A stretch of DNA of 64,000 bases from Patescibacteria group bacterium. Lineage in GTDB: Bacteria; Patescibacteriota; Microgenomatia; Levybacterales; UBA12049. The position numbers were made by a program, and so were the translations under genes. This document shows, piece by piece, positions 1 through 64,000 of the stretch. The stretch covers positions 15,430 to 79,429 of the forward strand of contig JBBTVD010000009.1 of assembly GCA_038063415.1 (NCBI GenBank). The letters run 5' to 3'. The notes beneath the pieces are model-generated. The model ran no database searches. It saw nothing but the letters and a program-made list of their open reading frames with translations, and had not been told where the DNA came from. Numbering within the stretch: position 1 is the first letter of the stretch; each line of letters opens with the position of its first letter.

Positions 1-42
1 CTTTTACAGTAAAAAATAAGAGTAATAGGATAGCTGCTTCTG

Positions 43-1089
43 TCATACTAATTGCCAATCGTCCACAAATTCTGTATCTTTTTTTCTTCTTTCCTCTTTT
101 GCCATAGGGTGGAGCTCTATCGCTGGAGAATACCTGCTTGCCGTGACAGTTCTGCCCAATGCTTCTGCCATTGCCCGTGTGTATGCTGGTGTATTTCCAC
201 AACATCCTCCGATGTAGTTAACTCCAATTTGCTTTGCTTTTTTTGCAAAAGCAGCCATTGCAAATCTATCTAGCTGAAATGGTTCAAGAGCAATAGGATA
301 GGCACCTTTACCGTTTTGTTGCATTGATTCAAAGGTAAGATATTTTTGTGACGTTCTAAATGGAACAGGCTGCATTGCCACGGAGCAGCTTACTTGTTGT
401 CGTATTTTCTCGATAATTGGAAACATTGTTGCCGGACCCCTATCACAATTAAGACCGACAATATCTGCACCATTAGCTTCCAAAATTTTGCAGGCTTCAA
501 CATAATCGTACCCATCACGGGTTTTATCTTTTTGGACACTTGCCAATGTTACCATTGCTGGAAGTCCAAACTCTTTAATCACTTCCAGTGCAATAAGTGC
601 TTCCTCAAGAAAATCATTTGTCTCAGAAATCACAAAATCAACGCCTTCTTCGGAAGCCCACTTGAGCTGTTCTTGATACATCTTACGAACGATTTTTGTA
701 GAGGCTTCTTTATTACTTGAATCATACATCCAGGTATTGCTGATATTTCCTGCAACTAACCCGCCATATTCTTTAGCTGTTTTGTTAGCAATTCGAACTG
801 CCTGTCTATTAAGTTTTTCTAGTTCATTTTCTCTTCCAAGCGTTTGGAGCTGATTCCTGCTGGCATAGTAAGTGAGTGCGACCATTACTTCTGACCCCGC
901 TCGATAAAACTCTCTGTGTAGTTCTGTGACGGCTTCTGGAAAGTCTAGGACCACCTCTGGTATATATGGGCCCGCTTTAATATATCCTCGTTTTTCTAAT
1001 TCAAAAACATACCCTTCCGCTCCTAGCACAATATCCTTTTCAAGCCGTTCTAAAATGCCTACTTTGTTTACTTTTATTTGCTTTTTCAT
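43..1089 (-). CDS. betaine/homocysteine S-methyltransferase (BHMT-like; GGCCGTTP zinc/homocysteine-binding motif)
   Basis: 348-aa ORF. N-terminus (ILERL..GAEGYVFELEKRGY.KAGP..PE.V...PEAV..LHREF.RAGS.VM...TYYAS) closely follows the BHMT/homocysteine S-methyltransferase domain. C-terminal GGCCGTTP matches the Cys-rich Zn site of the family. Confidence 0.75.
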   Translation of the reverse strand: MKKQIKVNKVGILERLEKDIVLGAEGYVFELEKRGYIKAGPYIPEVVLDFPEAVTELHREFYRAGSEVMVALTYYASRNQLQTLGRENELEKLNRQAVRIANKTAKEYGGLVAGNISNTWMYDSSNKEASTKIVRKMYQEQLKWASEEGVDFVISETNDFLEEALIALEVIKEFGLPAMVTLASVQKDKTRDGYDYVEACKILEANGADIVGLNCDRGPATMFPIIEKIRQQVSCSVAMQPVPFRTSQKYLTFESMQQNGKGAYPIALEPFQLDRFAMAAFAKKAKQIGVNYIGGCCGNTPAYTRAMAEALGRTVTASRYSPAIELHPMAKEERRKKDTEFVDDWQLV

Positions 1090-1090
1090 A

Positions 1091-2248
1091 TTATTTTACA
1101 AACCTTTCGGGCGAGAATTGCTGTATGTTGTAGACTGTGCCATTTTGCAGTGCTAATTGTGCAAGGATCTTCCCGATAAGCGGAGCAAATTTATATCCTG
1201 TTCCTCGCCAGCCTGTCCCGACAGAAATATTTTGATAGTTTGGAAGTTTACCAAGAATAAAATTATCATCGCTTACTAAATCGTAATAACATTGATCTGC
1301 GTCCATAACTTTTTCTGAGCGGACATTTTTTAATGCTGGTAAACATTCGTTAATAAAATCATTAATTGATGTAATGCTGCTTTTCTTTTTATTAAAATCT
1401 GGTGGATTATAATAACCAATTTTTACTGCACCTTTTTCCTTATCAAAAATAGGGTGGCCGTAGATGCCAATATCCAGGTAAGCAAAGACAGGAAAGTGCT
1501 CTGGCATAAATAATGATTGTTGGTTCTTATTAGGGTAAAAATATTTGCATTCTTGTGGTTTATCAGGGGTAATAGGGAAGGAGAGGGTGTTCTTTTTGAG
1601 TAACCCCAGTACGTCATTTGCCCATCTTCCGGCTGTTATGACAACCTTTTTGCTTGTTAGTAGTTCTTCTGTTGTTGTTATGCAAACCTCTTTAGCTGTT
1701 TCTTCTACATTAATAATTTCAGTAATTTCTTTTATCTGCACATTTCTTTCTTTTAGTATTTGGAGCAAGAGATCAGTTATCGGTGGCAGATAAAGAAATC
1801 CTGCTTTAACATCAAGATAGGCCATGTCTACCTCAAATTGCGGGAAACGTTTCTGTAATGCTTTTGTACCAAATTTTTTTGTGGCAAATTTAAGATTTTT
1901 TATATTTTGGAAGCTTTGCTCTGCATACGTTTCTTTCATATTTGGAGTGATTGATTTCTTTGCGAGATTGAGACAACCACAATCGATAAAGAATTTCTCC
2001 TTAGACTTTGCTTCGAGCTCTTTCCAAAGTAGCTGTGCTTCATACGACATTGTTGCATAGAGAGGATCTAGATAATCGTTACGGATTGATCGTGTGAAAC
2101 TAAATGACGAAGCTTCTTTATTGTCGCTGCCAATAACTCGTTTTTCAATAATCGTAATGTTCTTCACAAAACGAGACGCATAATACGCAGTCATAAGTCC
2201 CATGATGCCACCACCAATAATTACTAAATCTTGTTGTTTATTTTTCAT
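1091..2248 (-). CDS. FAD-dependent oxidase, monomeric sarcosine oxidase / N-methyltryptophan oxidase (MSOX/MTOX, DAO) family
   Basis: 385 aa. N-terminal dinucleotide-binding motif DLVIIGGGIMGLMTAYY. The region RSIRNDYLDPLYATMSYEAQLLWKELE resembles the MSOX AYGEG..Y..LA..S..LW.ELE block. Its stop overlaps the downstream BHMT-like gene by 1 nt. Confidence 0.7.
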   Translation of the reverse strand: MKNKQQDLVIIGGGIMGLMTAYYASRFVKNITIIEKRVIGSDNKEASSFSFTRSIRNDYLDPLYATMSYEAQLLWKELEAKSKEKFFIDCGCLNLAKKSITPNMKETYAEQSFQNIKNLKFATKKFGTKALQKRFPQFEVDMAYLDVKAGFLYLPPITDLLLQILKERNVQIKEITEIINVEETAKEVCITTTEELLTSKKVVITAGRWANDVLGLLKKNTLSFPITPDKPQECKYFYPNKNQQSLFMPEHFPVFAYLDIGIYGHPIFDKEKGAVKIGYYNPPDFNKKKSSITSINDFINECLPALKNVRSEKVMDADQCYYDLVSDDNFILGKLPNYQNISVGTGWRGTGYKFAPLIGKILAQLALQNGTVYNIQQFSPERFVK

Positions 2249-3759
2249 AATAATTTTCTCACCTCATCATAGTCTTTCTGGTTATAAATGGCATAAGGTT
2301 CTTTATAATAATATGCCCATTCACGGTCACCATACGAGAAATGCCACCATTCACCATCAAAAGGAGAAAAACCTACATCAGTTAGTAATTGCCTTAAAAG
2401 CATACGGTTATTAGATGCTTCAGATGAAATAGAGTCAGTAAAAACATAACAGTCTTTTATCAAATAGTCATATTGTTTTGATCCAAAATCTAGTATCTTA
2501 TTTGTTTTTTCATCTTTGATAACGATGTCAATTGCGCCACCTGTTGGATGTCCTGCAACAGTAGGTACGGCAATAAAGCGGTGAACCTCTTCGTACATAT
2601 CGATAGGATTTTCAAAAAATGAATCAATATTTTTTAACTCTTGAAGAAATTTCCTCTTCTGTATTTCGAGGTTTCTATATCCATATGTAATAACAAGTGT
2701 ATAATTTTTATTTACTTTTTTAAGCTGTTTCTGGGCTTGTAGCAGCATGTTATAGATTTTTTCACGTACGATGATCTGTGAACCAGTGATACTTTTCATA
2801 TCATCCATTCCTGGCATGTATTCAGTAGAAATTTGATCCTGATCTATCTTTATCCAGCCATCTTTGTTATCTTTGGTTTTAATTGGCTGCAAATCTTGAT
2901 ACCGAACCATTGTTTTCTCTAAGTCCCGAGTATTTTTTGGTAATCTTTTAATTGGTCCACTTATTTCAGCATACCCAAAGTTCTTTTTATCAAAGAAAAC
3001 GGATGCCTTAATGACTAACCCTGATGGTTGAATAACTGCAAGTTCTGTAATAGATTTACCGGTTTTCAGGGCTTCAACCATTGTTACCGCCATACTTCCA
3101 CTTCCACAGGCTGTTTCAAAAAAAGTTGTTTGGATCTCTCGTACATACACAATCGGAGCAATTGTATAGCTATCGCCTTCTTTTTGAGCAAAAATATATC
3201 CTACAGCTTGGGCTTGATCATAACCAAGTTTTTTAATTTCTTTCAGCCCTTTATCTTTAATTTGCTCAGAGGTAAGCCCTTGAATAGAAGAAGAAAAGTC
3301 TACATAGTGAACAATCCCTTCCATTTCAACGATAAAGTTCCCAGAATATTTTTGATCTGACATGATCTTTTTGGGATCAGCAAAGATTGGGATTTGCGCA
3401 TAAGCTTCGCCATCTGATCTTATGCCAGCTTTTAGTTTTTTATTTACACCCGAAACCTTAATTAAGATATCTCCTGGTTTGCCCTCAAGTATTTCGTACG
3501 CTGCGCATCGAGTAGCATTTGCACAAAATTCTTCTCCTGCCATTATCAGTTCAGCCTTATTTGCATCATTATTTATAAAGCCGACTTGTTCAACGTTTGG
3601 ATATTCATCCAATATCAAATCATTAATTTCTCTCCGTTTTTTGTCAGAATAAACTATACCTAAAATAAGGGCGGTGTCATTTTCTCCTGGTCTTAGAAGA
3701 GAAGCTATTGCTGTTGTTGATTGTTGGTTATTTTTCATCTTTCTCCTTTCCTGCGACAA
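2245..3759 (-). CDS. fusion protein: N-terminal DapF-like two-cysteine epimerase/racemase fold plus C-terminal VanX-like D-Ala-D-Ala dipeptidase (peptidase M15D)
   Basis: The N-terminal half has FCANATRCAAYE and ETACGSGSMAV blocks like the two catalytic-Cys regions of diaminopimelate epimerase. The C-terminal half has the HPTGGAIDIV (H-x-x-G-x-A-x-D) and EWWHF motifs of VanX-type zinc dipeptidases. The track ORF starts at a TTG (3759); the more likely start is the ATG at 3738, preceded by an AGGAGA-like RBS. Confidence 0.6.
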   Translation of the reverse strand: MSQERRKMKNNQQSTTAIASLLRPGENDTALILGIVYSDKKRREINDLILDEYPNVEQVGFINNDANKAELIMAGEEFCANATRCAAYEILEGKPGDILIKVSGVNKKLKAGIRSDGEAYAQIPIFADPKKIMSDQKYSGNFIVEMEGIVHYVDFSSSIQGLTSEQIKDKGLKEIKKLGYDQAQAVGYIFAQKEGDSYTIAPIVYVREIQTTFFETACGSGSMAVTMVEALKTGKSITELAVIQPSGLVIKASVFFDKKNFGYAEISGPIKRLPKNTRDLEKTMVRYQDLQPIKTKDNKDGWIKIDQDQISTEYMPGMDDMKSITGSQIIVREKIYNMLLQAQKQLKKVNKNYTLVITYGYRNLEIQKRKFLQELKNIDSFFENPIDMYEEVHRFIAVPTVAGHPTGGAIDIVIKDEKTNKILDFGSKQYDYLIKDCYVFTDSISSEASNNRMLLRQLLTDVGFSPFDGEWWHFSYGDREWAYYYKEPYAIYNQKDYDEVRKLL

Positions 3760-3883
3760 AACCGACGTAAGCCCCCGTAGATACTTGTAAAGCTTTCAGT
3801 GCTACTTCTTGTCCGATAGAAGGACTAATGGTATTTGTTATTGTTTCTTTCATAATTATCTCCCTGCCTGCCGGCAGGCAGGC

Positions 3884-3912
3884 ATAAAAAAACCGCCCTT
3901 GTCGGCGGTTTG
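3884..3912 (-). terminator. rho-independent terminator-like hairpin (stem CCGCC/GGCGG) with T-tract on the minus strand, downstream of the yerC-like gene; an adjacent palindrome GCCTGCCGGCAGGC lies at about 3866-3880
   Basis: aaccgcccttgtcggcggtt hairpin flanked by A7 on plus (= T7 on minus) and a T-rich run on plus, so it is potentially bidirectional. Confidence 0.45.
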
Positions 3913-4016
3913 ATTCTTCTTGTTTTTACACACAAAATCACACCACCGAAAGAGGCGTGTGATGATGGTTTTGTGCATTTATGTTACTTTTTTTCATAGT
4001 GTTGCAAATAAAATTT

Positions 4017-4077
4017 GTCATTCCTGCGGAAGCAGGAATCCAGAATATTGTGGATCCCGGATCATGTCCGGGATGAC
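4017..4077. repeat. palindromic MITE/REP-like element, subfamily B (GTCATTCCTGC..GCAGGAATC hairpin plus GGATCCCGG..CCGGGATGAC hairpin)
   Basis: Two adjacent stem-loops with GTCAT...ATGAC termini. It is near-identical in architecture to the copy at 20720-20806 and lies 8 bp from the stop of the yerC-like gene. Confidence 0.7.
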
Positions 4078-4084
4078 AGTTAAT

Positions 4085-4372
4085 TTATATTCCCTTTTGT
4101 TTCTTTAGGACAAGACGATAACCACCTTTGCCTTCAGTTAACCATTTATTAATTCTTGCAATCGTTGTACTGCTCATGCCTGTTTCTTTTTCTATCGTTT
4201 GATAGGGGATCTTTTGATCCAGCATCTGGGCGACTCGCCAACGATTCGCAAATTCTTTAATTTCAGCCTCAGTAAGCAGATCCCGCAAGAACTTTTTACA
4301 TTCGTCTTCTGTCTCAAGAGAAAGAATTGCTTTATATAATTCTTTGCCAATTTTTTCAGAAAAGGTAAGCAT
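4085..4372 (-). CDS. TrpR-like YerC/YecD family small DNA-binding protein
   Basis: 95 aa. The characteristic YerC/YecD block ...LLTEAEIKEFANRWRVAQML..KIPYQTIEKETGMSSTTIARINKWL... is a TrpR-type HTH. Confidence 0.7.
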   Translation of the reverse strand: MLTFSEKIGKELYKAILSLETEDECKKFLRDLLTEAEIKEFANRWRVAQMLDQKIPYQTIEKETGMSSTTIARINKWLTEGKGGYRLVLKKQKGI

Positions 4373-4429
4373 ACTTTACTAAGATAAAGTGATTATATCG
4401 CTTTACTTTGGTAAAGTCAAGGATCTATT

Positions 4430-5320
4430 CTATTTCGTTACAGGTTGTTTGGGAGCAAGTGCAGCTGCAGTAGCTTGTAGTACTGCAATCGTTAATGCTT
4501 TTAGTGCACCAAGAAGTGTTATTTTTGATGTTAGTTCTGTTCGTTCATCTTCAGTCATTGCAGCTCCTTTATTCATGATTCCTTGTATCCTATCATTTAT
4601 TCCCCTCATTTGTCCGTCTACTGCTGTAGAGAATTCTTTAGGACCTTTACTAATTGCTATGGCAAGTGTTCCATTTGGATTTGCCAAAAAATAATCTATT
4701 ACTTTTTGTTTCTCGCTTGCAGAAAGATACGGATTCAATCCTTTGGCTTCTAATTCTTTTTCCACAACTCCCTTGATGTGCCGCTGTTCAGCAGTTAGTT
4801 CTTTTGGAGCAGGCTCCCCAGGTTTAGGATTTTCTCCCGTCTGTAGATATCTTTCAGCTTCTTCAGCAAGCTCTTCAGCTTGCGGAGAGGTCTGTGTCTG
4901 TTCATCGGTAATAGATCCTTCCTTTGTGGATTGAGGTGAAGCGTTATTGTTCTCTGTATCTTTTATTCTTTGTAATGCTACAGTTGTTTCATCTTTGGTT
5001 AGTTCTCCTTTCCTGAAAGCCGCAAAAACATCGTCTTCTGTCTGAAAGTCGGGTTTACTATTCTTATTTTCTGAGGTTACTGGCGAATTATCCGTCTCTT
5101 GTTTTCCTGAAGACGGAGCCTGTTCAGATTCCGGATTTTTCTGATTAAAGTCACCTTTCGCGAGAGATTCGAGTATTTCCCCTGGAGGAGTGCCTAATGT
5201 GGCTGCTTGATCTAATGCATTGCTTACAGCTGCATTTTCATTAGAGGCCTTTTTAGGAGTTTCCTCGTGACTAGGTAATTCAGGTGTGGGTTGCTGTGAA
5301 CCTCCTTCAGGTCCTGACAT
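4430..5320 (-). CDS. hypothetical low-complexity (E/Q/T/P-rich) protein
   Basis: 296-aa ORF with consistent coding frame; the acidic, compositionally biased N-terminal two-thirds and C-terminal approx 100 aa look alpha-helical. No recognisable domain. Confidence 0.4.
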   Translation of the reverse strand: MSGPEGGSQQPTPELPSHEETPKKASNENAAVSNALDQAATLGTPPGEILESLAKGDFNQKNPESEQAPSSGKQETDNSPVTSENKNSKPDFQTEDDVFAAFRKGELTKDETTVALQRIKDTENNNASPQSTKEGSITDEQTQTSPQAEELAEEAERYLQTGENPKPGEPAPKELTAEQRHIKGVVEKELEAKGLNPYLSASEKQKVIDYFLANPNGTLAIAISKGPKEFSTAVDGQMRGINDRIQGIMNKGAAMTEDERTELTSKITLLGALKALTIAVLQATAAALAPKQPVTK

Positions 5321-5421
5321 CGAAATTTCCTCCCTTCACAATGTTTATTTGTTGTTTAATCACCTCAATATTATACTATAATTTATAGCTCTTTGTACGT
5401 GCCTTTTGATATCAAGATATG

Positions 5422-6519
5422 CTAAATTTCGATGAGATCTTTTGAGGATGTAGTTAACTGAACAAGTTTATTTTTCTGAATAGTAAAGACATCTTCAATT
5501 CGTACTCCAATATCATCTACCAAATAAATCCCTGGTTCAATAGTAAAGACCATATTTTCTTCAAGTAACGTTTCGAGTTGTGCAGAAAAAACGGGTGCTT
5601 CATGGACATCGATACCAATTCCATGACTCATATGTTGGAATGGGGGATAGCCTTTCTCAACAATATAATCACGTCCTACTTGATCAACCTCATTTGCTTT
5701 GATTGATTCATTGAGTAGCAGTTTTTTTTGAATAAATTCGGTAGATTTCTGCAGAGCATCAAGGACTGTCTGATAGACATTTTTGTCATGGAGAGAAGCT
5801 TTACCAAAGAAAACCGTACGGGTCATATCTGAGCAATAGTTAGCAACTTTTGTCCCAACGTCCATCAAAATACAATCTCCATTTTTAACCTTTTGTTTAC
5901 TTGGAACATGGTGTGGAAATGCGGCATTCCCACCAAAGGCAACGATGGTAGAAAACGCTATCTCAGCATCAAGTTTTTTAATGGCAAAATCAATCTCTGC
6001 TGCCAGCATTTTTTCAGTTGTCTTTTCGGTAATCTTTGGAAGTATCTGGGAGAAGACCTGATCTTCTACTTGGCATGCCTCTTGGATTGCTACTATCTCC
6101 TGAGATGTTTTTATCAATCGGAGAGGTGAGACCACGTCAGCCGGAACAAAAAGCTTTTTGCTTAGCATGTTGGTTATATTTTGTAATTCAGCAACTCGTA
6201 GATCAAACGCTTCATAGGCAATCTTTTGTAACTTTTTCTTTTCAACGATTTCAGTAAGGGTCAAGGGTAGGGGGCGTGCTCTGGAAATGGGAAGGAACTG
6301 ATATTCTCCAAGATGCTTTTTTACAGCGTCAGCATACAGAGGGTAGGTCAAAAAAAACTGCTCGTCTTGTGTAATCAAGAGAAATGCGTCACCACGCTCT
6401 TGTAATGTTTTCCCTGCAAATTCTGTCAGGTACACAACATTGGCATATGAAGAAACAAGTACAGCATCAAAAGCGTTTTCTCGAAGGGTAGCTTGAAGCT
6501 TTCGTATTCGTGTTGTCAT
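5422..6519 (-). CDS. Xaa-Pro aminopeptidase / prolidase (peptidase M24B)
   Basis: 365 aa. Has the M24 metal-ligand blocks DVGTKVANYCSDMTRT, HGIGIDVHE and FTIEPGIY...RIED. Confidence 0.8.
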   Translation of the reverse strand: MTTRIRKLQATLRENAFDAVLVSSYANVVYLTEFAGKTLQERGDAFLLITQDEQFFLTYPLYADAVKKHLGEYQFLPISRARPLPLTLTEIVEKKKLQKIAYEAFDLRVAELQNITNMLSKKLFVPADVVSPLRLIKTSQEIVAIQEACQVEDQVFSQILPKITEKTTEKMLAAEIDFAIKKLDAEIAFSTIVAFGGNAAFPHHVPSKQKVKNGDCILMDVGTKVANYCSDMTRTVFFGKASLHDKNVYQTVLDALQKSTEFIQKKLLLNESIKANEVDQVGRDYIVEKGYPPFQHMSHGIGIDVHEAPVFSAQLETLLEENMVFTIEPGIYLVDDIGVRIEDVFTIQKNKLVQLTTSSKDLIEI

Positions 6520-6525
6520 ACGAGA

Positions 6526-7266
6526 TTAATTGGCTGCCGGTGAAGAAGTTTCTGTTTCCAAAGAAATCCCAGGATGAGCTGGCAACTCAGGGAAGAATGT
6601 TAATCTGCTTGTGACAATGAGCGATGGATCTGTCTTGTCTGGGAATCCGATAGCAATAATCCGCTGTCCGACAGTGAGCTTTGAGAAACCAGCTTTAACT
6701 AGATCTTCTGCACTGTACTCATAGATTTTTGTGATCGTGCTGACATCAATTTTCTGCTCTTTGTTCTCAGGAGTCTTAATCGTGATAACAAAGTTTTTCT
6801 TATCAATTGCAGCTATTGCTCCCGTTATGATCGTTGGATCAATAGACAATCTGATAAAACGAGCAAGAAGATGTCTGGACTGTTTATTGTAGAGACCTAA
6901 GGCACTTATTTTGGTTCCTTTTTTAATATCTGAAAGGCCAAATGCTCCAGCTCCTGAGGAAGTGAATTTAGTAAGCTCATCGACATCAATAAAACGTTTT
7001 TTATTTTCGATATCAATAATAGTGATTTGGTTGCCTGATACTTCTTCGACCGTACCTATAATGCCTCTCTTTTCGACAAGGTTAAGTTCAGAAACTCGGG
7101 AAGCTATTTTTTCTTTAAGATTACTAATTTGACTGTCAAGTTTATTACTTGTCGTTTCTCCGGCAGGTTCATTTGTTGGTGCTTGTGCTGCCGCGAAAGT
7201 AGCACTTGGCATGAGAGCTGTAAGTATAAGGGTAACAATAAGAGAAAAATAACGAATGTTTTTCAT
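6526..7266 (-). CDS. secreted hypothetical protein (N-terminal signal peptide)
   Basis: 246 aa. N-terminus MKNIRYFSLIVTLILTALMPSATFAAAQ is a typical Sec signal with an AxA site. No known domain recognised. Confidence 0.5.
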   Translation of the reverse strand: MKNIRYFSLIVTLILTALMPSATFAAAQAPTNEPAGETTSNKLDSQISNLKEKIASRVSELNLVEKRGIIGTVEEVSGNQITIIDIENKKRFIDVDELTKFTSSGAGAFGLSDIKKGTKISALGLYNKQSRHLLARFIRLSIDPTIITGAIAAIDKKNFVITIKTPENKEQKIDVSTITKIYEYSAEDLVKAGFSKLTVGQRIIAIGFPDKTDPSLIVTSRLTFFPELPAHPGISLETETSSPAAN

Positions 7267-7275
7267 AACTATGTT

Positions 7276-7713
7276 TTAAAACGTCTCACTAGTATAGGTA
7301 ACTGTTTTTGCAATTTGTTTTTCTTCACCATTTGGGAAGATAGCAGTAATATAGATAATAGTCGTACCATCGGGGATCGTCTGTGTCAAAGAGAAGCTTC
7401 CATCTGTTGATGGCTTCACGATTTGGTCAACGGCTTCAGCGGTAACAATAACCGTTGCATCGGCTGCTGTTTTACCATTTACCGTAATAATTTTTTTATC
7501 AAAAACCTCTTCCTCTTTTGGAGAATTAATTGTCAAAATATTACCTTTATCTGGAGTAGGTGAGGGGGTTATCTTTGTTTTGGTTGTTGTAATAGGATTA
7601 TCTTCTCCTGCTGGAAGCGTCCTGGTCATCTGGTAAAAGTAAAATGCTCCACCGGCAGCTACCAGACCGACAAGAATAGCAATAAATGAGAGGACAACTT
7701 TTTCTGCTTTCAC
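7276..7713 (-). CDS. membrane-anchored hypothetical protein (single N-terminal TM, T/P-rich linker)
   Basis: 145 aa with N-terminal hydrophobic segment VVLSFIAILVGLVAAGGAFYFY, directly upstream of the secreted protein gene. Confidence 0.45.
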   Translation of the reverse strand: MKAEKVVLSFIAILVGLVAAGGAFYFYQMTRTLPAGEDNPITTTKTKITPSPTPDKGNILTINSPKEEEVFDKKIITVNGKTAADATVIVTAEAVDQIVKPSTDGSFSLTQTIPDGTTIIYITAIFPNGEEKQIAKTVTYTSETF

Positions 7714-7741
7714 AGCGCAATCATACTCAAAAAGCCAACCC

Positions 7742-8284
7742 TTGTCAAGGAAAGATAGCTATGTTAGTATGGTTTACATGGAAATTATTGCATTAGGATC
7801 AGAAGGCGTGCGACTCAAGGGCAAACAAGCAGTTTTTAGCGTCAATGCAACGGACAAAGCAGCAAATGGCACCTTCCTTTTTGCTCCAGCTATGCAAGCT
7901 GTAATCGATAATGAAGATAGTATTGTGCTTAGTGGTCCGGGCGACTATGAACTACGAGGGGTCAAGATTACCGGGATCCGTGGTGGTGATACAACCGTTT
8001 ATAGTATGATTCTTGATGGAGTTTCCATTGCAGTTGGGAATTTGCAAGCAATTCAGTCGTTACAGACCAAACTAAAAGAACAAAATATCATCATTGCGTA
8101 CTGTACGACAGAAGAGAACGCGTCGTTTTTGACATCACTTGCCTCCAATGCCCTTGTCTTTTATGGACCAAAAGCAGCAACGGTAAATCAAGTGTTTCCT
8201 AAAGAGAAATCACAGACCATTGCAAAATATCAAACGACCCTTGAAAAACTCCCACTTGAAATGGAAACAATTGTACTTGAATAG
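7742..8284 (+). CDS. hypothetical protein
   Basis: 180-aa ORF immediately upstream of dnaB on the same strand. No confident domain assignment. Confidence 0.4.
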   Translation: MSRKDSYVSMVYMEIIALGSEGVRLKGKQAVFSVNATDKAANGTFLFAPAMQAVIDNEDSIVLSGPGDYELRGVKITGIRGGDTTVYSMILDGVSIAVGNLQAIQSLQTKLKEQNIIIAYCTTEENASFLTSLASNALVFYGPKAATVNQVFPKEKSQTIAKYQTTLEKLPLEMETIVLE

Positions 8285-8304
8285 TATCAGAGTTGCGATG
8301 CACT

Positions 8305-9642
8305 ATGGCGATTAAAACTCTTCCCCACAATGATGAAGCAGAAAAAAGCGTGCTAGGCGCGATCCTTATTGATAAAAATGCGATTGTAAATGTTTCTGAA
8401 ATTCTCCGTCCTGATGACTTTTATAGCGATATCAATGGTCTAATGTTTGGGGCTATGATGATTCTCTATGAAGAGCGAAAGCCTATTGATCCACTTACGC
8501 TTACCGAGCAACTAAAGAAGAATAAGCAACTAAAACGAATTGATGCCTCATATATAACAGAACTTGTTGAGCAGGTTCCAACTGCCGCAAATGTCATGAC
8601 GTATGCCAATATTGTCAAAGAAGAATCAACCAAACGTGCACTCATTCATGCTGGCGTTGAGATGACAGAGCTTGGGTATGAAGATGATGTTGAAGTAAAG
8701 ACAATCATTGATAAGGCTGAATCCTCAATCTTTGGTATTTCTCAAGGCCACATCACTCGAGGGTTTATCGCGATCAAAGACACGCTGACAGAGAGTTTTG
8801 ACCGAATTGATGAGCTACAAAAGAATGGGGGAGGGATGCGTGGGGTGCAAACAGGGTTTGTCGACTTTGATAGATTACTTTCTGGATTCCAAAAAAGTAA
8901 TTTGATTATCCTCGCAGCTCGTCCGGGGCAAGGAAAAACGGCTTTTATGCTTAATATTGCTCAACATGTAAGCGTCAGAGAAAAACAAGCAGTTGGAATC
9001 TTTTCCCTTGAAATGAGTAAAGAAGAGTTGGTAGATCGTCTGCTTGTAGGACAGTCAGATATTGATGCATGGCGGCTCAAAACAGGGAAGCTTTCTGAAG
9101 ATGATTTCTCAAAGATCTCTGATGCAATGGGACAACTTGCTGAAGCACCTATTTTTATTGATGATACGCCGGGACTTTCGCTGACTGAAATGCGGAGTAA
9201 AGCTCGCAGGCTTCAGATGGAGCATAATCTCTCGCTCTTAGTCGTCGATTATTTGCAGTTGATAGATCCAGGAAGAAAAGTAGAAAGTCGTGTACAGGAA
9301 GTCTCACTCATCTCCAAGGCGTTAAAGAACCTTGCACGTGAATTAAACATCCCTGTTCTTTGCGCATCACAGTTATCCCGTGCAATTGAGCAACGAGGAG
9401 AGAAAAAGCCGCAACTTTCTGACCTTCGTGAATCAGGTTCTATCGAACAAGATGCCGATGCGGTTGCTTTTATCTATCGTCCAGATAGTGATGTGGTGAC
9501 ACCATTAATTCCGACCAAACTTCTTGTTGCCAAACATCGTAACGGAGCAACTGGGGAGATAGACTTACTGTTTCAGGGGAATCGAATTAGATTTCTTAAT
9601 GTAGAAAGAATGCAGGGTGAAGAAGCTATCTCTGCTGCATAG
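8305..9642 (+). CDS. dnaB: replicative DNA helicase DnaB
   Basis: Has the DnaB N-terminal domain (AEKSVLGAILID), Walker A (ARPGQGKTAFMLNIAQ) and RecA-like C-terminal blocks (LLVVDYLQLI, SQLSRAIEQR, ESGSIEQDAD). The track start is a TTG at 8293; the ATG is at 8305. Confidence 0.9.
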   Translation: MAIKTLPHNDEAEKSVLGAILIDKNAIVNVSEILRPDDFYSDINGLMFGAMMILYEERKPIDPLTLTEQLKKNKQLKRIDASYITELVEQVPTAANVMTYANIVKEESTKRALIHAGVEMTELGYEDDVEVKTIIDKAESSIFGISQGHITRGFIAIKDTLTESFDRIDELQKNGGGMRGVQTGFVDFDRLLSGFQKSNLIILAARPGQGKTAFMLNIAQHVSVREKQAVGIFSLEMSKEELVDRLLVGQSDIDAWRLKTGKLSEDDFSKISDAMGQLAEAPIFIDDTPGLSLTEMRSKARRLQMEHNLSLLVVDYLQLIDPGRKVESRVQEVSLISKALKNLARELNIPVLCASQLSRAIEQRGEKKPQLSDLRESGSIEQDADAVAFIYRPDSDVVTPLIPTKLLVAKHRNGATGEIDLLFQGNRIRFLNVERMQGEEAISAA

Positions 9643-9677
9643 ATACGATTAGGGATCTTTTTGATACAATAGAAAGT

Positions 9678-10952
9678 ATGCTAAGAAAACTAAAAGAGCT
9701 CTTCTATTTCCCAATAGCTTCGTACTTTCGTTTTTTTGCTGCCATTCGATTGCGAAGGTGGCATCCACGCATAATTGTCGTCACCGGTTCCAATGGTAAG
9801 ACCACGCTTTTTCATTTACTTGAAGCACAGTTTGGCAAGCAAGCAAGGCATTCACATCATGCAAATAGCAGCTTTGGCATCCCATTTAATATCTTGGGAC
9901 TTGAGCGAAAGACACTTCTAAAATCTGAATGGATTAAACTCTTTCTTCTTGCTCCCCTAAAAGTTTTTGCTCCATTGCCAAAAGAAAAGATATTTGTGGT
10001 TGAGTGTGATTGTGATCGTCCAGGAGAAGGGAAATTCCTTGCGGAATTATTAAAGCCAGAGGTTGTGCTGTGGGTGAGTACTTCCCGTACGCATGGGATG
10101 AATTTTGAAGCGTTAGTAACAGAAAAAAGGTTTGCCACCGTTGAAGAAGCAATTGCGTACGAATTTGGGTATTTTCTTGCATATTGTTCTGATTTTGTAG
10201 TTATTGATGGTGACTCGTCCTTGCAAGTACAGCAAACAAATCGTACAAAAGCACGAGTCAAAGCCATTAAAAAGACTGAAATTTTGGACAAGTATCATGT
10301 GGATGCTACGGGAACAACGTTTGTTCTTAATAAGAAAAGCTATACCTTCACCTCATTACTTCCTGAAGTAGTTGCTACTGGTCTTGCGATGTGTATTGAA
10401 GCAGTAGACTATTTCAAGATTGATTTTGACCCAACGTTTGCTCACTACACGCTACCCCCGGGGAGGGGATCGCTTTTCTCTGGGATCAAAAAAACTACCA
10501 TTATCGATAGTTGCTACAATGCTAACCTTTCTTCAATGGAAGCAATATTGTCCATGTATAAGCAATTTGCCGCAAAGAAAAAATGGGCAGTGATTGGTGA
10601 TATGCTTGAGCAAGGAGCAGGGGAGAGGGAGCAACATGAGAAGCTTGCAGTAGTACTCTCAAAGGTAGATCTTGATAGGATAGTTTTTCTTGGGCCACGT
10701 GTGAGAAGATATACATATCCTTATTTGCAGCAATTGGATAGGCAAAAGATCTCCATGGATGCTTTTGACAGCCCACGAGAAGCACTTGATTTCTTACAAT
10801 CTCATATTGAAGGTGGAGAGACAATCCTTTTTAAGGGAGCAAGGTTTATGGAAGGCATCATTGAGCATCTTCTTGCAAATCCAAAAGATGCAGCGAAGCT
10901 AGCCAGGCGCGAGAAAGTATGGGAAATACGAAGGAAAAAGTGGGGATTATAA
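9678..10952 (+). CDS. Mur ligase family protein (MurF-like, with an unusually short N-terminal region)
   Basis: P-loop VTGSNGKTT at residue about 36, and the Mur-ligase C-terminal motif DSCYNAN. The early P-loop position implies the MurF N-terminal domain is missing. Confidence 0.55.
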   Translation: MLRKLKELFYFPIASYFRFFAAIRLRRWHPRIIVVTGSNGKTTLFHLLEAQFGKQARHSHHANSSFGIPFNILGLERKTLLKSEWIKLFLLAPLKVFAPLPKEKIFVVECDCDRPGEGKFLAELLKPEVVLWVSTSRTHGMNFEALVTEKRFATVEEAIAYEFGYFLAYCSDFVVIDGDSSLQVQQTNRTKARVKAIKKTEILDKYHVDATGTTFVLNKKSYTFTSLLPEVVATGLAMCIEAVDYFKIDFDPTFAHYTLPPGRGSLFSGIKKTTIIDSCYNANLSSMEAILSMYKQFAAKKKWAVIGDMLEQGAGEREQHEKLAVVLSKVDLDRIVFLGPRVRRYTYPYLQQLDRQKISMDAFDSPREALDFLQSHIEGGETILFKGARFMEGIIEHLLANPKDAAKLARREKVWEIRRKKWGL

Positions 10953-10961
10953 AAACTAAAA

Positions 10962-11666
10962 ATGAAAAACGTAAAATATAAAATATTTGTATTACATGGA
11001 TGGGCTTACTCAACAGAAAAGTGGCAGCCATTTCTGACATTACTTAAAAAACAAGGAATTGAGCCTGTTATGCTCCAGATTCCTGGACTCACTGCACCTC
11101 TGGAAGAGGTATGGACGCTTGATAACTATGTCTCTTGGCTCAAAAAAAGTGTCGAAAAAGAAAAGGGGAAAGTAATCTTACTTGGGCATTCCAATGGAGG
11201 AAGAATTGCGATTTCCTTTGCTGCAAAATATCCAGAAAAAGTTGCGCAGCTAGTACTTATTGATAGCGCCGGTCTGTATCACAAAGAACTATTGCTCCAA
11301 ATTAAACGGGCGGTGTTTCAAACAATTGCAAAAATAGGCAGAAAGTTACATAAATCAGATCATCTACGGTATTTACTCTATCGATTTGCTCGTGAAAATG
11401 ATTATTATCGGGCAAATCCCGCTGTCAGAAAAACAATGCATAATTTGATCAAAGTTGATCTTTCGCCATTACTTCCACAAATAGTAATTCCTACGCTTAT
11501 TATCTGGGGGCAGGATGATAAAGTGACGCCGGTTATCGACGGGGAAAGAATGCAAGCGCTTCTGCCAAACGCTCGTCTGCATATTGTTAACGGTGCACAT
11601 CATTCACCACAATTTACTCATGAAAAAGAAGTAGCGGCTATCATCACTCAGGATTTAGAAAAATGA
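10962..11666 (+). CDS. alpha/beta-hydrolase fold protein
   Basis: 234 aa. Nucleophile elbow LLGHSNGG (G-H-S-x-G) and C-terminal DDKVTP..H pattern consistent with a Ser-Asp-His triad. Confidence 0.65.
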   Translation: MKNVKYKIFVLHGWAYSTEKWQPFLTLLKKQGIEPVMLQIPGLTAPLEEVWTLDNYVSWLKKSVEKEKGKVILLGHSNGGRIAISFAAKYPEKVAQLVLIDSAGLYHKELLLQIKRAVFQTIAKIGRKLHKSDHLRYLLYRFARENDYYRANPAVRKTMHNLIKVDLSPLLPQIVIPTLIIWGQDDKVTPVIDGERMQALLPNARLHIVNGAHHSPQFTHEKEVAAIITQDLEK

Positions 11667-12877
11667 TTACTTTTAACTCGCTTGGTTCCAATTATGATTA
11701 TCAGTTTGCTCGCATGGCAGTATTTGCCCGAAATGAGCAAAAATATAGTGAGCAATTGCAGGAGTATTTACAAAAGAAATATACAGGAGAAGTAGCTCTT
11801 GTGTATAAAGGTCGGGAAGCATTACGACTAGCCCTTCGTCTTATCAAAGATTCTGGGCAAGCCAGAATGACGAAAGAACCTCTTGTTGGTATCTGTGGTT
11901 ATACGTGCTTTGCTGTTTATGATGCCGTAATCAAAGAAGGCTTTGGCGTTACCTATTTGGATATTGATGCCAAAAGTTTACATTTTTCTCTTGCAACGTT
12001 AAAACAAACAGTAAAGGAAAACCCTCAATTAAAAATTCTCATCATTCAAAATACGCTTGGCTATCCATGTGATATGGTAGGTATCCATAAATTTTGTCAG
12101 GAGAAAGGGATTATTCTGATCGAAGACCTTGCACACGCAATAGGTTCAACGTATGCAAACGGCAGGGAAGCGGGGACAGTAGGTGATTTTGTCGCACTCT
12201 CTTTTAGTCAGGATAAAATGATTGATGGCGTTACTGGTGGAGCGCTTGTCGTCAGAAATCAAAAGTATGCCAAGCTTTTGCAGAAAGAAACTTTTGTCAA
12301 AGTAGGGGAGTGGAAACAACTCATTGATCGACTGTATCCACTCTTTACCGTGGCAATACGAAAGACATATGGAGTTGGTTTGGGGAAGATTCTCCATCAT
12401 CTGCTGAGGAAATCAGGTCTTTTGGCGAGGCCAATGGATGAAAGTACCCAGATACAAACACTTTCACCGTGGTACTGTCTCTTGATTTATAGTGCTTTTT
12501 TGGATCTTGAGAGCAATCGGGAACACAGGAGAAAGATAGCAAGGATTTATCGGGAAGTGATTGATTCTCGGATACAGTTACGACTTGCTCTGTCTCGTAG
12601 TGCCAATTTGCGATTTCCTCTTCTGGTTCCACAGCGAGAAAGTCTCATTGCTTACTTAAAAAACTCTGCTGTTTTTGTCTCTGACATTTGGTATGATGCT
12701 CCTATTGGTCCAAAAAAATTCATGCAATGGACCAATTACCAGCAGGGACTCTGTCCAAATGCCGAAAAAATAGCCGACAAGATGGTCAATCTCCCTACAC
12801 ATAAAAATATCTCACAAGCACAGGCCAAACGGATTGCACAGCTTGTAAATAAATGGCTAAAAGCAAATTATGAATAA
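11663..12877 (+). CDS. DegT/DnrJ/EryC1/StrS-family PLP-dependent sugar aminotransferase
   Basis: 404 aa. Block LIEDLAHAIGSTY..G...G..GDFVALSFSQDKMIDGVTGGALVV matches the family core including the PLP-lysine region. Its start overlaps the upstream gene by 4 nt. Confidence 0.7.
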   Translation: MITFNSLGSNYDYQFARMAVFARNEQKYSEQLQEYLQKKYTGEVALVYKGREALRLALRLIKDSGQARMTKEPLVGICGYTCFAVYDAVIKEGFGVTYLDIDAKSLHFSLATLKQTVKENPQLKILIIQNTLGYPCDMVGIHKFCQEKGIILIEDLAHAIGSTYANGREAGTVGDFVALSFSQDKMIDGVTGGALVVRNQKYAKLLQKETFVKVGEWKQLIDRLYPLFTVAIRKTYGVGLGKILHHLLRKSGLLARPMDESTQIQTLSPWYCLLIYSAFLDLESNREHRRKIARIYREVIDSRIQLRLALSRSANLRFPLLVPQRESLIAYLKNSAVFVSDIWYDAPIGPKKFMQWTNYQQGLCPNAEKIADKMVNLPTHKNISQAQAKRIAQLVNKWLKANYE

Positions 12878-13895
12878 CATCGCCTATAAACCAGTTGCGA
12901 GTGAATCAGAATGGGAAGAATTTCTTTCTCTCCACGAAGAAGCAAATTTTCTCCAATCATGGTATTTTGGAGAGTTTCATAAAAGGTTAGGGAAGCATAT
13001 CCAGCGGACAGGTTTTTACAAAAAGGATAGATTGATTGGAGTAATGTTATCTGTTGTTGAACCAGCACGAAGAGGAAGATATCTAACCGTTGCTGGAGGA
13101 CCAATCCTTGATTGGCAAGATACGTCGTTGGTAGACACTGTCTTTAAGACAATGAAAGCAATTGCTGAGGAAGAAAACTGTGTTTTTGTTCGAGTTCGTC
13201 CACAGCTTTTGGAGAATGAGTTTTCAATAGATCTTTTCAAAAGAAAGGGATTTAACAATGCCACCATGCACCTTACTGCTGAATTAACCTCACGTCTTGC
13301 AATTGAAAAATCAGAAGAGGAACTGCTTGTTCAGATGCGTAAAGCTACTCGATATGAAATAAAAAAAGCAATAAAAGAAGGAATAAAAATCAAAACTACG
13401 ACTAATCCAAAGGATGTAAAAGCCTTTTACGATATTCAATTGGCAACAGCGAAGAGACAGCATTTTGTACCTTTCTCCTACAAGTTCTTTTTGGAGCAAT
13501 TTAGTGTCTTTTTCCAGGCAAAGCGAGCGCTCATGTATGAAGCATATCTCGAAAAGACTCTTTTGGCACAAGCATTTATCATCTTTTATGGTAAAGAAGC
13601 GGTGTATCATTATGGAACGGGGACTGAAGTCGGCAGAAAGCATCCCGGAGCGTATCTTATCCAATGGGAAGCTATCAAAGAAGCAAAAAAGAGAGGTATG
13701 CAGTGGTATAACTTTTGGGGGATAGCACCTGTTAATGAACCACAGCATCGTTTCTCTGGGGTGTCTGTCTTTAAGCGGGGGTTTGCTGGAGAAGATACTC
13801 AATACTTGCATGCTCAGGATCTGGTTATTAATAAACTCAGATATGTCTTTAATTATCTTGTTGAATGGATTCGCAAAAAGGTACGAAAGGTGTAA
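12870..13895 (+). CDS. FemAB-family aminoacyl-tRNA-dependent peptidyltransferase (peptidoglycan interpeptide bridge formation family)
   Basis: 341 aa. FemX-like blocks ...QSWYFGEF...YLTVAGGPILD... and ...YHYGTG..VGRKHPGAYLIQWEAIKEAKKRGMQWYNFWGI. Confidence 0.65.
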   Translation: MNNIAYKPVASESEWEEFLSLHEEANFLQSWYFGEFHKRLGKHIQRTGFYKKDRLIGVMLSVVEPARRGRYLTVAGGPILDWQDTSLVDTVFKTMKAIAEEENCVFVRVRPQLLENEFSIDLFKRKGFNNATMHLTAELTSRLAIEKSEEELLVQMRKATRYEIKKAIKEGIKIKTTTNPKDVKAFYDIQLATAKRQHFVPFSYKFFLEQFSVFFQAKRALMYEAYLEKTLLAQAFIIFYGKEAVYHYGTGTEVGRKHPGAYLIQWEAIKEAKKRGMQWYNFWGIAPVNEPQHRFSGVSVFKRGFAGEDTQYLHAQDLVINKLRYVFNYLVEWIRKKVRKV

Positions 13896-13906
13896 AATAG
13901 TGGCGT

Positions 13907-14482
13907 ATGAAAAAGATAATCCTCGCATCATCATCTCCACGTAGAAAACAACTGCTCAAACTTCTTGGTTTGGAATTTACCATTGACGCTAGCAATATCG
14001 AAGAGAAACTCAATCCTCGTCTCAAACCACGTAAGCAGGTAGAAGTTCTATCCTCACAGAAAGCACAAGCAATTGCTTCCAAATATCCAGATGCTATTAT
14101 CATCGCAGCAGATACAATGGTTGCCTTTGGAGATGAAAAGTTAGGAAAACCAAAGGACGCAAAGGATGCAAAGCAAATGCTCAAAAAGCTGAGTGGAACG
14201 GTGCATTTTGTTGTAACGGGGATGACGGTGCTTGATACTGCGACAAAAAAGAGTAGGACGAGCTCTATTGAAACAACGATTATGTTTCGAAAGCTGCAAG
14301 ATAAGGAGATAGCGAAGTTTATTGAAAAAGAGAAGCCCTATGATAAAGCAGGAGCTTATGCAATCCATGAGTTGGGTGGGATATTTGTGGAGCGAGTTGA
14401 AGGAGATTATCTGGGGGCAGTTGGGTTGTCTCTTTTTGCGCTGGCAAGAGAACTTAAAAAGTTTGGAGTAAGTATTATCTAG
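13907..14482 (+). CDS. maf: Maf-like nucleoside triphosphate pyrophosphatase
   Basis: 191 aa. N-terminal ILASSSPRRKQLL is the Maf signature. Confidence 0.85.
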   Translation: MKKIILASSSPRRKQLLKLLGLEFTIDASNIEEKLNPRLKPRKQVEVLSSQKAQAIASKYPDAIIIAADTMVAFGDEKLGKPKDAKDAKQMLKKLSGTVHFVVTGMTVLDTATKKSRTSSIETTIMFRKLQDKEIAKFIEKEKPYDKAGAYAIHELGGIFVERVEGDYLGAVGLSLFALARELKKFGVSII

Positions 14483-14567
14483 TGCCGGGAGGGGGAGTCG
14501 AACCCCCACGGAGTGTAATCTCCAAAGGTTTTTGAGACCTTCGTGTCTGCCATTCCACCACCCCGGC
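14483..14567 (-). tRNA. tRNA-Leu (anticodon CAA), class II with long variable arm
   Basis: The minus-strand read gives acceptor stem GCCGGGG/TCCCGGC, anticodon stem AAGGT/ACCTT with loop CTCAAAA (anticodon CAA), a long variable arm, T-arm GGGGG-TTCGACT-CCCCC and discriminator A. No encoded CCA. Confidence 0.8.
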
Positions 14568-14788
14568 CTAATTAGTTCCGTCTATCTCTTTTATAATTTC
14601 TCTTCCAAATCCAGATTTAAAAAACTTTTCAAGTATCCTTGCTTCCTGACGAGATTCACATAATTCTACATGAATAAGTTTTACTGGGTTCCACCACCCC
14701 GGCAAAGAACTACTGTATTTTACTTTGTTTTCTCTTGTATGACAAGGTTAGCTTTATTTTTTTGCCTTTCAGTGTTACAATAATAACC

Positions 14789-16297
14789 ATGAAATTCGAA
14801 TTCTCATCTAATCCCCTTGAAAAAATTTCTTCAGATGTAGCTCTTGTTTTTGCTTTTGCTGGGGGAAAAAAGCAAAAATCATACATTCCTTTAGAGAGTT
14901 TTACAAAAATAGATACACTTTTAGATAGACAATTGGCAAAAGTAGCTCTCCTTGAAAACTTCACCGCAAAAAAAGGGGAGATGATAAAAATTATTCCACA
15001 GAGAGTGATTGCACCCTCTCAAATCGTTGTTCTTGGTCTAGGAGAGAAAAAGGACTTTTCACTCACTAATTTTCGTGAAGTAATTGGTTCCTTTGCGAAG
15101 TCCATGCATCTTAAGATTGACTCCGCGTCAGTCTCTCTTCCACATACAAAAGAGAGTGGTATAGAGATATCAGAATCTTTACATGCTTTTGTGGAGGGAG
15201 CACAGCTTGGGACATATGTTTTTCTCAAATACAAAAAAGAAGAAACAAAAGAACGTAAGTTTGCTAACGTTATTATTGCTGGACAAGAAGAGACAAAAAG
15301 CTTGAAGGATATTACACAAAAAGCTCAGTTATACAGTCAGGCAACGATTCTTGCCCGTGACTTGGTTAACGAAACACCAACTATTGCTACACCGACTTAT
15401 TTAGCCAAGCTTGCCCAAGATATTGCCAAGAGTAGTACCCAAATCACCTGTACTATTTATTCTAAGGAAGAAGCTGAGAAAATGGGAATGGAAGCATTCC
15501 TTGGTATTGCTCGTGCATCTGATACTCCTCCAAAATTTATTCACTTGGAATACACTCCCAAGAGAGCTTCAAAAGAAAAAATTGCGATTGTTGGTAAAGG
15601 GATAACTTTTGATAGCGGAGGGATAAATGTCAAACCTGGTGAGCATATGAATGACATGAAAATGGATATGGCTGGGGCGGCAGCTGTCCTTGGCGTATTT
15701 TCGGTAATTGATGCGATTGCGCCAGAGACTACGGTTATTGGTCTTATTGCTGCGACTTCAAATATGATTTCTGGTGCTTCCATTGTCCCGGGAGATATCG
15801 TTCGGGCAATGAATGGCAAAACCATTGAAATTGGCAATACTGACGCAGAGGGAAGAGTAACCCTTGCTGATAGTTTGTCCTATGCTCTCAAACAGGGTGC
15901 AACACAGATTATTGATCTTGCAACCCTTACCGGAGCCTGTATGGTTGCTCTTGGTCATGATATCAGTGGACTTTTTTCAAATGACAAAGCATTAGCAGAA
16001 AAAGTAGTCACCGCAGCAACTGCAGAAGGAGAAAAAATGTGGGAAATGCCACTGGATAAAGACTATAAAGAGTTAAATAAGAGTGAAGTAGCAGATATTT
16101 CAAACATTGGACAAGATAGATACGGTGGGGCAATTACTGCGGCACTTTTCCTTGAAGAGTTTGTTGATGGTAAACCATGGGTGCATCTGGACATTGCCGG
16201 TCCCGCATTTAGTGCAAAAGGAAATAAACTTAGTCCTGCTGGGGGGACTGGCTTTGGGGTCAGAACTATGCTAAAATTGCTGGACACATTTCAATAA
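14789..16297 (+). CDS. pepA: leucyl aminopeptidase (peptidase M17)
   Basis: Has the M17 signature NTDAEGRVTLAD plus the metal-site blocks VGKGITFDSGG and MKMDMAGAAAV. The ATG at 14789 (MKFEF...) is a more plausible start than the track start at 14735. Confidence 0.85.
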   Translation: MKFEFSSNPLEKISSDVALVFAFAGGKKQKSYIPLESFTKIDTLLDRQLAKVALLENFTAKKGEMIKIIPQRVIAPSQIVVLGLGEKKDFSLTNFREVIGSFAKSMHLKIDSASVSLPHTKESGIEISESLHAFVEGAQLGTYVFLKYKKEETKERKFANVIIAGQEETKSLKDITQKAQLYSQATILARDLVNETPTIATPTYLAKLAQDIAKSSTQITCTIYSKEEAEKMGMEAFLGIARASDTPPKFIHLEYTPKRASKEKIAIVGKGITFDSGGINVKPGEHMNDMKMDMAGAAAVLGVFSVIDAIAPETTVIGLIAATSNMISGASIVPGDIVRAMNGKTIEIGNTDAEGRVTLADSLSYALKQGATQIIDLATLTGACMVALGHDISGLFSNDKALAEKVVTAATAEGEKMWEMPLDKDYKELNKSEVADISNIGQDRYGGAITAALFLEEFVDGKPWVHLDIAGPAFSAKGNKLSPAGGTGFGVRTMLKLLDTFQ

Positions 16298-16300
16298 GCC

Positions 16301-16364
16301 GTCATTCTGGCTCGTCCAGAATCAGTAAAAAGATCCTGGATGCACTTCGCTTACCAGGATGACG
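16301..16364. repeat. palindromic MITE/REP-like element, subfamily A (GTCATTCTGG-loop-CCAGAATC hairpin plus GATCCTGG..CCAGGATGAC hairpin)
   Basis: It starts 4 nt after the pepA stop. Termini are GTCATTCTGG ... CCAGGATGAC. Confidence 0.75.
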
Positions 16365-16388
16365 ATTTAAAAGATAGGAAGAATAATT

Positions 16389-16958
16389 ATGATTTCAGTT
16401 ACCGAACTTCGCGCAGGCACAACATATCATGAAGACGGGCAATATCTCGTTGTTTTGTCTTACGAGCATATCAAGATGGGGAGAGGAAGCGCCAACATCA
16501 AGGTAAAAGTCCGCAACATCAAAACAGGAAGTAACGTCGAAAAAAGCTACATCAATGGGGCTAAAGTCCAAGACGTCCACGTCCTCAAAAAGAATATGCA
16601 ATATCTCTACAAAGATGATGAAGCGGTTTATTTTATGGATCCAAACACCTATGAACAGGTTAGCATTGCACTTAAATTAGTCCCTGAGCATGCTTATTTA
16701 AAAGAAGGAGAAGAATTTACGGTAAGTTTCCTTGAAGGGGAACCTTTTGCGCTGTTACTTCCACCCAAAATGGTATTTCGTGTCGCAGAGACAGCTCCCG
16801 GAGCCAAAGGAAATTCCGCAACCAATGTTTTTAAAGAAGCAATTCTCGAAAATGGTCTTAAAACTCGAGTGCCACTTTTTATTGACACGGATGAATATAT
16901 CCGGGTTGATACTCGGACAGGAGCCTACTGTGAAAAGGCTCAAGCAACCGAAAAATAA
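16389..16958 (+). CDS. efp: elongation factor P
   Basis: 189 aa. Matches the EF-P three-domain pattern including K..GKG.A..K.K and the C-terminal VPLFI...IRVDTRTG.Y..R. Confidence 0.9.
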   Translation: MISVTELRAGTTYHEDGQYLVVLSYEHIKMGRGSANIKVKVRNIKTGSNVEKSYINGAKVQDVHVLKKNMQYLYKDDEAVYFMDPNTYEQVSIALKLVPEHAYLKEGEEFTVSFLEGEPFALLLPPKMVFRVAETAPGAKGNSATNVFKEAILENGLKTRVPLFIDTDEYIRVDTRTGAYCEKAQATEK

Positions 16959-17012
16959 GAAAATTTGTCGACTCTCTAGATAAATTTTGTGTAATTTGCC
17001 ATAATCAGATTC

Positions 17013-18275
17013 ATGAAGACACATATCCTTCGTGCTTTGACAGAAAAGTCATTTTCCTATCTCTGGTTTGGGGAAGTTTTTACGCAAATTGCTATCAATA
17101 CGTTAAACTTCTTCCTCGTTCTTTTTGTGTATGAATTAACCCATTCAAATACAGCAGTTTCTGGAATTATTATTACCTACACGATCCCAGCAATTATTTT
17201 TGGTTCGATTGCGGGTGCATACGTCGATCGATGGGACAAGCGGACTGTCTTAATTTTTTCCAATGTTGCCAGAGCTCTTCTCTTAATTATTCTTGCAATC
17301 AACATTGAGAATCTTGCTGTACTTTATATACTCTCTTTTCTTATTGCCGTCATCACACAATTTTTTATCCCAGCCGAAACTCCGATGATTCCATTAACCG
17401 TACGTAAAGAGAATTTATTATCCGCCAATGCGTTATTTGGTATGGCATTCTCAGGTTCTGTCGTTGTTGCCTATTTGCTTGCCGCGCCCTTGCTTGCCTG
17501 GCTCGGTTCGGTACCTACTCTTTTTATTTTAGCAGCTATATTGGGGTTAGGTGCGATATTTGTCTACTTTGTGAAAGTAAAGGGAAAACCCTTAGTTTCT
17601 TCTCATAAAATAAAAAATAGACCAAATGTTTTTCAAGAAATCAAACTTGCTTTTCAGATTTTTACTCAGACGAAAGTAATATCACAAGCAATATCTCTTT
17701 TGGCATTAGCACAAGTTTTGACACTTATTATTGCGACCGTTGCCCCTGGATATGCCAGTCAAGTATTGGGGATTGAACTAAAACGGTTTGCACTTTATTT
17801 TGCTGCTCCAGCAGCAATCGGTATGGTAGTTGGAGGAATAGTCCTTGTTAATTTCTTTCATAATGCACGAAAGAAATACATGATTAATGCAGGTATTTTT
17901 CTCTCTGGTATTTGTCTCATGCTCTTGCCACTTGGTTCGGAGGTTGCTTCACGGACTATTATTCAGACAATCAATAATTTTTTACCCGCTTTTTTAGATA
18001 TCAATATTTTGCGTACCGTTGTAGTTCTCATTTTTCTCATCGGTGTAGGAAATGCATTAGTTTTTGTCCCATCAAATACGATCGTGCAAGAACAAACATC
18101 AGATGCCTCTCGGGGGAAAATCTACGGCTTTCTTAATACAATCGTTGGTGTCCTTTCGTTACTTCCAGTGATTCTCGTTGGGGGGCTTTCTGATTTAATT
18201 GGGGTTGGGTCGGTATTGGTTGGGATTGGTCTTAGTTTATTTCTTCTGGCAGTGTATAATATACTACGCCCGTAA
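17013..18275 (+). CDS. MFS-family transporter
   Basis: 420 aa with about 12 predicted TM helices, and a D-R-W-D-K-R loop after TM2 typical of the MFS. Confidence 0.7.
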   Translation: MKTHILRALTEKSFSYLWFGEVFTQIAINTLNFFLVLFVYELTHSNTAVSGIIITYTIPAIIFGSIAGAYVDRWDKRTVLIFSNVARALLLIILAINIENLAVLYILSFLIAVITQFFIPAETPMIPLTVRKENLLSANALFGMAFSGSVVVAYLLAAPLLAWLGSVPTLFILAAILGLGAIFVYFVKVKGKPLVSSHKIKNRPNVFQEIKLAFQIFTQTKVISQAISLLALAQVLTLIIATVAPGYASQVLGIELKRFALYFAAPAAIGMVVGGIVLVNFFHNARKKYMINAGIFLSGICLMLLPLGSEVASRTIIQTINNFLPAFLDINILRTVVVLIFLIGVGNALVFVPSNTIVQEQTSDASRGKIYGFLNTIVGVLSLLPVILVGGLSDLIGVGSVLVGIGLSLFLLAVYNILRP

Positions 18276-18279
18276 CACT

Positions 18280-18963
18280 ATGGAGTTTGCGATTTTTTTT
18301 CTTCTAATCATTATTTATCTGTATGTATTATACAAATTGGTAAAAGATGACTATGTTTTTATTCGAAAAAATATCTCGATCGAACAGATTTTTGATCTTG
18401 CATTCTTAGCACTTATTGGGGGTACTTTTTTTTCTCGTTTATTTTATTTTCTTTTTTCCCCGCTCAAAACAGGGAATGTGTTTTTTGCAACCTTCTCTCC
18501 CGGAATAGGAGGATTTTCTCTGATAGGCGGCGTTTTGGGTGGACTCTTGACGCTTCTTGTCGTGATACGACTCAAAAAAGCTCCTCTAGGTAGGCTTCTT
18601 GATTTTTTTACGTTAGCGTTGCTCTGTATTTTGCCCATTGGATTTTTGGCGTATTCATTTTTGCAAAAACAACCTGAGCTATATCTTTTTTTATTGTATG
18701 CTGTACTTTATTTTGTACTTGCTCTTTTTTACTTCAAATCACTTTATCCCAAAATACTAAGCAAAACACAAAAAGAAGGTAATAGTACGCTGCTTTTTTT
18801 GATCTTTTTCTCATTGGCTTCTCTTTGTACCGCGGTCATTAATCCTATTAAAGGGACCATTACCATCTTAAGTATAGAGAATCTCGTTCTTTTTGTTAGT
18901 TTTCTGATAAGTATCTCGCTTCTTATACAACAAGAGAAAACGACGAAGAGCAAAAAAAAGTGA
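18280..18963 (+). CDS. polytopic membrane protein with similarity to the prolipoprotein diacylglyceryl transferase (Lgt) signature region
   Basis: The IGGTFFSRLFYFLF block resembles the Lgt GGRLGYVLFY signature, and a G-rich TM segment (PGIGGFSLIGGVLGG) follows. The ATG at 18280 follows the MFS stop; the track ORF extends upstream in an overlapping frame. Confidence 0.4.
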   Translation: MEFAIFFLLIIIYLYVLYKLVKDDYVFIRKNISIEQIFDLAFLALIGGTFFSRLFYFLFSPLKTGNVFFATFSPGIGGFSLIGGVLGGLLTLLVVIRLKKAPLGRLLDFFTLALLCILPIGFLAYSFLQKQPELYLFLLYAVLYFVLALFYFKSLYPKILSKTQKEGNSTLLFLIFFSLASLCTAVINPIKGTITILSIENLVLFVSFLISISLLIQQEKTTKSKKK

Positions 18964-18969
18964 AATTTT

Positions 18970-19749
18970 ATGGAAGAGAAACCAATTCATATAACAGTTC
19001 TCTATGAAGATACTGACATTTTAGTCGTTGATAAACCCGCAGGAATTACGGTAAATCGTGCAGAAACAACCAAGCATGAAACGACAATTCAGGATTGGGC
19101 AGAGGAAAGATTGCATATTAAATATCAAATGCCAAATGTCAAATATGGAGAAGAGGGTTGGACACCAGAGCAAGATTTTTATGTACGAGGTGGTATTGTA
19201 CATAGACTGGATAAAGAGACTTCTGGTGTATTGATTCTCGCCAAAAATGCTCGCGCATTTGTCGAGCTTCAGCGGCAATTTCGAGAAAGGGAAGTAAAGA
19301 AAGTCTATCAAGCCTTTGCGCATGGAAAGATTAATCCAGCCACAGGAACAATTAGTGTTCCCGTTGGAAGACTGCCCTGGAATGGAAAGCAATTTGGTAT
19401 TGTGCCAGGTGGGAAAGAATCTAAAACTGACTATACAGTAGACACCTATTATCAATTTTCTAAAACAAAAGAATTCTTTTCATTTGTTTCTTTATTTCCT
19501 CATTCCGGTAGAACACATCAAATCCGTGTGCATCTAAAATATATTGGACATCCTATTTTTGCTGATTTTTTGTATGCGGGTAGGAAGACCTCAAGAAATG
19601 ATCGAAAGCTTCTCGCTCGAGTTTTTCTTCACGCAGCAGAATTACGGATCATGCATCCAACAACAAAAAAACAAATCCATTTTGTGAGTCCACTGGCAAA
19701 AGAGTTACAAGATCTTCTTGATAAGTTTGTTATAATTGAAAAAGTATGA
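18970..19749 (+). CDS. RluA-family pseudouridine synthase
   Basis: 259 aa. Catalytic-Asp motif HRLDKETSGVLILAKN and the LVVDKPAG block. No N-terminal S4 domain. Confidence 0.85.
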   Translation: MEEKPIHITVLYEDTDILVVDKPAGITVNRAETTKHETTIQDWAEERLHIKYQMPNVKYGEEGWTPEQDFYVRGGIVHRLDKETSGVLILAKNARAFVELQRQFREREVKKVYQAFAHGKINPATGTISVPVGRLPWNGKQFGIVPGGKESKTDYTVDTYYQFSKTKEFFSFVSLFPHSGRTHQIRVHLKYIGHPIFADFLYAGRKTSRNDRKLLARVFLHAAELRIMHPTTKKQIHFVSPLAKELQDLLDKFVIIEKV

Positions 19750-20552
19750 AAAGCCATGCTGCCTCTGCCACTAGTACTAGCATCAAAACATTTGTTATTT
19801 ATACTGTAGTTGTCATTTTTGTCCTGACCCTCGCTTTGGGTATAAAAGCGTTTGCTGTTTTTCAACAAAATAAATTTGATGGTCAAGAACAATTCACACT
19901 TGGTATTATTGAAGGGCGCTACGTAAAGCAGATTGTAACGTTTTCTCCAGCAGATGAACTGATAACAGTCCTTCCCATAGAAAAAAAAGAAACGAAAGAA
20001 TCTTTTAAAGCCTATAGTATAAAGCCAGATGCATGGATAACTCTCTCAGGTAGCAGTATTCCCAAAGATATCGGGCAGGTACTAACCGGTTCACTGTGGG
20101 ATATGCGTCATACAAAAACAGAATTAACTATATTTGATATTGGGCGATTATGGCTCATTACAAAGCGGGTGCCCGAAGGCAACAAAATCGCATTATCGCT
20201 TACCGCAGATATGTCAGAGGTAGAACGTGAGAAGCTAATTAAAAAAGCATTGACCGATACTACAATTATTAAAGAACAGGTAACGATACAGATTATTAAT
20301 GCGAGTGGTATTCCCGGGTTGGGGGGGAAAATAGAATCTGTACTTGAAAATATTGGTGGCAATGTAGTCTCGGTAACCACAGGTCATGCGCTACGCGAAC
20401 ATTCAAACATTAAGTACTATGGAGAGGATACATATACCTTGGAGCGTTTACAGCAACTCCTAGGCTTTCCTATGGCACCCTTACAACAGGAAACCATTGC
20501 ACAGATCGTTATTACCTTAGGAAAGGATGCCAAAAAGACCGAATTGTTCTGA
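19746..20552 (+). CDS. membrane-anchored protein with LytR_C-like C-terminal domain
   Basis: N-terminal TM (FVIYTVVVIFVLTLALGI). The C-terminal block VTIQIINASGIPGLGGKIESVLENIGGNVVSVTTG matches the LytR/CpsA/Psr C-terminal domain pattern. Confidence 0.45.
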   Translation: MKSHAASATSTSIKTFVIYTVVVIFVLTLALGIKAFAVFQQNKFDGQEQFTLGIIEGRYVKQIVTFSPADELITVLPIEKKETKESFKAYSIKPDAWITLSGSSIPKDIGQVLTGSLWDMRHTKTELTIFDIGRLWLITKRVPEGNKIALSLTADMSEVEREKLIKKALTDTTIIKEQVTIQIINASGIPGLGGKIESVLENIGGNVVSVTTGHALREHSNIKYYGEDTYTLERLQQLLGFPMAPLQQETIAQIVITLGKDAKKTELF

Positions 20553-20556
20553 CCGT

Positions 20557-20697
20557 ATGTTTATCCTTAGCATTGTTATTATCTTTCTTCTTTCTTTTCT
20601 CCTTGCCGTATCGTCACTTTGGAGGCAGAATAAACTTGAAGAGATAAAGAAAGTGCGAAAGTCCCTCAAAAAACAGAAGGTTATTTATCAACGCTGA
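20557..20697 (+). CDS. possible small hydrophobic protein (46 aa, MFILSIVIIFLLSFLLAVSSLW...)
   Basis: A short ATG-initiated ORF with one TM-like segment, below the 60-aa cut-off of the ORF track. It has no other support. Confidence 0.15.
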   Translation: MFILSIVIIFLLSFLLAVSSLWRQNKLEEIKKVRKSLKKQKVIYQR

Positions 20698-20719
20698 TTA
20701 TTTTCTTTATCTTATTTAT

Positions 20720-20806
20720 GTCATTCCTGCGAAAGCAGGAATCTAGAAATGCCATACTAAATTCATCTCAGGGATATCTGGATTCCCGATCGGGTCGGGA
20801 ATGACA
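20720..20806. repeat. palindromic MITE/REP-like element, subfamily B
   Basis: GTCATTCCTGCGAAAGCAGGAATC hairpin plus GGATTCCCGATCGGGTCGGGAATGACA hairpin. It ends 8 bp from the stop of the TPR gene at 20814. Confidence 0.7.
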
Positions 20807-20813
20807 GGGATAG

Positions 20814-21446
20814 TTACTTACTTTTACTAAGGGATAGTTTCTGTTTAGCATCATTGGCAAGAAAAGATGATTGGTCATGAAATTTTTTTGCTCGTTTTAT
20901 CTCTCTGACAAAAATACAGAGCTTATTTTTGTCAGCGGTTCGTACATACGCATCATAGTCGTTACCACCAGTCATAAATTTGATTAATCGTTGACCACTA
21001 TCATCAGGGAGCATCCCCAAAAATTGTTTTTCACTATCAAGAGCAAATATTTTATTTCTTTTAATGCAGAGTTCTAACTTTTCTCCCGCGCGTAAATGTG
21101 CAACAATTTTTTTATCGGCAATATTTACTAATTCAAAAATTTTGGTTTTTCCGGGCTCTTCAAGAAAAAGATTGTTCAAAGGAACAAATGCTTTTTTTGT
21201 ATTATTTGTGGTAAGTCGCTTAATATTTCGAAGGGCAATTGGGTTTTTGGCATCAAGGGAAAGCACTTTTTCATAGGATGCTTTTGCCTGGGCGATATTT
21301 CCGATACTTCCAAAAGCAAATGCGATTCTATTTAAGGTATCTATATCGTTAGGTTCTGTTTCAAGAATCCGTTGATTTAGTCCTATAGCATTTTCCCAGT
21401 CTCCCTGTAGTGCCGTTTGAATAGCTTGAGATTTAAGTGATACCAT
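20814..21446 (-). CDS. TPR-repeat protein
   Basis: 210 aa. The N-terminal 100 aa form 3 TPR-like helical repeats (W..A..L..R.L...P.....L...A). Confidence 0.55.
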   Translation of the reverse strand: MVSLKSQAIQTALQGDWENAIGLNQRILETEPNDIDTLNRIAFAFGSIGNIAQAKASYEKVLSLDAKNPIALRNIKRLTTNNTKKAFVPLNNLFLEEPGKTKIFELVNIADKKIVAHLRAGEKLELCIKRNKIFALDSEKQFLGMLPDDSGQRLIKFMTGGNDYDAYVRTADKNKLCIFVREIKRAKKFHDQSSFLANDAKQKLSLSKSK

Positions 21447-21517
21447 GTATTTTGGATTGAAAAAATTCTACTAGTATTTATTGCAAAAGTCAAGGCAGAA
21501 GAGGTATAATGATCGTT

Positions 21518-22264
21518 ATGAGTGGTCATTCTAAGTGGGCGACAATTAAACGAGCAAAAGGTGCCAATGATGCCAAAAGAGGGCAATTATTCACAAAGCT
21601 CTCAAAAGCAATTACCATCGCTGTTAGACAGGGTGGAGGAGTTACCGATCCTGCAGCAAACTTCAGGCTTCGTTTGGCGGCTGAATCTGCTCGGGCAGCC
21701 AATATGCCCAAAGAAAACATTGAACGGGCAATTGCACGAGCAGGGGCTAAAGATGGTAGCTTTCTTGAAGAAGGGGTATACGAAGGATTTGGTCCAGGGG
21801 GCTTTAGTGTCATTGTTGAAGCATTAACAGATAATAAGCAAAGAACAACTCCTGAGGTTAAAAATATTTTTGATAAAGGTGGGGGGAGTCTTGGCGCACA
21901 GGGAAGTGTCGCATATCAATTTGAAAAGAAAGGGGTTATTACTGTTGCTAAAGAAGGGAAGAGTGTTGACGATATTTTCTTAATTGCAGCGGATAATGAA
22001 GCAGAAGATATCGAAGACGCAGGGGATGAAGTACTTATTTTTACCAATCCTGAAGCACTTGGTAAAGTACGAGATGCTTTAAGTACGAATGGGTTAACTA
22101 TCAAAGGAGCAGAACTCACATTTAGGCCTGTAGTAGTTTTTTCTATTATTGATAAGGCAACTGCTGATAAAGCATTGGCTTTCTTGGACAAACTTGAATC
22201 ACATGATGATGTACAGAAAGTCTATGCAAATTTTGATATCCCAGACGAGCTAATGACAGACTAG
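21518..22264 (+). CDS. yebC: YebC/PmpR-family transcriptional regulator
   Basis: MSGHSKWATIKRAKG... is the conserved N-terminus, with conservation throughout. The ATG at 21518 is preferred over the track start at 21509. Confidence 0.85.
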   Translation: MSGHSKWATIKRAKGANDAKRGQLFTKLSKAITIAVRQGGGVTDPAANFRLRLAAESARAANMPKENIERAIARAGAKDGSFLEEGVYEGFGPGGFSVIVEALTDNKQRTTPEVKNIFDKGGGSLGAQGSVAYQFEKKGVITVAKEGKSVDDIFLIAADNEAEDIEDAGDEVLIFTNPEALGKVRDALSTNGLTIKGAELTFRPVVVFSIIDKATADKALAFLDKLESHDDVQKVYANFDIPDELMTD

Positions 22265-22271
22265 GCACATC

Positions 22272-23099
22272 ATGAGTACCAAAGAAAAACGCAAACGATT
22301 TTTCCACTTCTCAAAACCTGCTTTTTTTTCAATCGATAAAAGGCAAAAATTTGTTGTCGGGACAGCATTATTATCACTTGGACTTTTTTTCACGGAGTAC
22401 CAACTAAGTATTTCGGGAATTATTGCAGCGTTACTTTTGGCCTTTTTTACCAATATCATTTTATTCTGGGCGATACATAACGACATTCAGGATAAAAAGA
22501 ATTATGAAGTTTTTATTTTGCCATTGTTTTACAGTCTTGCTTTTGGTCTTTTTTACTTTCTGACTCCTGCGGCTTTTTTCTCCAGACTTATTTTGACGGT
22601 AATTTATGCTTTTGGTTTGTACTCGTTATTTTTAAGCCAGAATATTCTGATTGTTTCTTCAAGTAGGACAATTGCGCTGTTATCAGGATCACGAATTGTT
22701 TCCTTTGTGGTAACGCTTGTATCATACTTTTTACTAACCAATACAATTTTTACTTTTCATATTACGATCTTTCCCGTAATTCTTATTTTACTTACCTATA
22801 CCTATCTTTTGGTCTACCACTCTCTCTGGACATATACACTCCAAAAGAATAGTCAACCATTATCGTTGTGGGCATCTTCGGTAACAGTCTGCCTTGTAGA
22901 GGTGGCAACTATTTTATGGTTTTGGCCAAGTAATCCGACAGTTATTTCACTTTTTCTCACAGGCTTTTTTTATGCCATTTTAGGTTTATCTCATATTTGG
23001 TTTGAAAGACGACTTTTTAAGGGAATATTGTGGGAGTATGTCTGGGTAGGTTGTGTCGTATTTTTTGTATTGATGATATTCACTCCATGGGGGAAATAA
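22272..23099 (+). CDS. polytopic membrane protein, function unknown
   Basis: 275 aa with about 8 hydrophobic helices, 7 nt downstream of yebC. Confidence 0.5.
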   Translation: MSTKEKRKRFFHFSKPAFFSIDKRQKFVVGTALLSLGLFFTEYQLSISGIIAALLLAFFTNIILFWAIHNDIQDKKNYEVFILPLFYSLAFGLFYFLTPAAFFSRLILTVIYAFGLYSLFLSQNILIVSSSRTIALLSGSRIVSFVVTLVSYFLLTNTIFTFHITIFPVILILLTYTYLLVYHSLWTYTLQKNSQPLSLWASSVTVCLVEVATILWFWPSNPTVISLFLTGFFYAILGLSHIWFERRLFKGILWEYVWVGCVVFFVLMIFTPWGK

Positions 23100-23834
23100 A
23101 TTATTTTGTTGCAAGACAGGGAAGAGGGGAAAAAGAAATAAATCTAAAGAGAAGAGAATAAACCCTATAGTTAATGATGTGATTTGATATAGTTAAGTAG
23201 AACTTTTCACGAGATAAAAAAGTCACTTTTCACAGAATAGTAAATAAATCTTCGTGGGAATATTTTGATTAGCAGTAAATGCAAGTAGTTGCTTTCTACT
23301 GCTGAATTTTGTTTTCAGAAAGTAAGAAGATATTCGTTATGAGAGTCTCTCAATAAATAAAGAGGTATCTGTAGTCGTCTCATGAGTCTTTCGTTCGTTC
23401 TAGGGGCTTCTAGCGCTATGTTAAATATCCATACAAAAGACGATTGAAGAAGCGTCTATGAGAGGGAGTTTCTTTGTAGTCAAAAATGTACCCCCTCCTC
23501 CTCGGAAGGCTTTTTTATGGGGGAATGGGGGAAAACCCTGGCCAGCCCTATGTCGCACAATAATACTTTTGCGACATAAAGTTTCGTTGACTAAGGGGAG
23601 GGATCTTATTTTTGTGCAGAATACATTTTATTAACTTTCATTAAATTTTTATGAACTTCCAGGCTGGATCTGTGTGTACGTCTATTCTTCAAGTTCAAAT
23701 AGCACAAATTTTGTCCATTTTGGGGACAGTTATGGGATGCGTTTTTATGGTACTTTTCACAGAAAATAAGCTAATTTTGCCTCAAATAAGAAGAAAAAAC
23801 ACTATTTTTATTTCAAAAAAAGGATGTTTAGCCC

Positions 23835-23862
23835 TCCCCTTCAACCTTTTTTCACCAGGGGA
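23835..23862. terminator. GC-stem hairpin (CTCCCCT..AGGGGAG) with flanking T-runs on both strands, between convergent genes
   Basis: The stem-loop lies about 10 nt from the trehalase stop on the minus strand. A T6 tract sits inside the loop and T-rich sequence follows on plus. Confidence 0.35.
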
Positions 23863-23872
23863 GTTCTTTCTT

Positions 23873-25429
23873 TTAATACAATATCGCTAAGTCATACGGA
23901 GGTTCTCCGTTGGGTTCAGGGGTTGTGTAGATGCCTTCTGGTGACTCAAGTGCGTCCAAAAGCTGAATGTATCTATAAAAAACAGCATTGGTCCAGCCAA
24001 ATCCTTGTTGGTCTTCATATTTTGCATTACTGCCGGAGTGGCCTGTCTCTCCATTTAGTTTCTCAAAGAAGGTTTGATGTTTACGAAAAACGTTGGCATG
24101 GGCTTTAACAGCATTTTGCATAATTCCTTTAGCTTCTTCCATATAGCCGTATTTAAGTAATCCTATGACCGTAAGGTATTCGAGTGGTGACCAGATATTC
24201 GGATAGTCCCATTGTTTTGGCATGATTATTTCTTCAATAGCCGGATGATATCGTTGTTGGATCTTTGACAGATCAATATCATGGGCAAGTGACTCTTTGG
24301 CTCCAATGGTTAGTCCATATGGCGTTACAAACTTATGGAGCTTTTCTACCATTTGTTTTGCTTGATATTTGGTTGCGAGCCCTGCCCACATTGGGACATA
24401 CGAAGCCAGGGAAAAATAATGCCCAATTTTCTTCGCGATATAATTGTAGTCATAAAAGAATGCTTCATTTGGATCCCACATCAGCTTATGCATTTCTTTT
24501 TGACGTTCTCTGGCTTTTTCCTGCCAGTACTCCCCTTCTCTGTCATCTCCAAGTATTTTGGCAGCCAGGGCAAAATCTTTTTCGTATTTATACAAATAAC
24601 TATTGAGATCAATTGGGAAGAACTGATCACAACGGTTGTAAAACCGTGAAGTCATATCCCAACCTGATTCAAGCTCTGAAGAGTGAGCATAGCCAATATC
24701 CCGATCTCCGTAACGAGCCAAAAGAGAATCTTTGACACTGTGGTTATACGCACGAATTTTATCAATCCACACGATTTCATATTCTTTTTTTGCTACTTCC
24801 ATTGCTTTTTTAAGCCAGTTCTTCTTGGTTAAGGTATATAGTTGTCGTCCAATCCCTTTTCGTACATAGTCATTGCTGGAATTCAGTGGTGAAAGATAGG
24901 TGTCAAGGATCATTGAAGAAAAAAATGGAGGCTGAGACCGTCCCATAGATGCAGGGGCGTTAAAGTTAGGAATAATTTGGTACATATGAAAAAGATACAT
25001 AAAGTTCTCTATCATTTCTCGCATGAGCCATTCACGTCGAGTACCCATCAGTCCACGAAACATGAAATAACTATCCCAATAAAAGATATAGGTAAATTTA
25101 TTATCATTCGGGACAAAATAATAATGTGGAAGCTTAATAAAGTTTGGGTTGACATTTACGGTAGTCGTAATTTCTCGTGAGAACTGTAATCTATTGGGAA
25201 TGGTCGCTACTCGATAGCGTAGCTTCATTTTGGAAGGTTTATAAATGATTTTGTTCCAGTAGCTGTCAATGTATGCAAGGCAGTCTGCGTACTCTTTACT
25301 CCACATAAAGTTAGTATAAGATATCTTGGATAAAGTATAAAGCATGAATATTGAAAAAGAACTGAAAGCTGTTGCATCTATGGCATTGTATGTCGTAGAA
25401 TAATGCATGGCTGCCCTATGAAAGATCAA
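23873..25429 (-). CDS. trehalase (glycoside hydrolase family 37)
   Basis: Matches both GH37 signature regions: ...FYWDSYFMFRGL (cf. R-F-x-E-x-Y-x-W-D-x-Y) and PKQWDYPNIWSP (cf. Q-W-D-x-P-x-[GAV]-W-[PAS]-P). The N-terminal start is uncertain and overlaps the divergent xer start region. Confidence 0.65.
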   Translation of the reverse strand: MIFHRAAMHYSTTYNAIDATAFSSFSIFMLYTLSKISYTNFMWSKEYADCLAYIDSYWNKIIYKPSKMKLRYRVATIPNRLQFSREITTTVNVNPNFIKLPHYYFVPNDNKFTYIFYWDSYFMFRGLMGTRREWLMREMIENFMYLFHMYQIIPNFNAPASMGRSQPPFFSSMILDTYLSPLNSSNDYVRKGIGRQLYTLTKKNWLKKAMEVAKKEYEIVWIDKIRAYNHSVKDSLLARYGDRDIGYAHSSELESGWDMTSRFYNRCDQFFPIDLNSYLYKYEKDFALAAKILGDDREGEYWQEKARERQKEMHKLMWDPNEAFFYDYNYIAKKIGHYFSLASYVPMWAGLATKYQAKQMVEKLHKFVTPYGLTIGAKESLAHDIDLSKIQQRYHPAIEEIIMPKQWDYPNIWSPLEYLTVIGLLKYGYMEEAKGIMQNAVKAHANVFRKHQTFFEKLNGETGHSGSNAKYEDQQGFGWTNAVFYRYIQLLDALESPEGIYTTPEPNGEPPYDLAILY

Positions 25430-26356
25430 AAGCTTACTGGACTTATCATTGATTTTCTCGAGTACTTAGAAGTCGAAAAAAATTGTAGTAAGTTAACCCT
25501 TCGGGATTATAAGCATTATCTTGATGTCTTTGTGGAGTGGCACTCCTCTTCCCTACCTGGTAAATCAATTGAAAATCTTACCTTGGTTGATGTTCGCAAG
25601 TTCCGTGTTTACCTGGCTGATTTGACTGATAAAAAAGGCCAAACCCGTAAGAAAGTTACCCAAAATTACTATGTCATTGCGCTTCGGTCGTTTCTTCGGT
25701 TTCTCCTCAAAAACGACTATAGGACTTTGGAGCCTTCCAAGATCGATCTGCCTAAGACAGAAAGTCGTAGCCTCAAATTCCTTGAGCGTGAGCAAGTAGA
25801 TCGCTTGGTAACCATGCCTGATACCTCAAAGGAAGAAGGCATTCGTGATCGGGCGATTCTGGAGCTGCTTTTTTCAACAGGGCTTCGTGTCTCTGAATTG
25901 GTAAGCCTGAACCATCAGCAACTTAATCTAGAAAGACGTGAATTTGGGATTATTGGCAAAGGCAGACGTTCCAGAATTGTCTTTATCTCAGATCGAGCTG
26001 CTGAATGGATTCAAAGATATCTTGATGCTCGGATCGATGTCTTTAAGCCGCTTTTTATCCGATACTCAGGCCAAGTGATGGAAGAAGATGAAGGTGAGAA
26101 GATGCGTCTGACAGTACGAAGCATTGAGCGAATTGTAAAAAAATATACGGAGCTTGCTCGGCTTCCTGTGGATGCTACGGTGCATACGCTACGACATAGC
26201 TTCGCGACAGATCTACTTACCAATGGTGCTGATTTACGATCAGTACAGGAAATGCTCGGACACAAGAATATCGCGACAACGCAGATTTATACGCATATCA
26301 CGAACAAACAGCTTAGAGAAGTACACAAGGCTTTTCATAGTGGAAATAAGGAATAA
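25403..26356 (+). CDS. tyrosine site-specific recombinase (XerC/XerD-like)
   Basis: 317 aa. N-terminal SAM-like core-binding domain, and a C-terminal catalytic domain with R..(LRVSEL), HTLRHSFAT, and LGH...TTQIYTH containing the catalytic Tyr. Confidence 0.8.
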   Translation: MHGCPMKDQKLTGLIIDFLEYLEVEKNCSKLTLRDYKHYLDVFVEWHSSSLPGKSIENLTLVDVRKFRVYLADLTDKKGQTRKKVTQNYYVIALRSFLRFLLKNDYRTLEPSKIDLPKTESRSLKFLEREQVDRLVTMPDTSKEEGIRDRAILELLFSTGLRVSELVSLNHQQLNLERREFGIIGKGRRSRIVFISDRAAEWIQRYLDARIDVFKPLFIRYSGQVMEEDEGEKMRLTVRSIERIVKKYTELARLPVDATVHTLRHSFATDLLTNGADLRSVQEMLGHKNIATTQIYTHITNKQLREVHKAFHSGNKE

Positions 26357-26364
26357 GTATTTTG

Positions 26365-27015
26365 AAAGTATTAATACCTTGGTTTTGGCTCAGAGGGTGT
26401 TTGCAAAAGAAAAACTGCCTCACGATACAATACGAGTAACTTCTCCTGACAACCCAGAGTATGTTCAAACAGCAAATGAAGTAATGCCACTAATAATTCA
26501 TGAGTTCGCAAGTCAAGACTTATATAGTGTAACTCTTTCTGCTGAAAAGTTGGGACGTCGAACTACCGAAGATAATAGAAAAGAGTTTGTAGACAACGTA
26601 GACCGTCTTCATTCCACCTTCGACGAATTAACTAATCTAGTTGAAAATCCTTATGCTTCACAGCCTATGAAATTGTCATTTTTACATAGTAAAATGAAGG
26701 GAGCTATTCCAGCCAAAGATGATGGTCCAGTCATACTCTTTGGTTCCCTTCCAGTACTCTGGGGGAATTCCCGAATGGATGCTACCAAGGGTAAAAGACG
26801 GATTTTATGGAGATCATGAGTACCCTGATGTACAAAGTAACGCTGACTCTACTGGGATTGGTATGGCCGCCAATACGTTCGCTCTTAAAGAGAAGTTTGA
26901 TGCAGAAATTCATGCAGGAAATGTTGAAGATGAGCGACTGTCTCCGCGTCAAGAAGGAGCAATGGTTGTCGTGAAACTTCCTCTTCGTGACACAGAAGAA
27001 TCACAGACTGCATAA
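26365..27015 (+). pseudogene. frameshifted ORF (two overlapping reading frames switching near a G5 run at about 26760) of unknown function, downstream of the recombinase
   Basis: The track ORF 26154-26819, read past the xer stop, and ORF 26719-27015 overlap by 100 nt in different frames. Joined, they would give a roughly 215-aa product. No ATG starts the first part. Confidence 0.3.
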
Positions 27016-27033
27016 TTTGCTATACTTGAAGAA

Positions 27034-28200
27034 ATGAAACTCCTGTTGAGTATTATTGGGTTCTTTTTTTTAGCACATATTGCCTTGGCCTATGTAGTTC
27101 CAGAATCTATCCTTGCCGCTAATTTCCCCTATAAAAATCTTCTACATGGCTCCTATGAGATTGGTCCTATAACCGCTTTTGCTAATTTTGATGGCTATCA
27201 ATATCTTTCGATCGCCCATATGGGGTATGGTGAGTTTCAACAGAGCTATTTCCCCCTTTTCCCTTTGCTCATTCATAGTGCCGCTCCCCTCTTCAATAAC
27301 CAGTATTTACATGCAGGACTTTTTGTCAGTTGGTTATGTTTGCTTTTCGGGATAATTTACTTTTACAAATTAACCCAAGTCATACTTGTAGAAAAAAAGA
27401 AGAGTTTGTGGGCAGTTGTACTACTCTTATCCTTCCCTACTGCATTCTTTTATTTGATGGTTTATCCTGAAAGTTTCTATCTCTTATTGTCATCAGCTGC
27501 TCTATATTATCTCTATACGAAGCGATACCTCTATTCTTCTGTCTTTGCACTTTTTGCTTCACTTACGAAGGTACAGGGCGTTTTTCTTATACTTCCGTTT
27601 GTTCTTGCAATGGTACAGACGTGGAATTACAGGATTTCTTTTCAGTCCGTGTTAACCTTTCTCAGAAAACACATAGTGCTTCTTTTTGTAGTCCTCTCCC
27701 CTCTCTATGGTCTGCTACTCTACATGGGATATTTATTCATACAGTATGGAGATCCGTTGTATTTCTATCACGCGCAGGCAGAGTTTGGGGCAAATCGTAC
27801 AGTCAACGGGATTGTGCTCTTACCACAGGTTCTCTACCGATACGTCAAAATCTTCTTAACTGCTCAGTTTAATTTCCAATATCTTATTGCTGTGCTTGAG
27901 TTTGTTCTTTTCGTTAGTCTCTTTACTGTCATTGTGTACCAACTTGTTAAAATTTTTCAGAGTAAGAAAAAGAATCTACGATTGCTTGGTATACATGGCT
28001 ATTCATTGGCCGTGTTAATCCTTCCAACCTTGACGGGTACTTTAACCTCTGTGCCTCGATATGCCTTGCTTTGCTTTGGCTTCTTCCTTTTCCTTGCCAA
28101 CCTGCGGTCGGTATGGATTAAGCTAGGGGTTATCGGTGTCTTTTTGATAATACAAGTAGTCTTATTCTTTTATTTCCTCCAGGGGTATTTTGTAAGTTAG
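27034..28200 (+). CDS. polytopic membrane glycosyltransferase-like protein (PIG-V / GT87 / DUF2029-like)
   Basis: 388 aa, 10+ TM helices. The N-terminal loop block NFDGYQYLSIAHMGY...YFPLFPLL resembles the conserved W/Y-D-x-x-x-Y-L-x-I-A..GY...AFFPL-P motif of PIG-V-like mannosyltransferases. Confidence 0.45.
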   Translation: MKLLLSIIGFFFLAHIALAYVVPESILAANFPYKNLLHGSYEIGPITAFANFDGYQYLSIAHMGYGEFQQSYFPLFPLLIHSAAPLFNNQYLHAGLFVSWLCLLFGIIYFYKLTQVILVEKKKSLWAVVLLLSFPTAFFYLMVYPESFYLLLSSAALYYLYTKRYLYSSVFALFASLTKVQGVFLILPFVLAMVQTWNYRISFQSVLTFLRKHIVLLFVVLSPLYGLLLYMGYLFIQYGDPLYFYHAQAEFGANRTVNGIVLLPQVLYRYVKIFLTAQFNFQYLIAVLEFVLFVSLFTVIVYQLVKIFQSKKKNLRLLGIHGYSLAVLILPTLTGTLTSVPRYALLCFGFFLFLANLRSVWIKLGVIGVFLIIQVVLFFYFLQGYFVS

Positions 28201-28220
28201 TTTAGAAATCGCAAGAAACT

Positions 28221-28249
28221 GGATTCCTGGTTTACCGCCAGGAATGACA
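28221..28249. repeat. partial palindromic element (single hairpin GGATTCCTGG-TTTA-CCGCCAGGAATGACA), subfamily B half-copy
   Basis: One stem-loop carrying the ...GGAATGACA terminus, between the stops of convergent genes. Confidence 0.5.
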
Positions 28250-28267
28250 ATTAGATATTTGTTTGTA

Positions 28268-29023
28268 TTAGTATGTTTCGTAGGACAAGGTGACCATTGA
28301 GGTAATGACATTTTCCCCAGGGTTGAGTTCAGTGGTTTGTGCAGGTTCTACACTATCTTTTGCCATAGCCGACATTTCATATCTCATTGGAGCAACAGGG
28401 TTCACATCTGTTTCTTGCACATCAATGATTCTTCCTAAGCGAATATCTGCTTCACTACTTAATGCCTTAGCTTTTTCTTTGGCTTCAGCAATTGCCTGCT
28501 TACGAGCCTCTGCTTGCAATTCCTTTCTCTTTTCTTCATTAACTATGAACGTTATGCCACCAACCTGCGTTGCGCCGTCTTTGGTTGCTAGATCAACGAC
28601 TGTATTGGCTTTATCAATAGGGGTCACCTCTACTTGAATAGAGGCATCAACTTGATAGCCTGTGAGTTGCTGTTGTCCACTCGTCCAGTCGTAGCTTGGA
28701 TTAACGGAGTAATTGGTTGTTTTGATATTGTTTGCTTCAACACCCTGTGCTTTGACGTCCTCGGTTATTTTGTTAATAATTTGATCAACTTGTTGTTTTG
28801 CGACTTCAACGGTAGTAGCTTGTTTGTTTACTCCCAAGCTTACGATAGCAGTATCAGGAATTGCAGTGACCTCCCCTGTTCCCTGTACCGTGAAGAGAGA
28901 TTCTTTGGTAGTTGTGGTACTGGTAACTGAGAATGGCAGTGGGCCAAAGATCTTTGTGTATGCTAGTAGACCTACAAATATAAAGAGAACAGTAAAGAAT
29001 GGAATTTTCAGATCACGCACCAT
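28268..29023 (-). CDS. SIMPL-domain protein (DUF541 / YggE-like), N-terminal signal anchor
   Basis: Block pattern TVQGTGEVTAIPDTA...V.........I..NPGE..I...V is typical of SIMPL/26-kDa periplasmic immunogenic protein family. The start is taken at MVRDLK (29023) to avoid overlap with the upstream gene end. Confidence 0.55.
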   Translation of the reverse strand: MVRDLKIPFFTVLFIFVGLLAYTKIFGPLPFSVTSTTTTKESLFTVQGTGEVTAIPDTAIVSLGVNKQATTVEVAKQQVDQIINKITEDVKAQGVEANNIKTTNYSVNPSYDWTSGQQQLTGYQVDASIQVEVTPIDKANTVVDLATKDGATQVGGITFIVNEEKRKELQAEARKQAIAEAKEKAKALSSEADIRLGRIIDVQETDVNPVAPMRYEMSAMAKDSVEPAQTTELNPGENVITSMVTLSYETY

Positions 29024-29055
29024 ATATATTATTGAAGTACTTTTGAAGTTGTTTG

Positions 29056-31233
29056 TCAACTTCTTTTTTTTGAGTATCCTAACTCCCACTCTAACTGAGA
29101 AATAGCCCCTTCTGCTTTAGCTATTAGGGAAGCATGTTCTGTTGAATCCAGTAGTGCTATAAATTGACGATATGACTCAATCGCCTCTTCTGGCCTGCCG
29201 AGAAAAACAAGGGTACTCCCTCTATTATAATAAGGAGGGGCAAAATGACTATCAAGAGCAATTGCTTGATCATAATCATGTAGCGCTTCCTCTGGCTGAT
29301 TGAGACGTTTAAGAACATTCCCTCTATTATAATAAGGAGGGGCAAAATGACTATCAAGAACAATTGCTTGATCATAATCATGTAGTGCTTCCTTTAGACG
29401 TCCAAGACGCAAAAGAGCATTGCCTCTATTGTTATAGAAGGTAGAAAAATGCGGGTTGAGAGCAATTGCTTGATCAAAGGCTACCAATGCCTCCTCTGGC
29501 TGATTGCTCTCAATGAGGGTATATCCCACGTTATTAAGTAGTTGTATATCCTGTCCATATTCTGATTGAAAGAGTGTGACAGAATTCAGTAGTCCTTCCC
29601 TGATCCATTTTGGCATCTCACTCCATGGCATCTCAGAGGTTTGTAGTTCAAACGAAATTCCCCTTGGATCAGGATTGTGGGCAAACGCAACTAAGTCAGC
29701 AACCGTCGTTTGTGTACCATCGTGATTAGTTCCGAAAATCATTTTGTTCGTGAGTCGCCCATTCAGTGAAGGTTTTAGCATGTCCCGCCATTCGATGTTC
29801 CCATCACTGGTTACCAAAAAAAGCAGCGAATGTTCCGGAACATTACCCACCAAATACCTGAGCCCTGCCTCCTGCATTAAAGCTCCACCAAGTTCTGAGG
29901 CACCAACACAATTTACACACTGCGTTGCAAGAGCTTTTTTGGGAGTATCTGCATCTTCGTTACGAGGATAGCTGCTTACCACTTGCTGAATGAGATCAGC
30001 AATTTTCCGTTCTTTTTTACTGATTGCTGCTCTGTCTTTTGTTTGCCTGACAGTTTCAAGCTCTACCCGCAGCCGGTCTATTTGTACCGCTTCACGCAAA
30101 GTTTCTTCACCATCTCTCCAATGTAGATGAGTATGCCTTACTGAATCAGGAAGCTTATCAAGTGGCATAGTGTCTGCGAGTAACTGCATACCTCTACGAA
30201 AAACAGCGTTAACTAGCTCCCGCCGCGGGGCTTCCATAGGTTTCTCTAGTGCTTTTTCTACTTTATTTAAAAACGTGCTATGAATCGGTGTGTCACTTCG
30301 ACGTGATCTTGCTTCCTGCTCAGTATGAGAATCATGAGGAACAGTCCGTAATTCTCCACGTGCTTCCCGCTGTTGTAGTGTGAATGATAACTCCGCTATT
30401 CTGAAAAAATGTGCTATCTTCTCTGAACGATACTCCTCATCTCCCATGATTGGTTCTTGTGGTCTTTGTCTATATGCCTCTTTTCTTACTGCATGGACAA
30501 GCACATTGCGTTGAGGAAGCATCATCTGGATCGCTCGATAGCTTTTCACCTTTGCTTCGTCTACTCTTGATGCAGGATCTGTCAGAAAAGAAAGAAATTC
30601 CCTGCTCTCTTCCTCAGAAAGGATCTTCCCTGTAGTGACAAAAATGTCAAGACAGAGTGTTCTTTCAGGGGAAAGTGTTGCCTCCGCTATTGGTGGCTCT
30701 GTTCCTTTACCAAATTTAGTCCCATAAGTATATAACGCTTCTCCTAACGAACCTGCTATTTCTGCTGTGGCGTGAGCTCTTTCTCGTGTCTGATCGCTCC
30801 CTGATTTCAGCATGCCACGGCGGAGACGTTGCTGATTGATTTGCTCTACCTTGTCACGTCGGGAGTAAAAATAAACGCCTGTGTCTCGCAGGAACGTCAT
30901 CAATTCCCGCATTTTACCGGACACTTCACGTTGTCGTTCTGGTTTATCCTTAAACGTGTCTTTATCTACCTCTTCTAAAACACCAACGATATCCCACAAC
31001 TGTAATTTCTCATGCAGATATAAAATCTTTCCCCCGTTTGCTCCTTGCTCCAGTATATTGTCCTTGCTTTTTGCATCCCAAGCTTTTTTATCTATTATCT
31101 GTGGTAGGATATGATTATTTTCTGAACACCATACTGTAAAAAAGCCTCCCACTGCGGGATTACTGAAGACCCTTTGTTCAGTTTTTTCCGCAACGGCAAA
31201 TGGTACTTCTCTTCCTTTAAAAGCTTCACTCAT
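29056..31233 (-). CDS. large protein: N-terminal unknown region, central transglutaminase-like Cys-His-Asp core candidate, six C-terminal TPR repeats
   Basis: 725 aa. The C-terminal approx 200 aa are six near-identical 34-aa TPR units (..A.HDYDQAIALDSHFAPPYYNRG..L..L.R.EEA); the underlying DNA is a near-perfect tandem 102-bp repeat. The central QCVNCVGASELGGALMQEAGLRYLVGNVPEHSLLFLV..DGNIEWRD fits the C...GIP.R.V.G..P.H......W...D transglutaminase-like core pattern. Confidence 0.5.
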   Translation of the reverse strand: MSEAFKGREVPFAVAEKTEQRVFSNPAVGGFFTVWCSENNHILPQIIDKKAWDAKSKDNILEQGANGGKILYLHEKLQLWDIVGVLEEVDKDTFKDKPERQREVSGKMRELMTFLRDTGVYFYSRRDKVEQINQQRLRRGMLKSGSDQTRERAHATAEIAGSLGEALYTYGTKFGKGTEPPIAEATLSPERTLCLDIFVTTGKILSEEESREFLSFLTDPASRVDEAKVKSYRAIQMMLPQRNVLVHAVRKEAYRQRPQEPIMGDEEYRSEKIAHFFRIAELSFTLQQREARGELRTVPHDSHTEQEARSRRSDTPIHSTFLNKVEKALEKPMEAPRRELVNAVFRRGMQLLADTMPLDKLPDSVRHTHLHWRDGEETLREAVQIDRLRVELETVRQTKDRAAISKKERKIADLIQQVVSSYPRNEDADTPKKALATQCVNCVGASELGGALMQEAGLRYLVGNVPEHSLLFLVTSDGNIEWRDMLKPSLNGRLTNKMIFGTNHDGTQTTVADLVAFAHNPDPRGISFELQTSEMPWSEMPKWIREGLLNSVTLFQSEYGQDIQLLNNVGYTLIESNQPEEALVAFDQAIALNPHFSTFYNNRGNALLRLGRLKEALHDYDQAIVLDSHFAPPYYNRGNVLKRLNQPEEALHDYDQAIALDSHFAPPYYNRGSTLVFLGRPEEAIESYRQFIALLDSTEHASLIAKAEGAISQLEWELGYSKKRS

Positions 31234-31403
31234 GATCTAAGAATAGCACAATATTCTAAGTAGCCATATAATCAGCACCTTTTTGACTCTTTGAGCTATA
31301 AGATCTTTTTAAGAGAATGTGTCTAAGTCCACGTTCTGCCTTGTTGTTATCAGCAGTAGGAATACCTAGTTTAGTAAGACAGGTAGAATGGTCTAGTGAA
31401 CAG

Positions 31404-32042
31404 TTACTCTGTTTTTGCCTCAAAGTATTTTTTTCCATGACCGACGTTAGTATTCACTGCAATATTTTTCTTACACAAAGGGCAATCTTTCTCTTCCCAT
31501 GATTCTGCTTTGAGTACAGCAAGGGAGGTAAATGGTGCCCCAATTGATTCTGAGGTAACAAGTTCCGGGTCACGATTGACCATCACACAAACGCCAACGA
31601 CTGTCCCTCCAACAGCTCGTACGCTGTCGACAACCTTTTTAACAGAGCCACCAGTGGTAGTTAAGTCTTCAATTACGAGCACTTTTTTGCCTTTGACTAA
31701 CTGATCATACCCTCTGGTAAAGATTTGGTTTTTGTCTGGAGTCTTTTCTGTATACACACCAAGAATTTCCTTGCCTTTAGCTTGTGAGAGATGATAAGCA
31801 GTCCACGTACAGAGGATAATTCCACCAAGTGCTGGTGCTGCAACGAGATCAATATCCAACTCTTTATTTTTTTCAGCAAATAATGCTCCCATTTGCGAAA
31901 CAGCCTCTGTGTGAGGATACAGGGCGTCTTTATTGAGATAGACAGCCATATGTCTACCAGAAGTCCCCACAAAATGGCCATCTGTATAGATAGCTTTTGT
32001 TTTTCTGAGTAATTCTAATGTTTTTTGATCAATCGTTTCCAT
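31404..32042 (-). CDS. pyrE: orotate phosphoribosyltransferase-like (type I PRTase)
   Basis: 212 aa. The N-terminal HFVGTSGRHMAVYLNKDAL resembles the PyrE HF.L.SG..S..Y.D...L block, and the PRPP-binding motif VLVIEDLTTTGGS is present. Confidence 0.6.
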   Translation of the reverse strand: METIDQKTLELLRKTKAIYTDGHFVGTSGRHMAVYLNKDALYPHTEAVSQMGALFAEKNKELDIDLVAAPALGGIILCTWTAYHLSQAKGKEILGVYTEKTPDKNQIFTRGYDQLVKGKKVLVIEDLTTTGGSVKKVVDSVRAVGGTVVGVCVMVNRDPELVTSESIGAPFTSLAVLKAESWEEKDCPLCKKNIAVNTNVGHGKKYFEAKTE

Positions 32043-32093
32043 AGACTACAATTATACTATAAAATCTTTCTTATATTGTTCTTGAGGAACAAA

Positions 32094-32978
32094 TTATCGA
32101 TAGTTATTTATAGTATCTCGTAATTGTGTTGCTTCTTCCCTGGCTTTTTCTGCAAAATCTTGTCCGCTTGAGGCAAAAAGAATACTTCGTGATGCATTAA
32201 TCATCATTCCACGCTTCTTGGTATTTAATCCTGCTTTGACTGTAGCTTCTGTATCTCCACCTTGTGAGCCAATTCCTGGAACAAGTAGTACCATGTCTCC
32301 AACGATCTTGCGAATTTCAGTAAGCTGTGCAGGATACGTCGCCCCCATAAAGATCATCGTATTTGGATAGCCTCCCTGTTGTTGCATGAGTTCTTGTGCG
32401 ACGAGTTCATAGAGTGGCTTTATTTTGTCATGCTGAATTTGTTTCAGCATCTCTTCTCTTGTTTGCTTGGGATCCTGAAATGAATTCAGGATGACATACT
32501 GTTCCTGAAATTCTTTGGCTTCTGGGTTTGAAGAGTGACAACCGACAATAATTCCTTTATCTTTATAGGCAAAATAAGCGCTTAGTGATCCAATTCCCAT
32601 ATACGGCATGACTGTCAAAGCATCAGCTTGAAGATAGTCAAAGATATACTGGGCATAGCCTTTGTTGGTATTACCTATGTCTCCACGTTTGGCATCAATG
32701 ATAACAGGAATCTCTGGATACTTCTCCTTGATATAATCGCAGGTCATTTTGAGCTCTCGCACTCCTCTATCCCCGCGTGATTCGTAAAAGGCGGGATTTG
32801 GTTTATATACACAGGCCAAATCATGCGTGGCGTCAATAATTGCTTTATTAAATTCAAACTGTGGGTATCCTTTTTCTTTAAGAAAATCTGGGAGTTTGTC
32901 AAAATCGGGATCAAGGCCGACACACAGGAGAGAATTATTTTTATCAACAGCGGCGTTTAGTTTGTCATGAAAGGACAT
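32094..32978 (-). CDS. pyrF: orotidine-5-prime-phosphate decarboxylase (type 2, long form)
   Basis: LLCVGLDP and IIDAKRGDIGNT are the type-2 OMPDC signature blocks. The start is taken at MSFHDK (32978), directly after the upstream HAD gene stop; the track ORF extends further into that gene. Confidence 0.8.
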   Translation of the reverse strand: MSFHDKLNAAVDKNNSLLCVGLDPDFDKLPDFLKEKGYPQFEFNKAIIDATHDLACVYKPNPAFYESRGDRGVRELKMTCDYIKEKYPEIPVIIDAKRGDIGNTNKGYAQYIFDYLQADALTVMPYMGIGSLSAYFAYKDKGIIVGCHSSNPEAKEFQEQYVILNSFQDPKQTREEMLKQIQHDKIKPLYELVAQELMQQQGGYPNTMIFMGATYPAQLTEIRKIVGDMVLLVPGIGSQGGDTEATVKAGLNTKKRGMMINASRSILFASSGQDFAEKAREEATQLRDTINNYR

Positions 32979-32982
32979 AGTG

Positions 32983-33624
32983 TTAGAGGTATTGTAACAA
33001 ATCTTTGACGTTTTTGACAATGTGCGTTGGCTTTGCTTTACTGATTTCATCCTCTGCCCCGTAGCCATAATATACTCCTACTGAGTCAATAGCATTTGCT
33101 TGTGCTCCGAAGATATCGTGTTTCCTGTCCCCTATCATGACAAAGGAATATTTTGGTTGGTCAGGAAAAAGAGCTAACGCTTCGGCTACGAGGTCTGTTT
33201 TGTCGGCATTGGAGAGATCGGGCTGTGAGCCGACGACTTTTTCAAAAAATGTATCCAACCCGTGGTGTTGCACAATCTTCTCTGCAATCCAGGTTGGTTT
33301 TGAAGTGACTACGAGAAGTCTGTTCCCTGATTGTTGGAGATTGGTGAGAACAGCAATGATATCAGGATATACGGTACTCTCATACATTCCAGTCGGGTGA
33401 AAATATTCTCGATAATGGAGCACTCCTTCCATCGCCTTTTCCTCGCTAAATCCATAATACTCTTGAAATGATTTATGGAGGGGTGGGCCGATAAATTTGA
33501 GAAGATTTTCAGTGTCTTCTTCAATTCCCATTCTTTTCAAAGCGTGCTGGGCAGCTTTGGTTATGCCAATTTTGGGATCAATGAGTGTCCCGTCAAGGTC
33601 AAAAAAGATAATTGGATAGGCCAT
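32983..33624 (-). CDS. HAD-superfamily hydrolase (phosphatase, subfamily IA)
   Basis: 213 aa. Motif I FFDLDGTLID; motif II (LVVTSK); motif IV (IGDRKHDIFGA). Confidence 0.8.
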   Translation of the reverse strand: MAYPIIFFDLDGTLIDPKIGITKAAQHALKRMGIEEDTENLLKFIGPPLHKSFQEYYGFSEEKAMEGVLHYREYFHPTGMYESTVYPDIIAVLTNLQQSGNRLLVVTSKPTWIAEKIVQHHGLDTFFEKVVGSQPDLSNADKTDLVAEALALFPDQPKYSFVMIGDRKHDIFGAQANAIDSVGVYYGYGAEDEISKAKPTHIVKNVKDLLQYL

Positions 33625-33627
33625 GGG

Positions 33628-34098
33628 TTAGTTTGTCTTTGCAGTTGTTAATCGTTCAAGCTTGGTGATTCTCACGTCGTGAGTCTCCATTCGTTCTTCA
33701 ATCTTTTTTACTTGAGCCGTTGCAAGTTCTCTATCTTGTTGTCTTGTTTCCAGTTCTTTTAAAAGTGGGTCAATAGCGGTAAGCACTCTATTGGTAAATT
33801 TTGACATTTCTGCCATGATATCTTCTTTCATCAGAGAAAAATCATATTTCATTTCAGCTCGCAAAGCATTTTGAGAGGCAGTAAGTCGGTCAGAGAGATC
33901 TTTTTTGGTCGGATAGTCGTTTAATGCTTTTTTCAGATCTAGTTTCGTTGGGTAGTCACTGAGAGTTTCTTTTAGGTACAGTTTGGTCGGGTAATCACTA
34001 AAAGCTTCTTTTAAATCATACTTTGTTGGGTAATTATCTAAGACTCCTTCTAATTCTCCTTTTGTTACGGGTGTTGGTGTTGCCGTTCTCTTTTGCAT
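33628..34098 (-). CDS. hypothetical protein with four tandem 13-aa DYPTKxDLK repeats and C-terminal coiled coil
   Basis: 156 aa. NYPTKYDLKEAFS / DYPTKLYLKETLS / DYPTKLDLKKALN / DYPTKKDLSDRLT, then a heptad-rich region. The underlying 39-bp tandem DNA repeat is at about 33880-34035. Confidence 0.45.
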   Translation of the reverse strand: MQKRTATPTPVTKGELEGVLDNYPTKYDLKEAFSDYPTKLYLKETLSDYPTKLDLKKALNDYPTKKDLSDRLTASQNALRAEMKYDFSLMKEDIMAEMSKFTNRVLTAIDPLLKELETRQQDRELATAQVKKIEERMETHDVRITKLERLTTAKTN

Positions 34099-34163
34099 AA
34101 ACTTAGTCTAAAAGATTCTTACTAGTTTGTCAACGAGATAAATTTCTATTTATTGTAGAAAAA

Positions 34164-34793
34164 TCATTCTGTGTCTCTTTCCTTCTCTACGGCTTTCTTT
34201 TGACCTGGAGATAACGTGTCCCAGATATTGTCTAGAAGTTCGTCTCGCGTCAGGACGTGGTGGGTCAAATAGGTTGTCGGTTTTGGCTTTCGGATAAAGC
34301 CGACAAAGATTTGGATGTCAGTAATGAGGGAAAACCCTTCACTAATGAGATCTGCCACGTTTTTGGCAGTCCCATCACCACCGGTTGTGACATCATCAAG
34401 CAGCGCAACTGGTAAATCCCAATGAACATTTCCGGTAAGTTGTTTTTGCGTCCCTTGCTCGATGGTAGTGAGGGCTTGGGATTTAAAGATAATTTGTGGC
34501 TTATCTTCACTATATGCCACTGATCCTACCATCTGGGCACTTATCTTGGAGTCAACATTGCAGAGTATATATTTTTTATCTTTATATGTTTCGTTTAGAA
34601 GAGCTATGATTACATCAATAAACGCTTTATATGCTTGAGGAGACGATGCTACCCTACTATGATCAAGGAACATAGAGGATTTCTTCCCACTTCGTAGTGT
34701 AAAAGGTTCGTCTTCAATTGATTTAACAATAAAGGCATGTGTCTGGAGTAATCCTTTGATGTAGTTTTGTTTTAAGGTTTGGAAGTCTGTCAT
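34164..34793 (-). CDS. second phosphoribosyltransferase-like protein (OPRT-like paralog)
   Basis: 209 aa. PFTLRSGKKSSMFLDHSRV (cf. F.L.SG..S..Y.D) and the PRPP motif VALLDDVTTGGDG. Confidence 0.5.
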   Translation of the reverse strand: MTDFQTLKQNYIKGLLQTHAFIVKSIEDEPFTLRSGKKSSMFLDHSRVASSPQAYKAFIDVIIALLNETYKDKKYILCNVDSKISAQMVGSVAYSEDKPQIIFKSQALTTIEQGTQKQLTGNVHWDLPVALLDDVTTGGDGTAKNVADLISEGFSLITDIQIFVGFIRKPKPTTYLTHHVLTRDELLDNIWDTLSPGQKKAVEKERDTE

Positions 34794-35209
34794 TTATTGG
34801 TAAACAGGAGATACATTCCTGTGCTGGCTAGTATGATACCAAAGAAAAGATTCCAGGTAAACTTCTCTTTCAACAGAAGTATTCCCAAAATAGTCAGTAA
34901 GATAACTCCACCAATACGCATAAACGGCATAACGGTAGAAACACCTTGAATCCCCTCCAGTGCCTTAAAAGAAAAAGCTGTAAAGATTGAAATGAAGACA
35001 CCTCCGGTGAGTGCATAATACAGAGCATTGGTATGGAGGGGTGCCTTACGGCTGAAGAGGAAATAAAGAATGATTGCCGTAGTAAATGCTCCTGTTTGAA
35101 AAAGAAGGTTTGCGACAAAGGGATCTTTGAGTTGCGAGCCAAGTTTGCGGAAGAGATCAGCAAAAGAGACGAAAAAAATACCACCAAGAGCATACATAAA
35201 CCAATGCAT
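34790..35209 (-). CDS. small 4-TM membrane protein, EamA-like (single DUF6 domain)
   Basis: 139 aa with four hydrophobic helices. It overlaps the upstream PRT-like gene by 4 nt. Confidence 0.45.
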   Translation of the reverse strand: MHWFMYALGGIFFVSFADLFRKLGSQLKDPFVANLLFQTGAFTTAIILYFLFSRKAPLHTNALYYALTGGVFISIFTAFSFKALEGIQGVSTVMPFMRIGGVILLTILGILLLKEKFTWNLFFGIILASTGMYLLFTNK

Positions 35210-35245
35210 GATTTAAGTATAGCAGGTTTATCTGAAGTTTGATCC

Positions 35246-35324
35246 GTCATGCTGGCTCATCCAGCATCTCTTATTGATTCTGGATGCACGCTCCGTCAGT
35301 TGTCGGATCGCTTACCAGAATGAC
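35246..35324. repeat. palindromic MITE/REP-like element (GTCATGCTGG..CCAGCATC hairpin plus GATTCTGG..CCAGAATGAC hairpin), subfamily A variant
   Basis: It lies between the aspartase stop (35340) and the EamA-like gene start. Confidence 0.7.
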
Positions 35325-35339
35325 GGTTATGAGTTAGAG

Positions 35340-36650
35340 TCAGTTTGGTCGAGTTATTTCCTCAAAGTTTTCCTCGGTGAGGAGCTTTTTGGCAAGTACA
35401 ATCTCTCGGAAAGACTTCTGCTCTGCAACTGCTTCTTTGACAATCTTACTTACGGTGTCATAGCCAAGTTGCGGAGAGAAAAGGGTTGCATAGGTTGTCG
35501 AATTCTCCAGAAGCTCTTCACAGCGTTTTTCGTTTGGTTTGAGATATTGAATACAATGGGTTGCAAAGACAAAAAGTCCTGAAGAACTCATCTTGAGCAT
35601 CGTAATCATGGCCTCGGACATAACTGGGAACATCAGCGAAAGCTCAAGGTATGAGTTTGTTGCTGCTTGATGAATGGTCAGATTCTTCCCCATGATATCG
35701 TAGGCAATTTGATTCATTGATTCTGGAATAATTGGGTTTACTTTCCCCGGCATTATAGAAGAACCAGGTTGCAGCTCTTTGAGTGAGATCTCCCCTATTC
35801 CACCATACGGACCACTCGCAAGGAAACGAAGATCATTAGCAATCTTATTGATATCCGTAAAGAGGATATTGAGTACTGCGCTCAATTGGCAGAAATCGGA
35901 CGAGCTACTTGTCTGGGACATCATATTCTTTGCTCGTTTGATTGGGAGGTTTGTAATTCGTTGCAACTCTTGGTATGTATGTTGCATATAAGCTTCTGAT
36001 GCATTAACACTATTACCAATTGCTGTCCCTCCAAGACTGAGATCATAGAGATAGTTTTGTGCTTCTTTAATTCTCTTTTTATTTCTCTTCAGAATATCTC
36101 GATACGAAGCGCATTCTGCACCAATAGTCGTCGGAACGGCGTCTTGAAGATGGGTTCGGCCAATCTTACGAACATGTTTATACTTTTTTGCTTTATCATC
36201 AAAGGCGGTAATTACATAGTCTAAGCTCGTAAGAACTTCTTGAGTAAGTCTAATACAGACAATTTTAAGCGCTGTCGGATTTACGTCGTTGGTAGATTGT
36301 CCCATATTTACTTCATCGTTGGCATGAATTTTATGTCCATTAGCGTGAATCTCAGTAGCACGAACAGCAATGACTTCGTTGACGTTCATATGGATTGAGG
36401 TGCCTGCTCCCCCCTGAATCGCGCAGGTGACAAATTGCTCGTCAAACTTGCCAGCAATGATTTCATCGGCTGCTTGGACAATTGCCTGTGCGTACGGTTT
36501 TGGTAATTCTCCAGCTTTATAATGCCCAATTGCTGTAGCTTTTTTTACCTCCGCAATGCCATAGATAAGTTCAAGATGGACTTTGTTGGCAGGAAAAGGG
36601 AAGTTCCTGATTGCTGCTTCTGTTTTTTTACCGTAATAGATTTTTTTCAT
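35340..36650 (-). CDS. aspA: aspartate ammonia-lyase (fumarase/aspartase class II family)
   Basis: Has the family signature GSSIMPGKVNP. The N-terminal block QGGAGTSIHMNVNEVIA matches the aspartase QGGAGTSVNMNTNEV block better than the fumarase QTGSGTQSNMN block. Confidence 0.65.
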   Translation of the reverse strand: MKKIYYGKKTEAAIRNFPFPANKVHLELIYGIAEVKKATAIGHYKAGELPKPYAQAIVQAADEIIAGKFDEQFVTCAIQGGAGTSIHMNVNEVIAVRATEIHANGHKIHANDEVNMGQSTNDVNPTALKIVCIRLTQEVLTSLDYVITAFDDKAKKYKHVRKIGRTHLQDAVPTTIGAECASYRDILKRNKKRIKEAQNYLYDLSLGGTAIGNSVNASEAYMQHTYQELQRITNLPIKRAKNMMSQTSSSSDFCQLSAVLNILFTDINKIANDLRFLASGPYGGIGEISLKELQPGSSIMPGKVNPIIPESMNQIAYDIMGKNLTIHQAATNSYLELSLMFPVMSEAMITMLKMSSSGLFVFATHCIQYLKPNEKRCEELLENSTTYATLFSPQLGYDTVSKIVKEAVAEQKSFREIVLAKKLLTEENFEEITRPN

Positions 36651-36677
36651 TGTTTTTACATTTTGTCTTAAGCTCTC

Positions 36678-36760
36678 GTCATTCTGGCTTGTCCACTCCG
36701 ATTTAATCGGAGTCCAGAATCAAATGTGATCCTGGATGCGTTTCACTTACCAGGATGACG
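36678..36760. repeat. palindromic MITE/REP-like element, subfamily A
   Basis: GTCATTCTGGC..GTCCAGAATC plus GATCCTGGATGCG..CCAGGATGACG, upstream of the aspA start. Confidence 0.75.
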
Positions 36761-36944
36761 TTATCATATTGAACTGTACCAGAAGTAATATTGTCAAATC
36801 TTGAAAATATACATAAATGTCAGTCAAAAGTTTTGTTTGTGAGATATAATGTTTAGCGAGGACCTCTTTGTCTTTGCTCTTCAGCGATGAAGGAGAATAA
36901 AAGCATTATAGACAGAATGAAAAACGGTTGTCAAGCTCTTTATA

Positions 36945-37020
36945 CGTCATTGCGAGGAGGGTTATGCGACGAAGCAATCTTATGAGATCGCCACAACTAC
37001 TTCGTAGTCTCGCGATGACG
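36945..37020. repeat. palindromic element variant with termini CGTCATTGCGAG ... CTCGCGATGACG, overlapping the 3-prime end and stop codon of the DHOD-like gene
   Basis: Imperfect 12-bp terminal inverted repeats share CGTCAT/ATGACG ends with the main family. The gene's last codons (..KRHRETTK) and TAG stop lie inside the element. Confidence 0.55.
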
Positions 37021-38088
37021 TTTTTCTTTTATTTCCTGTGCTAGGAAGGGATTCCACATAGCGCCAGTTGCACTTAGGACAGCATCTGCACCTGCTTCTT
37101 TGTATTCATTGTAATCTTCTGGAGTCGTTACTCCCCCCACGCCTTCGATAGAAAAAGAGTAGCCTTTCTTTTCTCGAATAGTTCTGAGACGTTTGACTGT
37201 ATCAATACCTGCCCATTTGATGGGAGCACCACAGACGCCGCCTTTTGCTCGATTTTTACCAGGGAGTGCTTGTTCACCTTTTTCATTCACGATAATGCCA
37301 GGAAGTGTGTTGATTGCTACAATACCATCGGCATATTCATTGGTGATTGCTGCAATCTTTTCAAGCTGCTGCTGATCTTCATAGTATCCAACCTTTAGAA
37401 GAAACGGTGTGTTGTCACTAACCGCACGTACGCTTTTGCAAATTCTTTCCGTAACAGCAATGTTGTAACATACAAGTCCTTCATCACCATTGTTGGGGCA
37501 TGAGATATCCGCTTCGAGGATTTTTGCGCCGGTTTCTTTTACTTGTTTGGCTACAACTGCCCAGTCCTCAATAAATTCTTGTTGGGTTTGATTGGGGCGT
37601 ACAGTTCCGACAAAACTTCCAACCATTATTTGCCCTTTGCCAGCATAAGAAATTGCCTTCTTCATATCTTCTTGCCAGAATTCAGGTTTTCTTGATGGGA
37701 TATTAAAAGAATTGGTAATCGCGATTGGCTCCTGAAAGCGATCATCCCCGAGTAGTGGCTCTTGCAGTTTCTTTAGCGTCAGATCGCCCTCTACATGTAC
37801 AGAAAGCACATTGGGGAAAGGATGGCAGGGGTAGGTATCGCTACGGACTGTTTTGTACACACAGATATCAAAACCTTTTTCAAAAGCAGCTTTTGCATAC
37901 TTGCTATTGAGCAGGGGGCCTGCCGGTATACCAAAGGGAAGATATACTTTGTGTCCATGATATTCGTATTGTGGTTCTCCTTCTTGTGCATATACTTTCC
38001 CATCAGTAAAGGCTCCAAATGGTCCCTGGTCATAGTTGTCTTCGTAAGATTTTAGTGGATCGTAGAATGGAGTAATAAGCTTTTTCAT
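36997..38088 (-). CDS. dihydroorotate dehydrogenase-family flavoprotein (class 1-like TIM barrel)
   Basis: 363 aa. Blocks ...ISCPN..., ...LLKVG..., and INTLPG...G..GAP.K..GI fit the DHOD/DHPD-like family. It neighbours pyrimidine genes. Confidence 0.55.
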   Translation of the reverse strand: MKKLITPFYDPLKSYEDNYDQGPFGAFTDGKVYAQEGEPQYEYHGHKVYLPFGIPAGPLLNSKYAKAAFEKGFDICVYKTVRSDTYPCHPFPNVLSVHVEGDLTLKKLQEPLLGDDRFQEPIAITNSFNIPSRKPEFWQEDMKKAISYAGKGQIMVGSFVGTVRPNQTQQEFIEDWAVVAKQVKETGAKILEADISCPNNGDEGLVCYNIAVTERICKSVRAVSDNTPFLLKVGYYEDQQQLEKIAAITNEYADGIVAINTLPGIIVNEKGEQALPGKNRAKGGVCGAPIKWAGIDTVKRLRTIREKKGYSFSIEGVGGVTTPEDYNEYKEAGADAVLSATGAMWNPFLAQEIKEKRHRETTK

Positions 38089-38170
38089 ATTTATCTTTTA
38101 AAATATACCATAAGAATAATTCCTGCAATAGCCAGCATTGCTCCTGCTATCTGAGGCAGGTTAAGGGTTT

Positions 38171-39259
38171 CTATCGCTTTTTGTTCCAATCCCCTGTTTG
38201 CTTATTTAACAGTGCAAAGATTGAGGTCGTACGGATATCGTTGCTACCAAAAATATATTGCAGAACCCGATCATTTCCCATGCCATAGCCTGCATGAGGG
38301 TTTGTTGCCTTCTGTTTCATGATATCGAGATACCATCCAAAATCTTCGTATTTTCCTCCTCTTTGTAGATGCAGCTTATACATGGTTGAGGTGATCAATC
38401 GTTCATTGAGACGTTCAAAATCATGTTCTCTTACCGAAGAGCCAGTCCCCTCCCCTGCGTAGGGAAAGATAAGATCTGCCGAGAGACAGACACGGTTATC
38501 TTTGCTCGAGACTTTCATATTGAAAAACTTTATTTCTTTTGGATATTTCATAATAAAGACAGGAAGTTCAGTTTCTCCTTGGTTCAGGAGTTCGACAATT
38601 TTTGCTTCATGATCAGCTTTGAGGTCATCACCAAATGTCACTTTGGGAAATCCGTTTTTATTTACTAGTGCTACTGCATCTTCATAGCTGATTCTTAAGA
38701 AATCATGTGTTGCCATCTGGTGTAGTTTTTTTGTGTTTCTCTTATATATCTTTTTGAGCGTCGTTTCGTTATCTGCCAGTACTTTTTTGACCATTGCTTG
38801 TGCTGTCCCTTGGATTGCCTGCAAGAGGGCTTCGTACATCTTGTCTTCGTCATAAGCATCACGGGTCATCCCAATCATTGTACAGTCAAACTCTTCCTCG
38901 GTAAGGCGAAATTGTCTCAAATGGCGTACATCTTCCGCTTCTTCATCTCGTCCCGAGTGAATAATTGTCCAGCAGCCAGGGAAAGATTGTAATGCTTGTT
39001 CGAGTGCAAGCTGTCCTGTTTGGGTAAAGAAGAGTGGTAGACCCAGATTATTGCCTATCTTAAAAAGAGTGTCGACATTTTCACATGCACCAGTTATACC
39101 CACAATTTCCGGAACCTCGCAATAGGTCATACCTCGTGATTCATAATTTCTCGTGGCTCCCTGTACCAGTGACTGATTTATTTTGACCAAATGAGCAAAG
39201 TGCTCTTTATAGCCGAGTGTCATTCTTTTTCCTTCAATGGAGAGCTGTAAATCTTTCAT
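38171..39259 (-). CDS. standalone class-II aminoacyl-tRNA-synthetase-like catalytic core (AsnRS/AspRS-like; candidate archaeal-type asparagine synthetase A)
   Basis: 362 aa. Motif-2-like RHLRQFRLTEEEFDCTMIGM and motif-3-like GYGMGNDRVLQYIFG, plus the AGEGTGSSVREHD block. No anticodon-binding domain. Confidence 0.45.
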   Translation of the reverse strand: MKDLQLSIEGKRMTLGYKEHFAHLVKINQSLVQGATRNYESRGMTYCEVPEIVGITGACENVDTLFKIGNNLGLPLFFTQTGQLALEQALQSFPGCWTIIHSGRDEEAEDVRHLRQFRLTEEEFDCTMIGMTRDAYDEDKMYEALLQAIQGTAQAMVKKVLADNETTLKKIYKRNTKKLHQMATHDFLRISYEDAVALVNKNGFPKVTFGDDLKADHEAKIVELLNQGETELPVFIMKYPKEIKFFNMKVSSKDNRVCLSADLIFPYAGEGTGSSVREHDFERLNERLITSTMYKLHLQRGGKYEDFGWYLDIMKQKATNPHAGYGMGNDRVLQYIFGSNDIRTTSIFALLNKQTGDWNKKR

Positions 39260-39415
39260 TTATCTTTATTTAAAGTAATAATATAAGAAAAATGAGGCAT
39301 TGTCAAGAGATAAAAAGATCATTTTCTAATAATTTATACCATTTTTATAAAAAAGTTGAATCTATGAAATGTGCTTGCATAAATTTTTGTATGAATCTAT
39401 ACTAATAAGTAGAAA

Positions 39416-40396
39416 ATGGTAAACAAAGTCCCTTATTTAGATCTAAAAGCAGAAATTCTTCAGAAAATAAAGAAAAATGGTGGTTGGGTAAATGCCCATG
39501 CACATCTTGATCGTGCATATAGTCTCACGAAAGAAACATATCACTTTACAAGTGCTACTCTTCAAGAAAAGTGGGATCTCAATGACGAATTAAAATTAAA
39601 TTCGTCTGTGGATGCTATCTATGATCGGATGGCTCAAGGCGTTGAGCGAATGCTTGAACAAGGAGTTAGCGCAATTGGGACTTTTATCGATGTGGATGAC
39701 AAAATAGAAGATAAGGCTATTAAGGCGGCACAAAAAATACGTGATAGATATAAAAATGACCTGCAAATAAAATATATCAATCAAGTTCATTATGGTGTTC
39801 TTGAACCTGAACCTCGAAAATGGTTCGATCTTGGCGCCGAATTTGTTGATATTATCGGTGGCTTACCTGAGCGCGATAAAGGGAAAGAGTCCGAACATAT
39901 TGATATTCTTCTTCAGACAGCTAAACGCCTCAATAAGATGGCTCATGTTCATATTGATCAATTCAATGATCCAGAACAACATGACACTGAATTATTAGCA
40001 AAGAAAACAATTGAACACAATATGCAAGGAAAGGTTGTTGGCATTCATGGGATATCTATTGCTGCGCAAGAAAAAAAATATCGTCAGGATCTTTATAAAA
40101 TGATGAAAAAAGCAGATCTTATGATGATTGCCTGTCCTCTTGGATGGATTGATACACGACGTAACGAAGTACTTATGCCTTTCCATAACGCGTTAACGCC
40201 TGTTGATGAATTAATTCCTGCAGGTATTACAGTTGCTTTGGGAACTGATAATATCATAGATATTTATAAACCATTTATTAATGGAAGCATGTGGGAAGAG
40301 TTGCATGCCCTTTTGGAATCTGCACATTTTTATGATGTTGATGAGCTTGTTAACGTTGCGACGGTAAATGGACGAAAAGCGTTAGGGATTAAATAA
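39416..40396 (+). CDS. amidohydrolase-superfamily protein, cytosine deaminase-like
   Basis: 326 aa. Metal ligands at VNAHAHLD, HVHIDQ and ALGTDNI resemble the E. coli CodA HIHLD / HCDE / GHDD arrangement. Confidence 0.55.
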   Translation: MVNKVPYLDLKAEILQKIKKNGGWVNAHAHLDRAYSLTKETYHFTSATLQEKWDLNDELKLNSSVDAIYDRMAQGVERMLEQGVSAIGTFIDVDDKIEDKAIKAAQKIRDRYKNDLQIKYINQVHYGVLEPEPRKWFDLGAEFVDIIGGLPERDKGKESEHIDILLQTAKRLNKMAHVHIDQFNDPEQHDTELLAKKTIEHNMQGKVVGIHGISIAAQEKKYRQDLYKMMKKADLMMIACPLGWIDTRRNEVLMPFHNALTPVDELIPAGITVALGTDNIIDIYKPFINGSMWEELHALLESAHFYDVDELVNVATVNGRKALGIK

Positions 40397-40530
40397 ATTT
40401 ATTCACTCTTTAAAGAGATAACAGACCTTATCTCTAACTTTCAATTGGCTAATTTCTTTCTCAGAACGAGGGCATGGTACTCATAAAGTCAGATTATCAG
40501 ATTTTCTGATTATCGTCAAGAGCAGATGCG

Positions 40531-41346
40531 CTACTCTCTCATTTCAAGTATGTTAGTCAGACAGTTGATTCCTCCACCCGATTTCTTAAACTCCGATAGA
40601 TCTACTTCAATGCTCTCATATCCCAATGCTGCAAGTTTGTTCCCAAAGGTAGGGTTTCCTTTTTGCCTCACAACTGTTTTTCCTGTGACAATACTGTTGG
40701 CAGAAAACCCTTCCGTTTCTTTTCTTGTGAGAGGTATAAAATTGGGCACAATATTCTTCAGAAGTTTCTGACTTTCTGGAATATAGGCATCAGGCGAGAA
40801 GAAGATTGTTTGATCATCGAGTGGGAAGAAACCGATATCAAAATGATAAAACGCTGGAGCTCTCGTATGTAACTGGACAACTTCAATATCCGGGAAGAGC
40901 TTCTGGAGGTATCGACAAACCGGTACATCCGTACGATAGCCGATAGCGACAAACAATTTATCATTCCAAAAATGCATTGTCCCATTTCCTTCAAAATAAA
41001 GCTCCTGGGGAAGCTGTACGATCTCAAAGCCATGATTTTTATACCATTCCGCATAAAACGGTGTTTCTCCCTGGCGCTCTTTGTATCGGAATCGACTCAG
41101 GAGCACGTTGTTGCCAAAGATAAGGCTCTGGTCTGTTGAAAAAACCATATCTGGTAATCCCTTCACCTGGTTAATAATTTCTACTGTTATGCCTAGGTCT
41201 TTATACACTTGTACTAAGTTCTCCCATTGCTTCAGTGCTTTTTTTGGGTTAATACTCGCAGTTTGCATCCATGGATTGATAATATAATCAAACGAGGAGA
41301 AGTAGAGGGGTCTACACATGAGAACACGCTTAATAACGCTCTGCAT
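40531..41346 (-). CDS. amidinotransferase-superfamily enzyme, dimethylarginine dimethylaminohydrolase (DDAH)-like
   Basis: 271 aa. The C-terminal SGGGINCLT carries the catalytic Cys of DDAH/arginine-deiminase-type enzymes. Confidence 0.6.
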   Translation of the reverse strand: MQSVIKRVLMCRPLYFSSFDYIINPWMQTASINPKKALKQWENLVQVYKDLGITVEIINQVKGLPDMVFSTDQSLIFGNNVLLSRFRYKERQGETPFYAEWYKNHGFEIVQLPQELYFEGNGTMHFWNDKLFVAIGYRTDVPVCRYLQKLFPDIEVVQLHTRAPAFYHFDIGFFPLDDQTIFFSPDAYIPESQKLLKNIVPNFIPLTRKETEGFSANSIVTGKTVVRQKGNPTFGNKLAALGYESIEVDLSEFKKSGGGINCLTNILEMRE

Positions 41347-41391
41347 AATATTGTCTTTATTGTACTACGAAGCCTGCATAAGAGCAATAGG

Positions 41392-42207
41392 TTACTCAAC
41401 AGTTTCTTTGAGTACATTGGTCAGACAATGGGCACCACCGCCTGATTTAATAAACTCTCCAACGTCCACTGGTACTGTTTTGTACCCTAATGTCTGTAAT
41501 TTTTTCTCAAGGGTGTGATTTCCTTTTTGTAAGACAACATGATGATCAGTTATGACACTGTTCCCTCCAAATCCCAGCACCTCTTCTTGGCTAAATTCCA
41601 ATAGATTTGGGATTTTCTTTTGTAAGATCTTTTGTGTTTCCAGGGTATAGGCATGTGGGTAATAAAAAACGGTCTGATTATTGAGGGGAAGCATCGCAAC
41701 GTCCAAATGATAATACCTTGGATCAGTAATCTGGAGTGGGATTACTTCCCGGTCAAAAATCTTTTGTAAGGTCGGAATTGTCTCGTCACTACTTCGATAC
41801 CCTACACCGAGGAAAATAAGGTCATTCCAAAAATACATTTCCCCATTGCCTTCAAAAAAGACGTTCTCTGGTAAGTAGTGGATCTTGTAGTCATTGTCCG
41901 AGAACCATGCTTCATAGTATTTGCTCTCCCCTCTCCTCTCTCGGTGACGGAAGCGACTAAGCAGCACTTTCTTATCCTGCACAATTCCTTGATCTGCCGC
42001 AAATACCATGTCAGGCACGTCTTCTCCTTGTTCAATAGTATTCACTTCAATACCAAGCTTTTTATAGACTTGCACCAGATGCTTCCATTGTTTCATAGCT
42101 ACTTCCGTATCTGCTGTCCCTGGTTTCATCCAGGGATTGATGACGTAATCTACTGAAAAATAAGTAGGCCGACAGACGAGCACTTTTTTTATAAGTTTAT
42201 TTTTCAT
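41392..42207 (-). CDS. second DDAH-like amidinotransferase (tandem paralog)
   Basis: 272 aa from MKNKLIKKVLVCRP. It is collinear with the 40531-41346 product (VLVCRPTYFSVDYVINPWM vs VLMCRPLYFSSFDYIINPWM; SGGGAHCLT vs SGGGINCLT). The track ORF's longer N-terminal extension runs into argG and is rejected. Confidence 0.6.
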   Translation of the reverse strand: MKNKLIKKVLVCRPTYFSVDYVINPWMKPGTADTEVAMKQWKHLVQVYKKLGIEVNTIEQGEDVPDMVFAADQGIVQDKKVLLSRFRHRERRGESKYYEAWFSDNDYKIHYLPENVFFEGNGEMYFWNDLIFLGVGYRSSDETIPTLQKIFDREVIPLQITDPRYYHLDVAMLPLNNQTVFYYPHAYTLETQKILQKKIPNLLEFSQEEVLGFGGNSVITDHHVVLQKGNHTLEKKLQTLGYKTVPVDVGEFIKSGGGAHCLTNVLKETVE

Positions 42208-42235
42208 AATGAAAGAATATAATTCTGTGTAGTAA

Positions 42236-43876
42236 CTACACTGTTGCTTTTTGCAGTTTCTCGATGAAGGCTGTCGCAAGGTGAACACTCGTAAAAATTG
42301 GCACATTGTGTTCAACTGCTTTCTGTCTGATAATTTTCCCGTCTGTTTGGGTGACTTCCTTTTCCATAGGGATGTTAATAATAAGATCGAATCTATTGGA
42401 GTCGAGTAGATCTCCAAGGTTTGGCTTAAGTTGCGGCTGAGAAATCTTATGAACCAGAATCGTTTCAAGACCATTGGTCTTAAGGAATTTATGATTCTTG
42501 TAGGTAGCATAGATTTTGTAACCCATGTCATGCAATTTCTTAATTGAAGGAAGCAATTTAACTTTGTTTTCTCTCTTTCCGATTGAAATAAGAGCTGTCT
42601 TCTCTGACCGTTGGGCAAGTTTCATCGACAAGGTATAGTGTTCTATGAAGCCTGCTGATGCATTTTGATTCAGTCCCTCTGATACCATAAAGGTTGCCAG
42701 TTTTTCTTCAAAGATAGTGTTTGGTGTCTCAAGCGCCATAACCTGGGCCATGCCTTTGTAGAGTTGTACTGTTACTTTACCGGTTACTTTTTTATTGACG
42801 TTATCAATAAAGGCGTTTAAATCATGCATTAATGGCTCATACCAGAGTGCTCCATAGCAGAGGTATGCCCATTTTTGATCGACTGTTGCTTTAAATTCAT
42901 TTTCTGTTCTGGTACAGACATAGTGTTCGAGTTTTTCATGAGCAGTAATGATGATCTCGGCAGCCGGAGCTTCAAAAACATCACGAATTTTCATACCAAT
43001 AATTCTATCTTCGATGTGCACGTTCGTCCCTACTCCATGTTTTGCACCAATTTTGTTGAGTTCCATAATAAGATCCGCAAGTTTCATTTGCTTCCCATTA
43101 AGGCTAACGGGTACTCCTTTAACAAATTCAAGATGTACCATTTCTGCTTTATCAGGTGCGTCTTGTGGTAGTTTATTTACGACAAGAATTTTCTCTAGCG
43201 GTGGGATAAGTGCTGGATTTTCGATTTCTCCTCCTTCTCCTGATGTTCCCCACATGTTGTCATCATATGAGTAAGGCTTTTCACTCGTGTGACTGACTGG
43301 GATACCATTCTCTTTGGCATAAGCTAATTCTTCTGTCCTCCCCATGCTCCACTCTCGGACTGGAGCAATAATCTTGATGTCTGGATTAAGGGCAAGGGCT
43401 GAACCTTCAATACGGATCTGGTCATTGCCTCGTCCTGTGCAGCCGTGTGCAATAGCATCTGCTCCTTCTTGTGCAGCGATTTTGACTGCCCATTTGGCAA
43501 GGAGTGGTCGTCCTATTGCTGTTGCGAGACGATAGCGGTGTTGGTAGTTTGCGTTTGCCTTAATGCCTTTTGCGATATATTCTTCAGCAAATTCATCTTT
43601 GGCATCGATAACATACGTTTTGACTGCACCAAGTTTGATAGCTTTTGCTTTGATTTCATCAAGATCATCAACAATTTGTCCAATATCGATTGTGAGGGCA
43701 ATAACTTCTGCTTTATATTCGTCTTGGATCCATTTGAGCATAACTGAGGTATCCAAACCTCCGGAGTATAAGAGGACAACTTTTTTAACTTCACCTTTTT
43801 TGCCTTCGTAACTTGCAACCTTTGTATATGTTGATTTTTTATCCATACAGGTGTCTGTATAAGAAAAGTGAGTCAT
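42236..43876 (-). CDS. argG: argininosuccinate synthase fused to a C-terminal MGS-like (CarB allosteric-domain-like) domain
   Basis: The N-terminal approx 400 aa is ArgG (VVLLYSGGLDTSV, full-length conservation). The C-terminal approx 130 aa (ALISIGKRENK...GYKIYATYKNHKFL...FDLIINIP...DGKIIRQKAVEHNVPIFTS...) matches the methylglyoxal-synthase-like domain pattern of the CarB C-terminus. The probable start is MDKKS at 43846. Confidence 0.75.
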   Translation of the reverse strand: MTHFSYTDTCMDKKSTYTKVASYEGKKGEVKKVVLLYSGGLDTSVMLKWIQDEYKAEVIALTIDIGQIVDDLDEIKAKAIKLGAVKTYVIDAKDEFAEEYIAKGIKANANYQHRYRLATAIGRPLLAKWAVKIAAQEGADAIAHGCTGRGNDQIRIEGSALALNPDIKIIAPVREWSMGRTEELAYAKENGIPVSHTSEKPYSYDDNMWGTSGEGGEIENPALIPPLEKILVVNKLPQDAPDKAEMVHLEFVKGVPVSLNGKQMKLADLIMELNKIGAKHGVGTNVHIEDRIIGMKIRDVFEAPAAEIIITAHEKLEHYVCTRTENEFKATVDQKWAYLCYGALWYEPLMHDLNAFIDNVNKKVTGKVTVQLYKGMAQVMALETPNTIFEEKLATFMVSEGLNQNASAGFIEHYTLSMKLAQRSEKTALISIGKRENKVKLLPSIKKLHDMGYKIYATYKNHKFLKTNGLETILVHKISQPQLKPNLGDLLDSNRFDLIINIPMEKEVTQTDGKIIRQKAVEHNVPIFTSVHLATAFIEKLQKATV

Positions 43877-44169
43877 TTAATTATATTTTGACTCATTTTT
43901 CTCTTATCTAGACCATATTAGTTATAAAATGAATATTTGTCAACAGGCAGTTTGGGCATTTTATACTAAGTTATCTTATTTTTACCCAAATATTAAACTA
44001 AATTGAGGTGAAAAGAGTCATTTTTTATTAATTAAGGTTAATTTTATCTCTTTTGTTCTCTCTGATTAATTCCCTTCGATAGGAGAAGTCATTGTTAAAA
44101 ATGAACCAGTTTCTTTACGAGTTATGTTGTGTATTTTATCAAATTTAAAAATCGGTGATTTTCCGCTTC

Positions 44170-44199
44170 TTGACACCTTCTTCACGGTTTTGCTACGCT
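44170..44199 (+). promoter_or_regulatory. candidate sigma70-like promoter (TTGACA -35, 18-bp spacer, TACGCT -10) upstream of the Cys-rich protein operon
   Basis: A perfect -35 hexamer at 44170-44175 and a weak -10 at 44194-44199, inside a 340-bp AT-rich intergenic region. Confidence 0.25.
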
Positions 44200-44215
44200 G
44201 AATAAGTACCGCTCT

Positions 44216-45334
44216 ATGAAGCATCATCCTACCCATCATCATAAAAAGAAAGAACGTAGACCCTTAGTCTACTTCCTTCTCTTTCTTCTCATTCCAGTTC
44301 TGGCTATTACACTTTTTGTCATGCAGGAGCCGCAGGATGTCAGACAACGAGCTGCTGAACCTATTGCTGGATGTGGAAAGCCGGGAGACCCAGGGAACGA
44401 AAAAGGCGTAGGAAAATACTGTAATAGTTCGGTAGATTGTTTAGGTTCGGGGTCGCCGATTTGTTCCGCAGATATACGGCCAGATGATCCGCATATTTGT
44501 TCAAAACCTTGTAGTACAGATGCCGATTGTGGCAGTGGAGCTGTTTGTTATCAGGATGTACTGGGTAAAGGGTGTAAGCCTGTTGCCTGTGATGCTCCTG
44601 TTCCGACAGCGACAACACAGCCAACTGCTACCAAAGCTCCTACTGCAACTACTGCACCGAGTGCTACCAATAGGCCGACAATGACGACTGCACCTTCAGT
44701 AACAAAAGCACCTACAGTTGCTGCTTCGATAACCATTGCTCCAAGTGTCACGCAAACACCTACACAAACAGTCACAGTCTCTCCTACGTTAAGTCCAAGT
44801 GCCACAACGCTATCTCTGTCAGTACTTCTTCATGGTATCGGTTCTGGGGGAGATAGTGTCAATATCTCCAGTGCCTTGAGTAACAAGTCACCCAAGCGAA
44901 CAGATCGCTTGTTTACGGTAACTGTATTTACTGGAGCCAATCAGATTGTGAGCAACAAGACTGTTCCTCTAACGTATAATACAGATACTGGTGCCTACGA
45001 AGGCATTGTGAATCTTGGAGACACCTGGTTGGGATCTAGTTATAGTCTCAAGATCAAGACAGAAAGCTTTTTGGATAATGTCCAGACAAACTTTGCTATT
45101 CCTGCCAAAAAGAAAACGGATGTTCCTGAGGTGATCTTGGTTGTGGGAGATGTCAATGGAGATAATATGTTAAATACGCTTGATTATAATTTGATTACCG
45201 GTTGCTTTAGTGAGTTTGCCACGGCTGCTTCCTGTTCCGAGAGCCAACTCGTTGCCTCAGATCTCAACGATGATGGTGTCGTGAATCGTGTCGATTATAA
45301 TCTTTTTCTACGGGAGATAAGTGCGCAGAATTAG
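44216..45334 (+). CDS. secreted Cys-rich protein (8-Cys domain), T/P/A-rich linker, C-terminal dockerin-like pair of Ca-binding repeats
   Basis: 372 aa. Basic N-terminus plus hydrophobic anchor, then an 8-Cys module (CGKPGDPGNEKGVGKYC...CSAD...ICSKPCS..DCGSGAVC...LGKGCKPVAC). The C-terminal GDVNGDNMLNTLDYNLI and DLNDDGVVNRVDYNLFL fit dockerin type-I D-x-N-x-D-G-x-x-N-x-x-D repeats. Confidence 0.55.
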   Translation: MKHHPTHHHKKKERRPLVYFLLFLLIPVLAITLFVMQEPQDVRQRAAEPIAGCGKPGDPGNEKGVGKYCNSSVDCLGSGSPICSADIRPDDPHICSKPCSTDADCGSGAVCYQDVLGKGCKPVACDAPVPTATTQPTATKAPTATTAPSATNRPTMTTAPSVTKAPTVAASITIAPSVTQTPTQTVTVSPTLSPSATTLSLSVLLHGIGSGGDSVNISSALSNKSPKRTDRLFTVTVFTGANQIVSNKTVPLTYNTDTGAYEGIVNLGDTWLGSSYSLKIKTESFLDNVQTNFAIPAKKKTDVPEVILVVGDVNGDNMLNTLDYNLITGCFSEFATAASCSESQLVASDLNDDGVVNRVDYNLFLREISAQN

Positions 45335-45398
45335 CTGATATGATATATTGACTTGCTATAAAATTTTCTGCTACGCTTAAAAAGTTATATCCTTAGTT

Positions 45399-46076
45399 AT
45401 GAAAGTAAAAAAGAAAAAAGTTCAGATAAAAAAGAAACAGGTTTCTCGGAAACTGCTGTGGTTTTTTGTCCTGATACCCGCTCTGCTGCTTACCGTCGTT
45501 GCTCTACAATCGCCACAAATAGTTAAACAAGAGGCAGCAACAAGCGGAATTACCACCTGTGGAGGTTCAGGTGAGCCTGGAAACGAAAAAGGAGTCGGAA
45601 AAGCTTGCACTAAGGGTGGCGGAGAATGCGGTGGTGATGCCCCTTTTTGCTCGGCAGATTTTGTCGATGGTCCAGGGGTATGTTCAAAGCCTTGTTCTAA
45701 CAATAATGAATGTGGAACGGGAGCAAAATGTGTACAACAAAGTCTTGGCAAAGGCTGCGAGCCAGTAGTCTGCGCAGAGGAAGCACAGCCAACTGATTTT
45801 GTTCCCAGTGCACAATGTCTGGGTACTTCCTGTGAGGAAAATGATGCTGAAGAAGAGGAAGGAGATAGCGAAGATACTGAAACAGATAATGAAGCGACAG
45901 ATTCTGCGGAAGAAGATCCTGATGAAAACGGCGACAATCAAAATAATGATGAAGAAAATGATAACCAAGGAGATAATGATGGTGGAGGCAATGAAGATGC
46001 AAAGGGATTGTTCTTCAGAATTCTTGAACTTATTAGCCAGCTATTGGAACTCTTCATTGGGTGGTTACAGAAATAA
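45399..46076 (+). CDS. secreted Cys-rich paralog (same 8-Cys domain) with poly-acidic D/E/N-rich C-terminal tail
   Basis: 225 aa. Signal anchor, then CGGSGEPGNEKGVGKAC...CSAD...VCSKPCS..ECGTGAKC...LGKGCEPVVC, collinear with the upstream protein. The tail is EENDAEEEEGDSEDTETDNE... Confidence 0.5.
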   Translation: MKVKKKKVQIKKKQVSRKLLWFFVLIPALLLTVVALQSPQIVKQEAATSGITTCGGSGEPGNEKGVGKACTKGGGECGGDAPFCSADFVDGPGVCSKPCSNNNECGTGAKCVQQSLGKGCEPVVCAEEAQPTDFVPSAQCLGTSCEENDAEEEEGDSEDTETDNEATDSAEEDPDENGDNQNNDEENDNQGDNDGGGNEDAKGLFFRILELISQLLELFIGWLQK

Positions 46077-47275
46077 TGCTCAGTTCATTGTTTAAAACAA
46101 AAAGATTTTTTCTTCTCCTGCTTCTTTTGCTCGTTATTTTTGTTGTCCGGCAAATTTTTCTGTCCTCTCCATCACATGAGTTAACGTATACCGTTACTCG
46201 TGGTGAGTTAGTTGACACTGTTGAGGCAAGTGGTATGTTTATGACGGCTTTGCAAAAAGAGATTTTTTCTCCGACAAAAGGGGTTATTACTCAGTTATAT
46301 GTGGTGAACAATCAGGAAGTAAAAAAAGGTGAGCCCCTCTTTCATGTCGAAAGTACCGCTACTGAAAAGGAAAAAATCACGGCACTCGCCACCTATCAAA
46401 CAGCAGTAAGTACGTTAACGACTGCTCAACAAACAAAAGAGTCCCTTGATGCTACGATGTGGACAGAACATAAAGCATTGCTTGATGCACAAAATGCAAA
46501 GAACTTTCAAGAAGATAATACGACAAATCCTGATACTGATGATACGTATACTGATTTAGAAAAAAGGAGTCTCGATTCTGCGCTTGTTCAAGCCAGAAAG
46601 GACTTTGCCACGGCTGAGAAAAAATACAAAGAAGCTGACAGTGCAATTGTGGCTGCTCAAGCATCTCTTGCATCTGCAAAAAGAGTGTACGATGAAACAA
46701 AAGATGTAACTATTGCTGCTCCTGTTGGTGGGACGATCGTTAATTTGTTAAAAAAAGTTGGTGATGAAGTCTCTATCCCTGAGACATCTTCAGAATCACA
46801 ATCACAGAAAAAGCCTGTTCTCCCAGTACTCATGATTGCTAATCTAGCAAATCCAGTGATTATCGCAACGGTTAATGAATCATATATCCCTCGCATTACT
46901 ACTGGACAAAGAGTATCAGTTATCTTTGATGCACTGAAAGAAGAACGTTTTACTGGCTCGGTTGCCGAGGTAGATACGATAGGAACCGATACTGATGGCG
47001 TGGTCACCTATCAAGTTCGTATAGAATTTCCAGATATTCCTCCAACCATCCGTCCTAAAATGACAGCCATTGTGTCTATTGAGACGTTGTACAAAAGTAA
47101 TGTATTGACTGTACCTAATAGTGCGCTACTGACACAAGATGGAAAGACGTATATTAAAAAGAATGGTAAAGTGAACGAGCTAATTGCAGTTACGACTGGA
47201 AAAAGAGGAACCACAAAGACCGAAGTTACCTCAGGTCTTGAAGAAGGAGATGTCATTCTGGCAAATGTACAATGA
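46061..47275 (+). CDS. HlyD/MacA-family periplasmic adaptor (membrane fusion protein)
   Basis: 404 aa. N-terminal TM, a long coiled-coil-prone segment, and a C-terminal beta-barrel/lipoyl-like region (TVPNSAL...). It overlaps both neighbours by a few nt. Confidence 0.6.
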   Translation: MVTEIMLSSLFKTKRFFLLLLLLLVIFVVRQIFLSSPSHELTYTVTRGELVDTVEASGMFMTALQKEIFSPTKGVITQLYVVNNQEVKKGEPLFHVESTATEKEKITALATYQTAVSTLTTAQQTKESLDATMWTEHKALLDAQNAKNFQEDNTTNPDTDDTYTDLEKRSLDSALVQARKDFATAEKKYKEADSAIVAAQASLASAKRVYDETKDVTIAAPVGGTIVNLLKKVGDEVSIPETSSESQSQKKPVLPVLMIANLANPVIIATVNESYIPRITTGQRVSVIFDALKEERFTGSVAEVDTIGTDTDGVVTYQVRIEFPDIPPTIRPKMTAIVSIETLYKSNVLTVPNSALLTQDGKTYIKKNGKVNELIAVTTGKRGTTKTEVTSGLEEGDVILANVQ

Positions 47276-48540
47276 AGAATATACAAGGTTATGATAAAGA
47301 TTTCTCGGTAGGTTTTTTCTTGGCACTTCGAGATATACGCCGGAGTAATCCCTGGACCACTTCTCTTATTATTACGGTCATGACGTTAACCTTTTTTAAT
47401 ATGTTGTTTGTCGGTGGGATACTTATTGGACTTGTTTCGGGACTTATTGAGGGTTTCCGGCAGTATTACTCAGGTGATGTTTTTATTAGTCCTGCTGATG
47501 AAAAATATACTATTGAACAGACCAGTACCATAATCTCTGTAGCAGAAAGTGTCCCGACCTTCGTTTCTCTCTCCAAACGATATACAGAAAATGTTCTTGT
47601 GGAAAGCAACTATCGTAACCGTGTTCGTACAACTGATGCTCCAGAAAGCGTCGGCGCTATACTTGTTGGTATTGATCCACAAGCGGAAGACAAAATTTCT
47701 CATTTGTCCAGATATCTTGTCGAAGGAGCATTCCTGGACAAAAATGATGTGGATGCTGTGGTCATTGGGAAAGACTTGCTCGCAAAGTACGTCAAAAATA
47801 TCCAGGCAGTAACAAAAAAACTCCATGACGTCAAGATTGGTACCAAAATACGTCTGACCGTGAATGGCAAGCAAGAAGAAGTAACAGTCAAAGGCATTAT
47901 TAATACGACTAATCAGATTGCTGATACACGAGTCTATATGACAGAGGCTATGGTACGAAAACTTTTGGGAAGAGAAAGTCTTAATGCCAATGAAATTGCT
48001 ATTGACTTAGCTCCAGGTGCATCTGATGAAGAAGCAAAGGAATTTATTACCGCAAATATTTCAAATGGTACCGATGTAAAGGTCCAAACAGCTGATGATG
48101 CTGTCCCTGCAGGAAGCGTTGATGTCAAACAGACGTTTATTGTTCTTCGAGATATTGTTGGATTTATCGCGTTGATTGTCGGAGCCATTACGATCTTTAT
48201 TGTTATTTTTGTTAATGCGATTACGAGGCGAAAGTTTATTGGTATCCTTAAAGGTATTGGAATCTCCTCACGGGCAATTCAAATATCTTATGTTTATCAG
48301 GCATTGTTTTATGCAGTATCGGGGATCATCATTGGTAGTATCATTATCATGGGAATGCTCAAGCCGTATTTTGACATATATCCTTTGCAACTACCTATTG
48401 CCGAGGGACGTCTTGCCCTGAGCTATACAGATCTTTTGATTAGAGCCGGTATTTTAACCCTTACGGCTTTTATTTCCGGGTTTATTCCTGCATGGTTAGT
48501 AACAAAGCAAAATACCCTGGATGCGATTTTGGGGAGATAA
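47272..48540 (+). CDS. FtsX/MacB-type ABC transporter permease (4 TM with large periplasmic loop)
   Basis: 422 aa. TM1, then an approx 250-aa extracytoplasmic domain, then three C-terminal TM helices (FIALIVGAITIFIV..., ...IIGSIIIMGML..., ...LTLTAFISGFIPA...), the FtsX-like arrangement. Confidence 0.7.
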   Translation: MKNIQGYDKDFSVGFFLALRDIRRSNPWTTSLIITVMTLTFFNMLFVGGILIGLVSGLIEGFRQYYSGDVFISPADEKYTIEQTSTIISVAESVPTFVSLSKRYTENVLVESNYRNRVRTTDAPESVGAILVGIDPQAEDKISHLSRYLVEGAFLDKNDVDAVVIGKDLLAKYVKNIQAVTKKLHDVKIGTKIRLTVNGKQEEVTVKGIINTTNQIADTRVYMTEAMVRKLLGRESLNANEIAIDLAPGASDEEAKEFITANISNGTDVKVQTADDAVPAGSVDVKQTFIVLRDIVGFIALIVGAITIFIVIFVNAITRRKFIGILKGIGISSRAIQISYVYQALFYAVSGIIIGSIIIMGMLKPYFDIYPLQLPIAEGRLALSYTDLLIRAGILTLTAFISGFIPAWLVTKQNTLDAILGR

Positions 48541-48560
48541 TTTTAGTTCTGTACAATATT

Positions 48561-49250
48561 ATGATGGAAGTAAAAAATTTAATAAAAAAGTTTCAAACTG
48601 GTGATACTGAGTTGATTGCTCTCAAAAATCTTAGCTTTACCGTCCCGACAGGGCAATTTCTCGCAATTACTGGTCGTTCAGGTTCTGGCAAAAGTACCTT
48701 GCTCTATCAGATGAGCTTGCTTGATCGTGCCAATGAAGGAAAACTTATCATTGATGATCAGGAAGTTTCAGCCTTTACTAATGATGAACGTGTTGCCTAC
48801 CGTCGGGATAATTTTGGTTTTGTTTTTCAAGATTATGCTCTCCTTCCGGTTCTTACGGCGAAAGAAAATGTTATGCTCCCAATGTTGATGCAAGGGGTTG
48901 CCAAGAGTATCACAAGAGAAAAGACTGAGAAAGCCCTGCAACGAGTCGGCCTGTCAGATCGATTTGATTATCTTCCCAGTCAGCTCTCTGGTGGACAACA
49001 ACAGCGTGTGAGTATTGCCCGGGCGATTGCGCATAATCCAAGGATTGTGTTCGCTGATGAACCGACAGCCAATCTTGATACTGAGTCATCCAAAATCGTT
49101 CTGGATATCTTTCTCGAGCTTAATAAATCAGGCCAAACGATTATTATGGTAACGCACGAGCCTGATTATGCCAAACTTGCTGATCGAAGGATCGAGTTGT
49201 TGGATGGAGATATTGTTAATGATATCGGACAAAAAAAGGGCAAAAAGTGA
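48561..49250 (+). CDS. ABC transporter ATP-binding protein (MacB/LolD-type)
   Basis: Walker A GRSGSGKST, Q-loop, signature LSGGQQQRVSIARA, Walker B IVFADEPT, H-loop VTHE. The ATG at 48561 (MMEVKNL) is preferred over the track start at 48492. Confidence 0.85.
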   Translation: MMEVKNLIKKFQTGDTELIALKNLSFTVPTGQFLAITGRSGSGKSTLLYQMSLLDRANEGKLIIDDQEVSAFTNDERVAYRRDNFGFVFQDYALLPVLTAKENVMLPMLMQGVAKSITREKTEKALQRVGLSDRFDYLPSQLSGGQQQRVSIARAIAHNPRIVFADEPTANLDTESSKIVLDIFLELNKSGQTIIMVTHEPDYAKLADRRIELLDGDIVNDIGQKKGKK

Positions 49251-49257
49251 GAGTTAC

Positions 49258-49734
49258 TTAGTGGCGTTGAAAGACTGGATGCAATGCTAACGGTTCCCTC
49301 TGTGTCGTTGCTCCCTCTCGTGAGAAAGTAACACGGGTTGCTTCAGGTTGGTACTCCGTAGGTCCTCTTGAAGGGAAAACGACATGGACACTTTCACTTT
49401 CTCCATCGTCATAAACTACAGCATCTTCCACGGTGTGAGGTTGTCTCATCCCGGCGAGAAATGTTCCTTCCCCATCAGATACTTTAATGCTACCCGCTTT
49501 AATCTTTGGATCTATAGAACTTCCTTCTACTTCGAAATAACTATTTCCAGGGTACTTCACTACTCCGATAGCGTGGGGAGCTAATCGCTTATCGGCTGTT
49601 GCATCCCTTCTCCTTGGTATTTCTACATAGGTTCCTCCTGATCTCTCAGCAATAGCGCGTAGGTTCGTACTAGTAAGACTCGCAAGGGATGGAGGATTAT
49701 CTGGATTTGGAAGTGTTGACCCATCTTCGACCAT
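49258..49734 (-). CDS. hypothetical protein (GC content visibly above local average)
   Basis: 158-aa ORF between convergent ABC and folD genes. No recognisable motif; it may be a false ORF. Confidence 0.3.
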   Translation of the reverse strand: MVEDGSTLPNPDNPPSLASLTSTNLRAIAERSGGTYVEIPRRRDATADKRLAPHAIGVVKYPGNSYFEVEGSSIDPKIKAGSIKVSDGEGTFLAGMRQPHTVEDAVVYDDGESESVHVVFPSRGPTEYQPEATRVTFSREGATTQREPLALHPVFQRH

Positions 49735-49744
49735 TATTTTGAGA

Positions 49745-50677
49745 TTATTTTAGAGTTTGCTTCTCCGCTGCAGTAATCAGGTTGTCCATAAGCATTGCTA
49801 CATTAACCGGTCCAGTACCCCCTGGAGTGGGTGTATAAAAGCCTGCAAGGTCTGCAATCTCTTCTTCCTCATAATCTCCAAATAAGTTCCCTTGATCGTT
49901 CTTATCGACTCCTACGCCGATCAGGATTACCCCTTTCCTGATGTTGTCAGCTGTGATGACGCGATGTTTGCCAACGGCCGCGATGATAACATCTGCTTGT
50001 TTGGTTAGGGTGTATGGATCTTTTGTTTTACTATCAACGATCTCTGGGGTTATACCAAGTTGTTTGAGGTAAGAAATGATAGGTCCTCCTCCTGATGGTC
50101 CCTTGCCGATGATGACGATTTTTTGCGTTTTTAGCCACATTAGAAATCCATCGGGGGCCTGCCTCTCGCTTCCCCGTCCGACGGCTTCACTCACGTCATT
50201 CGTTCCAGGCGCTCGACGGGGATCCCCTGCTCGCGTCACTCCTTGCTTTTGTGTATAAACTTCCTCCAATATCTTAACCACGGCCGGGGCAAGTGGGAGT
50301 ACAAAGGGAGATTCCGGATGGAAGCCGTCTACGTCTTTTTGTGGAGCCGTTGCAAGCTCAAGCTGTTTTTCATCAATATGCTTAGGTAGTGGCCGTTGGA
50401 TGAGTATCCCGTGGACGAATGGATCTTGATTAAGCAGAAGCACTTTTTGTCGTAACTCTTCTGTCAAGACCGACTCCTCAAATCTTAGGATAGTAACTTT
50501 TGCACCAATCAGATCAGCCTTTTTTTGCTTGAGCGTGACATAGGCTACTGAAGCTGGATTATTACCAATCAGAAAAACAACTAAATGCGGTGTTATCTTT
50601 TTCCGTTGCAGCTTAAGGACTCTTTTTGTAAGGTCAGTATAGAGCTGGTCAGCGATTGCGCGGCCGTCGAGTTTCAT
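49745..50677 (-). CDS. folD: bifunctional methylenetetrahydrofolate dehydrogenase/cyclohydrolase FolD, carrying an approx 35-codon GC-rich in-frame insertion
   Basis: FolD blocks LVVFLIGNNPASVAYV, VDGFHP, IIGKGP.GGGP, and PGGTGPVNVAML. The start is taken at MKLDGRAIA (50677). The insertion (about 50123-50239) sits between the YTQKQG and KIVIIGKG blocks. Confidence 0.8.
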   Translation of the reverse strand: MKLDGRAIADQLYTDLTKRVLKLQRKKITPHLVVFLIGNNPASVAYVTLKQKKADLIGAKVTILRFEESVLTEELRQKVLLLNQDPFVHGILIQRPLPKHIDEKQLELATAPQKDVDGFHPESPFVLPLAPAVVKILEEVYTQKQGVTRAGDPRRAPGTNDVSEAVGRGSERQAPDGFLMWLKTQKIVIIGKGPSGGGPIISYLKQLGITPEIVDSKTKDPYTLTKQADVIIAAVGKHRVITADNIRKGVILIGVGVDKNDQGNLFGDYEEEEIADLAGFYTPTPGGTGPVNVAMLMDNLITAAEKQTLK

Positions 50678-50705
50678 GTAACTTTCTGTAGCATAGCATA
50701 CATGG

Positions 50706-53273
50706 TTATGCCTGCTCAACTGCTTCGCCAACACAAGTGACGGCAGCTACACTATCTTTTTCATGGGAAAATCGCATCAGGATAACACCTTGTGTGTCTC
50801 GAGAAAGTTTTGGAATTTGTGTAATCAAGAGCTTTACGATTTGTCCGCGTCTTGAGGTAATGATAACTTCTTCACTTCCTGCAGGAATGACTTGTGCATT
50901 CACAACCTTGCCTGTACGATCAGTGACTCGTGCTACTTTGACACCTTGTCCTCCCCTGCCCTGTAGTGGGAATTGCTCAATTGGGGTTTTCTTACCCAGA
51001 CCGTTTTGCATAATCACAAAGACGTCAGCCTTGTCTCCTTTTGTAATGACATCCATACCAATCACTCGATCTGTTGCATCAATTTTAATCCCTCGGACAC
51101 CCATGGTTGGACGGCCCATTGGACGGACTGAGTCTTCTGAGAACTTGATTGACTTACCTTGTTTGGTTACAAGCAAAATTTGATTCTTCCCATCGGAGAT
51201 ATTGCTCCAGACGAGTTCATCACCTGGATCGAGTTTAATCGCGATCATCCCATTGCGGCGGATGTTTTCAAATTCACTAATACTTGTCTTTTTGACTGTA
51301 CCTTTTCGAGTGGTGAGAAAGATATAGCCGTCTTTACCCTTTGTGCTGTAAATAACGAACGATTCAACAACTTCGCCAGATTCAATATTAAGGAGGTTTA
51401 CAATAGCAGTTCCTTTACTCGTTCTACTACTTTCAGCAATTTCATAAGCTTTGAGTGCATAGGCTTTACCCTTGTTGGTAAAGAAGATGATATTGTCATG
51501 TGTCTGCGCATAGCGGATGGCTGCGATATCATCTGCTTCTTTGAGACTCATACCAGTAATCCCCTTGCCTCCACGATGTTGTGTATGGAAACTATTGATT
51601 GATTGACGCTTAATATAGCCTGTCTTGGTCAAGGTAATAACGGTTGCTTCATTTGGGATAAGATCTTCTTCTGAGAACTCCCCTACTTTACCTTTGTACA
51701 CAACGGTCCTGCGAGGATCAGCATATTTTTCTTTGAGTTTACTGAGCTCCGCTTTGATAACACCCAAGATTTTTTCAGGGTGTGCGAGTAAGTCTTCAAG
51801 GTATTCGATGGTTTCTTTTACCATCTTGAGTTCGTCTTCAATCTTTTGTCTTTCAAGCGCAGCCAGCCTTCGAAGCTGCATATCAAGGATTGCTACTGAT
51901 TGAATCTCACTCAAGGCGAATTTCGCCATCAAATTAGTTTTGGCCTCTTCCTGATTTTTTGATGCGCGGATAGTTGCGATGACTGCGTCGATATTGTCGA
52001 CCGCAATCTTAAGACCTTCCAAGATATGCAAACGAGCCTTTGCTTGCTTAAGTTCAAATTCAGTACGTCTCCGAACAACACTGTATCGATGTTTGAGATA
52101 TTCCTCAAGGATAATCTTCAGGTTTACCGTCTGAGGGGTTCCATTTACTAGTGCAACCATATTGACTGGGAAAGACGTTTGTAATTGGGTTAATTTATAG
52201 AGATTGTTGAGAACCTTTTTGGGAGAGGCATCTCTCTTGAGTTCTATATAGATATGCATACCACGACGGTCTGATTCGTCACGGAGGTCTGAAATGCCTT
52301 CAATTTTTTTATCTTTGGCAAGATCCGCAATCTTGGCAATCAGGAGTGCTTTGTTTACCTGATACGGCAGCTCTGTGACTGAAATAGCCGATTTACCATT
52401 ATTGATTTCCTCAATTTCTGCTTTTGCGCGGATAATAATCTTGCCGCGCCCAGTCATATAAGCATTTTTAATTTCTGAAAGATCATAGATTGAGCCGGCT
52501 GTTGGGAAGTCAGGTCCATTGACAAACTCAAGCAGTTCATCAATGGTAATAGCTGATGTGTCAAATACTTCACCAGAGTTTACTGGTACGACTGGAGCTT
52601 TTGGATCGGCAGCTGCAAGTTCTGCCGCTTTTTTCTCGGCTTCCTTTTGGGCTGCGGTGATCTTTCCGATCATAAAGGTAATTGCATCAACAACTTCTGA
52701 CAAATTATGTGGAGGAATCTTGGTTGCCATACCGACTGCAATACCTTCGGCTCCCATCAGCAGCAGGTTGGGAAGTTTTGCAGGTAAGAACAGTGGTTCG
52801 TCACGTGAGGCATCATAGTTTGGTCCAAAATCAACCGTTTCCTTTTCAATATCTACCATGAGCTCTGAAGTAATAGCAGCCATTCTTGATTCGGTATAAC
52901 GCATAGCCGCTGGTGGATCACCATCAACTGAACCGAAGTTACCCTGTCCATCGATCAGTGGGTATCGCATTGAAAAGTCCTGTGCAAGTCTGACGAGTGA
53001 ATCATAAATTGCTGAGTCACCATGTGGATGGTATTTACCCATAACTTCTCCTACAACCGTCGCACTTTTTTTATACTTTGCTGTATGAATGAGACCAAGT
53101 TCGTGCATCGCATAGAGAATGCGTCGGTGAACAGGTTTGAGTCCGTCACGGATATCAGGGAGTGCACGAGAGACAATAACAGACATCGCATAATTCAAAT
53201 ACGATTTCTTCATCTCTTCGGTAATGTTGGTTACCTGTAGTTTGCCAATGTTGTTGTCCATTATATTATCCAT
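50706..53273 (-). CDS. gyrA: DNA gyrase subunit A
   Basis: 855 aa. [36 protein letters not shown], and the C-terminal beta-pinwheel repeats. Confidence 0.95.
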
Positions 53274-53312
53274 AATAAAAGTATATTAATTATATAACAT
53301 CATCCAGTTTAG

Positions 53313-53352
53313 AGATCCTGGAGTCCTTCCTTCAGTCGTCCCCAGGATGACG
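53313..53352. repeat. partial palindromic element (hairpin GATCCTGGAGTCC..CCCCAGGATGACG)
   Basis: A half-copy immediately upstream of a full copy; it shares the CCAGGATGACG terminus. Confidence 0.5.
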
Positions 53353-53369
53353 ATATTATTTCTTTATCC

Positions 53370-53439
53370 GTCATTCTGGCAAATGAACAAAGTTCATGCG
53401 TCCAGAATCAGCAATCGTCTTCGGCTTACCAGAATGACG
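53370..53439. repeat. palindromic MITE/REP-like element, subfamily A
   Basis: GTCATTCTGGC..GTCCAGAATC plus ..CTTACCAGAATGACG. It ends 6 bp from the ppa stop. Confidence 0.75.
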
Positions 53440-53445
53440 TATAGA

Positions 53446-53961
53446 TTACTTGAGTGATTTTTTGACCACTTCAAGTGCGACTGTTTTATCTTTCCATTCT
53501 TTGAGTTTGACCCATTTCCCGGGTTCCAGGGCTTTGTAGGTCTCAAAGAAGTGTCGGATTTTGTTTTTGATTGCTTCAGGAACATCAGTGATATCCTGAT
53601 AGACACCATATTGTGGGTCAACTTTTGCTGTTGGCACCGCAATAATCTTGGTATCAATCCCTGCTTCGTCTTCCATCTCAAGCATTCCAATGACTTGGGC
53701 TGCAACAACTACTCCTGGGTAGACTGTTTTGTCTCCCACGAGAAGAATGTCGAGTGGATCACCATCTTCTCCCATGGTTTGTGGGATAAATCCGTAGTTA
53801 AACGGAAATCTGAGCGCTGTAAACATAAAGCGATCAGCAATGATTACTCCCATATCTTTATCAAGTTCGTACTTGATATCTGAGTCCAATGGAATCTCAA
53901 TGAATGCATTGACGAGTCCATTTGCGACATCTTTTCCTGCTGGTACTTTACTAATATCCAT
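53446..53961 (-). CDS. ppa: inorganic pyrophosphatase (family I)
   Basis: 171 aa. DGDPLDILLV and the conserved Asp/Lys/Tyr positions of soluble PPases. Confidence 0.9.
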   Translation of the reverse strand: MDISKVPAGKDVANGLVNAFIEIPLDSDIKYELDKDMGVIIADRFMFTALRFPFNYGFIPQTMGEDGDPLDILLVGDKTVYPGVVVAAQVIGMLEMEDEAGIDTKIIAVPTAKVDPQYGVYQDITDVPEAIKNKIRHFFETYKALEPGKWVKLKEWKDKTVALEVVKKSLK

Positions 53962-53977
53962 AATTTACTCACCCCCC

Positions 53978-55978
53978 TCAAATATCCAACTCTGCCGTGA
54001 TGGCATTTGTCTGGATAAAGTGCTTTCGTGGTGGTACCGAATCTCCCATAAGCATCGTAAAGACTTCATCTGCTTCCTCTGCATCATCGATGGTAATTTG
54101 CTTGAGTAATCGGTTTGCTGGATTAAGGGTTGTCTCCCACAATTCTTCCGCGTTCATTTCACCAAGACCTTTATATCGTTGTATATTGATGCTTGCGTTG
54201 CCTTTGGTTAGTTCTTTAATTGCCTTTGCTCTCTCGGATTCGTTGAACGCGTATCGTACTTCTTTGCCTCGTTGGATCTTGAAGAGTGGTGGCATCGCGA
54301 CATACACGTGTCCTCCCTCAACGACCTGTCGCAAATGGCGATATAAGAACGTAAGATAGAGACAGGTAATATGTGAGCCGTCGACATCAGCATCAGCCAT
54401 GATGATAATACGATGATAACGAAGCTTTTCTATATTAAATTGCTCAGCAATACCAGCTCCAATTGCGATAATCAGATCTTTAAACTTCTCAGAACCGACT
54501 ATTTGATCAATTCGTGCTCGCTCAGTATTGAGAATTTTTCCAAAGAGTGGCAAAATAGCTTGGAACTTACGATCTCTCCCCTGCTTCACCGATCCACCTG
54601 CTGAATCTCCCTCAACGATGAAAAGTTCACTCTCGGCTGGATTTTTTGACTGACAATCAGCAAGTTTTCCAGGAAGGGTTGATCCTTCAAGCGCACCTTT
54701 ACGAATAACGGCTTCTTTTGCTGCTTTTGCTGCGAGACGAGCTTTTGCTGCAAGGTATACCTTTTCAAGGATTCTCTTCCCTTCGCTTGGATTTTCTTCA
54801 AAGTGAAGGTTAAGTGCCTCTTTGACAATACTATTGACGACAGACTGGATTTCAGAATTTCCGAGCTTTCCTTTGGTTTGTCCTTCAAATTGGATGTTGT
54901 CCTGTGGCATTTTGATAAAGACGACAGCGGTTAGTCCTTCTCTCGTATCATCCCCAATAATTGAATCGTCTTCGCTTTTGAAGGCTTTAATTTTCTTTGC
55001 ATAGTCGTTGATTGCTCGGGTAAGAGCCATACGGAACCCAGTCAAATGTGTGCCACCATTTACGGTATTAATAACGTTGACGTAGGATTCTACATTTTCG
55101 GTATAGGTATTGTTGTATTGAACCGCTATCTCAACCTGCACGTCACCATCAGATTTATTGATATAAATAGGCTTAATGATTGGATCTTTATTTTCATTGA
55201 GCTTCTCAACAAGTGAGACAATTCCTCCTTCAAAATAATAATTCACCTCTTTGATTTGGGCTTTTCTTTTGTCAATGAAGTGAAAAAAGAGTTTTGGCAC
55301 AAGATAGGCGCGTTCTCGAATAATCTTGCGGATGAAGTCATAATCCCATGAATAAGTGATTTCTCCTCCACCTTTCCCCTCTTCGTCAGGTTCTGAAGTC
55401 TTAATAAATTCTTTAAAGATAGACGCATCAGGATAAAAAGTAGTAGAAGTACCTTTTTTGAGACCTACTACCTGCGGATTGTCCTGGATGGTTTCCATAA
55501 CCGCTTCAACAGGTGTCTTTGGAATCCCTCGTTCGTATCGTTGTCGATAAACCTTGCCATCACGACGAACTTCAGCAACTACCCAATCTGATAAAGCATT
55601 TACCACCGATGCTCCTACGCCGTGTAGACCTCCAGAGATTTTATATGCATCTCCTCCAAACTTACCTCCGGCATGGAGTTGTGTCATAACCAGCTCCAGC
55701 GCTGACTTTTTGTGAACAGAGTGCATACCTGTTGGGATACCTCGACCGTCATCTGATACAGCAGCTGTGCCATCTTTGTTGAGTTGAATCCAAACGTTCT
55801 TGGCGTGACCGGCCAGCGCCTCGTCCACAGAATTATCGATGATCTCACGAAGTGTCTCGTGTAAACCGTATACATCAGTTGATCCGATATACATACCAGG
55901 ACGCTTACGAACTGGTTCGAGTCCTTCAAGTACCTGGATTTGTTGTGCGCCGTAGTCAGAGGTTTGCTTTGTAGCCAT
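53978..55978 (-). CDS. gyrB: DNA gyrase subunit B
   Basis: 666 aa. The N-terminal GHKL ATPase (LHGVGASVVNALS), the Toprim domain (EGDSAGGS) and a C-terminal tail, conserved throughout. Confidence 0.95.
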   Translation of the reverse strand: MATKQTSDYGAQQIQVLEGLEPVRKRPGMYIGSTDVYGLHETLREIIDNSVDEALAGHAKNVWIQLNKDGTAAVSDDGRGIPTGMHSVHKKSALELVMTQLHAGGKFGGDAYKISGGLHGVGASVVNALSDWVVAEVRRDGKVYRQRYERGIPKTPVEAVMETIQDNPQVVGLKKGTSTTFYPDASIFKEFIKTSEPDEEGKGGGEITYSWDYDFIRKIIRERAYLVPKLFFHFIDKRKAQIKEVNYYFEGGIVSLVEKLNENKDPIIKPIYINKSDGDVQVEIAVQYNNTYTENVESYVNVINTVNGGTHLTGFRMALTRAINDYAKKIKAFKSEDDSIIGDDTREGLTAVVFIKMPQDNIQFEGQTKGKLGNSEIQSVVNSIVKEALNLHFEENPSEGKRILEKVYLAAKARLAAKAAKEAVIRKGALEGSTLPGKLADCQSKNPAESELFIVEGDSAGGSVKQGRDRKFQAILPLFGKILNTERARIDQIVGSEKFKDLIIAIGAGIAEQFNIEKLRYHRIIIMADADVDGSHITCLYLTFLYRHLRQVVEGGHVYVAMPPLFKIQRGKEVRYAFNESERAKAIKELTKGNASINIQRYKGLGEMNAEELWETTLNPANRLLKQITIDDAEEADEVFTMLMGDSVPPRKHFIQTNAITAELDI

Positions 55979-56033
55979 GTGTAGAGAATATTATTACAGA
56001 ACGAGAGAAAAATTTCAAGCCCAGGTTCATGGC

Positions 56034-59000
56034 CTAGGTAGCACTTGGGAGTGGTTCCCTCTTTTTTGCTTTTAGTTCTAGTGCCCCATCGCCAATCTGC
56101 AGAGACTCAAGTTCGTTGGTAGGAGGTAAAAGACGGTTTATGGTAGCGGTCATTTTAGGACTAAAGCCAACGAGACCTTCTTCAATCTTTCCTCGGAATA
56201 ATCCAGCAAATTTTGCCAGTCCGCGAAAATTGATAGTGTGATCTTCAACTCTTAAACTGTTTCCTTCGTTTGCAAGAGTTATTGTAAAGGTTGCTTGTCC
56301 AAAGGAAGAATTTACTACCCCTTGTACAACAAATTGCTTCTGTCCAGTTGGTGTATCGACTATTTCCCCTGTTAGCTCTCTAAGTTTGCCCATTGGCAAT
56401 TTTTTCTGTACCTCTGGTTTGGCTAATTCGATTATGGTATCAGGTGTAATTCCAACCTGGAGATCAGGGGTGTTCTCCTCGTCAGTTTCATTTTTAAAAG
56501 CGAGATTCAACGGGATTTTTCCAAATGTCGTATCCATTGCGGTTTCTACGATAAATTGTTTTTTTCCATCTGGTGTCTCCTGGATTCCCCCTGATACATC
56601 TGCCAGTGTCCGAATTGGAAAACGAGTCTTTTGCCAATACGGCATTGTTTCTATTTTATGACGGGCTTTTTGGGTAATGCTTTCAAAGAGTATATCTTGT
56701 GCAATTGTTGCTTGGATATCAGAGCCTGATCTTTCTGGAGAATCTTCATTGGGATCCGCTGTCGGGAGTTCAGGTTGTCCTGTTCGTCTGGCTTTAAGCT
56801 CTAGTACCCCATCTCTAATCTGTAATGAGTCAAGTTCACCAACAGGTAATTGACGGTTTATCGTAGCTGTTACTATTTTATCAAAATTTTCTACATATTT
56901 TTCTATCTTACTTTCAGCTATCTTTTGAACCCGCTTTACTTTACCAATGCCAGTATAGTCAATAATCCTGTCGACAACTTTTAGACCTTTGCCTTCATTC
57001 TCAAAGGTGAGATCAAAAAAAGCTCCTCCAAAGGAAGTGGCAACTCTTCCTTTAAGAAGAAACTGTTTGCTTCCCTCAGGGGTATCGGTTATTTCTCCTG
57101 TTAGTTCTTGTATAGCACCTATTGGCAGAGGGTATTGCTTGACCAGATTACATAACACATCTGGTGGTAAAGTAGCTTGTATAATAGGCTGTTGCTCTGC
57201 TTGGTCTCTTTCTACAACAGCAAGCGCAAAAGAAGTTTCTCCGAATGGTGCTCCTAAGGCTCCTTCTACGACAAGTTCTGGTTTTCCACTTTGGCCATCA
57301 CGAATGTTTTCCGTAAGCTCTTTTAATGAATAACCATAGGGCAAGCGTACAAACTTTTTAGCAAGAGAGGATACCATGTCTGGTCTAATTGCAACTTCTA
57401 TCGTATGTTCTTGTGGTCTTCTCGCTTCACGTTCTGATGACGTTTCGTCTGCGGCATCTCTGTTTACTCTTTCCAAAAGGGGTTCTCCCCTGTTTTGAGC
57501 TGGAGAAGGTTGTGTTTCTTCCGTTACATCTGCAGGAGAAGAATGAGTTTGTAATCCTTCTGGTGTTTGGATAATCACTTTGGAATGTCCTCCATGGTGT
57601 ATCGTTGCATCATCACCTCTCGTTGTATGAAGAATATTTATGATAAGATCGTTCTCGGTCGCCGTTGCTATGCCAATAGGTGGTGCAAATATTCGAGGAT
57701 CTCTTTCTCTCTTAATAAATTGTTGTTCAGAAAGACGTAAGTCACCCGCTGATGGTTCTCCCTGATATATCTCTCCAAGCGACAGGTGATGTGTATGTAT
57801 TAGTGCTGTGGGTGCTCCTCCTTCATCCCCCGGCCAGTATGATTGCAAGAATCCTGCAAGATTTAATTTTCTTGCTAATTCTCGGGCTTTTTCTTCTCGT
57901 ATTTCTGCACGTATCATTACGTCTCCAATTCGAGGTTCTTTAAAATCAGAAGCCGGTGCTGCAAATCCGGCGATAAAGATATCGTTGTTATTATCCCTTC
58001 GTACCCTTATTCCCTGAAGAGAAAATGCTAATTCCCGGTTACGATCATTGGAAGCTTCTGCATAGCGTTGTATCATTGCTCTCGCGACGTTTGAAATGAC
58101 AAATACAGGTTGGTTTTGAGGGAAATCTGGCTCCCTTGCCATACTTTCTGTTTGAGCAGTGAGTTGTTTATACAAGGGTAACATATCCACCTGATCCTTT
58201 TTAATTTCTCCTGTTTGATAATCAACCATACGTTCCGCTATTTCCCTTGCAATAACATCTGATGACAATATGTCTTCTCCAGCTCTAATAGCTGTGGCTT
58301 CATGAGGTTGCAGACGTCTATTTAAAACCGCAGAAGCTTCCATCATTCTTTGATGTGAACTTTCATCACTACCTAAGGGATCAGATTCAGGAGAAGTAAG
58401 TTCAGGGGTAGAAGTTTGCCTTGTCTCAGGAGGCGTTGGCTCTGGTTGGTCAACTTGTTCATGTTCTCTCTGGCGGAGAGAAGGTTCTTGAAGTTTTTTA
58501 GCAAGCTTATCAAAGCCACTAATACTTGCTTGATCGGTTATCGGATTCTCTACTTCAGTAACAATTTCGGGTGCCAGTCTTCTGCGTTGGTCTGGAGATT
58601 GTGAAAGAATACTTCTTGCATCAATGTCTGCTTGAATTACTCTTACGATATCCAGATGTCCAAATGTCCGTTGGAAAAAGGGGGTAAGTCTTTTCAGGCG
58701 AGAAAGAGCTTGATCTCGATTTACCACTCCGTTTTGATCAAATTCAGCAAGGAAGTTCTGTGCAAAGTCTTCATAGAGTGCTTCTTTCTCTAAATATTGG
58801 TCATAAAATTGGTTAATTTGGTTTAGTTCAAGCGTATTTTCTACAGGCACACCACTTGCTGTTAACGTAGCTTTTACTGCTTGTTGTGTTTTTTCATCTG
58901 CTCCATCAAACCATGTTTTAAATCCTCGTCTCCAGTTTGTGTATTTCTCCTCGTCTGTTCCCTCTTTGGTGGCATCATACGCTTGGCGGTCCTCCCAGGC

Positions 59001-59282
59001 AACCTGAGCAACAAAGCGTGAAGGAAGTTGAGATGTTTTCATTTCTGGTATTTCAGAAATAAAGCCATTTCTTTCAGCAGGGGTAATTGTTTGTTTTGGA
59101 TTACTGAGACGAGGATCTCGAGAGCTCATCAAAAATCGTGCTGTCTCAGGAGAGATACCTTGCGATTTTTCTTTCTCTGGTATACGAACGTTTTTTGCCC
59201 ATTCAGCAGGTCTACGGATACTTTCAAGGACAGCTACCATACTACTGCAGTATACCATGCCAGAACGAGAGAAGAATTTCAA
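56034..59282 (-). CDS. giant hypothetical protein (1082 aa) with tandemly duplicated approx 190-aa C-terminal modules
   Basis: Long uninterrupted ORF. The C-terminal third contains two homologous modules, each with two sub-repeats (GEItDTPeGsKQF...SFG.A.F.lTf.NEG..L.V.D, ending TATINRqLP...EL.SLQI.DG.LELKA.). No recognisable catalytic motif. Confidence 0.6.
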   Translation of the reverse strand: MKFFSRSGMVYCSSMVAVLESIRRPAEWAKNVRIPEKEKSQGISPETARFLMSSRDPRLSNPKQTITPAERNGFISEIPEMKTSQLPSRFVAQVAWEDRQAYDATKEGTDEEKYTNWRRGFKTWFDGADEKTQQAVKATLTASGVPVENTLELNQINQFYDQYLEKEALYEDFAQNFLAEFDQNGVVNRDQALSRLKRLTPFFQRTFGHLDIVRVIQADIDARSILSQSPDQRRRLAPEIVTEVENPITDQASISGFDKLAKKLQEPSLRQREHEQVDQPEPTPPETRQTSTPELTSPESDPLGSDESSHQRMMEASAVLNRRLQPHEATAIRAGEDILSSDVIAREIAERMVDYQTGEIKKDQVDMLPLYKQLTAQTESMAREPDFPQNQPVFVISNVARAMIQRYAEASNDRNRELAFSLQGIRVRRDNNNDIFIAGFAAPASDFKEPRIGDVMIRAEIREEKARELARKLNLAGFLQSYWPGDEGGAPTALIHTHHLSLGEIYQGEPSAGDLRLSEQQFIKRERDPRIFAPPIGIATATENDLIINILHTTRGDDATIHHGGHSKVIIQTPEGLQTHSSPADVTEETQPSPAQNRGEPLLERVNRDAADETSSEREARRPQEHTIEVAIRPDMVSSLAKKFVRLPYGYSLKELTENIRDGQSGKPELVVEGALGAPFGETSFALAVVERDQAEQQPIIQATLPPDVLCNLVKQYPLPIGAIQELTGEITDTPEGSKQFLLKGRVATSFGGAFFDLTFENEGKGLKVVDRIIDYTGIGKVKRVQKIAESKIEKYVENFDKIVTATINRQLPVGELDSLQIRDGVLELKARRTGQPELPTADPNEDSPERSGSDIQATIAQDILFESITQKARHKIETMPYWQKTRFPIRTLADVSGGIQETPDGKKQFIVETAMDTTFGKIPLNLAFKNETDEENTPDLQVGITPDTIIELAKPEVQKKLPMGKLRELTGEIVDTPTGQKQFVVQGVVNSSFGQATFTITLANEGNSLRVEDHTINFRGLAKFAGLFRGKIEEGLVGFSPKMTATINRLLPPTNELESLQIGDGALELKAKKREPLPSAT

Positions 59283-59354
59283 GCCTTGCTCTGTTTCTCT
59301 AGAAGCAGCCTCCTGTCTTATGGCTGAGTTTGTGTTGCAGTTGGTATGGATTTT

Positions 59355-59882
59355 TCAAAAAGCTGTACCGATGTTTCTAATAATAGCTGCATGTTCTTGT
59401 ATCAGTTTTGGATCAACTTTTCTTTCTAGAACATCTGCGACAAATCCTACTACATCAGATTTCCCATTAAGGTATTTTGCATAAAAGGCTTTTGCGTCCA
59501 TTGCATCATCAATGCCAATTTCTTTAAGAAAAACATGGGTGTTATCTGGACGACTATCTTGTCGATAGTGAGCCAAAATCGCATCAAATTGTGTATCCCA
59601 TTCATCATGGGTGAGGGTTGCTTGTGCTTCTCGTTCTTTCTATGATTTTTTTGCATACCGTTCTTGTACGTCTTGGTCAATAGCCTTTGCTCCTTCAGAG
59701 CCAATCTTGCCGATCAAGCCTCTCTGTTCATCTTCTAACTTTGCAGTACCTTCTGTCTGTCCCGTAAGCAGTCTGAATTGGCGTGCTTCGTCTCCTTGCC
59801 CCAAGAGTTCTGGAGAGCTAGCTGTTTCGTGAGAAGTTGCTTGTTCTGTCATGTTTGTACCGTAGTCTATCAAAAAGTACAA
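59355..59882 (-). pseudogene. 176-codon reading frame interrupted by a single in-frame TAG (at about 59640-59642), directly upstream of the giant gene; unknown function
   Basis: Track ORFs 59640-59882 and 59355-59576 are in the same frame and separated only by one TAG preceded by an A7 run. The sequence around the stop translates smoothly on both sides (..QERYAKKS*KEREAQATLTHDEWDTQF..). Confidence 0.4.
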
Positions 59883-59939
59883 AAGAATACTTTATATTTT
59901 CATTTTAGCACGATGACAAAGAAGAAAAAAAGAGCTTAT

Positions 59940-61274
59940 TTACTCATAAAACTTTTTATGTTTTACTTTCTCTGGTAGAAAAGATTGTTCCTCTTTGGGC
60001 CCTACATACTTATCTGACCAGGTATATTCTTTAGCATAGCCCAGGTTCTTCATTAACTTCGTTGGAGCATTGCGGAGGTGCAACGGTATGGGTTCATTTG
60101 GGAATTCATAGACTGCTTGCTTGGCTCTGCCGAGTGCATTGGTTACTGCTCGAGACTTCTTGGCACTTGCGAGATAGACAACCACATGAGCGAGAGTGAG
60201 TTGTGCCTCAGGCATACCGATTTTGGTTACAGCTTCAAATGCCTGGTTTGCTTGAATAAGAGCTCCCCTGTCTGCCATGCCGATATCCTCTGAAGCAAAG
60301 ATTATCATACGTCTGGCGATAAACTTGGGATCTTCGCCATTTTCAAGCATGCGGGCGAGATAGTAGAGTGCAGCATCGACAGCACTTCCCCGCATCGATT
60401 TGATAAATGCACTGGTGATGTTGTAATGCTCATCTGCTTTTTTATCATAGAGTCCTGCTGATTTGGTCTGAAAGATTTCTTGAATGATTTCCACAGAAAT
60501 AACGTCATTGCGAGACTTCGAAGAAGTCGTGGCAATCTTTTTTGTATGAGATTGCTTCTCTACGCTCGCAATGACGAGAGCAGTTGTTGCAGCCATCTCA
60601 AGACCGTTGAGCATAATTCGAGCGTCACCCCCAGAGAGTCGGATAAGTAATTCTTTTGCATCAGGGGTGATGGTTTTTTTGTACTTCCCTATCCCCCGCT
60701 CTTTGTCGACAAGTGCCCGATCAATAATCTTGCCAAGGTTCGTAGGTGTAAGACTCTGGAGGACAAAAACCCGACAGCGAGAAAGAAGCGCACTAATCAC
60801 TTCAAAGGAAGGATTTTCAGTAGTCGCTCCAATGAGGATAAGGGTACCATTCTCTACATATGGCAAGAGTGTATCTTGTTGCGCTTTATTCCAGCGATGA
60901 ATTTCATCAAGGAAGAGAATAGTCATTCTGACTTGTCCAGCATCTTTTCTTGATTCTGGAGTCCTCACTTTGTTCGTCCCCAGAATGACGTTTGCTTTTG
61001 TTGCTCTTTTGTTCTCCTCCGCCTCGCGAATAATCTTCATCAGATCTGCTTTGCCTGTCTCAACAGCTGAGAGATGATGAAAATCGGCTCGTGCTGCCTG
61101 TGCAATCAGATTTGCGAGTGTTGTTTTGCCACTTCCTGGTGGTCCCCAAAAGATCATTGATGAGATGTTTCCCGTCTCAAGCATCTTTTGCAGCAGTTTA
61201 TTTTTGCCGACGAGATGCTCCTGTCCGATGTATTCTTCGAGTGTCTGTGGCCGCATTCGGTACGCGAGGTTCAT
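59940..61274 (-). CDS. rarA: replication-associated recombination protein A (RarA/MgsA AAA+ ATPase), carrying an in-frame palindromic-element insertion
   Basis: Walker A GPPGSGKTT, Walker B ILFLDEIHRW, sensor-1 GATTENP, arginine finger SRCRVF, and the C-terminal MgsA domain. About 20 extra residues (..NVILGTNKVRTPESRKDAGQV..) lie between the IREA helix and Walker B relative to E. coli RarA. Confidence 0.85.
   Translation of the reverse strand: MNLAYRMRPQTLEEYIGQEHLVGKNKLLQKMLETGNISSMIFWGPPGSGKTTLANLIAQAARADFHHLSAVETGKADLMKIIREAEENKRATKANVILGTNKVRTPESRKDAGQVRMTILFLDEIHRWNKAQQDTLLPYVENGTLILIGATTENPSFEVISALLSRCRVFVLQSLTPTNLGKIIDRALVDKERGIGKYKKTITPDAKELLIRLSGGDARIMLNGLEMAATTALVIASVEKQSHTKKIATTSSKSRNDVISVEIIQEIFQTKSAGLYDKKADEHYNITSAFIKSMRGSAVDAALYYLARMLENGEDPKFIARRMIIFASEDIGMADRGALIQANQAFEAVTKIGMPEAQLTLAHVVVYLASAKKSRAVTNALGRAKQAVYEFPNEPIPLHLRNAPTKLMKNLGYAKEYTWSDKYVGPKEEQSFLPEKVKHKKFYE
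60923..60990. repeat. palindromic MITE/REP-like element (subfamily A) located inside the rarA coding sequence, in-frame
   Basis: GTCATTCTGACTTGTCCAGCATC..GATTCTGGAGTCC..CCCCAGAATGACG. It contains a 43-bp segment identical to the holB copy. Confidence 0.75.
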
Positions 61275-61304
61275 AGCGAGGTTATTGTAGCACAGATAAA
61301 TTTT

Positions 61305-62327
61305 TTAGTGATTAAGATCGATCTTTTCCTTATAGACTAAGATTGTTTGAAAGTTTGGTAGGTTAATCAACGTAGTTTTTACTAATTCATGGTTTTTATT
61401 TTTTATTTTCTCCCATTGTTTAGGGGAGAAAATTCTTGTTGTATAGGAATTGTCATCTTCCTCAAGAACCCCTACTCCCATCCAAAATTTAACAATTGCA
61501 TTTTTATTGGTTCCAATAGCGATAGCATTGGGAACAACTGTCGTAAAAACGACTATTTTATCTTCTCCTCGGACGAATTGAGCTCTTTTTGACATTCCTA
61601 CTTCAGCATCGTGGTAGATTGGTCCCATAGCGATAATGTGTTCTTTCTCTGCCTCTGATATTTCTGTTAAATCTTTTGCCCCCTGCCATTCTATATTTAG
61701 TCGGGATGTTCTCATCATCATATCTTGTCGTTCTTGCGATGTTGTCGGATATGTTTGTTTTAGTCGAATAACAGCTTCCTGTAATTCTTCTTCATACTCT
61801 TTTTTGGAGTACATATCTGCTACTCGTACAATCTCCATCTGTATATTGCTTGGGAAGTATTTGCTGAAATGTTTAAGCAACATCGTAAAAGAGTCGAAAT
61901 ATGCATCGGTATCTTTTTTGGGAGTATTATTCATTCGTTCGATAATGATATCGTCTGACGAGAAGGAAAAGAGTACTCCGGGTTTGTATACCTGTAGAAT
62001 AGGAGCCACATATTGACAGTAATAAGCAATCGAGAAAAATTCAGCCCAATCTACTTGTGGTGCTGCATCCAGACTCCACAGTTTATAGCCACCAAAAGGA
62101 TACGTAAACTGAATTGGTTGATTCTTTGTTATATTTGACCTAAGTGCCGCTCGGACTCTTTTTTGGCTGTCTTCCTCCATTTTCCATTTACGGAATTTTT
62201 TGGAGGTAAGCTTTCTATAAATGAAGCCTTCAACGCCTTCTTTTTGAAGTATTTTTTGATCCTCGTCAGTTAATTGGTATGCTGTCGCTGTTTCTAAAAG
62301 AGATTGTAGGTATGCTGTTGGATTCAT
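61305..62327 (-). CDS. hypothetical protein
   Basis: 340-aa ORF with protein-like composition, between rarA and tRNA-Cys. No domain recognised. Confidence 0.5.
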   Translation of the reverse strand: MNPTAYLQSLLETATAYQLTDEDQKILQKEGVEGFIYRKLTSKKFRKWKMEEDSQKRVRAALRSNITKNQPIQFTYPFGGYKLWSLDAAPQVDWAEFFSIAYYCQYVAPILQVYKPGVLFSFSSDDIIIERMNNTPKKDTDAYFDSFTMLLKHFSKYFPSNIQMEIVRVADMYSKKEYEEELQEAVIRLKQTYPTTSQERQDMMMRTSRLNIEWQGAKDLTEISEAEKEHIIAMGPIYHDAEVGMSKRAQFVRGEDKIVVFTTVVPNAIAIGTNKNAIVKFWMGVGVLEEDDNSYTTRIFSPKQWEKIKNKNHELVKTTLINLPNFQTILVYKEKIDLNH

Positions 62328-62331
62328 ATTT

Positions 62332-62406
62332 TGGAGATGCGGGTAGGAATTGAACCTACGTCTTCTGTCTTGCGGACAGACGCCTGAGCCACTCGGCTAC
62401 CACATC
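62332..62406 (-). tRNA. tRNA-Cys (anticodon GCA) with encoded 3-prime CCA
   Basis: The minus-strand read gives acceptor GATGTGG/CCGCATC (one G-U), anticodon stem TCTGT/ACAGA with loop CCGCAAG (anticodon GCA, A37), T-arm GTAGG-TTCAATT-CCTAC, and discriminator T followed by CCA. Confidence 0.75.
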
Positions 62407-62452
62407 GGAGAAATTATAGCATTTTGTTCACCACTAAAGCTATAATGGAGTT

Positions 62453-63322
62453 ATGTTTGGATTTAAACATTTCCGTAAAGGTCTTCTCTTTGCTTTGGTG
62501 GCAGTTTTTTTTGGTTCTATCGTGACGGTAACATTACGATATCTTTTTACCACTGGAGAAAATCCACTGAATATCAGTGCCTGGATACTTCTTCTGGCAG
62601 CCGTCCCGTGGCTTTTCCTTTTTCATAAGCATAACAAAGCTTTTACCAAGCTATCCCTCAAAAATATCTTACTGTTACTTTTTATCGGTATTGCTGGTTC
62701 TGTTGGGGTTAATTACATGCAATCGTTAGCATTAGCCAATACCTCTGCAATCAATTTTGCTTTTCTGTATCGTACGATTATCGTCTTTACCATCATTTTT
62801 GCTTGGCTCTTTTTAAATGAGAAACTCACCTGGCGCAAATGTTTGTTGGTAGTCATTATTCTTGTCGGATCGTACCTGATTACTACGGACGGAAGTACGT
62901 TCTCCTTATCTGCTGGAGATATCTACACCCTCATTATGGCAGCGGCAGCGGCTTTTATCTCAAATATTCTTATTAAGCACACCATGTCCAAAATGCATCC
63001 TGATTTGAGTGGTTCTGTTACTTCTTTGGTTGCTTGTCTTTCTCTTGTGATACTTGCTTATACAAGCAATGTTTTTAGTATCCCACAACATTTCGTTTTC
63101 GTTTGTTTGGCAAGCGTTTGTTATTTTGCCCTTATTATGCTGCGAAATCGTGCCTATGTTCTCTCTACAGCTTCTTTTGTGACGATGATTTTTGGACTAA
63201 CGCCATTGTTTGTTACAATTTTATCGGTCATTTTTTTGCATGAAACGATTGAGTTTATCGAAATTATAGGAGGAATCCTTATCCTTACATCTGCCTTTTT
63301 TGCTGAGAAATATAGAGTCTGA
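62453..63322 (+). CDS. EamA/DMT-family transporter (10 TM, duplicated EamA domains)
   Basis: 289 aa. Two 5-TM halves, each resembling the EamA domain. Confidence 0.65.
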   Translation: MFGFKHFRKGLLFALVAVFFGSIVTVTLRYLFTTGENPLNISAWILLLAAVPWLFLFHKHNKAFTKLSLKNILLLLFIGIAGSVGVNYMQSLALANTSAINFAFLYRTIIVFTIIFAWLFLNEKLTWRKCLLVVIILVGSYLITTDGSTFSLSAGDIYTLIMAAAAAFISNILIKHTMSKMHPDLSGSVTSLVACLSLVILAYTSNVFSIPQHFVFVCLASVCYFALIMLRNRAYVLSTASFVTMIFGLTPLFVTILSVIFLHETIEFIEIIGGILILTSAFFAEKYRV

Positions 63323-63445
63323 GCCTTACGCTTTGTTCTTCTCTATTGCTCGAGTGGTGACAAATAACAGCAGTTGGGTAATAGCAAAGAAAAGTGGCGC
63401 AAAACGAAGTGCTGTTTCGTTTGAAAACATCCATGCTCCAGAGTA

Positions 63446-64000
63446 TTATACTTGACTCGTGGCAAGGGAAAGTAACGTTTGTTCAATAGCAAATCGTGCA
63501 TTAACGTTGGTTGTCTTTATGGTTGTATGTAGCTCTTGGAAAGAACGCAAATATTCCGTCATTCTGGCAAGCGAAGCGCGTCCAGAATCCGTTATCGTTT
63601 GAGATTCTGGAGTCCTCACTTTGTTCGTCCCCAGAATGACGTTTGTTACCATCTCTTCTCGCATAATTCGGATCATACTGGCGATCCACGTGAGTGCTTT
63701 TTCTTTATCTTTTGCAAGGAGCTCTGCCTTTTTGAGCCGTTCCCCGATCGGCATGGTTGGTAGGCGTTCAAAAAACTCTTGAAAATCTTGTCGTTTTTTA
63801 TCAGTGAGCTTTTTTATCACCTCTGGAATAACGATCAGCTGACAGCGAGAAAGAATAGTCGGCAAAAAAGCTTCTTTTGAATCTGCGCTCAGTATCAGAT
63901 ACGTATGTTCTGGTGGCTCCTCAAGTACTTTTAGGAGGGCATTTTGTGCTTCACGGGTCAACAGTTGTGCATCATCAAGGACAATTGCTTTTTGTTTGCC
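63446..64000 (-). CDS. holB: DNA polymerase III delta-prime subunit (HolB-like clamp-loader subunit), N-terminus beyond the window end; carries an in-frame palindromic-element insertion
   Basis: AQNALLKVLEEPPEHTYLIL...LPTILSRCQ is the clamp-loader delta-prime/tau sensor-2 block. The reading frame is open to the window edge, and the peptide TNVILGTNKVRTPESQTITDSGRASLARMTE is encoded by the repeat element. Confidence 0.6.
   Translation of the reverse strand, partial: GKQKAIVLDDAQLLTREAQNALLKVLEEPPEHTYLILSADSKEAFLPTILSRCQLIVIPEVIKKLTDKKRQDFQEFFERLPTMPIGERLKKAELLAKDKEKALTWIASMIRIMREEMVTNVILGTNKVRTPESQTITDSGRASLARMTEYLRSFQELHTTIKTTNVNARFAIEQTLLSLATSQV
63558..63641. repeat. palindromic MITE/REP-like element (subfamily A) inside the holB coding sequence, in-frame
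   Basis: GTCATTCTGGCAAGCGAAGCGCGTCCAGAATC plus GATTCTGGAGTCC..CCCCAGAATGACG. The 43-bp block 63603-63645 is identical to 60952-60994. Confidence 0.75.

Follow-up and report, generated by a model that had tools for sequence, protein, structure and literature searches.

An anchored surface-protein gene pair carrying an undescribed ten-cysteine domain lies next to a MacAB/YknXYZ-like pump in a groundwater Patescibacterium

Five co-directional genes on the + strand (44216–49250) of the window, the whole 64-kb stretch of DNA analyzed here from the MAG of an uncultured Patescibacterium of Hainich groundwater, are best read as two separate things: a surface-protein gene pair and, beside it, a generic MacAB/YknXYZ-like pump, rather than an exporter or immunity device dedicated to the Cys-rich proteins. 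We hold this reading with middling confidence, as an evenly poised call. The surface-protein gene pair, p1 and p2, belongs to a subset of Patescibacteria, and the main point of interest in the locus is the undescribed 10-Cys domain that its two products share.

An ORF check of the window found all five genes that the preliminary description had placed on the + strand, and its domain calls (dockerin, HlyD adaptor, FtsX permease, ABC ATPase, YknXYZ/MacAB-like overall) hold. Its claim of overlapping starts stands for p2/HlyD (TAATG at 46074–46078) and HlyD/FtsX (ATGA at 47272–47275) and fails for the ABC ATPase, the likely start of which, at 48561, lies 20 nt past the FtsX stop. No terminator was predicted across the tightly packed genes. 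p1 and p2 are separated by a gap of 64 nt, and each is preceded by a promoter-like element: TTGACA-N15-TGCTACGCT at 44170–44199 (+) for p1, made up of a -35 box, an 18-nt spacer and a TACGCT -10 box, and TTGACT-N15-TGCTACGCT at 45348–45377 (+) for p2. These are the only two exact matches to the element in the window, both 5′ of the paralogues, versus 0.16 expected; furthermore, in L021, a related locus, both genes keep the element upstream, and in L007 p2 does. Judged from sequence, the elements may function as promoters, and p1 and p2 would each be driven by a sigma-70-like promoter of their own. The TAATG stop/start overlap suggests that p2 and the adaptor are translationally coupled and, because of it, the pump genes are probably transcribed from the p2 promoter.

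p1 (44216–45334, +; 372 aa, MEK7571341.1) comprises an N-terminal anchor, a 10-Cys module, a T/P linker, an X-module and a dockerin, and p2 (45399–46076, +; 225 aa, MEK7571342.1, "hypothetical" at NCBI) comprises an N-terminal anchor, a 10-Cys module, a CLGxxC loop, an acidic spacer and a C-terminal amphipathic helix. The two proteins are indeed paralogues, as had been proposed (52% identity over 112 aa, E 1e-33), with a common layout of a basic N-terminus and one hydrophobic stretch of ~20 residues, and with C-termini that have diverged into a T/P-rich linker plus dockerin (Dockerin_1) in p1 and an acidic tail in p2 (28 D/E among 55 residues). The p1 anchor (44261–44323, +; about aa 16–36), which is followed by a conserved Q-rich juxtamembrane motif, is the sole such segment in p1; its Kyte–Doolittle peak is 2.88, and its Eisenberg <H> of 0.93 and muH of 0.03 are TM-like. 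In the topology that we predict, both proteins would be inserted via the basic N-terminus and the one hydrophobic helix, with the 10-Cys module just outside the membrane.

The module, ~75 aa long, spans aa 53–125 of p1 (44372–44590, +), with cysteines at residues 53, 69, 75, 83, 95, 99, 105, 111, 120 and 125, and aa 54–125 of p2 (45558–45773, +); within the 64-kb window, it is confined to these two proteins. The preliminary description had counted eight conserved cysteines; the module has ten, as does the pattern written out in that description, and exactly 10 Cys are present in 131 of 167 domain instances. The statement that the module fits no nameable family was borne out: neither Pfam nor NCBIfam offers a model that it matches at threshold, and PDB comparisons by sequence and by fold yielded no significant hit. 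The AF2 model of the p1 module is compact and confident (pLDDT 91.7, pTM 0.81), and a PDB fold search with it gave nothing significant (best E 0.75). By profile search, the family comprises 574 clusters (50% identity), most of them lipoproteins of Myxococcota, where the module is often fused to or beside PHM-like copper-monooxygenase domains. Across the family, it occurs in tandem arrays of up to 8 copies and fused to Cu2_monoox_C, CBM_4_9, metallophosphatase, beta-propeller and dockerin domains. From this family size, the Myxococcota lipoprotein contexts, the arrays and varied fusions, the even and invariant Cys count and the confident model, the module acts as a mobile domain outside the cytoplasm. 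Its cysteines presumably form a knot of five disulfides.

Weak matches join the second half of the module (C-x3-C-x3-D-x-D-C-G-x-G-A-x-C) to Myxo_Cys_RPT (TIGR04201), which we take to be the family of repeats that make up the stalk of TraA, a surface receptor of M. xanthus, and most module relatives are likewise extracytoplasmic and from Myxococcota. However, these matches score 16–20.6 bits, below the curated cutoff of 25, and span only about 20 of about 75 residues, and nothing in TIGR04201 corresponds to the N-terminal half of the module with its invariant G-N-x-x-G-[VI]-G-x-x-C motif. Similarly, the knottin/inhibitor cystine knot and Dickkopf–colipase mini-domains are small, disulfide-rich and extracellular; about 25 module residues superpose on them at an rmsd of 1.1–2 Å, and weak sequence matches were found to cystine-knot peptides, Dickkopf_N and CarbpepA_inh. 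None of these is significant (sequence E >=0.05, fold E >=0.75), only a third of the domain is covered, and the whole 10-Cys, ~75-residue unit has no structural match.

Could the module instead be a metal-handling or redox domain, with copper as the obvious candidate and p1 and p2 serving metal homeostasis? Its ten cysteines are invariant, and outside CPR it is strongly associated with PHM-like Cu2_monoox_C, which is fused to it in 14 of 155 representative proteins; a PHM-like gene is fused to or directly adjoins the module in 14 fetched loci and lies ~4 kb off in 2 more. On the other hand, no PHM-like gene was found in the window; the even Cys count, the extracytoplasmic site and the knottin-/Dickkopf-like second half typify disulfide-rich modules; and the CBM, dockerin and phosphatase fusions, together with the arrays of up to 8 copies, fit a structural or binding unit. 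We therefore regard a metal-handling role as improbable.

Beyond its module, p1 continues with a T/P-rich low-complexity linker, read off the translation (aa 126–196; 44591–44803, +), and ends in a region at 44804–45334 (+) that combines a beta-sandwich (about aa 197–312) with a Pfam dockerin (aa 311–364; Dockerin_1, 29.5 bits, cutoff 22.9). The AF2 model of this region is confident (pLDDT 93.4, pTM 0.89), and its top 10 Foldseek matches are all CipA-type X-module/type II dockerin chains, for example 2b59_B (E 5e-8, TM 0.55/0.61, about 175 columns). As modeled, the p1 C-terminus is an X-module–dockerin (XDoc) dyad like the type II XDoc of the Clostridium thermocellum scaffoldin CipA (PDB 2b59, 5g5d, 4fl4). 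In both, an Ig-like X-module is packed on a duplicated-segment dockerin, here at the extreme C-terminus, with both calcium-binding repeats visible (DVNGDNMLNTLDYN and DLNDDGVVNRVDYN). The p1 dyad differs in that its sequence identity to CipA is only about 20% and in that it is borne, in a Patescibacterium, by a membrane-anchored protein that has a Cys-rich head and is not a cellulosomal scaffoldin. The T/P-rich stalk would carry the dyad away from the 10-Cys module. Since the XDoc dyad of cellulosomes plugs into a cohesin of another surface protein, p1 is, by analogy, most likely a component of a cohesin–dockerin-type surface assembly or adhesion layer. The XDoc cassette terminates many CPR proteins with unrelated heads, and in a cultured Saccharibacterium an essential protein carries a dockerin (PMC10633639). 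No cohesin or glycoside hydrolase gene was found within the 64-kb window; an island at L081 holds both a p1-type gene and the gene of a membrane-anchored cohesin protein (30.1 bits, cutoff 24.1).

In p2, the module is followed by a small CLGxxC loop, a low-complexity spacer and the terminal amphipathic helix (GLFFRILELISQLLELFIGWLQ; 46002–46070, +), which probably makes protein–protein or interfacial contacts. The helix has a muH of 0.56 and an <H> of 0.41, compared with 0.03–0.13 and 0.92 for the TM anchors, and is kept in p2-type relatives; the whole architecture recurs in P0001, P0002, P0016, P0020, P0022, P0031 and the p2 gene of L021. An XDoc gene directly precedes a p2 gene in the window, L007, L020, L021, L024 and L084, and in L006 the pair is split by an IS1595 element. 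This pair is a better conserved unit than the p2–HlyD adjacency.

The conservation of the XDoc gene–p2 gene order, the best-conserved feature, which persists even in L024, where the upstream XDoc protein has a different N-terminal head, raises the idea that p2-type proteins are partners of the XDoc proteins encoded upstream, as a non-cohesin receptor or co-anchor in a two-protein surface complex, with contact through the amphipathic helix or the 10-Cys module. That the window lacks a cohesin fits this idea. However, the partners of known dockerins are cohesin beta-sandwiches, a domain that p2 lacks; XDoc proteins exist without p2 (L080, L081), L022 has a p2-type gene without an upstream XDoc gene, and the L081 island holds a genuine cohesin. 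Such a partnership seems to us rather doubtful.

The three downstream genes encode an HlyD/MacA/YknX-type membrane-fusion adaptor (46076–47275, +; 399 aa, with alternative starts at 46061, GTG, and 46088, TTG), an FtsX/MacB-type permease (47272–48540, +; 422 aa, 4 TM and a loop of about 220 aa on the extracytoplasmic side) and an ABC ATPase of the MacB/LolD/FtsE clade (48561–49250, +; 229 aa). The longest ATPase ORF starts at 48492, but 48561 is the most likely start since every family alignment starts only at residue 24 of this longer frame. The adaptor matches TIGR01730 (97.9 bits, cutoff 94.9), HlyD_D23 and HlyD_3, the PDB chain of MacA (5nik_D, 3e-14) and, weakly, YknX Pfam families. The permease, with hydropathy segments at 29–63, 285–326, 340–367 and 387–411, matches PF02687 (47.6 bits) and, in the PDB, YtrF (2.4e-7) and MacB (4.9e-4); the ATPase matches PF00005 (116.9 bits), the MacB NBD (226 bits) and LolD (212 bits). 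The trio is an ordinary, very abundant MacAB/YknXYZ-like cassette of Patescibacteria.

Could this pump nevertheless handle p1 and/or p2, as a refined form of the earlier five-gene idea? The anchored proteins might be extracted from the outer leaflet in a LolCDE-like mode, or the oxidised Cys-rich proteins might be pushed through the wall zone in a MacAB-like mode, with the membrane-proximal 10-Cys module as the handle recognised by the pump. MacAB moves the disulfide-bonded enterotoxin STII, Aat moves dispersin, and LolCDE extracts anchored proteins from the outer leaflet. The tight co-directional packing, with its p2/HlyD TAATG overlap and no predicted terminator, favors a unit, as does the handling by the MacB family, through mechanotransmission and from the extracytoplasmic side, of peptides and proteins up to about 10 kDa (PMC5985334). 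p1 and p2, however, exceed every documented MacB substrate in size.

The preliminary description had named a lack of conserved linkage beforehand as grounds against itself, and the synteny goes largely, though not wholly, against it. The diverged L083/L084 (p2 47%, HlyD 60% identity; DNA about 69%) repeats the order XDoc gene, p2-type gene, HlyD gene, and the p2–HlyD adjacency is therefore more than an isolated accident; with bootstrap values of only 25–39%, the HlyD tree is compatible with single inheritance or two origins. On the other hand, p2 is followed by HlyD in only 2 of the 5 lineages with informative downstream sequence. The closest trios outside these two lineages, orthologous at 50–58% identity, follow MarR (L076, L079) or Obg (L077) with no module gene, and in L007, L021 and L006 the Cys-rich pair precedes other genes, without a trio. 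In Patescibacteria, moreover, the trio family is far commoner than the module, with >3789 permease homologues, mostly from that group, versus a few dozen CPR-type module proteins, and Myxococcota module genes are unlinked to the trio (about 55 loci showed a single FtsX gene and a single ABC gene within a few kb). A functional five-gene unit thus appears unlikely, though less so than the two ideas weighed above, and we prefer to treat the surface-protein pair and the pump as separate.

The locus had also been likened to peptide-toxin or bacteriocin export–immunity systems. As in the operons AS-48EFGH and YknWXYZ (the latter versus SDP), secreted Cys-containing proteins stand beside a MacB-type ABC transporter and adaptor. 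However, p1 and p2 are multidomain anchored surface proteins of 372 and 225 aa, not small leader-bearing peptides; the locus lacks genes for a small precursor peptide, for biosynthesis and for immunity, nor does it encode a leader-peptidase domain, a C39 peptidase or a PCAT-type transporter, and the linkage to the ABC system is inconstant. A bacteriocin-type export or immunity role is not supported.

The pump itself compares best with MacAB, YknXYZ of B. subtilis and B. amyloliquefaciens, and SpMacAB of S. pneumoniae, type VII ABC transporters with a membrane-fusion adaptor, the parts list of which it shares: a MacA-like adaptor, a 4-TM permease with an FtsX C-terminal domain and a large outside loop, and a MacB/LolD-clade ATPase. 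The host is thought to have no outer membrane, as in Gram-positive MacAB-like systems. The trio would expel substances from the outer side of the membrane or the wall zone by mechanotransmission; antimicrobial peptides are the usual suggested substrate of such pumps in monoderms, and any substrate assigned to the present one is putative. The trio differs from the characterised members in its low identity to them, in encoding no YknW-like fourth membrane protein and no TolC in the cluster, in its adaptor–permease–ATPase order with NBD and permease as separate genes, and in being preceded by surface-protein genes instead of a regulator.

The cluster comprises five co-directional ORFs on the + strand, spanning 44216-49250. 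The first, p1 (44216-45334; 372 aa), is annotated by NCBI as a "dockerin type I domain-containing protein" (MEK7571341.1), and the second, p2 (45399-46076; 225 aa), as a "hypothetical protein" (MEK7571342.1). They are followed by an HlyD-type adaptor (46076-47275), an FtsX-type permease (47272-48540) and an ABC ATPase, the ORF of which ends at 49250, with the longest reading from 48492 and the start by homology at 48561. The proteins p1 and p2 are 52% identical across 112 residues (E 1e-33). The preliminary description of two paralogous Cys-rich genes in a five-gene cluster is confirmed. Hainich groundwater assemblies (Hain_H14, 0.2 µm fraction) match the window at 99.9-100% identity. In one sister assembly, L016, the ATPase ORF is split in two (L016:11969-12727; window 48714-48817) by 10 clustered substitutions; as coverage there is 6x, an assembly error is most likely, and not pseudogenisation. 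On the - strand of the window, 40531-43876 holds an argininosuccinate synthase gene with an extra C-terminal MGS-like domain (42236-43876), ahead of tandem DDAH/amidinotransferase-like paralogues (40531-41346 and ~41392-42207), the domains being those precomputed for the identical contig L016.

The junctions within the cluster are tight. The adaptor start overlaps the p2 stop (TAATG), the permease start overlaps the adaptor stop (ATGA), and ~20 nt lie between the permease stop and the ATPase start; the gap between p1 and p2 is 64 nt. No intergenic terminator-like site was found on the + strand within the five genes. Furthermore, an element of the form TTGAC(A/T)-N15-TGCTACGCT is present upstream of p1 and of p2, and these are its only two matches in the entire 64 kb, with 0.16 expected. 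Among the relatives, the element is kept before both paralogues in locus L021 and before p2 in L007. We infer that p1 and p2 each have their own promoter and that the pump genes would here be transcribed from the p2 promoter.

The two proteins share a Cys-rich module together with a basic N-terminus, a single hydrophobic helix of ~20 residues and a Q-rich juxtamembrane stretch. The conserved cysteines of this module number ten rather than the eight of the preliminary description: all ten are invariant in an alignment of 73 module sequences, and 131 of 167 domain instances contain exactly ten. Its assignment to no known family stands, as no Pfam-A or NCBIfam model reached threshold on the module among the ~20 family members scanned. 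The nearest family is TIGR04201 (Myxo_Cys_RPT), a myxobacterial Cys-rich repeat that matches over ~20 residues, but the scores of p1 (16.0 bits) and of the related proteins P0003 (20.6), P0073 (14.1) and P0053 (15.0) all stay under its curated cutoff of 25, and it did not match p2 or the multi-repeat proteins P0006, P0008 and P0014. A PDB sequence search with the module gave a best E of 0.12, with matches only to cystine-knot peptides, and the best Foldseek match (E 0.75) covered 25 columns. Against Pfam, Dickkopf_N (E 0.47) and CarbpepA_inh (E 0.05) appeared. No significant structural or sequence match to a knottin or Dickkopf-colipase fold spans the domain.

How widespread is the module? A word-indexed search returned five relatives and missed the query's own proteins, and the rarity deduced from it was wrong. 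An exhaustive scan with a profile across 1.84 billion representatives gave 574 clusters at E<=1e-3 (166 at E<=1e-10), so that the family is not extremely rare; the search for the module elsewhere thus yielded many relatives by profile and only those five by index. In species-representative genomes, the matches are Myxococcota/Polyangia MAGs, where the module protein is typically lipoprotein-like and 120-160 aa long. The module also occurs as up to 8 copies in tandem and in fusions with CBM_4_9, metallophosphatase and beta-propeller domains, its commonest partner being the PHM-like copper-monooxygenase domain Cu2_monoox_C. Because all these contexts are extracytoplasmic and the cysteine count is even and invariant, the module is most economically read as a disulfide-knotted binding or structural unit.

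The association with PHM-like enzymes is strong and constitutes a Rosetta-stone-type link. Fusions make up 14 of 155 representative proteins. Among the fetched loci (16 high-GC loci and the low-GC L059), 9 have a PHM-like gene fused to that of the module, 5 have one directly downstream and 2 have one ~4 kb away. The fused or adjacent cases are L001:10001-11352, L026, L027, L031, L042, L045, L050, L052, L057, L058, L059, L068, L073 and L074, and the ~4 kb spacing is seen in L010 and L044. Outside CPR (the Patescibacteria), the module often lies at the C-terminus of the Cu2_monoox_C domain or is encoded by the gene directly upstream. We know of no function for the bacterial PHM-like enzymes. A metal or redox role for the module would accord with this copper-enzyme partnership; we regard such a role as highly improbable, and the window itself lacks a PHM-like gene. 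In Myxococcota, some of the stand-alone module proteins terminate in ...GLFG, with a C-terminal glycine (L010:9839-10270, L011:9875-10267, L014:9872-10258); the ends of other family members differ. Peptidyl-glycine is what PHM enzymes act on, and the ...GLFG proteins could therefore be their substrates.

Beyond the module, the two tails diverge. In p1, the dockerin (aa 311-364) scores 29.5 bits with PF00404 against a cutoff of 22.9, and both D-x-N-x-D-G/N calcium-binding repeats are present. The AF2 model of aa 197-372 has a pLDDT of 93.4, and its top 10 PDB matches in Foldseek are all X-module plus type II dockerin structures from C. thermocellum CipA complexes (E 5e-8 to 5.5e-6, TM ~0.55-0.65, whole length, 172-186 columns). 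The model thus predicts an Ig-like X-module packed N-terminal to the dockerin, i.e., an X-module-dockerin dyad (XDoc). The XDoc cassette also ends many CPR proteins with unrelated heads. On contig L081 (Logan SRR29472098), a CPR surface-protein island at 149-9692 encodes at least five proteins that end in the cassette, with heads that are cohesin-like, VWA+SdrD_B or 10-Cys, the last from a p1-type gene. A small membrane-anchored cohesin protein (Pfam 30.1 bits, cutoff 24.1) is encoded there, 850 bp from the p1-type gene, and the island looks like a non-cellulolytic cohesin-dockerin system. From the XDoc tail and this island with its cohesin protein, p1 is most readily viewed as one cargo in a surface assembly of the cohesin-dockerin type.

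The 64-kb window contains no cohesin-like ORF. A 1082-aa ORF nearby (56034-59282, - strand) has internal repeats of ~150 aa, e.g., '...TPDGKKQF.V......FG......F.NE...'; it was considered as a cohesin carrier and rejected, having no Pfam match and no signal sequence. A literature search for Patescibacteria with dockerin and cysteine-rich proteins gave no match. Directly after the N-terminal hydrophobic helix, p1, p2 and their relatives carry a juxtamembrane motif, approximately L-Q-x-(Q/H)-R-Q-x-x-x-Q-x-A-(Q/A), which otherwise unrelated surface proteins of the XDoc, cohesin and VWA types from CPR contigs also have (window 44324-44371 and 45513-45557; L024:8495-9763; several L081 genes). This motif may act in sorting or processing as a signal specific to the lineage.

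The tail of p2-type proteins consists of a low-complexity spacer, acidic in the window and T/P-rich in relatives, together with a CLGxxC mini-loop and a terminal helix. This helix is amphipathic (muH 0.34-0.68 vs 0.03-0.13 for the N-terminal anchors), and a second membrane anchor was rejected on its hydrophobic moment and mean hydrophobicity. Could p2 be the partner of the XDoc protein? An XDoc gene directly precedes a p2-type gene in the window and in L007, L020, L021, L024 and L084, the L024 XDoc protein having a different head. The same order is seen in L006, where an IS1595-family transposase gene (L006:2012-2896) lies between the XDoc-gene fragment and the p2-type gene. L081, L080 and L022 are exceptions to the arrangement, and we judge a partnership distinctly unlikely.

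The trio behind p2 is an ordinary, generic pump, and the likeness to YknXYZ/MacAB is borne out by the matches of all three components. The adaptor scores 97.9 bits with TIGR01730 (cutoff 94.9), also matches HlyD_D23, Biotin_lipoyl_2 and HlyD_3, aligns with PDB MacA at 3e-14 and is hydrophobic near its N-terminus (segment aa 2-34). The permease has an FtsX domain (PF02687, 47.6 bits vs cutoff 25.5) and four hydropathy segments (29-63, 285-326, 340-367 and 387-411), and its extracytoplasmic loop is ~220 aa long; its PDB matches are YtrF and MacB. MacB_PCD (PF12704) is not reported for it at E<=1 and is precomputed for several orthologues of 53-57% identity, e.g., P0159, P0173 and P0175. The ATPase (ABC_tran, 116.9 bits) has its best NCBIfam matches to MacB NBD (226 bits), LolD (212) and a lactococcin-972-type ABC protein (206); because the NCBIfam equivalog cutoffs are not reached, we place it only at the level of the MacB/LolD/FtsE clade. 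The dockerin, HlyD/MFP, FtsX and ABC domain calls of the preliminary description are all above curated thresholds. More than 3789 homologues of the permease, over 100 of them at 50-71% identity, make up a very large family in Patescibacteria.

Is the pair linked to the pump across relatives? In L083/L084, an HlyD homologue starts 52 nt after the p2-type gene, which is itself preceded by an XDoc gene fragment. These loci are 47% (p2), 60% (HlyD) and ~69% (DNA) identical to the window, which overturns the view that pump genes come after p2 in no population but that of the window. The trio is absent behind the p2-type genes of L007, L006 and L021 (5.6 kb of downstream sequence), where different genes follow. 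In reverse, the closest trios on long contigs have MarR (L076, L079) or Obg (L077) upstream, and none of the three is accompanied by a module gene. From the forward test (after p2) and the reverse test (before the trio), p2-then-HlyD adjacency is therefore present in two of five informative lineages from either direction. A neighbour-joining tree of HlyD N-termini, built to weigh inheritance from a common ancestor against repeated juxtaposition, groups the window, L083, L076 and L079 at 100% bootstrap, with only 25-39% for the order inside the group, and favours neither history.

In contrast to the XDoc-then-p2 order, the linkage of the Cys-rich genes with the pump is patchy: the synteny holds in the window and L083/L084 and is absent at L007, L021, L006, L076, L077 and L079. 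At about even confidence, we read the locus as a conserved surface-protein pair that adjoins a generic efflux pump and in this case probably shares a transcript with it. A real functional link, in which the pump handles the p1/p2 proteins, would suit the adjacency in L083/L084 and the overlapping p2/adaptor junction here, and the six loci without it count against such a link; we consider it unlikely. It is decidedly improbable, in our estimate, that the module forms a novel fold and domain family and has its own specific role, in either of two versions. In one, the module might be the handle by which a MacB-type pump and its adaptor extract or release N-terminally anchored surface proteins, amounting to Lol-like protein sorting by ubiquitous CPR pumps in wall-less-outer-membrane Patescibacteria. 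In the other, bacterial PHM-like copper monooxygenases might have the module as their dedicated partner domain, which a CPR lineage would have borrowed for its cohesin-dockerin surface system. Were either version true, many "hypothetical" proteins in two phyla would gain a function.

Patescibacteria account for much of the bacterial diversity that is uncultured and are regarded as living attached to hosts; to our knowledge, their surface proteins are almost wholly unannotated. The chief value of the conserved pair with its neighbouring pump is an undescribed, widespread 10-Cys domain and a CipA-like XDoc cassette in Patescibacteria. The domain is a confidently modelled, Cys-rich extracellular unit that is absent from Pfam, NCBIfam and the PDB and present in at least 574 clusters from Myxococcota and Patescibacteria. 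The cassette is evidence that CPR bacteria build their surface with X-module-dockerin tails, and at least one relative has cohesins close by. The fusion or adjacency with PHM-like copper monooxygenases in Myxococcota provides an independent lead. Could the ubiquitous HlyD-FtsX-ABC pumps of CPR be involved in surface-protein handling? The locus raises this as a testable question.

The arrangement of the trio is that of the Gram-positive-style MacAB/YknXYZ systems (reviewed in PMC5985334). MacAB-TolC has an accessory TolC-like exit duct and YknWXYZ has YknW, whereas no further membrane-protein ORF lies in or beside the five-gene cluster. The analogy with bacteriocin or toxin export-immunity systems drawn in the preliminary description is unsupported, as the surface proteins supposed to be cargo are large, modular and anchored, and their linkage to the pump is patchy. 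No C39 peptidase, lantibiotic or immunity family matched among the five proteins, and PADLOC gave no defence-system match, only generic ATPase similarity. Bacteriocin operons need a small leader-bearing precursor and a processing, biosynthetic or immunity gene, whereas p1 and p2 are multidomain proteins of 372 and 225 aa.

Follow-up and report, generated by a model that had tools for sequence, protein, structure and literature searches.

The GC-rich segment within the folD gene of the window (that is, the whole 64-kb stretch of DNA analyzed here) is probably a copy of a short palindromic repeat that is non-autonomous and GC-rich, resembles the Rickettsia palindromic elements (RPEs) and is carried in frame by Patescibacteria-like hosts. 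All the hosts recovered belong to one group of genomes that are Patescibacteria-like (candidate phyla radiation). Neither the repeat family nor this host group appears to have been described previously, and a literature search for an earlier description in Patescibacteria or the candidate phyla radiation returned nothing relevant.

The host gene is the minus-strand ORF at 49745-50734, with a likely ATG start at 50677; from this ATG, the 310-aa product is identical to database protein P0001. Pfam recognized in the ORF both the THF_DHG_CYH catalytic domain (PF00763, E = 6e-32) and the NAD(P)-binding domain (PF02882, E = 7e-32), separated by a gap from residue 136 to residue 201 of the 329-aa ORF. 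Aligning FolD orthologues placed within this gap an insert of 30 codons (GVTRAG...SERQAP, window 50153-50242) relative to insert-free homologues of 281-285 aa; the ORF reads cleanly through it and aligns with FolD on both flanks. An earlier, sequence-only reading had proposed about 35 extra residues at 50123-50239, and the extra segment is real, but that interval takes in 30 nt of native folD (DGFLMWLKTQ, corresponding to SGFKKWLQSQ in insert-free homologues) and misses the last 3 nt of the element. The element appears to have landed in the short, Lys-rich linker that joins the catalytic domain to the NADP-binding Rossmann domain. The features concerned are:

49745-50677, minus strand: folD, bifunctional methylene-THF dehydrogenase / methenyl-THF cyclohydrolase, 310 aa plus stop; the host gene.
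50153-50242, no strand assigned: GC-rich hairpin repeat element, 90 nt = 30 codons, matched by covariance model R1 at 88.4 bits (E = 1.6e-18), GC 0.69, aligned with 16 other copies; it reads GVTRAGDPRRAPGTNDVSEAVGRGSERQAP on the minus strand and GGGGGCCTGCC...GTCACTCC on the plus strand, the latter being the best-pairing orientation.
50123-50152, minus strand: native folD codons DGFLMWLKTQ, a short helix before the Rossmann strand, outside the insert and inside the earlier interval; aligned with xGFxxWLQxQ of insert-free homologues.

An example of a tryptic peptide predicted from the window insert is APGTNDVSEAVGR.

The composition of the insert is exceptional for the window, as had been claimed. 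GC is 0.65 across 50150-50249, and the 90-mer from 50148, at 0.689 vs. a window mean of 0.404 (sd 0.057), is the maximum of the whole 64 kb; the sole other 90-mer with GC >= 0.60 is found at a tRNA gene (14483-14567). The element family as a whole spans 84-125 nt with 68-79% GC, in genomes of 38-41% GC. Each element is a single long imperfect hairpin. Its terminal stem, GGGGT/ACCCC, is followed inward by a second, variable stem, then by the strongly conserved CCCCRYC...GRYGGGG stem, which has an extension, and last by an apex that varies freely. In the window, these parts are:

50153-50157, plus strand: 5' arm of the terminal stem, GGGGG where the family consensus has GGGGT; alignment columns 1-5, paired with columns 121-125.
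50238-50242, plus strand: 3' arm of the terminal stem, ACTCC where the family consensus has ACCCC.
50171-50186, plus strand: 5' arm of the main stem, TCCCCGTCCGACGGCT, containing CCCCGTCCGAC (50172-50182).
50207-50222, plus strand: 3' arm of the main stem, AGGCGCTCGACGGGGA, containing CTCGACGGGG (50212-50221).
50187-50206, plus strand: variable apical region, overlapping CGTCATTCGTTCCAGG (50194-50209) and different in every copy.

The inverted repeat that had been noticed in the sequence (CCCCGTCCGAC with CTCGACGGGG) is thus the main hairpin stem, conserved in 17 copies. The window copy itself is eroded, with one G.U pair and one G.A mismatch in its terminal stem and an eroded second stem, and folded alone it does no better than shuffled sequence (z = +0.2). 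That is, the significance of the hairpin comes from comparison with the other copies and not from the window copy alone. The consensus hairpin has 24 pairs, with 95.8% of cells paired among 10 copies and 94.9% among 17, and double compensatory changes at 8 to 9 of the 24; within it, the main helix (columns 20-35 with 90-105) is 97-98% paired, with compensatory changes in 4-5 pairs. Sliding the partner by 1-3 columns as a control left 40-50% paired, and the observed pairing values were reached by at most 1 in 500 shuffles. Because of the compensatory changes in the stems, we consider the hairpin to be preserved in evolution. Pairing differs between strands (95.8% vs. 88.8% of cells, with 18 G.U cells on one strand), an asymmetry that is partly built in since the structure was derived on the better-pairing strand. 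The apex is a cUUCGg-capped stem in the L129 and L133 copies and a 35-nt expansion in L130. Rfam 15 gave no match at E up to 10 for the window copy or for the well-formed L129 and L130 copies.

We assessed dispersal with R1, a covariance model built from element copies, which recovered 17 copies in 14 loci (58-104 bits), all 17 being included in the alignment. In a control of 760 kb of mostly high-GC DNA, each locus of which had been pre-matched to a loose motif, R1 found only the real L049 copy, with noise of at most 18.5 bits. The loose motif, TCGAGCGCCN{15,35}GTCGGRNSGGG, scanned over genome contigs, matched at least 120 loci; among the matches listed, L006-L105, L049 was the only real copy (cmsearch), and L106-L125 were judged to be chance matches from their origin in high-GC organisms alone. 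A stricter motif scan of metagenome contigs gave two matches, another FolD (L126) and a chance match (L127), and the pattern scan of viral contigs gave none. Protein searches with a reverse-frame translation chain and with a three-block profile returned weak E-values, with a matching stretch of ~30 aa against 5.8 billion proteins, and a few of their matches were clear carriers on inspection; host breadth accordingly represents few peptide matches with weak E-values for a very short query. Searching protein representatives with the 32-aa window peptide gave zero matches, a search of low power that does not indicate absence. Besides FolD, the copies are:

L049: intergenic, downstream of a galU-like gene.
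L130 and L133: intergenic, at the same site, between convergent genes.
L001, 15726-15809: intergenic, filling the carA-carB spacer.
L135: in frame in CarB, inside the NPK..YVIE turn, DNA seen.
P0121, and P0122 in L131: in frame in transketolase, DNA seen.
MnmA: two in-frame copies, DNA seen.
PolA 5'-3' exonuclease: one in-frame copy, DNA seen.
WecG-like protein: one in-frame copy, peptide only.

Copy density is low, with one in the 64-kb window and two each in L001 and L135. Intergenic copies are 91, 125, 91 and 84 nt long, and the FolD and CarB copies 90, 90, 84, 90, 90, 84, 84 and 90 nt. The transketolase copy and the translated intergenic L049 copy share 72% pairwise identity (E = 3e-11). 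With respect to transcription, folD, carB and the carA-carB spacer carry the element antisense to the better-pairing strand, and transketolase, MnmA and PolA carry it in sense. Gene callers report intact ORFs only, and the observation that all genic copies are in frame is hence partly an ascertainment effect. RadA (P0127, L132) was rejected as a host and left uncounted: past the element, no frame of the contig shows a relation to radA, and the contig is probably chimeric or truncated.

Among syntenic relatives, sites that are occupied in one genome are empty in another. The carB site holds an element in L135 and is empty in L001, whose CarB reads ..FALNPKRMEYYVIEVN..; conversely, the carA-carB spacer is filled in L001, and the element is absent from it in L135. 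For folD, L136 has the gyrB-ppa-gyrA-folD order and a 282-aa FolD without the insert, and R1 had no match in its 20.8 kb. The claim that folD carries an in-frame mobile-element insertion therefore holds in the sense of an in-frame copy of a dispersed palindromic repeat, given the intergenic copies, the copies in unrelated genes and the empty sites. The insert occurs at the identical site in about 25 of 120 FolD homologues (52-61% identity), and the gyrB-ppa-gyrA-folD synteny of the window is common to L001, L134 and L135, whose inserts agree with it in site, orientation and phase. Consequently, the window copy probably derives from an ancestor common to these genomes; it is unlikely to be a recent insertion, and appears instead to be an old, somewhat eroded copy, vertically inherited within the syntenic clade. 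Every FolD copy shares codon position, orientation and phase, in syntenic genomes, and one ancient folD insertion followed by vertical descent would fit this, the number of insertions into folD being judged from synteny, subtypes and frames. If there was a single ancient insertion, then some other process, selection or gene conversion, must account for the high nucleotide conservation.

This conservation resides in the DNA and not in the peptide. Between the window and L001, the element is identical at 71 of 90 positions (79%) vs. ~60-62% for the flanking folD, and the middle of the element is read among FolD orthologues in frame 0 (GDPHRAPG..SEAVGWG), +1 (GTPLERLERTKRVKPSERG) or +2 (GSPSSAWTE), while the two ends of the insert (GV.. 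and ..RQDP) do not change; the switch of frame in the middle is due to pairs of 1-nt indels, one in each arm of the hairpin. It is this combination of varying frames and higher identity that places conservation at the DNA level. As for the protein, the AlphaFold2 model of FolD (pLDDT 91.9 overall, above 90 outside the insert) superposes outside the insert on solved FolD structures, and the best Foldseek matches were FolD structures 3p2o and 6ape (TM 0.89-0.90 normalized to the target). Residues 145-177 are modeled as coil, with 150-170 below pLDDT 50, between helix 129-144 and helix 178-183, the latter being native codons with high pLDDT. Thus, the insert probably adds a floppy surface loop of 30 residues to FolD, modeled as disordered and lying between the two domains, and the FolD and CarB insertions are at sites that, from the model for the former and the sequence for the latter, are compatible with the protein fold.

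Alternatively, the insert might be a lineage-specific FolD loop that evolved as protein, with an interaction or regulatory role at the domain junction and no mobile DNA involved. The recurrence of the insert at one site in the ~25 homologues and its presence in four syntenic genomes agree with this, and the sequence-only reading had itself regarded an insert of similar GC, shared by close relatives that lack palindromic elements, as the mark of a structural loop; FolDs at ~60% identity do share the site. However, the same DNA is found in intergenic spacers, CarB, transketolase, MnmA and PolA, that DNA exceeds the surrounding gene in conservation, the peptide middle is in three frames among different FolDs, the insert is predicted to be disordered, and the syntenic relative L136 lacks it. 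A loop evolved as protein is thus largely refuted and, in our view, very improbable. The hairpin could also be useful rather than selfish, that is, a host-selected nucleic-acid module that acts as mRNA stabilizer or terminator in spacers, as translational pause or regulatory site in genes, or as a protein binding site. Several observations are in line with such a role: nucleotide conservation above that of the host gene (79% vs. 60-62%), stems preserved by compensatory changes, the apical cUUCGg tetraloop of two copies on the GGGGUCCUGUC strand, strand-dependent pairing (95.8% vs. 88.8%), intergenic copies directly 3' of genes, and the location of the folD copy exactly at a domain boundary. 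Yet both orientations occur in transcripts, the positions among unrelated proteins follow no common logic, orthologous sites are often empty (i.e., the element is dispensable), the window copy shows erosion and no better folding than shuffled sequence, no Rfam family matches, and the strand asymmetry is partly a product of derivation on that strand, and hence we regard host-selected function as unlikely.

It is also conceivable that the 90 nt are never translated, being removed from the mRNA like a small intron or bypassed by the ribosome, so that mature FolD would have no extra loop. A stable GC-rich hairpin within a coding region is indeed a feature used by bypassing and by some splicing systems, and conservation is seen at the nucleotide level. 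But all eight FolD and CarB copies are 84 or 90 nt and stop-free in the used frame, a pattern expected only with translation; the unused frames often contain stops, and the intergenic copies have lengths of 91, 125, 91 and 84 nt. Furthermore, no ribozyme or intron family matched, 90 nt is far smaller than known self-splicing introns, and both orientations relative to transcription occur, making removal or bypass a very slim prospect. Inteins are at least ~130 residues long, with splicing blocks and a junction nucleophile; an insert of 30 low-complexity residues in varying frames is not one. An assembly or binning artefact, that is, a chimeric join or foreign high-GC DNA within folD, might come to mind from a composition so unlike the surroundings and from the carrier contig L132 (radA), which runs into unrelated sequence past the element as a repeat-induced chimera would. 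The clean folD frame through the insert with FolD-aligned flanks, the identical protein on three contigs (NCBI, Logan, ENA) and the same insertion in independent JGI, NCBI, Logan and ENA assemblies leave this explanation with next to no credibility.

We therefore return to a mobile palindromic repeat as the favored reading. Under this hypothesis, the element in folD would be transcribed and translated as a disordered, Gly/Arg/Pro/Ala-rich surface loop of 30 residues that the enzyme tolerates. In essential genes, only insertions that keep the frame and bring no stop codon would survive, which would account for the length of 84 or 90 nt and the open used frame of the FolD and CarB copies. The propagation machinery would require the hairpin, so that compensatory changes would keep the hairpin, whereas the peptide it encodes would drift, even into another frame. 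Mobility is suggested by the distribution of copies. The mild preference for pairing on one strand suggests either recognition of a single-strand hairpin in trans (e.g., by an HUH/Y1 enzyme) or template switching, although both are speculation. No target-site duplication was seen at the L049, L130, L001, L135 carB or folD copies relative to empty sites, and no parent insertion sequence or associated transposase was found in the 200 kb examined. The ends, GGGGT and ACCCC, are complementary, but the whole element is palindromic, and no terminal inverted repeats are clear beyond 5 bp; the element has no coding capacity of its own. It is tempting, if rather doubtful, to go further and hypothesize that the hairpin is the recognition module of an undescribed single-strand, hairpin-directed mobilization/maintenance system of candidate-phyla-radiation bacteria that operates without target duplication; that it is kept at the nucleic-acid level by selection or concerted evolution even in essential genes; that it is a recurrent source of disordered loops at domain junctions of core enzymes; and that the FolD linker is a true hotspot, in which at least three repeat families without relation to one another inserted independently.

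Colonization of housekeeping genes by in-frame palindromic repeats has been known mainly from Rickettsia, and our results indicate that it is also common in reduced Patescibacteria-like genomes. One FolD linker has taken up, depending on the lineage, repeats of at least three unrelated families and is well suited to the study of loop acquisition, and the better conservation of insert DNA than of the surrounding enzyme-coding sequence makes hairpin maintenance a testable question. It is also important for annotation that the inserts make annotated proteins longer and give rise to spurious small ORFs (P0126, P0128) and, for carB in L001, to false start codons, and that they appear to break or chimerize assemblies (L132); R1 could be used to mask or census the element in metagenome-assembled genomes.

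Finally, several known systems resemble the element in part. Closest at hand are the other palindromic repeats of the window, CGTCATTCTGG...CCAGAATGACG (part of a wider CGTCAT...ATGACG group), which are in frame in a DegT-like gene and twice in mgsA, while repeats of the CGTCAT...ATGACG group occupy the very same FolD linker in other relatives. Like these, the GC-rich element is palindromic, dispersed and inserted in frame, but the sequence and termini are unrelated, and the CGTCATTCTGG repeats have ordinary GC and a two-hairpin architecture. The sequence-only reading had regarded the folD insert as a second, degenerate member of the CGTCATTCTGG family; blastn-short similarity to CGTCATTCTGG elements is no longer than 9-mers, and we rejected the link. 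Its internal motif, CGTCATTCGTTCCAGG, does exist at 50194-50209 but is unique in the window and peculiar to the window copy, the other GC-rich copies reading CTTTGGTCGTTCCAGG, CTTCGTTCGCTCCAGG or CTTCGTTCGGTCCAGG in its place. Likewise, the CGTCATTC motif shared by the folD insert and the CGTCATTCTGG repeats is unconserved in other GC-rich copies and was dismissed as coincidence. Judged by sequence, the GC-rich element is a separate family. REPs are 20-40 nt long and extragenic, with a conserved GTAG-type head. Similar to REP/BIME, our element is a dispersed, GC-rich imperfect palindrome, often directly 3' of genes and without target-site duplication, and, as for REP/BIME with RAYT (Y1/HUH), recognition of a hairpin on one strand may apply; it differs in its length of 84-125 nt, its often intragenic location and its lack of a GTAG head. 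A RAYT-like Y1 gene is present in the related genome L134 (1365-2138), but its flanks hold a different hairpin (CACCTCCGAGGTG, with GTAG before it) and not the GC-rich element, and a RAYT link was therefore rejected.

MITEs (Correia/NEMIS, ERIC, Nezha, BOX and others) are hairpin-forming, non-autonomous short repeats that are intergenic and occasionally intragenic, with in-frame fusions possible (PMC10969869). The element is likewise short, non-autonomous, hairpin-forming and located between and within genes, but is without target-site duplication at the occupied and empty sites compared and without a known parent insertion sequence, and the whole of it is one hairpin rather than two terminal inverted repeats that flank a core. 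RPEs (Ogata et al. 2000), in those passages of the MITE review that summarize them (PMC10969869), are small palindromic repeats of ~100-150 bp without coding capacity, dispersed in reduced genomes, with many in-frame copies in unrelated, intact housekeeping genes as well as copies in non-coding DNA, and are described there as encoding a conserved peptide placed where the fold tolerates it. Relative to RPEs, our element has Patescibacteria-like hosts and not Rickettsia, is shorter (84-125 nt vs. ~100-150 bp), is far richer in GC than its genome (0.68-0.79 vs. 0.38-0.41), encodes a peptide that is unconserved and whose frame differs among copies, and looks lower in copy density; we claim no membership of RPE-1 to RPE-10. 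The likeness is one of functional class, and it extends to a hairpin-forming short repeat with both intergenic and in-frame copies, insertion at fold-compatible sites, and presence or absence between relatives.

The insert in the folD gene of the window is best read as a small palindromic repeat, non-autonomous and carried in frame.

folD and its insert in the window
49745-50734, minus strand, folD open reading frame (ORF listing)
50153-50242, insert in folD, 30 codons (homologue alignment)

The longest folD frame opens with a GTG at 50734, and the stretch 50706-50734 is shared with the 3' end of gyrA; the ATG at 50677, the start of the database protein, is more likely and gives a product of 310 aa identical to P0001, a protein from an NCBI MAG. 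Immediately 3' of folD lies a 158-aa ORF (49258-49734, minus strand), which has a GC content of 0.47-0.50, slightly above the window mean, and no Pfam match.

Pfam matched both the catalytic and the NAD(P)-binding domain of FolD, with an unmatched stretch between them. In the alignment with 119 listed homologues (52-60% identical), the shortest proteins, of 281-285 aa, read ..ILEEVYxLQTKxKPSGFKxWLQSQNIVLLGKGPTGGGP, and relative to these the window FolD has 30 additional residues, GVTRAGDPRRAPGTNDVSEAVGRGSERQAP, between ..TQKQ and DGFLMWLKTQ. The sequence-only reading was right about extra FolD residues, as the ortholog alignment it proposed confirms, but its interval (50123-50239) was offset, including the 10 native codons DGFLMWLKTQ and ending 3 nt too early. 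The GC richness and the inverted repeat it described, CCCCGTCCGAC / CTCGACGGGG, were both found: GC is 0.65 across 50150-50249, and the 90-mer from 50148 reaches 0.689, the highest value anywhere in the 64 kb (mean 0.404, sd 0.057), where only a tRNA gene besides the insert yields 90-mers with GC >=0.60.

A related insert, beginning GV[AT] and finishing [RG]QDP, occupies the same place in ~25 of 120 FolDs. DNA fetched for four of these carriers (L001, L004, L005 and L126) contains a single common nucleotide element, GGGGTGGC...TCGAGCGCC...GTCGGA.GGGG...GACAGGACCCC. Its middle is read in frame 0 in the window and L001 (GDPHRAPG..SEAVGWG), in frame +1 in L005 and L126 (GTPLERLERTKRVKPSERG), and in frame +2 in P0009 and similar proteins (GSPSSAWTE), while both ends keep a constant phase across FolDs despite the three middle frames. 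In the alignment of element copies (A4), the frame switch pairs a 1-nt gap in one hairpin arm with 1 nt gained in the opposite one. The peptide variants are three readings of one element and not independent sequences. The linkers of P0075, P0047, P0063 and P0081 seem to retain the GC-rich element in eroded form (GV..QDP).

The element is not confined to folD. When reference genomes were scanned with a loose motif, most matches were chance ones in high-GC genomes; one real copy was found among the matches listed, in L049, a Patescibacteria MAG, where it lies in AT-rich non-coding DNA 3' of a galU-like gene. Protein searches with opposite-strand translations of the element revealed further in-frame carriers, namely two transketolases (..GPVSLHPHPTSSVASLPAGARWGSPALATR..), an MnmA-like protein (twice), a PolA 5'-3' exonuclease and a WecG-like protein, as well as two 65-aa spurious ORFs that are intergenic copies called as genes (L130, L133); the element was confirmed in the DNA of these loci, the WecG-like case being peptide only. 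The translated intergenic L049 copy and a transketolase insert share 72% identity (pairwise E = 3e-11). A covariance model built from 10 copies (R1) recovered its sources at 83-104 bits and also detected the folD copies of L134 and L135, an in-frame carB copy in L135 (97.6 bits), a transketolase gene copy in L131 (76.5 bits) and a carA-carB spacer copy in L001, also a FolD carrier (58 bits), for a total of 17 copies at 14 loci. In a control of 760 kb, mostly high-GC loci that had all matched the loose motif, L049 was the sole copy and noise stayed at <=18.5 bits. The host range is drawn from a handful of carriers. On the 1.6-kb contig L132, radA leads into the GC hairpin (1391-1481), beyond which no frame is related to radA any longer; the gene is probably truncated, or the contig a chimera induced by the repeat.

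Occupied and empty sites can be compared directly. L136 has the gyrB-ppa-gyrA-folD order of the window, yet its 282-aa FolD has an uninterrupted linker (..YTGETKKKTGFEKWL..) and R1 found no match across its 20.8 kb. CarB is empty in L001 (..VQFALNPKRMEYYVIEVN.., 16603-16780), whereas at the same turn in L135 it reads RPKLSPES, a 30-residue element and HQDITPD (DNA 14831-14920). Conversely, the element fills the carA-carB spacer of L001 (15726-15809), with a false carB start called inside it, while carA and carB overlap without a spacer in L135. L130 (10034-10158) and L133 (174-264) also have an occupied site in common, with a LytR_C-domain gene on one side and ykuD, in convergent orientation, on the other; their two GC hairpins differ in the apical parts. 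These sites together indicate that the element is gained or lost within the time scale separating these genomes. The folD copies of the window, L001, L134 and L135 share site, orientation and phase in syntenic genomes, which points to inheritance as the most likely origin of the window copy, ahead of a recent insertion. Erosion shows in its second stem, and of the FolD copies with the CCTGGA...GAAGCCGTCGG core (window, L001, L005, L126) it has the lowest R1 score.

Other homologues have unrelated inserts at the same place, and the FolD linker looks like either a hotspot or a site of unusual permissiveness. In P0032, P0044, P0045, P0060, P0071, P0078, P0085 and P0102-P0104 it is filled by a ETKGTKETKDKKTSVSS-type insert or by translations of a CGTCAT...ATGACG palindrome (RHPELVSGS..QHD, CHPEQSEGS..PQND, SSLRGGTTKQS..RDD and VILASEA, the last an exact translation of window 63558-63578); ETKGTKETKDKKTSVSSVSS is a type other than the palindrome translations, and still others are present. 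In the window, 14 CGTCATTCTGG termini are found at <=1 mismatch, against 0.85 expected by chance.

CGTCATTCTGG...CCAGAATGACG repeats and CGTCAT-type elements in the window
11839-11876, 16300-16367, 35243-35328, 36673-36763, 47249-47269, 53314-53442, 60922-60994 and 63555-63645, CGTCATTCTGG...CCAGAATGACG repeats, mostly intergenic
11839-11876, element in frame (..LIKDSGQARMT..) in a DegT-family aminotransferase, ORF 11663-12877, plus strand
60921-60995 and 60505-60577, two elements in frame in mgsA (MgsA/RarA AAA+ ATPase), ORF 59940-61274, minus strand

The mgsA insert peptides are ANVILGTNKVRTPESRKDAGQVRMT and VIASVEKQSHTKKIATTSSKSRNDV, the latter from CGTCATTGCGAG...CTCGCAATGACG. The earlier impression of a genome full of in-frame palindromic elements is borne out by these copies, and folD is indeed a housekeeping gene with such an element; however, its insert belongs to a different family. 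Each CGTCATTCTGG...CCAGAATGACG unit resembles two hairpins and is unrelated to the GC hairpin, and membership of the folD insert was ruled out: the internal motif CGTCATTCGTTCCAGG is present, but the CGTCATTC motif is private to the window copy. A 102-nt tandem duplication (29153-29356, 71% identical) lies in a 725-aa ORF (29056-31233, minus strand).

RNAalifold folds the element into one long hairpin.

Parts of the hairpin, from the outside inwards
terminal stem, GGGGU/ACCCC, outermost
second stem, short and variable
main stem with extension, CCCCRYC/GRYGGGG, strongly conserved
apex, free

Pairing holds in 95.8% of cells for 10 copies (double compensatory changes in 8/24 pairs) and 94.9% for 17 copies (9 such pairs); sliding the partner by 1-3 columns leaves 40-48% paired, and <=1/500 shuffles match the observed values (both for 10 copies). 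These changes would suit a hairpin kept by host selection, a possible but less likely explanation. The apex varies freely, from a cUUCGg-capped stem (L129, L133) to a 35-nt expansion (L130). Folded singly, the window copy does no better than shuffles (z = +0.2), and L129 gives z = -2.9. Of the two strands, the GGGGUCCUGUC one is the better paired (95.8% vs 88.8%; G.U cells 18 vs 1). As the structure was worked out from this very strand, the difference can only hint at a single-strand role.

For folD, the better-pairing strand is the antisense one. Removal of the insert at the RNA level is a possible but less likely reading. The proposed structural modelling, by AlphaFold2 from a 117-sequence alignment, gave a confident FolD (pLDDT 91.9) with a coil at residues 145-177 (150-170 below pLDDT 50), between helix 129-144 and a short helix (178-183) that leads to the first Rossmann strand. 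Against solved FolD structures, TM is 0.89-0.90 target-normalised and 0.81-0.82 query-normalised, the gap that an unaligned 30-residue loop would give. The best reading is that the insert is translated as a disordered loop at the domain junction and tolerated. A purely protein-level FolD loop would share this placement but is also less likely, although possible: the elements of the window and L001 match at 71/90 positions (79%), against ~60-62% identity for folD on both flanks, a difference indicating that conservation resides in the element DNA, not the peptide.

As for known kinds of element, none of the copies searched matched a known RNA family in Rfam, and the palindromic repeat favored here lacks the target-site duplication expected of a MITE. 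A REP element is ruled out because the element is too long, intragenic and without the GTAG head. The sole RAYT-like gene seen (L134 1365-2138; Y1/HUH transposase, PF01797) is bordered by another hairpin, CCGACGTGTAGC...CACCTCCGAGGTGTT, on both sides (1400-1450 and 2128-2165), and together they resemble a REP/RAYT-like unit, here in a Patescibacteria-like genome and distinct from the GC hairpin. The searchable literature yielded no prior description of such elements in Patescibacteria. The closest likeness is to Rickettsia palindromic elements, for which tolerated, translated palindromic repeats have been described (PMC10969869); the element here would likewise be a small, tolerated palindromic repeat that is translated.

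Follow-up and report, generated by a model that had tools for sequence, protein, structure and literature searches.

Palindromic repeats resembling head-to-head CGTC-tagged REP dimers lie in frame within rarA and a holB-like gene of a groundwater Patescibacteria genome

Introduction

CGTC-tagged REPs have been described as palindromic repeats organised in head-to-head dimers (Di Nocera, De Gregorio & Rocco 2013, BMC Genomics 14:522; PMC3733652). Their superfamily includes the Neisseria dRS3 repeat and two Rickettsia palindromic elements, RPE-4 (classed as CGTC-4) and RPE-6 (CGTC-1), and intragenic units are known in replication and repair genes (PMC3733652). The Rickettsia palindromic elements (Ogata et al. 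2000, Science 290:347; 2002, Genome Res 12:808), as they are summarised in PMC10969869 and PMC3733652, are inserted in frame into conserved proteins. Here we describe the same known phenomenon in a new bacterial group, in the genome of a groundwater member of the Patescibacteria.

Results

A 43-bp block, GATTCTGGAGTCCTCACTTTGTTCGTCCCCAGAATGACGTTTG, occurs exactly twice in the window (the whole 64-kb stretch of DNA that was analysed), at 60952-60994 and 63603-63645, with 0 mismatches, in the same orientation and at a spacing of 2.65 kb, while the chance expectation for such a duplicate was 0 in 100 dinucleotide shuffles. Both copies are located in frame within minus-strand ORFs, the rarA gene and a holB-like gene, and encode the same peptide, N-V-I-L-G-T-N-K-V-R-T-P-E-S. 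The duplication and the shared peptide had been put forward in a sequence-only reading, and the exact match search and the ORF translations agree with it on both points. The block contains a palindromic hairpin module, with the arms ATTCTGG/CCAGAAT, but is not the whole element: it comprises a single module of the two that form an element, together with 4 flanking nt, and so runs 4 nt past the element consensus. The whole elements extend over 60921-60990 and 63557-63641, and their second modules differ. In each module a tag, CGTC or TGTC, is followed by a stem-loop whose first arm starts with AT and whose complementary arm ends with AT, and then by a tail starting with C. In a dimer the two modules point towards each other, so that the tags are on the outside, in the layout [CGTC-AT-stem-loop-stem-AT-C] spacer [inverted module].

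The rarA gene (59940-61274, minus strand; replication-associated recombination protein A by its NCBI name, 444 aa; Pfam RuvB_N/AAA/AAA_assoc_2/MgsA_C) has a product matching E. coli MgsA (3PVS) at E=3.5e-96, and it hosts two in-frame elements. The site-1 element (60921-60990, minus strand) consists of two CGTC-type REP modules head to head and is 68 nt long from GTCAT to ATGAC (60922-60989). It encodes VILGTNKVRTPES-RK-DAGQVRM(T), immediately before the Walker B strand (TILFLDEIH). Its R module (60952-60990, minus strand), the core of the 43-bp block, is composed of the tail, the 7-bp arms, a 20-nt loop and the CGTC tag. The L module (60922-60944, plus strand; GTCATTCTGACTTGTCCAGCATC, family D5) is degenerate, with AGTC as tag and 2 of the 7 stem pairs broken. 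The earlier observation that RarA carries an extra segment before Walker B relative to E. coli held on alignment, both to MgsA 3PVS and to orthologs of 398-400 aa, and the syntenic relatives L002 and L004 are without the site-1 insert, having 22-23 codons fewer there. The closest relative compared has 74% RarA identity, so the insertion junction is placed without a clean pair of empty and filled sites. In the AlphaFold model, helix 75-98 and strand 118-123 are separated by a stretch, residues 100-113, with pLDDT <50. The site-2 element (60504-60575, minus strand), which was absent from the sequence-only reading, belongs to a different subfamily; it is 72 nt long (CGTCATTGCGAG...CTCGCAATGACG, with a 12-nt terminal inverted repeat) and encodes VIASVEKQSHTKKIATTSSKSRND, a segment that is likewise extra relative to 3PVS and has pLDDT <50 at residues 236-254. 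That rarA and holB are 'essential', as had been stated, was an assumption; rarA (mgsA in E. coli) is not known to be essential.

The holB-like gene is represented by its 3' part (63446-64000, minus strand), the N-terminus of this clamp-loader delta'-type protein (Pfam PF13177, DNA_pol3_delta2) lying past the window end; the full protein of 250 aa was recovered from L001. It scores 98.5 bits against TIGR00678 holB, under the NCBIfam cut-off of 180.6, and its best PDB match is 2GNO. The element (63557-63641, minus strand) is a head-to-head dimer of 83 nt from GTCAT to ATGAC, with a DNA fold energy of -21.7 kcal/mol (z = -5.8), and encodes VILGTNKVRTPES-QTIT-DSGRASLARMT (aa 187-214). While its R module (63603-63641, minus strand) is identical to that of rarA, its L module (63557-63589, plus strand; CGTCATTCTGG-CAAGCGAAGCGCGT-CCAGAATC) matches the L002 ortholog at 33/33 nt. 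Here pLDDT is <50 for residues 192-203, which link helices 165-187 and 204-229. Thus the structural modelling that had been proposed puts the inserts into low-pLDDT loops of otherwise confident AAA+ folds.

The same codon position of holB is occupied in L002, L004, L124, L125 and L126, which are diverged relatives from other assemblies and studies. In the six orthologs the element measures 84, 84, 72, 108, 72 and 87 nt, each length a multiple of 3 as an in-frame insertion had been expected to show. Tags and arms are 97.4% identical in DNA; at third codon positions identity is 97% in tags and arms versus 37-45% elsewhere in holB, 11 synonymous positions are among those conserved in the arms, and one compensatory stem change is present, in L126. 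Since diverged relatives carry the element at the same codon, the holB insertion appears to be old, or its site repeatedly re-occupied, and not specific to this lineage; the rarA site-1 insertion appears younger or patchier. The supposed lineage-specificity therefore suits rarA site 1, which is empty in the two syntenic relatives examined, but not holB, the insert of which is common to at least 5 relatives. Insert-free orthologs were found for both genes.

In total 13 loci of the repeat family were recognised in the window: five in frame in four genes (rarA twice, holB, pyrF and a DegT-like gene), one across a gene 3' end and seven intergenic. In the pyrF ORF (32097-33077; OMP decarboxylase, Pfam OMPdecase) a 69-nt dimer (32427-32495, minus strand; fold z = -5.1) encodes VILNSFQDPKQTREEMLKQIQHD, a region unmatched in the PDB homolog 3QW3. 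The DegT-like aminotransferase ORF (11624-12874; Pfam DegT_DnrJ_EryC1) contains a single L-type module (11850-11872, minus strand) encoding DSGQARMT, and the protein has 6 residues extra relative to 7B0D. The 3' end of the pyrD ORF (37000-38097) is crossed by a dimer, CGTCATTGCGAG...CTCGCGATGACG, at 36946-37019.

The genes flanking each of the seven intergenic loci are unidirectional or convergent. Head-to-head dimers were located directly 3' of pepA and upstream of efp (16300-16364; a dimer is likewise present in the orthologous spacer of the relative L042), 3' of an aspA/fumC-like gene (35245-35325) and in the spacer between pyrD and that aspA/fumC-like gene (36677-36760). The ppa/gyrA spacer holds a cluster (53314-53440; family D1) of a 69-nt dimer and one R module, which is ~80% identical to the rarA/holB R module; in the relative L004 this spacer is 49 nt only. 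The remaining three loci are a dimer of a classic CGTC-1-like subfamily (4016-4080; TGTC ATTCCTGC GGAA GCAGGAAT CCA ...; family D19), a second dimer of this subfamily between convergent genes (20719-20806), and a single module, also between convergent genes (28222-28251, minus strand; TGTC ATTCCTGG CGGTAAA CCAGGAAT CCA). Perfect GTCAT hairpins with a 7-bp stem, mostly in convergent pairs, number 19 in the window versus 0.5 in shuffles (~40-fold), and 5 dimers were found by their terminal inverted repeats versus 0.05 in shuffles.

A family scan returned at least 119 stretches, almost all in MAGs of Microgenomates or other Patescibacteria, and the family thus appears widespread in Microgenomates-type Patescibacteria. 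Among the matches listed, 45 of ~121 true ones (~37%) are within ORFs of housekeeping genes, the hosts including polA, dnaX, uvrA, a uvrD-like gene, DNA ligase and fpg. For 117 members of the family in other genomes, GTCAT is preceded by C in 70% and by T in 22%, with no conservation beyond that base; an inverted partner, tags outward, accompanies 75 of them. Identical sequence types at several loci per genome are common in the family, e.g. at the JAHJQJ01 loci; the exact 38-nt R module was found neither in the JGI metagenome collection nor in the GTDB sample.

Discussion

Taken as a whole, the elements are in our judgement very probably head-to-head dimers of CGTC-tagged REPs, of selfish type and tolerated in frame inside proteins. 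Such an origin had been suggested from the two copies, and it is supported by the intergenic copies, the insert-free orthologs and the low-confidence loops; the precedent then invoked, the Rickettsia palindromic elements, also proved apt, given that the module anatomy matches the superfamily containing RPE-4 and RPE-6. Small, non-autonomous, hairpin-forming repeats would land mostly 3' of genes, and copies in a protein surface loop which keep the frame and bring no stop codon could survive selection, to be transcribed and presumably translated as a disordered loop of 22-28 residues. The perfect identity of the R modules over 43 bp is best read as a sign of recent copying within the genome, by module transposition or gene conversion, and not as proof of two fresh insertions. 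The arms are nearly invariant while loops and host gene diverge, so either selection would act on the hairpin, as DNA or RNA, or other copies would homogenise it continually. We infer translation of the inserts, the direction and mechanism of copying, and mobility itself, the last only from copy number and patchy distribution because the 64-kb window contains a Xer-like integrase but no transposase of any kind, and no target-site duplication is visible at its elements. Near-invariant holB arms over so deep a divergence are unlike simple decaying junk, which speaks against the preferred explanation.

This conservation could mean that the intragenic hairpins have a function for which selection retains them, so that they would be domesticated and not just tolerated. 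They might act in the mRNA (pausing, stability, RNase sites), serve as a binding or processing site in DNA for a host or element protein, or give proteins of replication and repair an additional loop that is of use to them. Arms 97% identical in six holB orthologs, synonymous positions included, against ~40% elsewhere would fit such a role, but gene conversion by the many other genomic copies could explain the arm conservation equally well. The compensatory change in L126 would also fit, as would the fact that two particular RarA loops and one HolB loop are occupied repeatedly in many lineages; nevertheless the peptides are very different between lineages and draw on every reading frame, insert-free orthologs are numerous, disorder is predicted for the inserts and decay is already seen in the rarA L module. 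REPs recur in replication and repair genes in the literature, and the hosts named above would fit as well, though genomes as tiny as these are dominated by housekeeping genes anyway. On balance we hold a maintained function to be rather unlikely.

Two further explanations have very little probability. Loops of variable length do exist at both sites in the RarA and HolB families, and a block that is identical 4 nt beyond the element consensus fits gene conversion; hence the loops could be ancestral and the 43-bp identity a one-off conversion between neighbours, without any repeat family. The module family is however present at 11 further loci of the window, most of them intergenic, and at >100 loci in other genomes, with conserved tags and hairpin arms and with hairpins ~40-fold over shuffles, and the intergenic copies refute this reading. 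An assembly or binning artefact, by which a repeat was wrongly joined into two genes, has to be considered for a metagenome-assembled genome, as short exact repeats can mislead assemblers. It appears very unlikely here, since an independently deposited ENA contig (ERZ1292645, Hainich groundwater) has the identical sequence along 14,061 bp that contain both copies, and orthologous holB elements are carried by five other assemblies from different studies. Furthermore the coding sequence is continuous and orthologous on either side of both copies, and the 43-bp repeat is shorter than the typical read length.

The preferred explanation, CGTC-tagged REP dimers, agrees with the published family in the unpaired CGTC/TGTC tag, the stem starting with A-T and T-A pairs and the short tail starting with C. 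Pairs with outward tags between unidirectional or convergent genes, near ORF 3' ends, are also shared, as are in-frame units encoding some 20-30 residues, for which replication, repair and tRNA-related genes are frequent hosts, and the lack of a linked transposase (here, in the 64-kb window). The modules at 4017, 20720 and 28223 fit CGTC-1 almost exactly, with an 8-bp stem, a CCA or CTA tail and a loop of 4 nt (7 nt at 28223). In contrast, the host is outside the 5 phyla reported for CGTC REPs and the dominant dimer is an R+L heterodimer. The R module departs from the published limits, a further point against the preferred explanation: its loop has 14-24 nt (often internally structured) as opposed to 4-5 nt, only 7 of its stem pairs are perfect as opposed to 8-9, and the tail is rarely CCA. 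The intragenic share is high (5-6 of the 13 window loci, ~37% among the matches listed), and elements recur in the same loops of the proteins in many lineages.

Other described systems share part of these features. Compared by description rather than by RPE consensus, and to the extent that the summaries cited above cover them, the Rickettsia palindromic elements are similarly palindromic and in frame in conserved proteins of a reduced-genome bacterium, with surface segments tolerated and nearly half of the copies inside ORFs. Their host is unrelated, and RPE-1 as summarised is about 100-150 bp long with a conserved peptide, whereas our elements are of 60-110 bp and conserve the DNA hairpin, the peptide varying with frame and loop. 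REPIN/RAYT systems (Bertels & Rainey 2011; PMC3116915, PMC3337134) also consist of an inverted doublet of REP hairpins foldable into one long hairpin; a genome has many of them, with identical sequence types among them, and they persist at orthologous sites. But REPINs are almost exclusively extragenic, their tag is GTAG instead of CGTC, and no RAYT (Y1 transposase) was seen in the 64-kb window. MITEs such as the Neisseria Correia element and the cyanobacterial Nezha (reviewed in PMC10969869) are equally small and non-autonomous, have terminal inverted repeats and now and then form in-frame fusions with host ORFs (PMC10969869). They differ in the target-site duplication, which is not visible here, and in that our elements have no known parent insertion sequence with matching ends, their units being individual hairpin modules and not a deleted transposon.

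Results

Two identical copies in rarA and a holB-like gene

The window contains exactly two copies of a 43-bp block (60952-60994 and 63603-63645), which agree at every position; none is expected by chance, and both lie inside minus-strand ORFs. The first host is rarA (59940-61274, minus strand), whose 444-aa product is identical to the NCBI entry "replication-associated recombination protein A" of a 'Patescibacteria group bacterium' MAG. The second ORF extends past the window end, and its complete 250-aa form was taken from a Hainich groundwater contig in ENA (ERZ1292645), which is identical to the window across 14,061 bp. This protein matches Pfam DNA_pol3_delta2 and reaches 98.5 bits against NCBIfam holB, under the curated cut-off of 180.6, thus HolB-like is the right wording. 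Across the block both proteins read NVILGTNKVRTPES, as had been proposed by the sequence-only reading, in which the same palindromic repeat was described as inserted in-frame in the two genes. The RarA segment stands immediately before the Walker B strand and is absent from E. coli MgsA (PDB 3PVS), in agreement with the extra residues that had been noticed relative to the E. coli protein. The 43-bp identity was likewise confirmed; the block forms one of the two hairpin modules that make up the larger element. The analysis confirms the finding and supports its first interpretation; the elements are RPE-like dimers of CGTC-tagged REPs. The predicted peptides across the junctions are ATKANVILGTNK, TPESR and MTILFLDEIHR in RarA, and EEMVTNVILGTNK, TPESQTITDSGR and MTEYLR in the HolB-like protein.

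On the coding strand the half holding the block (R module) has the form C-GTC-ATTCTGG-(20-nt loop)-CCAGAAT-C, and after a spacer of 7-13 nt it is followed by an inverted partner (L module), G-ATTCTGG-(loop)-CCAGAAT-GAC-G; in the rarA and holB elements both CGTC tags point outward. The dimers occupy 60921-60990 in rarA (site 1) and 63557-63641 in the holB-like gene. The two dimers have identical R modules but differ in spacer and L module, and the L module of rarA is degenerate, with an AGTC tag and two broken stem pairs. Since the GTCAT..ATGAC spans (68 nt at rarA site 1, 83 nt in holB) do not define the true junctions, the multiple-of-three test was dropped for the window. The stems vary by subfamily with complementarity always kept (ATTCTGG/CCAGAAT, ATCCTGG/CCAGGAT, ATGCTGG/CCAGCAT, ATTCCTGC/GCAGGAAT and ATTGCGAG/CTCGCAAT). 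Compared with shuffled controls, DNA folding gave z = -4.5 to -5.8 for most dimers, the exceptions being the decayed rarA site-1 dimer (-2.5) and the dimer at 16300 (-2.6). An Rfam scan of the window returned two tRNAs only, and the elements matched no RNA family.

Further copies in the window

The window has 19 perfect hairpins consisting of GTCAT plus a 7-bp stem, compared with 0.5 in shuffled sequence, and detection through terminal inverted repeats revealed 5 dimers against 0.05 in shuffles. The 64-kb window holds 13 repeat loci, of which 7 are intergenic, 1 lies over the 3' end of pyrD and 5 are in-frame within 4 genes. rarA itself carries a second element (site 2, 60504-60575), an in-frame insert of 72 nt from a different subfamily, CGTCATTGCGAG...CTCGCAATGACG, encoding VIASVEKQSHTKKIATTSSKSRND; three RarA orthologs (P0013, P0028, P0052) have related inserts at this site. 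The gene of the OMP decarboxylase, pyrF (ORF 32097-33077), contains an in-frame dimer of 69 nt at 32427-32495, and a DegT-like aminotransferase gene (ORF 11624-12874) contains an in-frame single module at 11850-11872 that reads DSGQARMT. The dimer at 36946-37019 overlaps the end of the pyrD ORF, and the final codons and the stop of pyrD are apparently derived from it.

Relation to CGTC-tagged REPs and other repeat systems

The anatomy of the window elements agrees with that of the CGTC-tagged REPs, described by Di Nocera, De Gregorio and Rocco in 2013 (PMC3733652) as hairpins with an unpaired CGTC/TGTC tag, a 3-nt tail and a short loop, whose stem 'almost invariably' opens with an A-T and a T-A pair. 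They form mostly head-to-head dimers with the tags outside, their extragenic copies are sited between unidirectional or convergent ORFs close to ORF 3' ends, and they have no dedicated transposase linked to them. The published definition comprises a stem of 8-9 bp, a loop of 4-5 nt, the tail consensus CCA and the tag variants TGTC and CCTC, and exceptions with other loop lengths are listed in the same paper. Rickettsia RPE-4 (CGTC-4) and RPE-6 (CGTC-1), together with Neisseria dRS3, were placed in this superfamily (PMC3733652).

All 19 perfect window modules begin with (C/T/A)GTC, and of 117 family members among the matches listed, 70% have C and 22% have T directly before GTCAT. The arrangement GTC-AT...AT-C is present in every window module, which is partly built in, as the search started from GTCAT. 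Modules of the ATTCCTGC/GCAGGAAT type have stems of 8 bp, and 7 perfect pairs with only an imperfect extension are seen in the ATTCTGG/CCAGAAT modules, the rarA and holB copies among them. Loops of 4-5 nt (GGAA, GAAA, CTCGT, CTCAT) are found in the L-type and CGTC-1-like modules but not in the R module, whose loop measures 20 nt in the 43-bp block and 14-24 nt in relatives. The first base of the tail is C in 19 of 19 modules; the full CCA is seen in four (4017, 20782, 28223, 32472), the others having CAG, CAA, CTC etc. Tags-outward dimers, or clusters with one, make up 10 of the 13 window loci, and an inverted partner with tags outward accompanies 75 of the 117 family members among the matches listed. 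All seven intergenic loci are flanked by unidirectional or convergent genes, several of them directly 3' of a gene. Some window modules, such as TGTC-ATTCCTGC-GGAA-GCAGGAAT-CCA at 4017, agree closely with the description of CGTC-1, from which the R module of the present finding departs by its 20-nt loop and its 7 perfect stem pairs.

In-frame insertion in conserved proteins at fold-compatible positions is shared with RPE; at the sequence level the link is the published classing of RPE-4 and RPE-6. The CGTC/TGTC tag differs from the GTAG-type tag of REPIN/RAYT systems, and for the single-copy RAYT gene (Y1 transposase) that stands between REPs in those systems no Y1_Tnp match was obtained among the window ORFs. 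Terminal inverted repeats of 11-12 nt resemble those of MITEs, yet no direct repeat stands beside any window copy, that is, no target-site duplication was seen at the element flanks in the window.

The family in other genomes

One R-module pattern scan of GTDB species representatives returned at least 119 stretches, nearly all in Levy-, Davies-, Roizman-, Curtiss-, Gottesman-, Shapirobacteria and other Patescibacteria. Among the matches listed, 45 of about 121 true ones lie inside long ORFs, which according to Pfam belong to replication and repair (polA, dnaX, uvrA, a UvrD/AddA-like helicase, DNA ligase, fpg twice, tatD), translation and tRNA metabolism (pheT twice, a class I aminoacyl-tRNA synthetase, argS, the CCA-adding enzyme, gatB, rplA, rsmH), the cell wall (murB twice, a Mur ligase) and other categories too. 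Many intragenic copies encode VILG...TPES-(spacer)-DSGQARMT, which corresponds to the R+L heterodimer of the window.

Some 25 loci among the matches listed bear the label 'uncultured Gammaproteobacteria' (e.g. L042, L092; range L010-L122). In one of them, L042, pepA and efp are syntenic with the window, EF-P is 75.5% identical, the GC content is about 40% and the same repeat family is present. These TPA MAG contigs appear to be mislabelled Microgenomates, and Gammaproteobacteria were rejected as hosts on the basis of the L042 synteny and EF-P. The pepA-efp spacer of L042 (2705-2985) contains an R+L dimer, and the window spacer (16295-16370) has a dimer as well, with flanking proteins 55-75% identical, thus intergenic copies too can persist or recur at orthologous sites.

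Inserts among RarA and HolB orthologs

Insert-free orthologs exist for both proteins: RarA of 398-400 aa, 70-81% identical, and HolB of 221-226 aa. Two relatives (L002, GCA_023265495.1, and L004, ERZ27310481) share the gene order holB...rarA...gyrB-ppa-gyrA; both are without the rarA site-1 insert (22-23 codons), and both have the holB insert at the same codon, where it is also found in three further orthologs from other studies. The lineage specificity that ortholog alignment had been expected to reveal does not hold for the holB insert. No close relative was found whose unoccupied rarA site would define the junction; the nearest RarA is 74% identical and has a different insert.

Tags and stem arms together make up 39 nt, and across the six holB elements their pairwise identity is 97.4%; the 11 third-codon positions in them are 97% identical among the six orthologs, against 37-45% for third positions in the rest of holB. 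The loops and spacers differ by indels, yet each element length (84, 84, 72, 108, 72 and 87 nt) is divisible by three. In one ortholog (L126) the stem has undergone the compensatory change ATCCTGG/CCAGGAT.

AlphaFold2 was run on ortholog alignments. The AAA+ core of the RarA model has pLDDT 80-93. Values under 50 are seen for residues 100-113, where insert 1 separates helix 75-98 from Walker B strand 118-123, and for 236-254, which belong to insert 2. The HolB-like model has a mean pLDDT of 83 and falls below 50 only at 192-203, within the insert, between two long helices. The inserts are thus predicted to occupy low-confidence segments of both models, consistent with the loops that had been anticipated.

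Among the best 120 RarA homologs an insert of at least 8 residues is present in 29 at site 1 and in 18 at site 2, and in a neighbour-joining tree of the same homologs the insert-bearing proteins are scattered among insert-free ones. The peptides at the RarA sites are varied but of CGTC type (VIPTKAGIQ...SGMT, VIPSEVKRSRGIS...ARDD, VIARSEERTTKQS...TRND, SSWSG...LQND), and the HolB ortholog alignment shows several subfamilies in differing reading frames at the HolB site.

Discussion

The frame of the holB insert was kept through repeated indels, which argues that this insert is probably translated. The conservation of the arms points to a constraint at the nucleotide level, which could be either selection on the hairpin or ongoing homogenisation from other copies. 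Across many Patescibacteria lineages the same two RarA loops and one HolB loop carry different peptides derived from palindromic elements; they would be either insertion hot spots, as the few tolerated landing places, or occupied sites that are overwritten repeatedly.

The origin of the 43-bp identity can be considered separately. A universal sequence type was ruled out, since the exact 38-nt R module had 0 matches in 241 million JGI metagenome records. It was also not among the GTDB matches listed, where the nearest copy is 1 nt different, and because it was found in neither sample the identity is best read as having arisen recently in this genome. The block runs 4 nt past the family consensus and the partner modules differ, a hint of gene conversion between the two copies, which have the same orientation and are 2.65 kb apart; a module that transposed recently may be the source instead. 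It is common in the family that several loci of one genome share an identical sequence type. Copy number, patchy distribution and identical copies suggest that the elements are mobile, and a Pfam search found no transposase among the approximately 55 window ORFs. A more far-reaching explanation is that intragenic CGTC hairpins are actively kept in core replication and repair genes, through selection or dedicated copying/homing, and are targeted to specific protein loops, forming a domesticated or site-specific system and not random tolerated insertions. It would account for the 97% arm identity over deep divergence, for different subfamilies having repeatedly filled the same loops of RarA and HolB, and for the identical modules in two neighbouring genes; we nevertheless regard it as rather improbable.

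In-frame 'protein-coding palindromes' were long deemed a Rickettsia peculiarity and were later met in a few other phyla. The high density of the same superfamily in Patescibacteria indicates a recurrent route to new protein loops in reduced genomes, interrupting rarA, holB and pyrF here and polA, dnaX, uvrA, fpg, aminoacyl-tRNA synthetases and ribosomal protein L1 in relatives. Such inserts make proteins longer and can pass for lineage-specific functional insertions; for CPR marker genes they disturb alignments, domain models and phylogenies. We found no literature report of palindromic, REP or RPE elements in Patescibacteria/CPR, which does not prove their absence from the literature. Of note are the host phylum, which is new for these repeats, the large fraction of intragenic copies, the hot spots that recur, and an old insertion in which the hairpin arms stay conserved. 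The thousands of CPR genomes would allow both the movement of CGTC REP/RPE and selection on the hairpin to be tested by comparative genomics.

Other features of the window were recorded. The only recombinase is a Xer-type tyrosine recombinase (25355-26353) with Phage_integrase and SAM-like N-terminal domains. Two minus-strand ORFs had no Pfam or NCBIfam match: one of 340 aa (61305-62327), between rarA and tRNA-Cys, and one of 1,082 aa (56034-59282), in which internal repeats (...SFGGAFFDLTFENEGKGLKVVDRIIDYTGIGKV..., ...SFGQATFTITLANEGNSLRVEDHTINFRGLAKF...) were recognized by eye. Within the gene of a large TPR-repeat protein (29059-31236), two tandem direct repeats of 102 nt, 71% identical, are located at 29153-29356.
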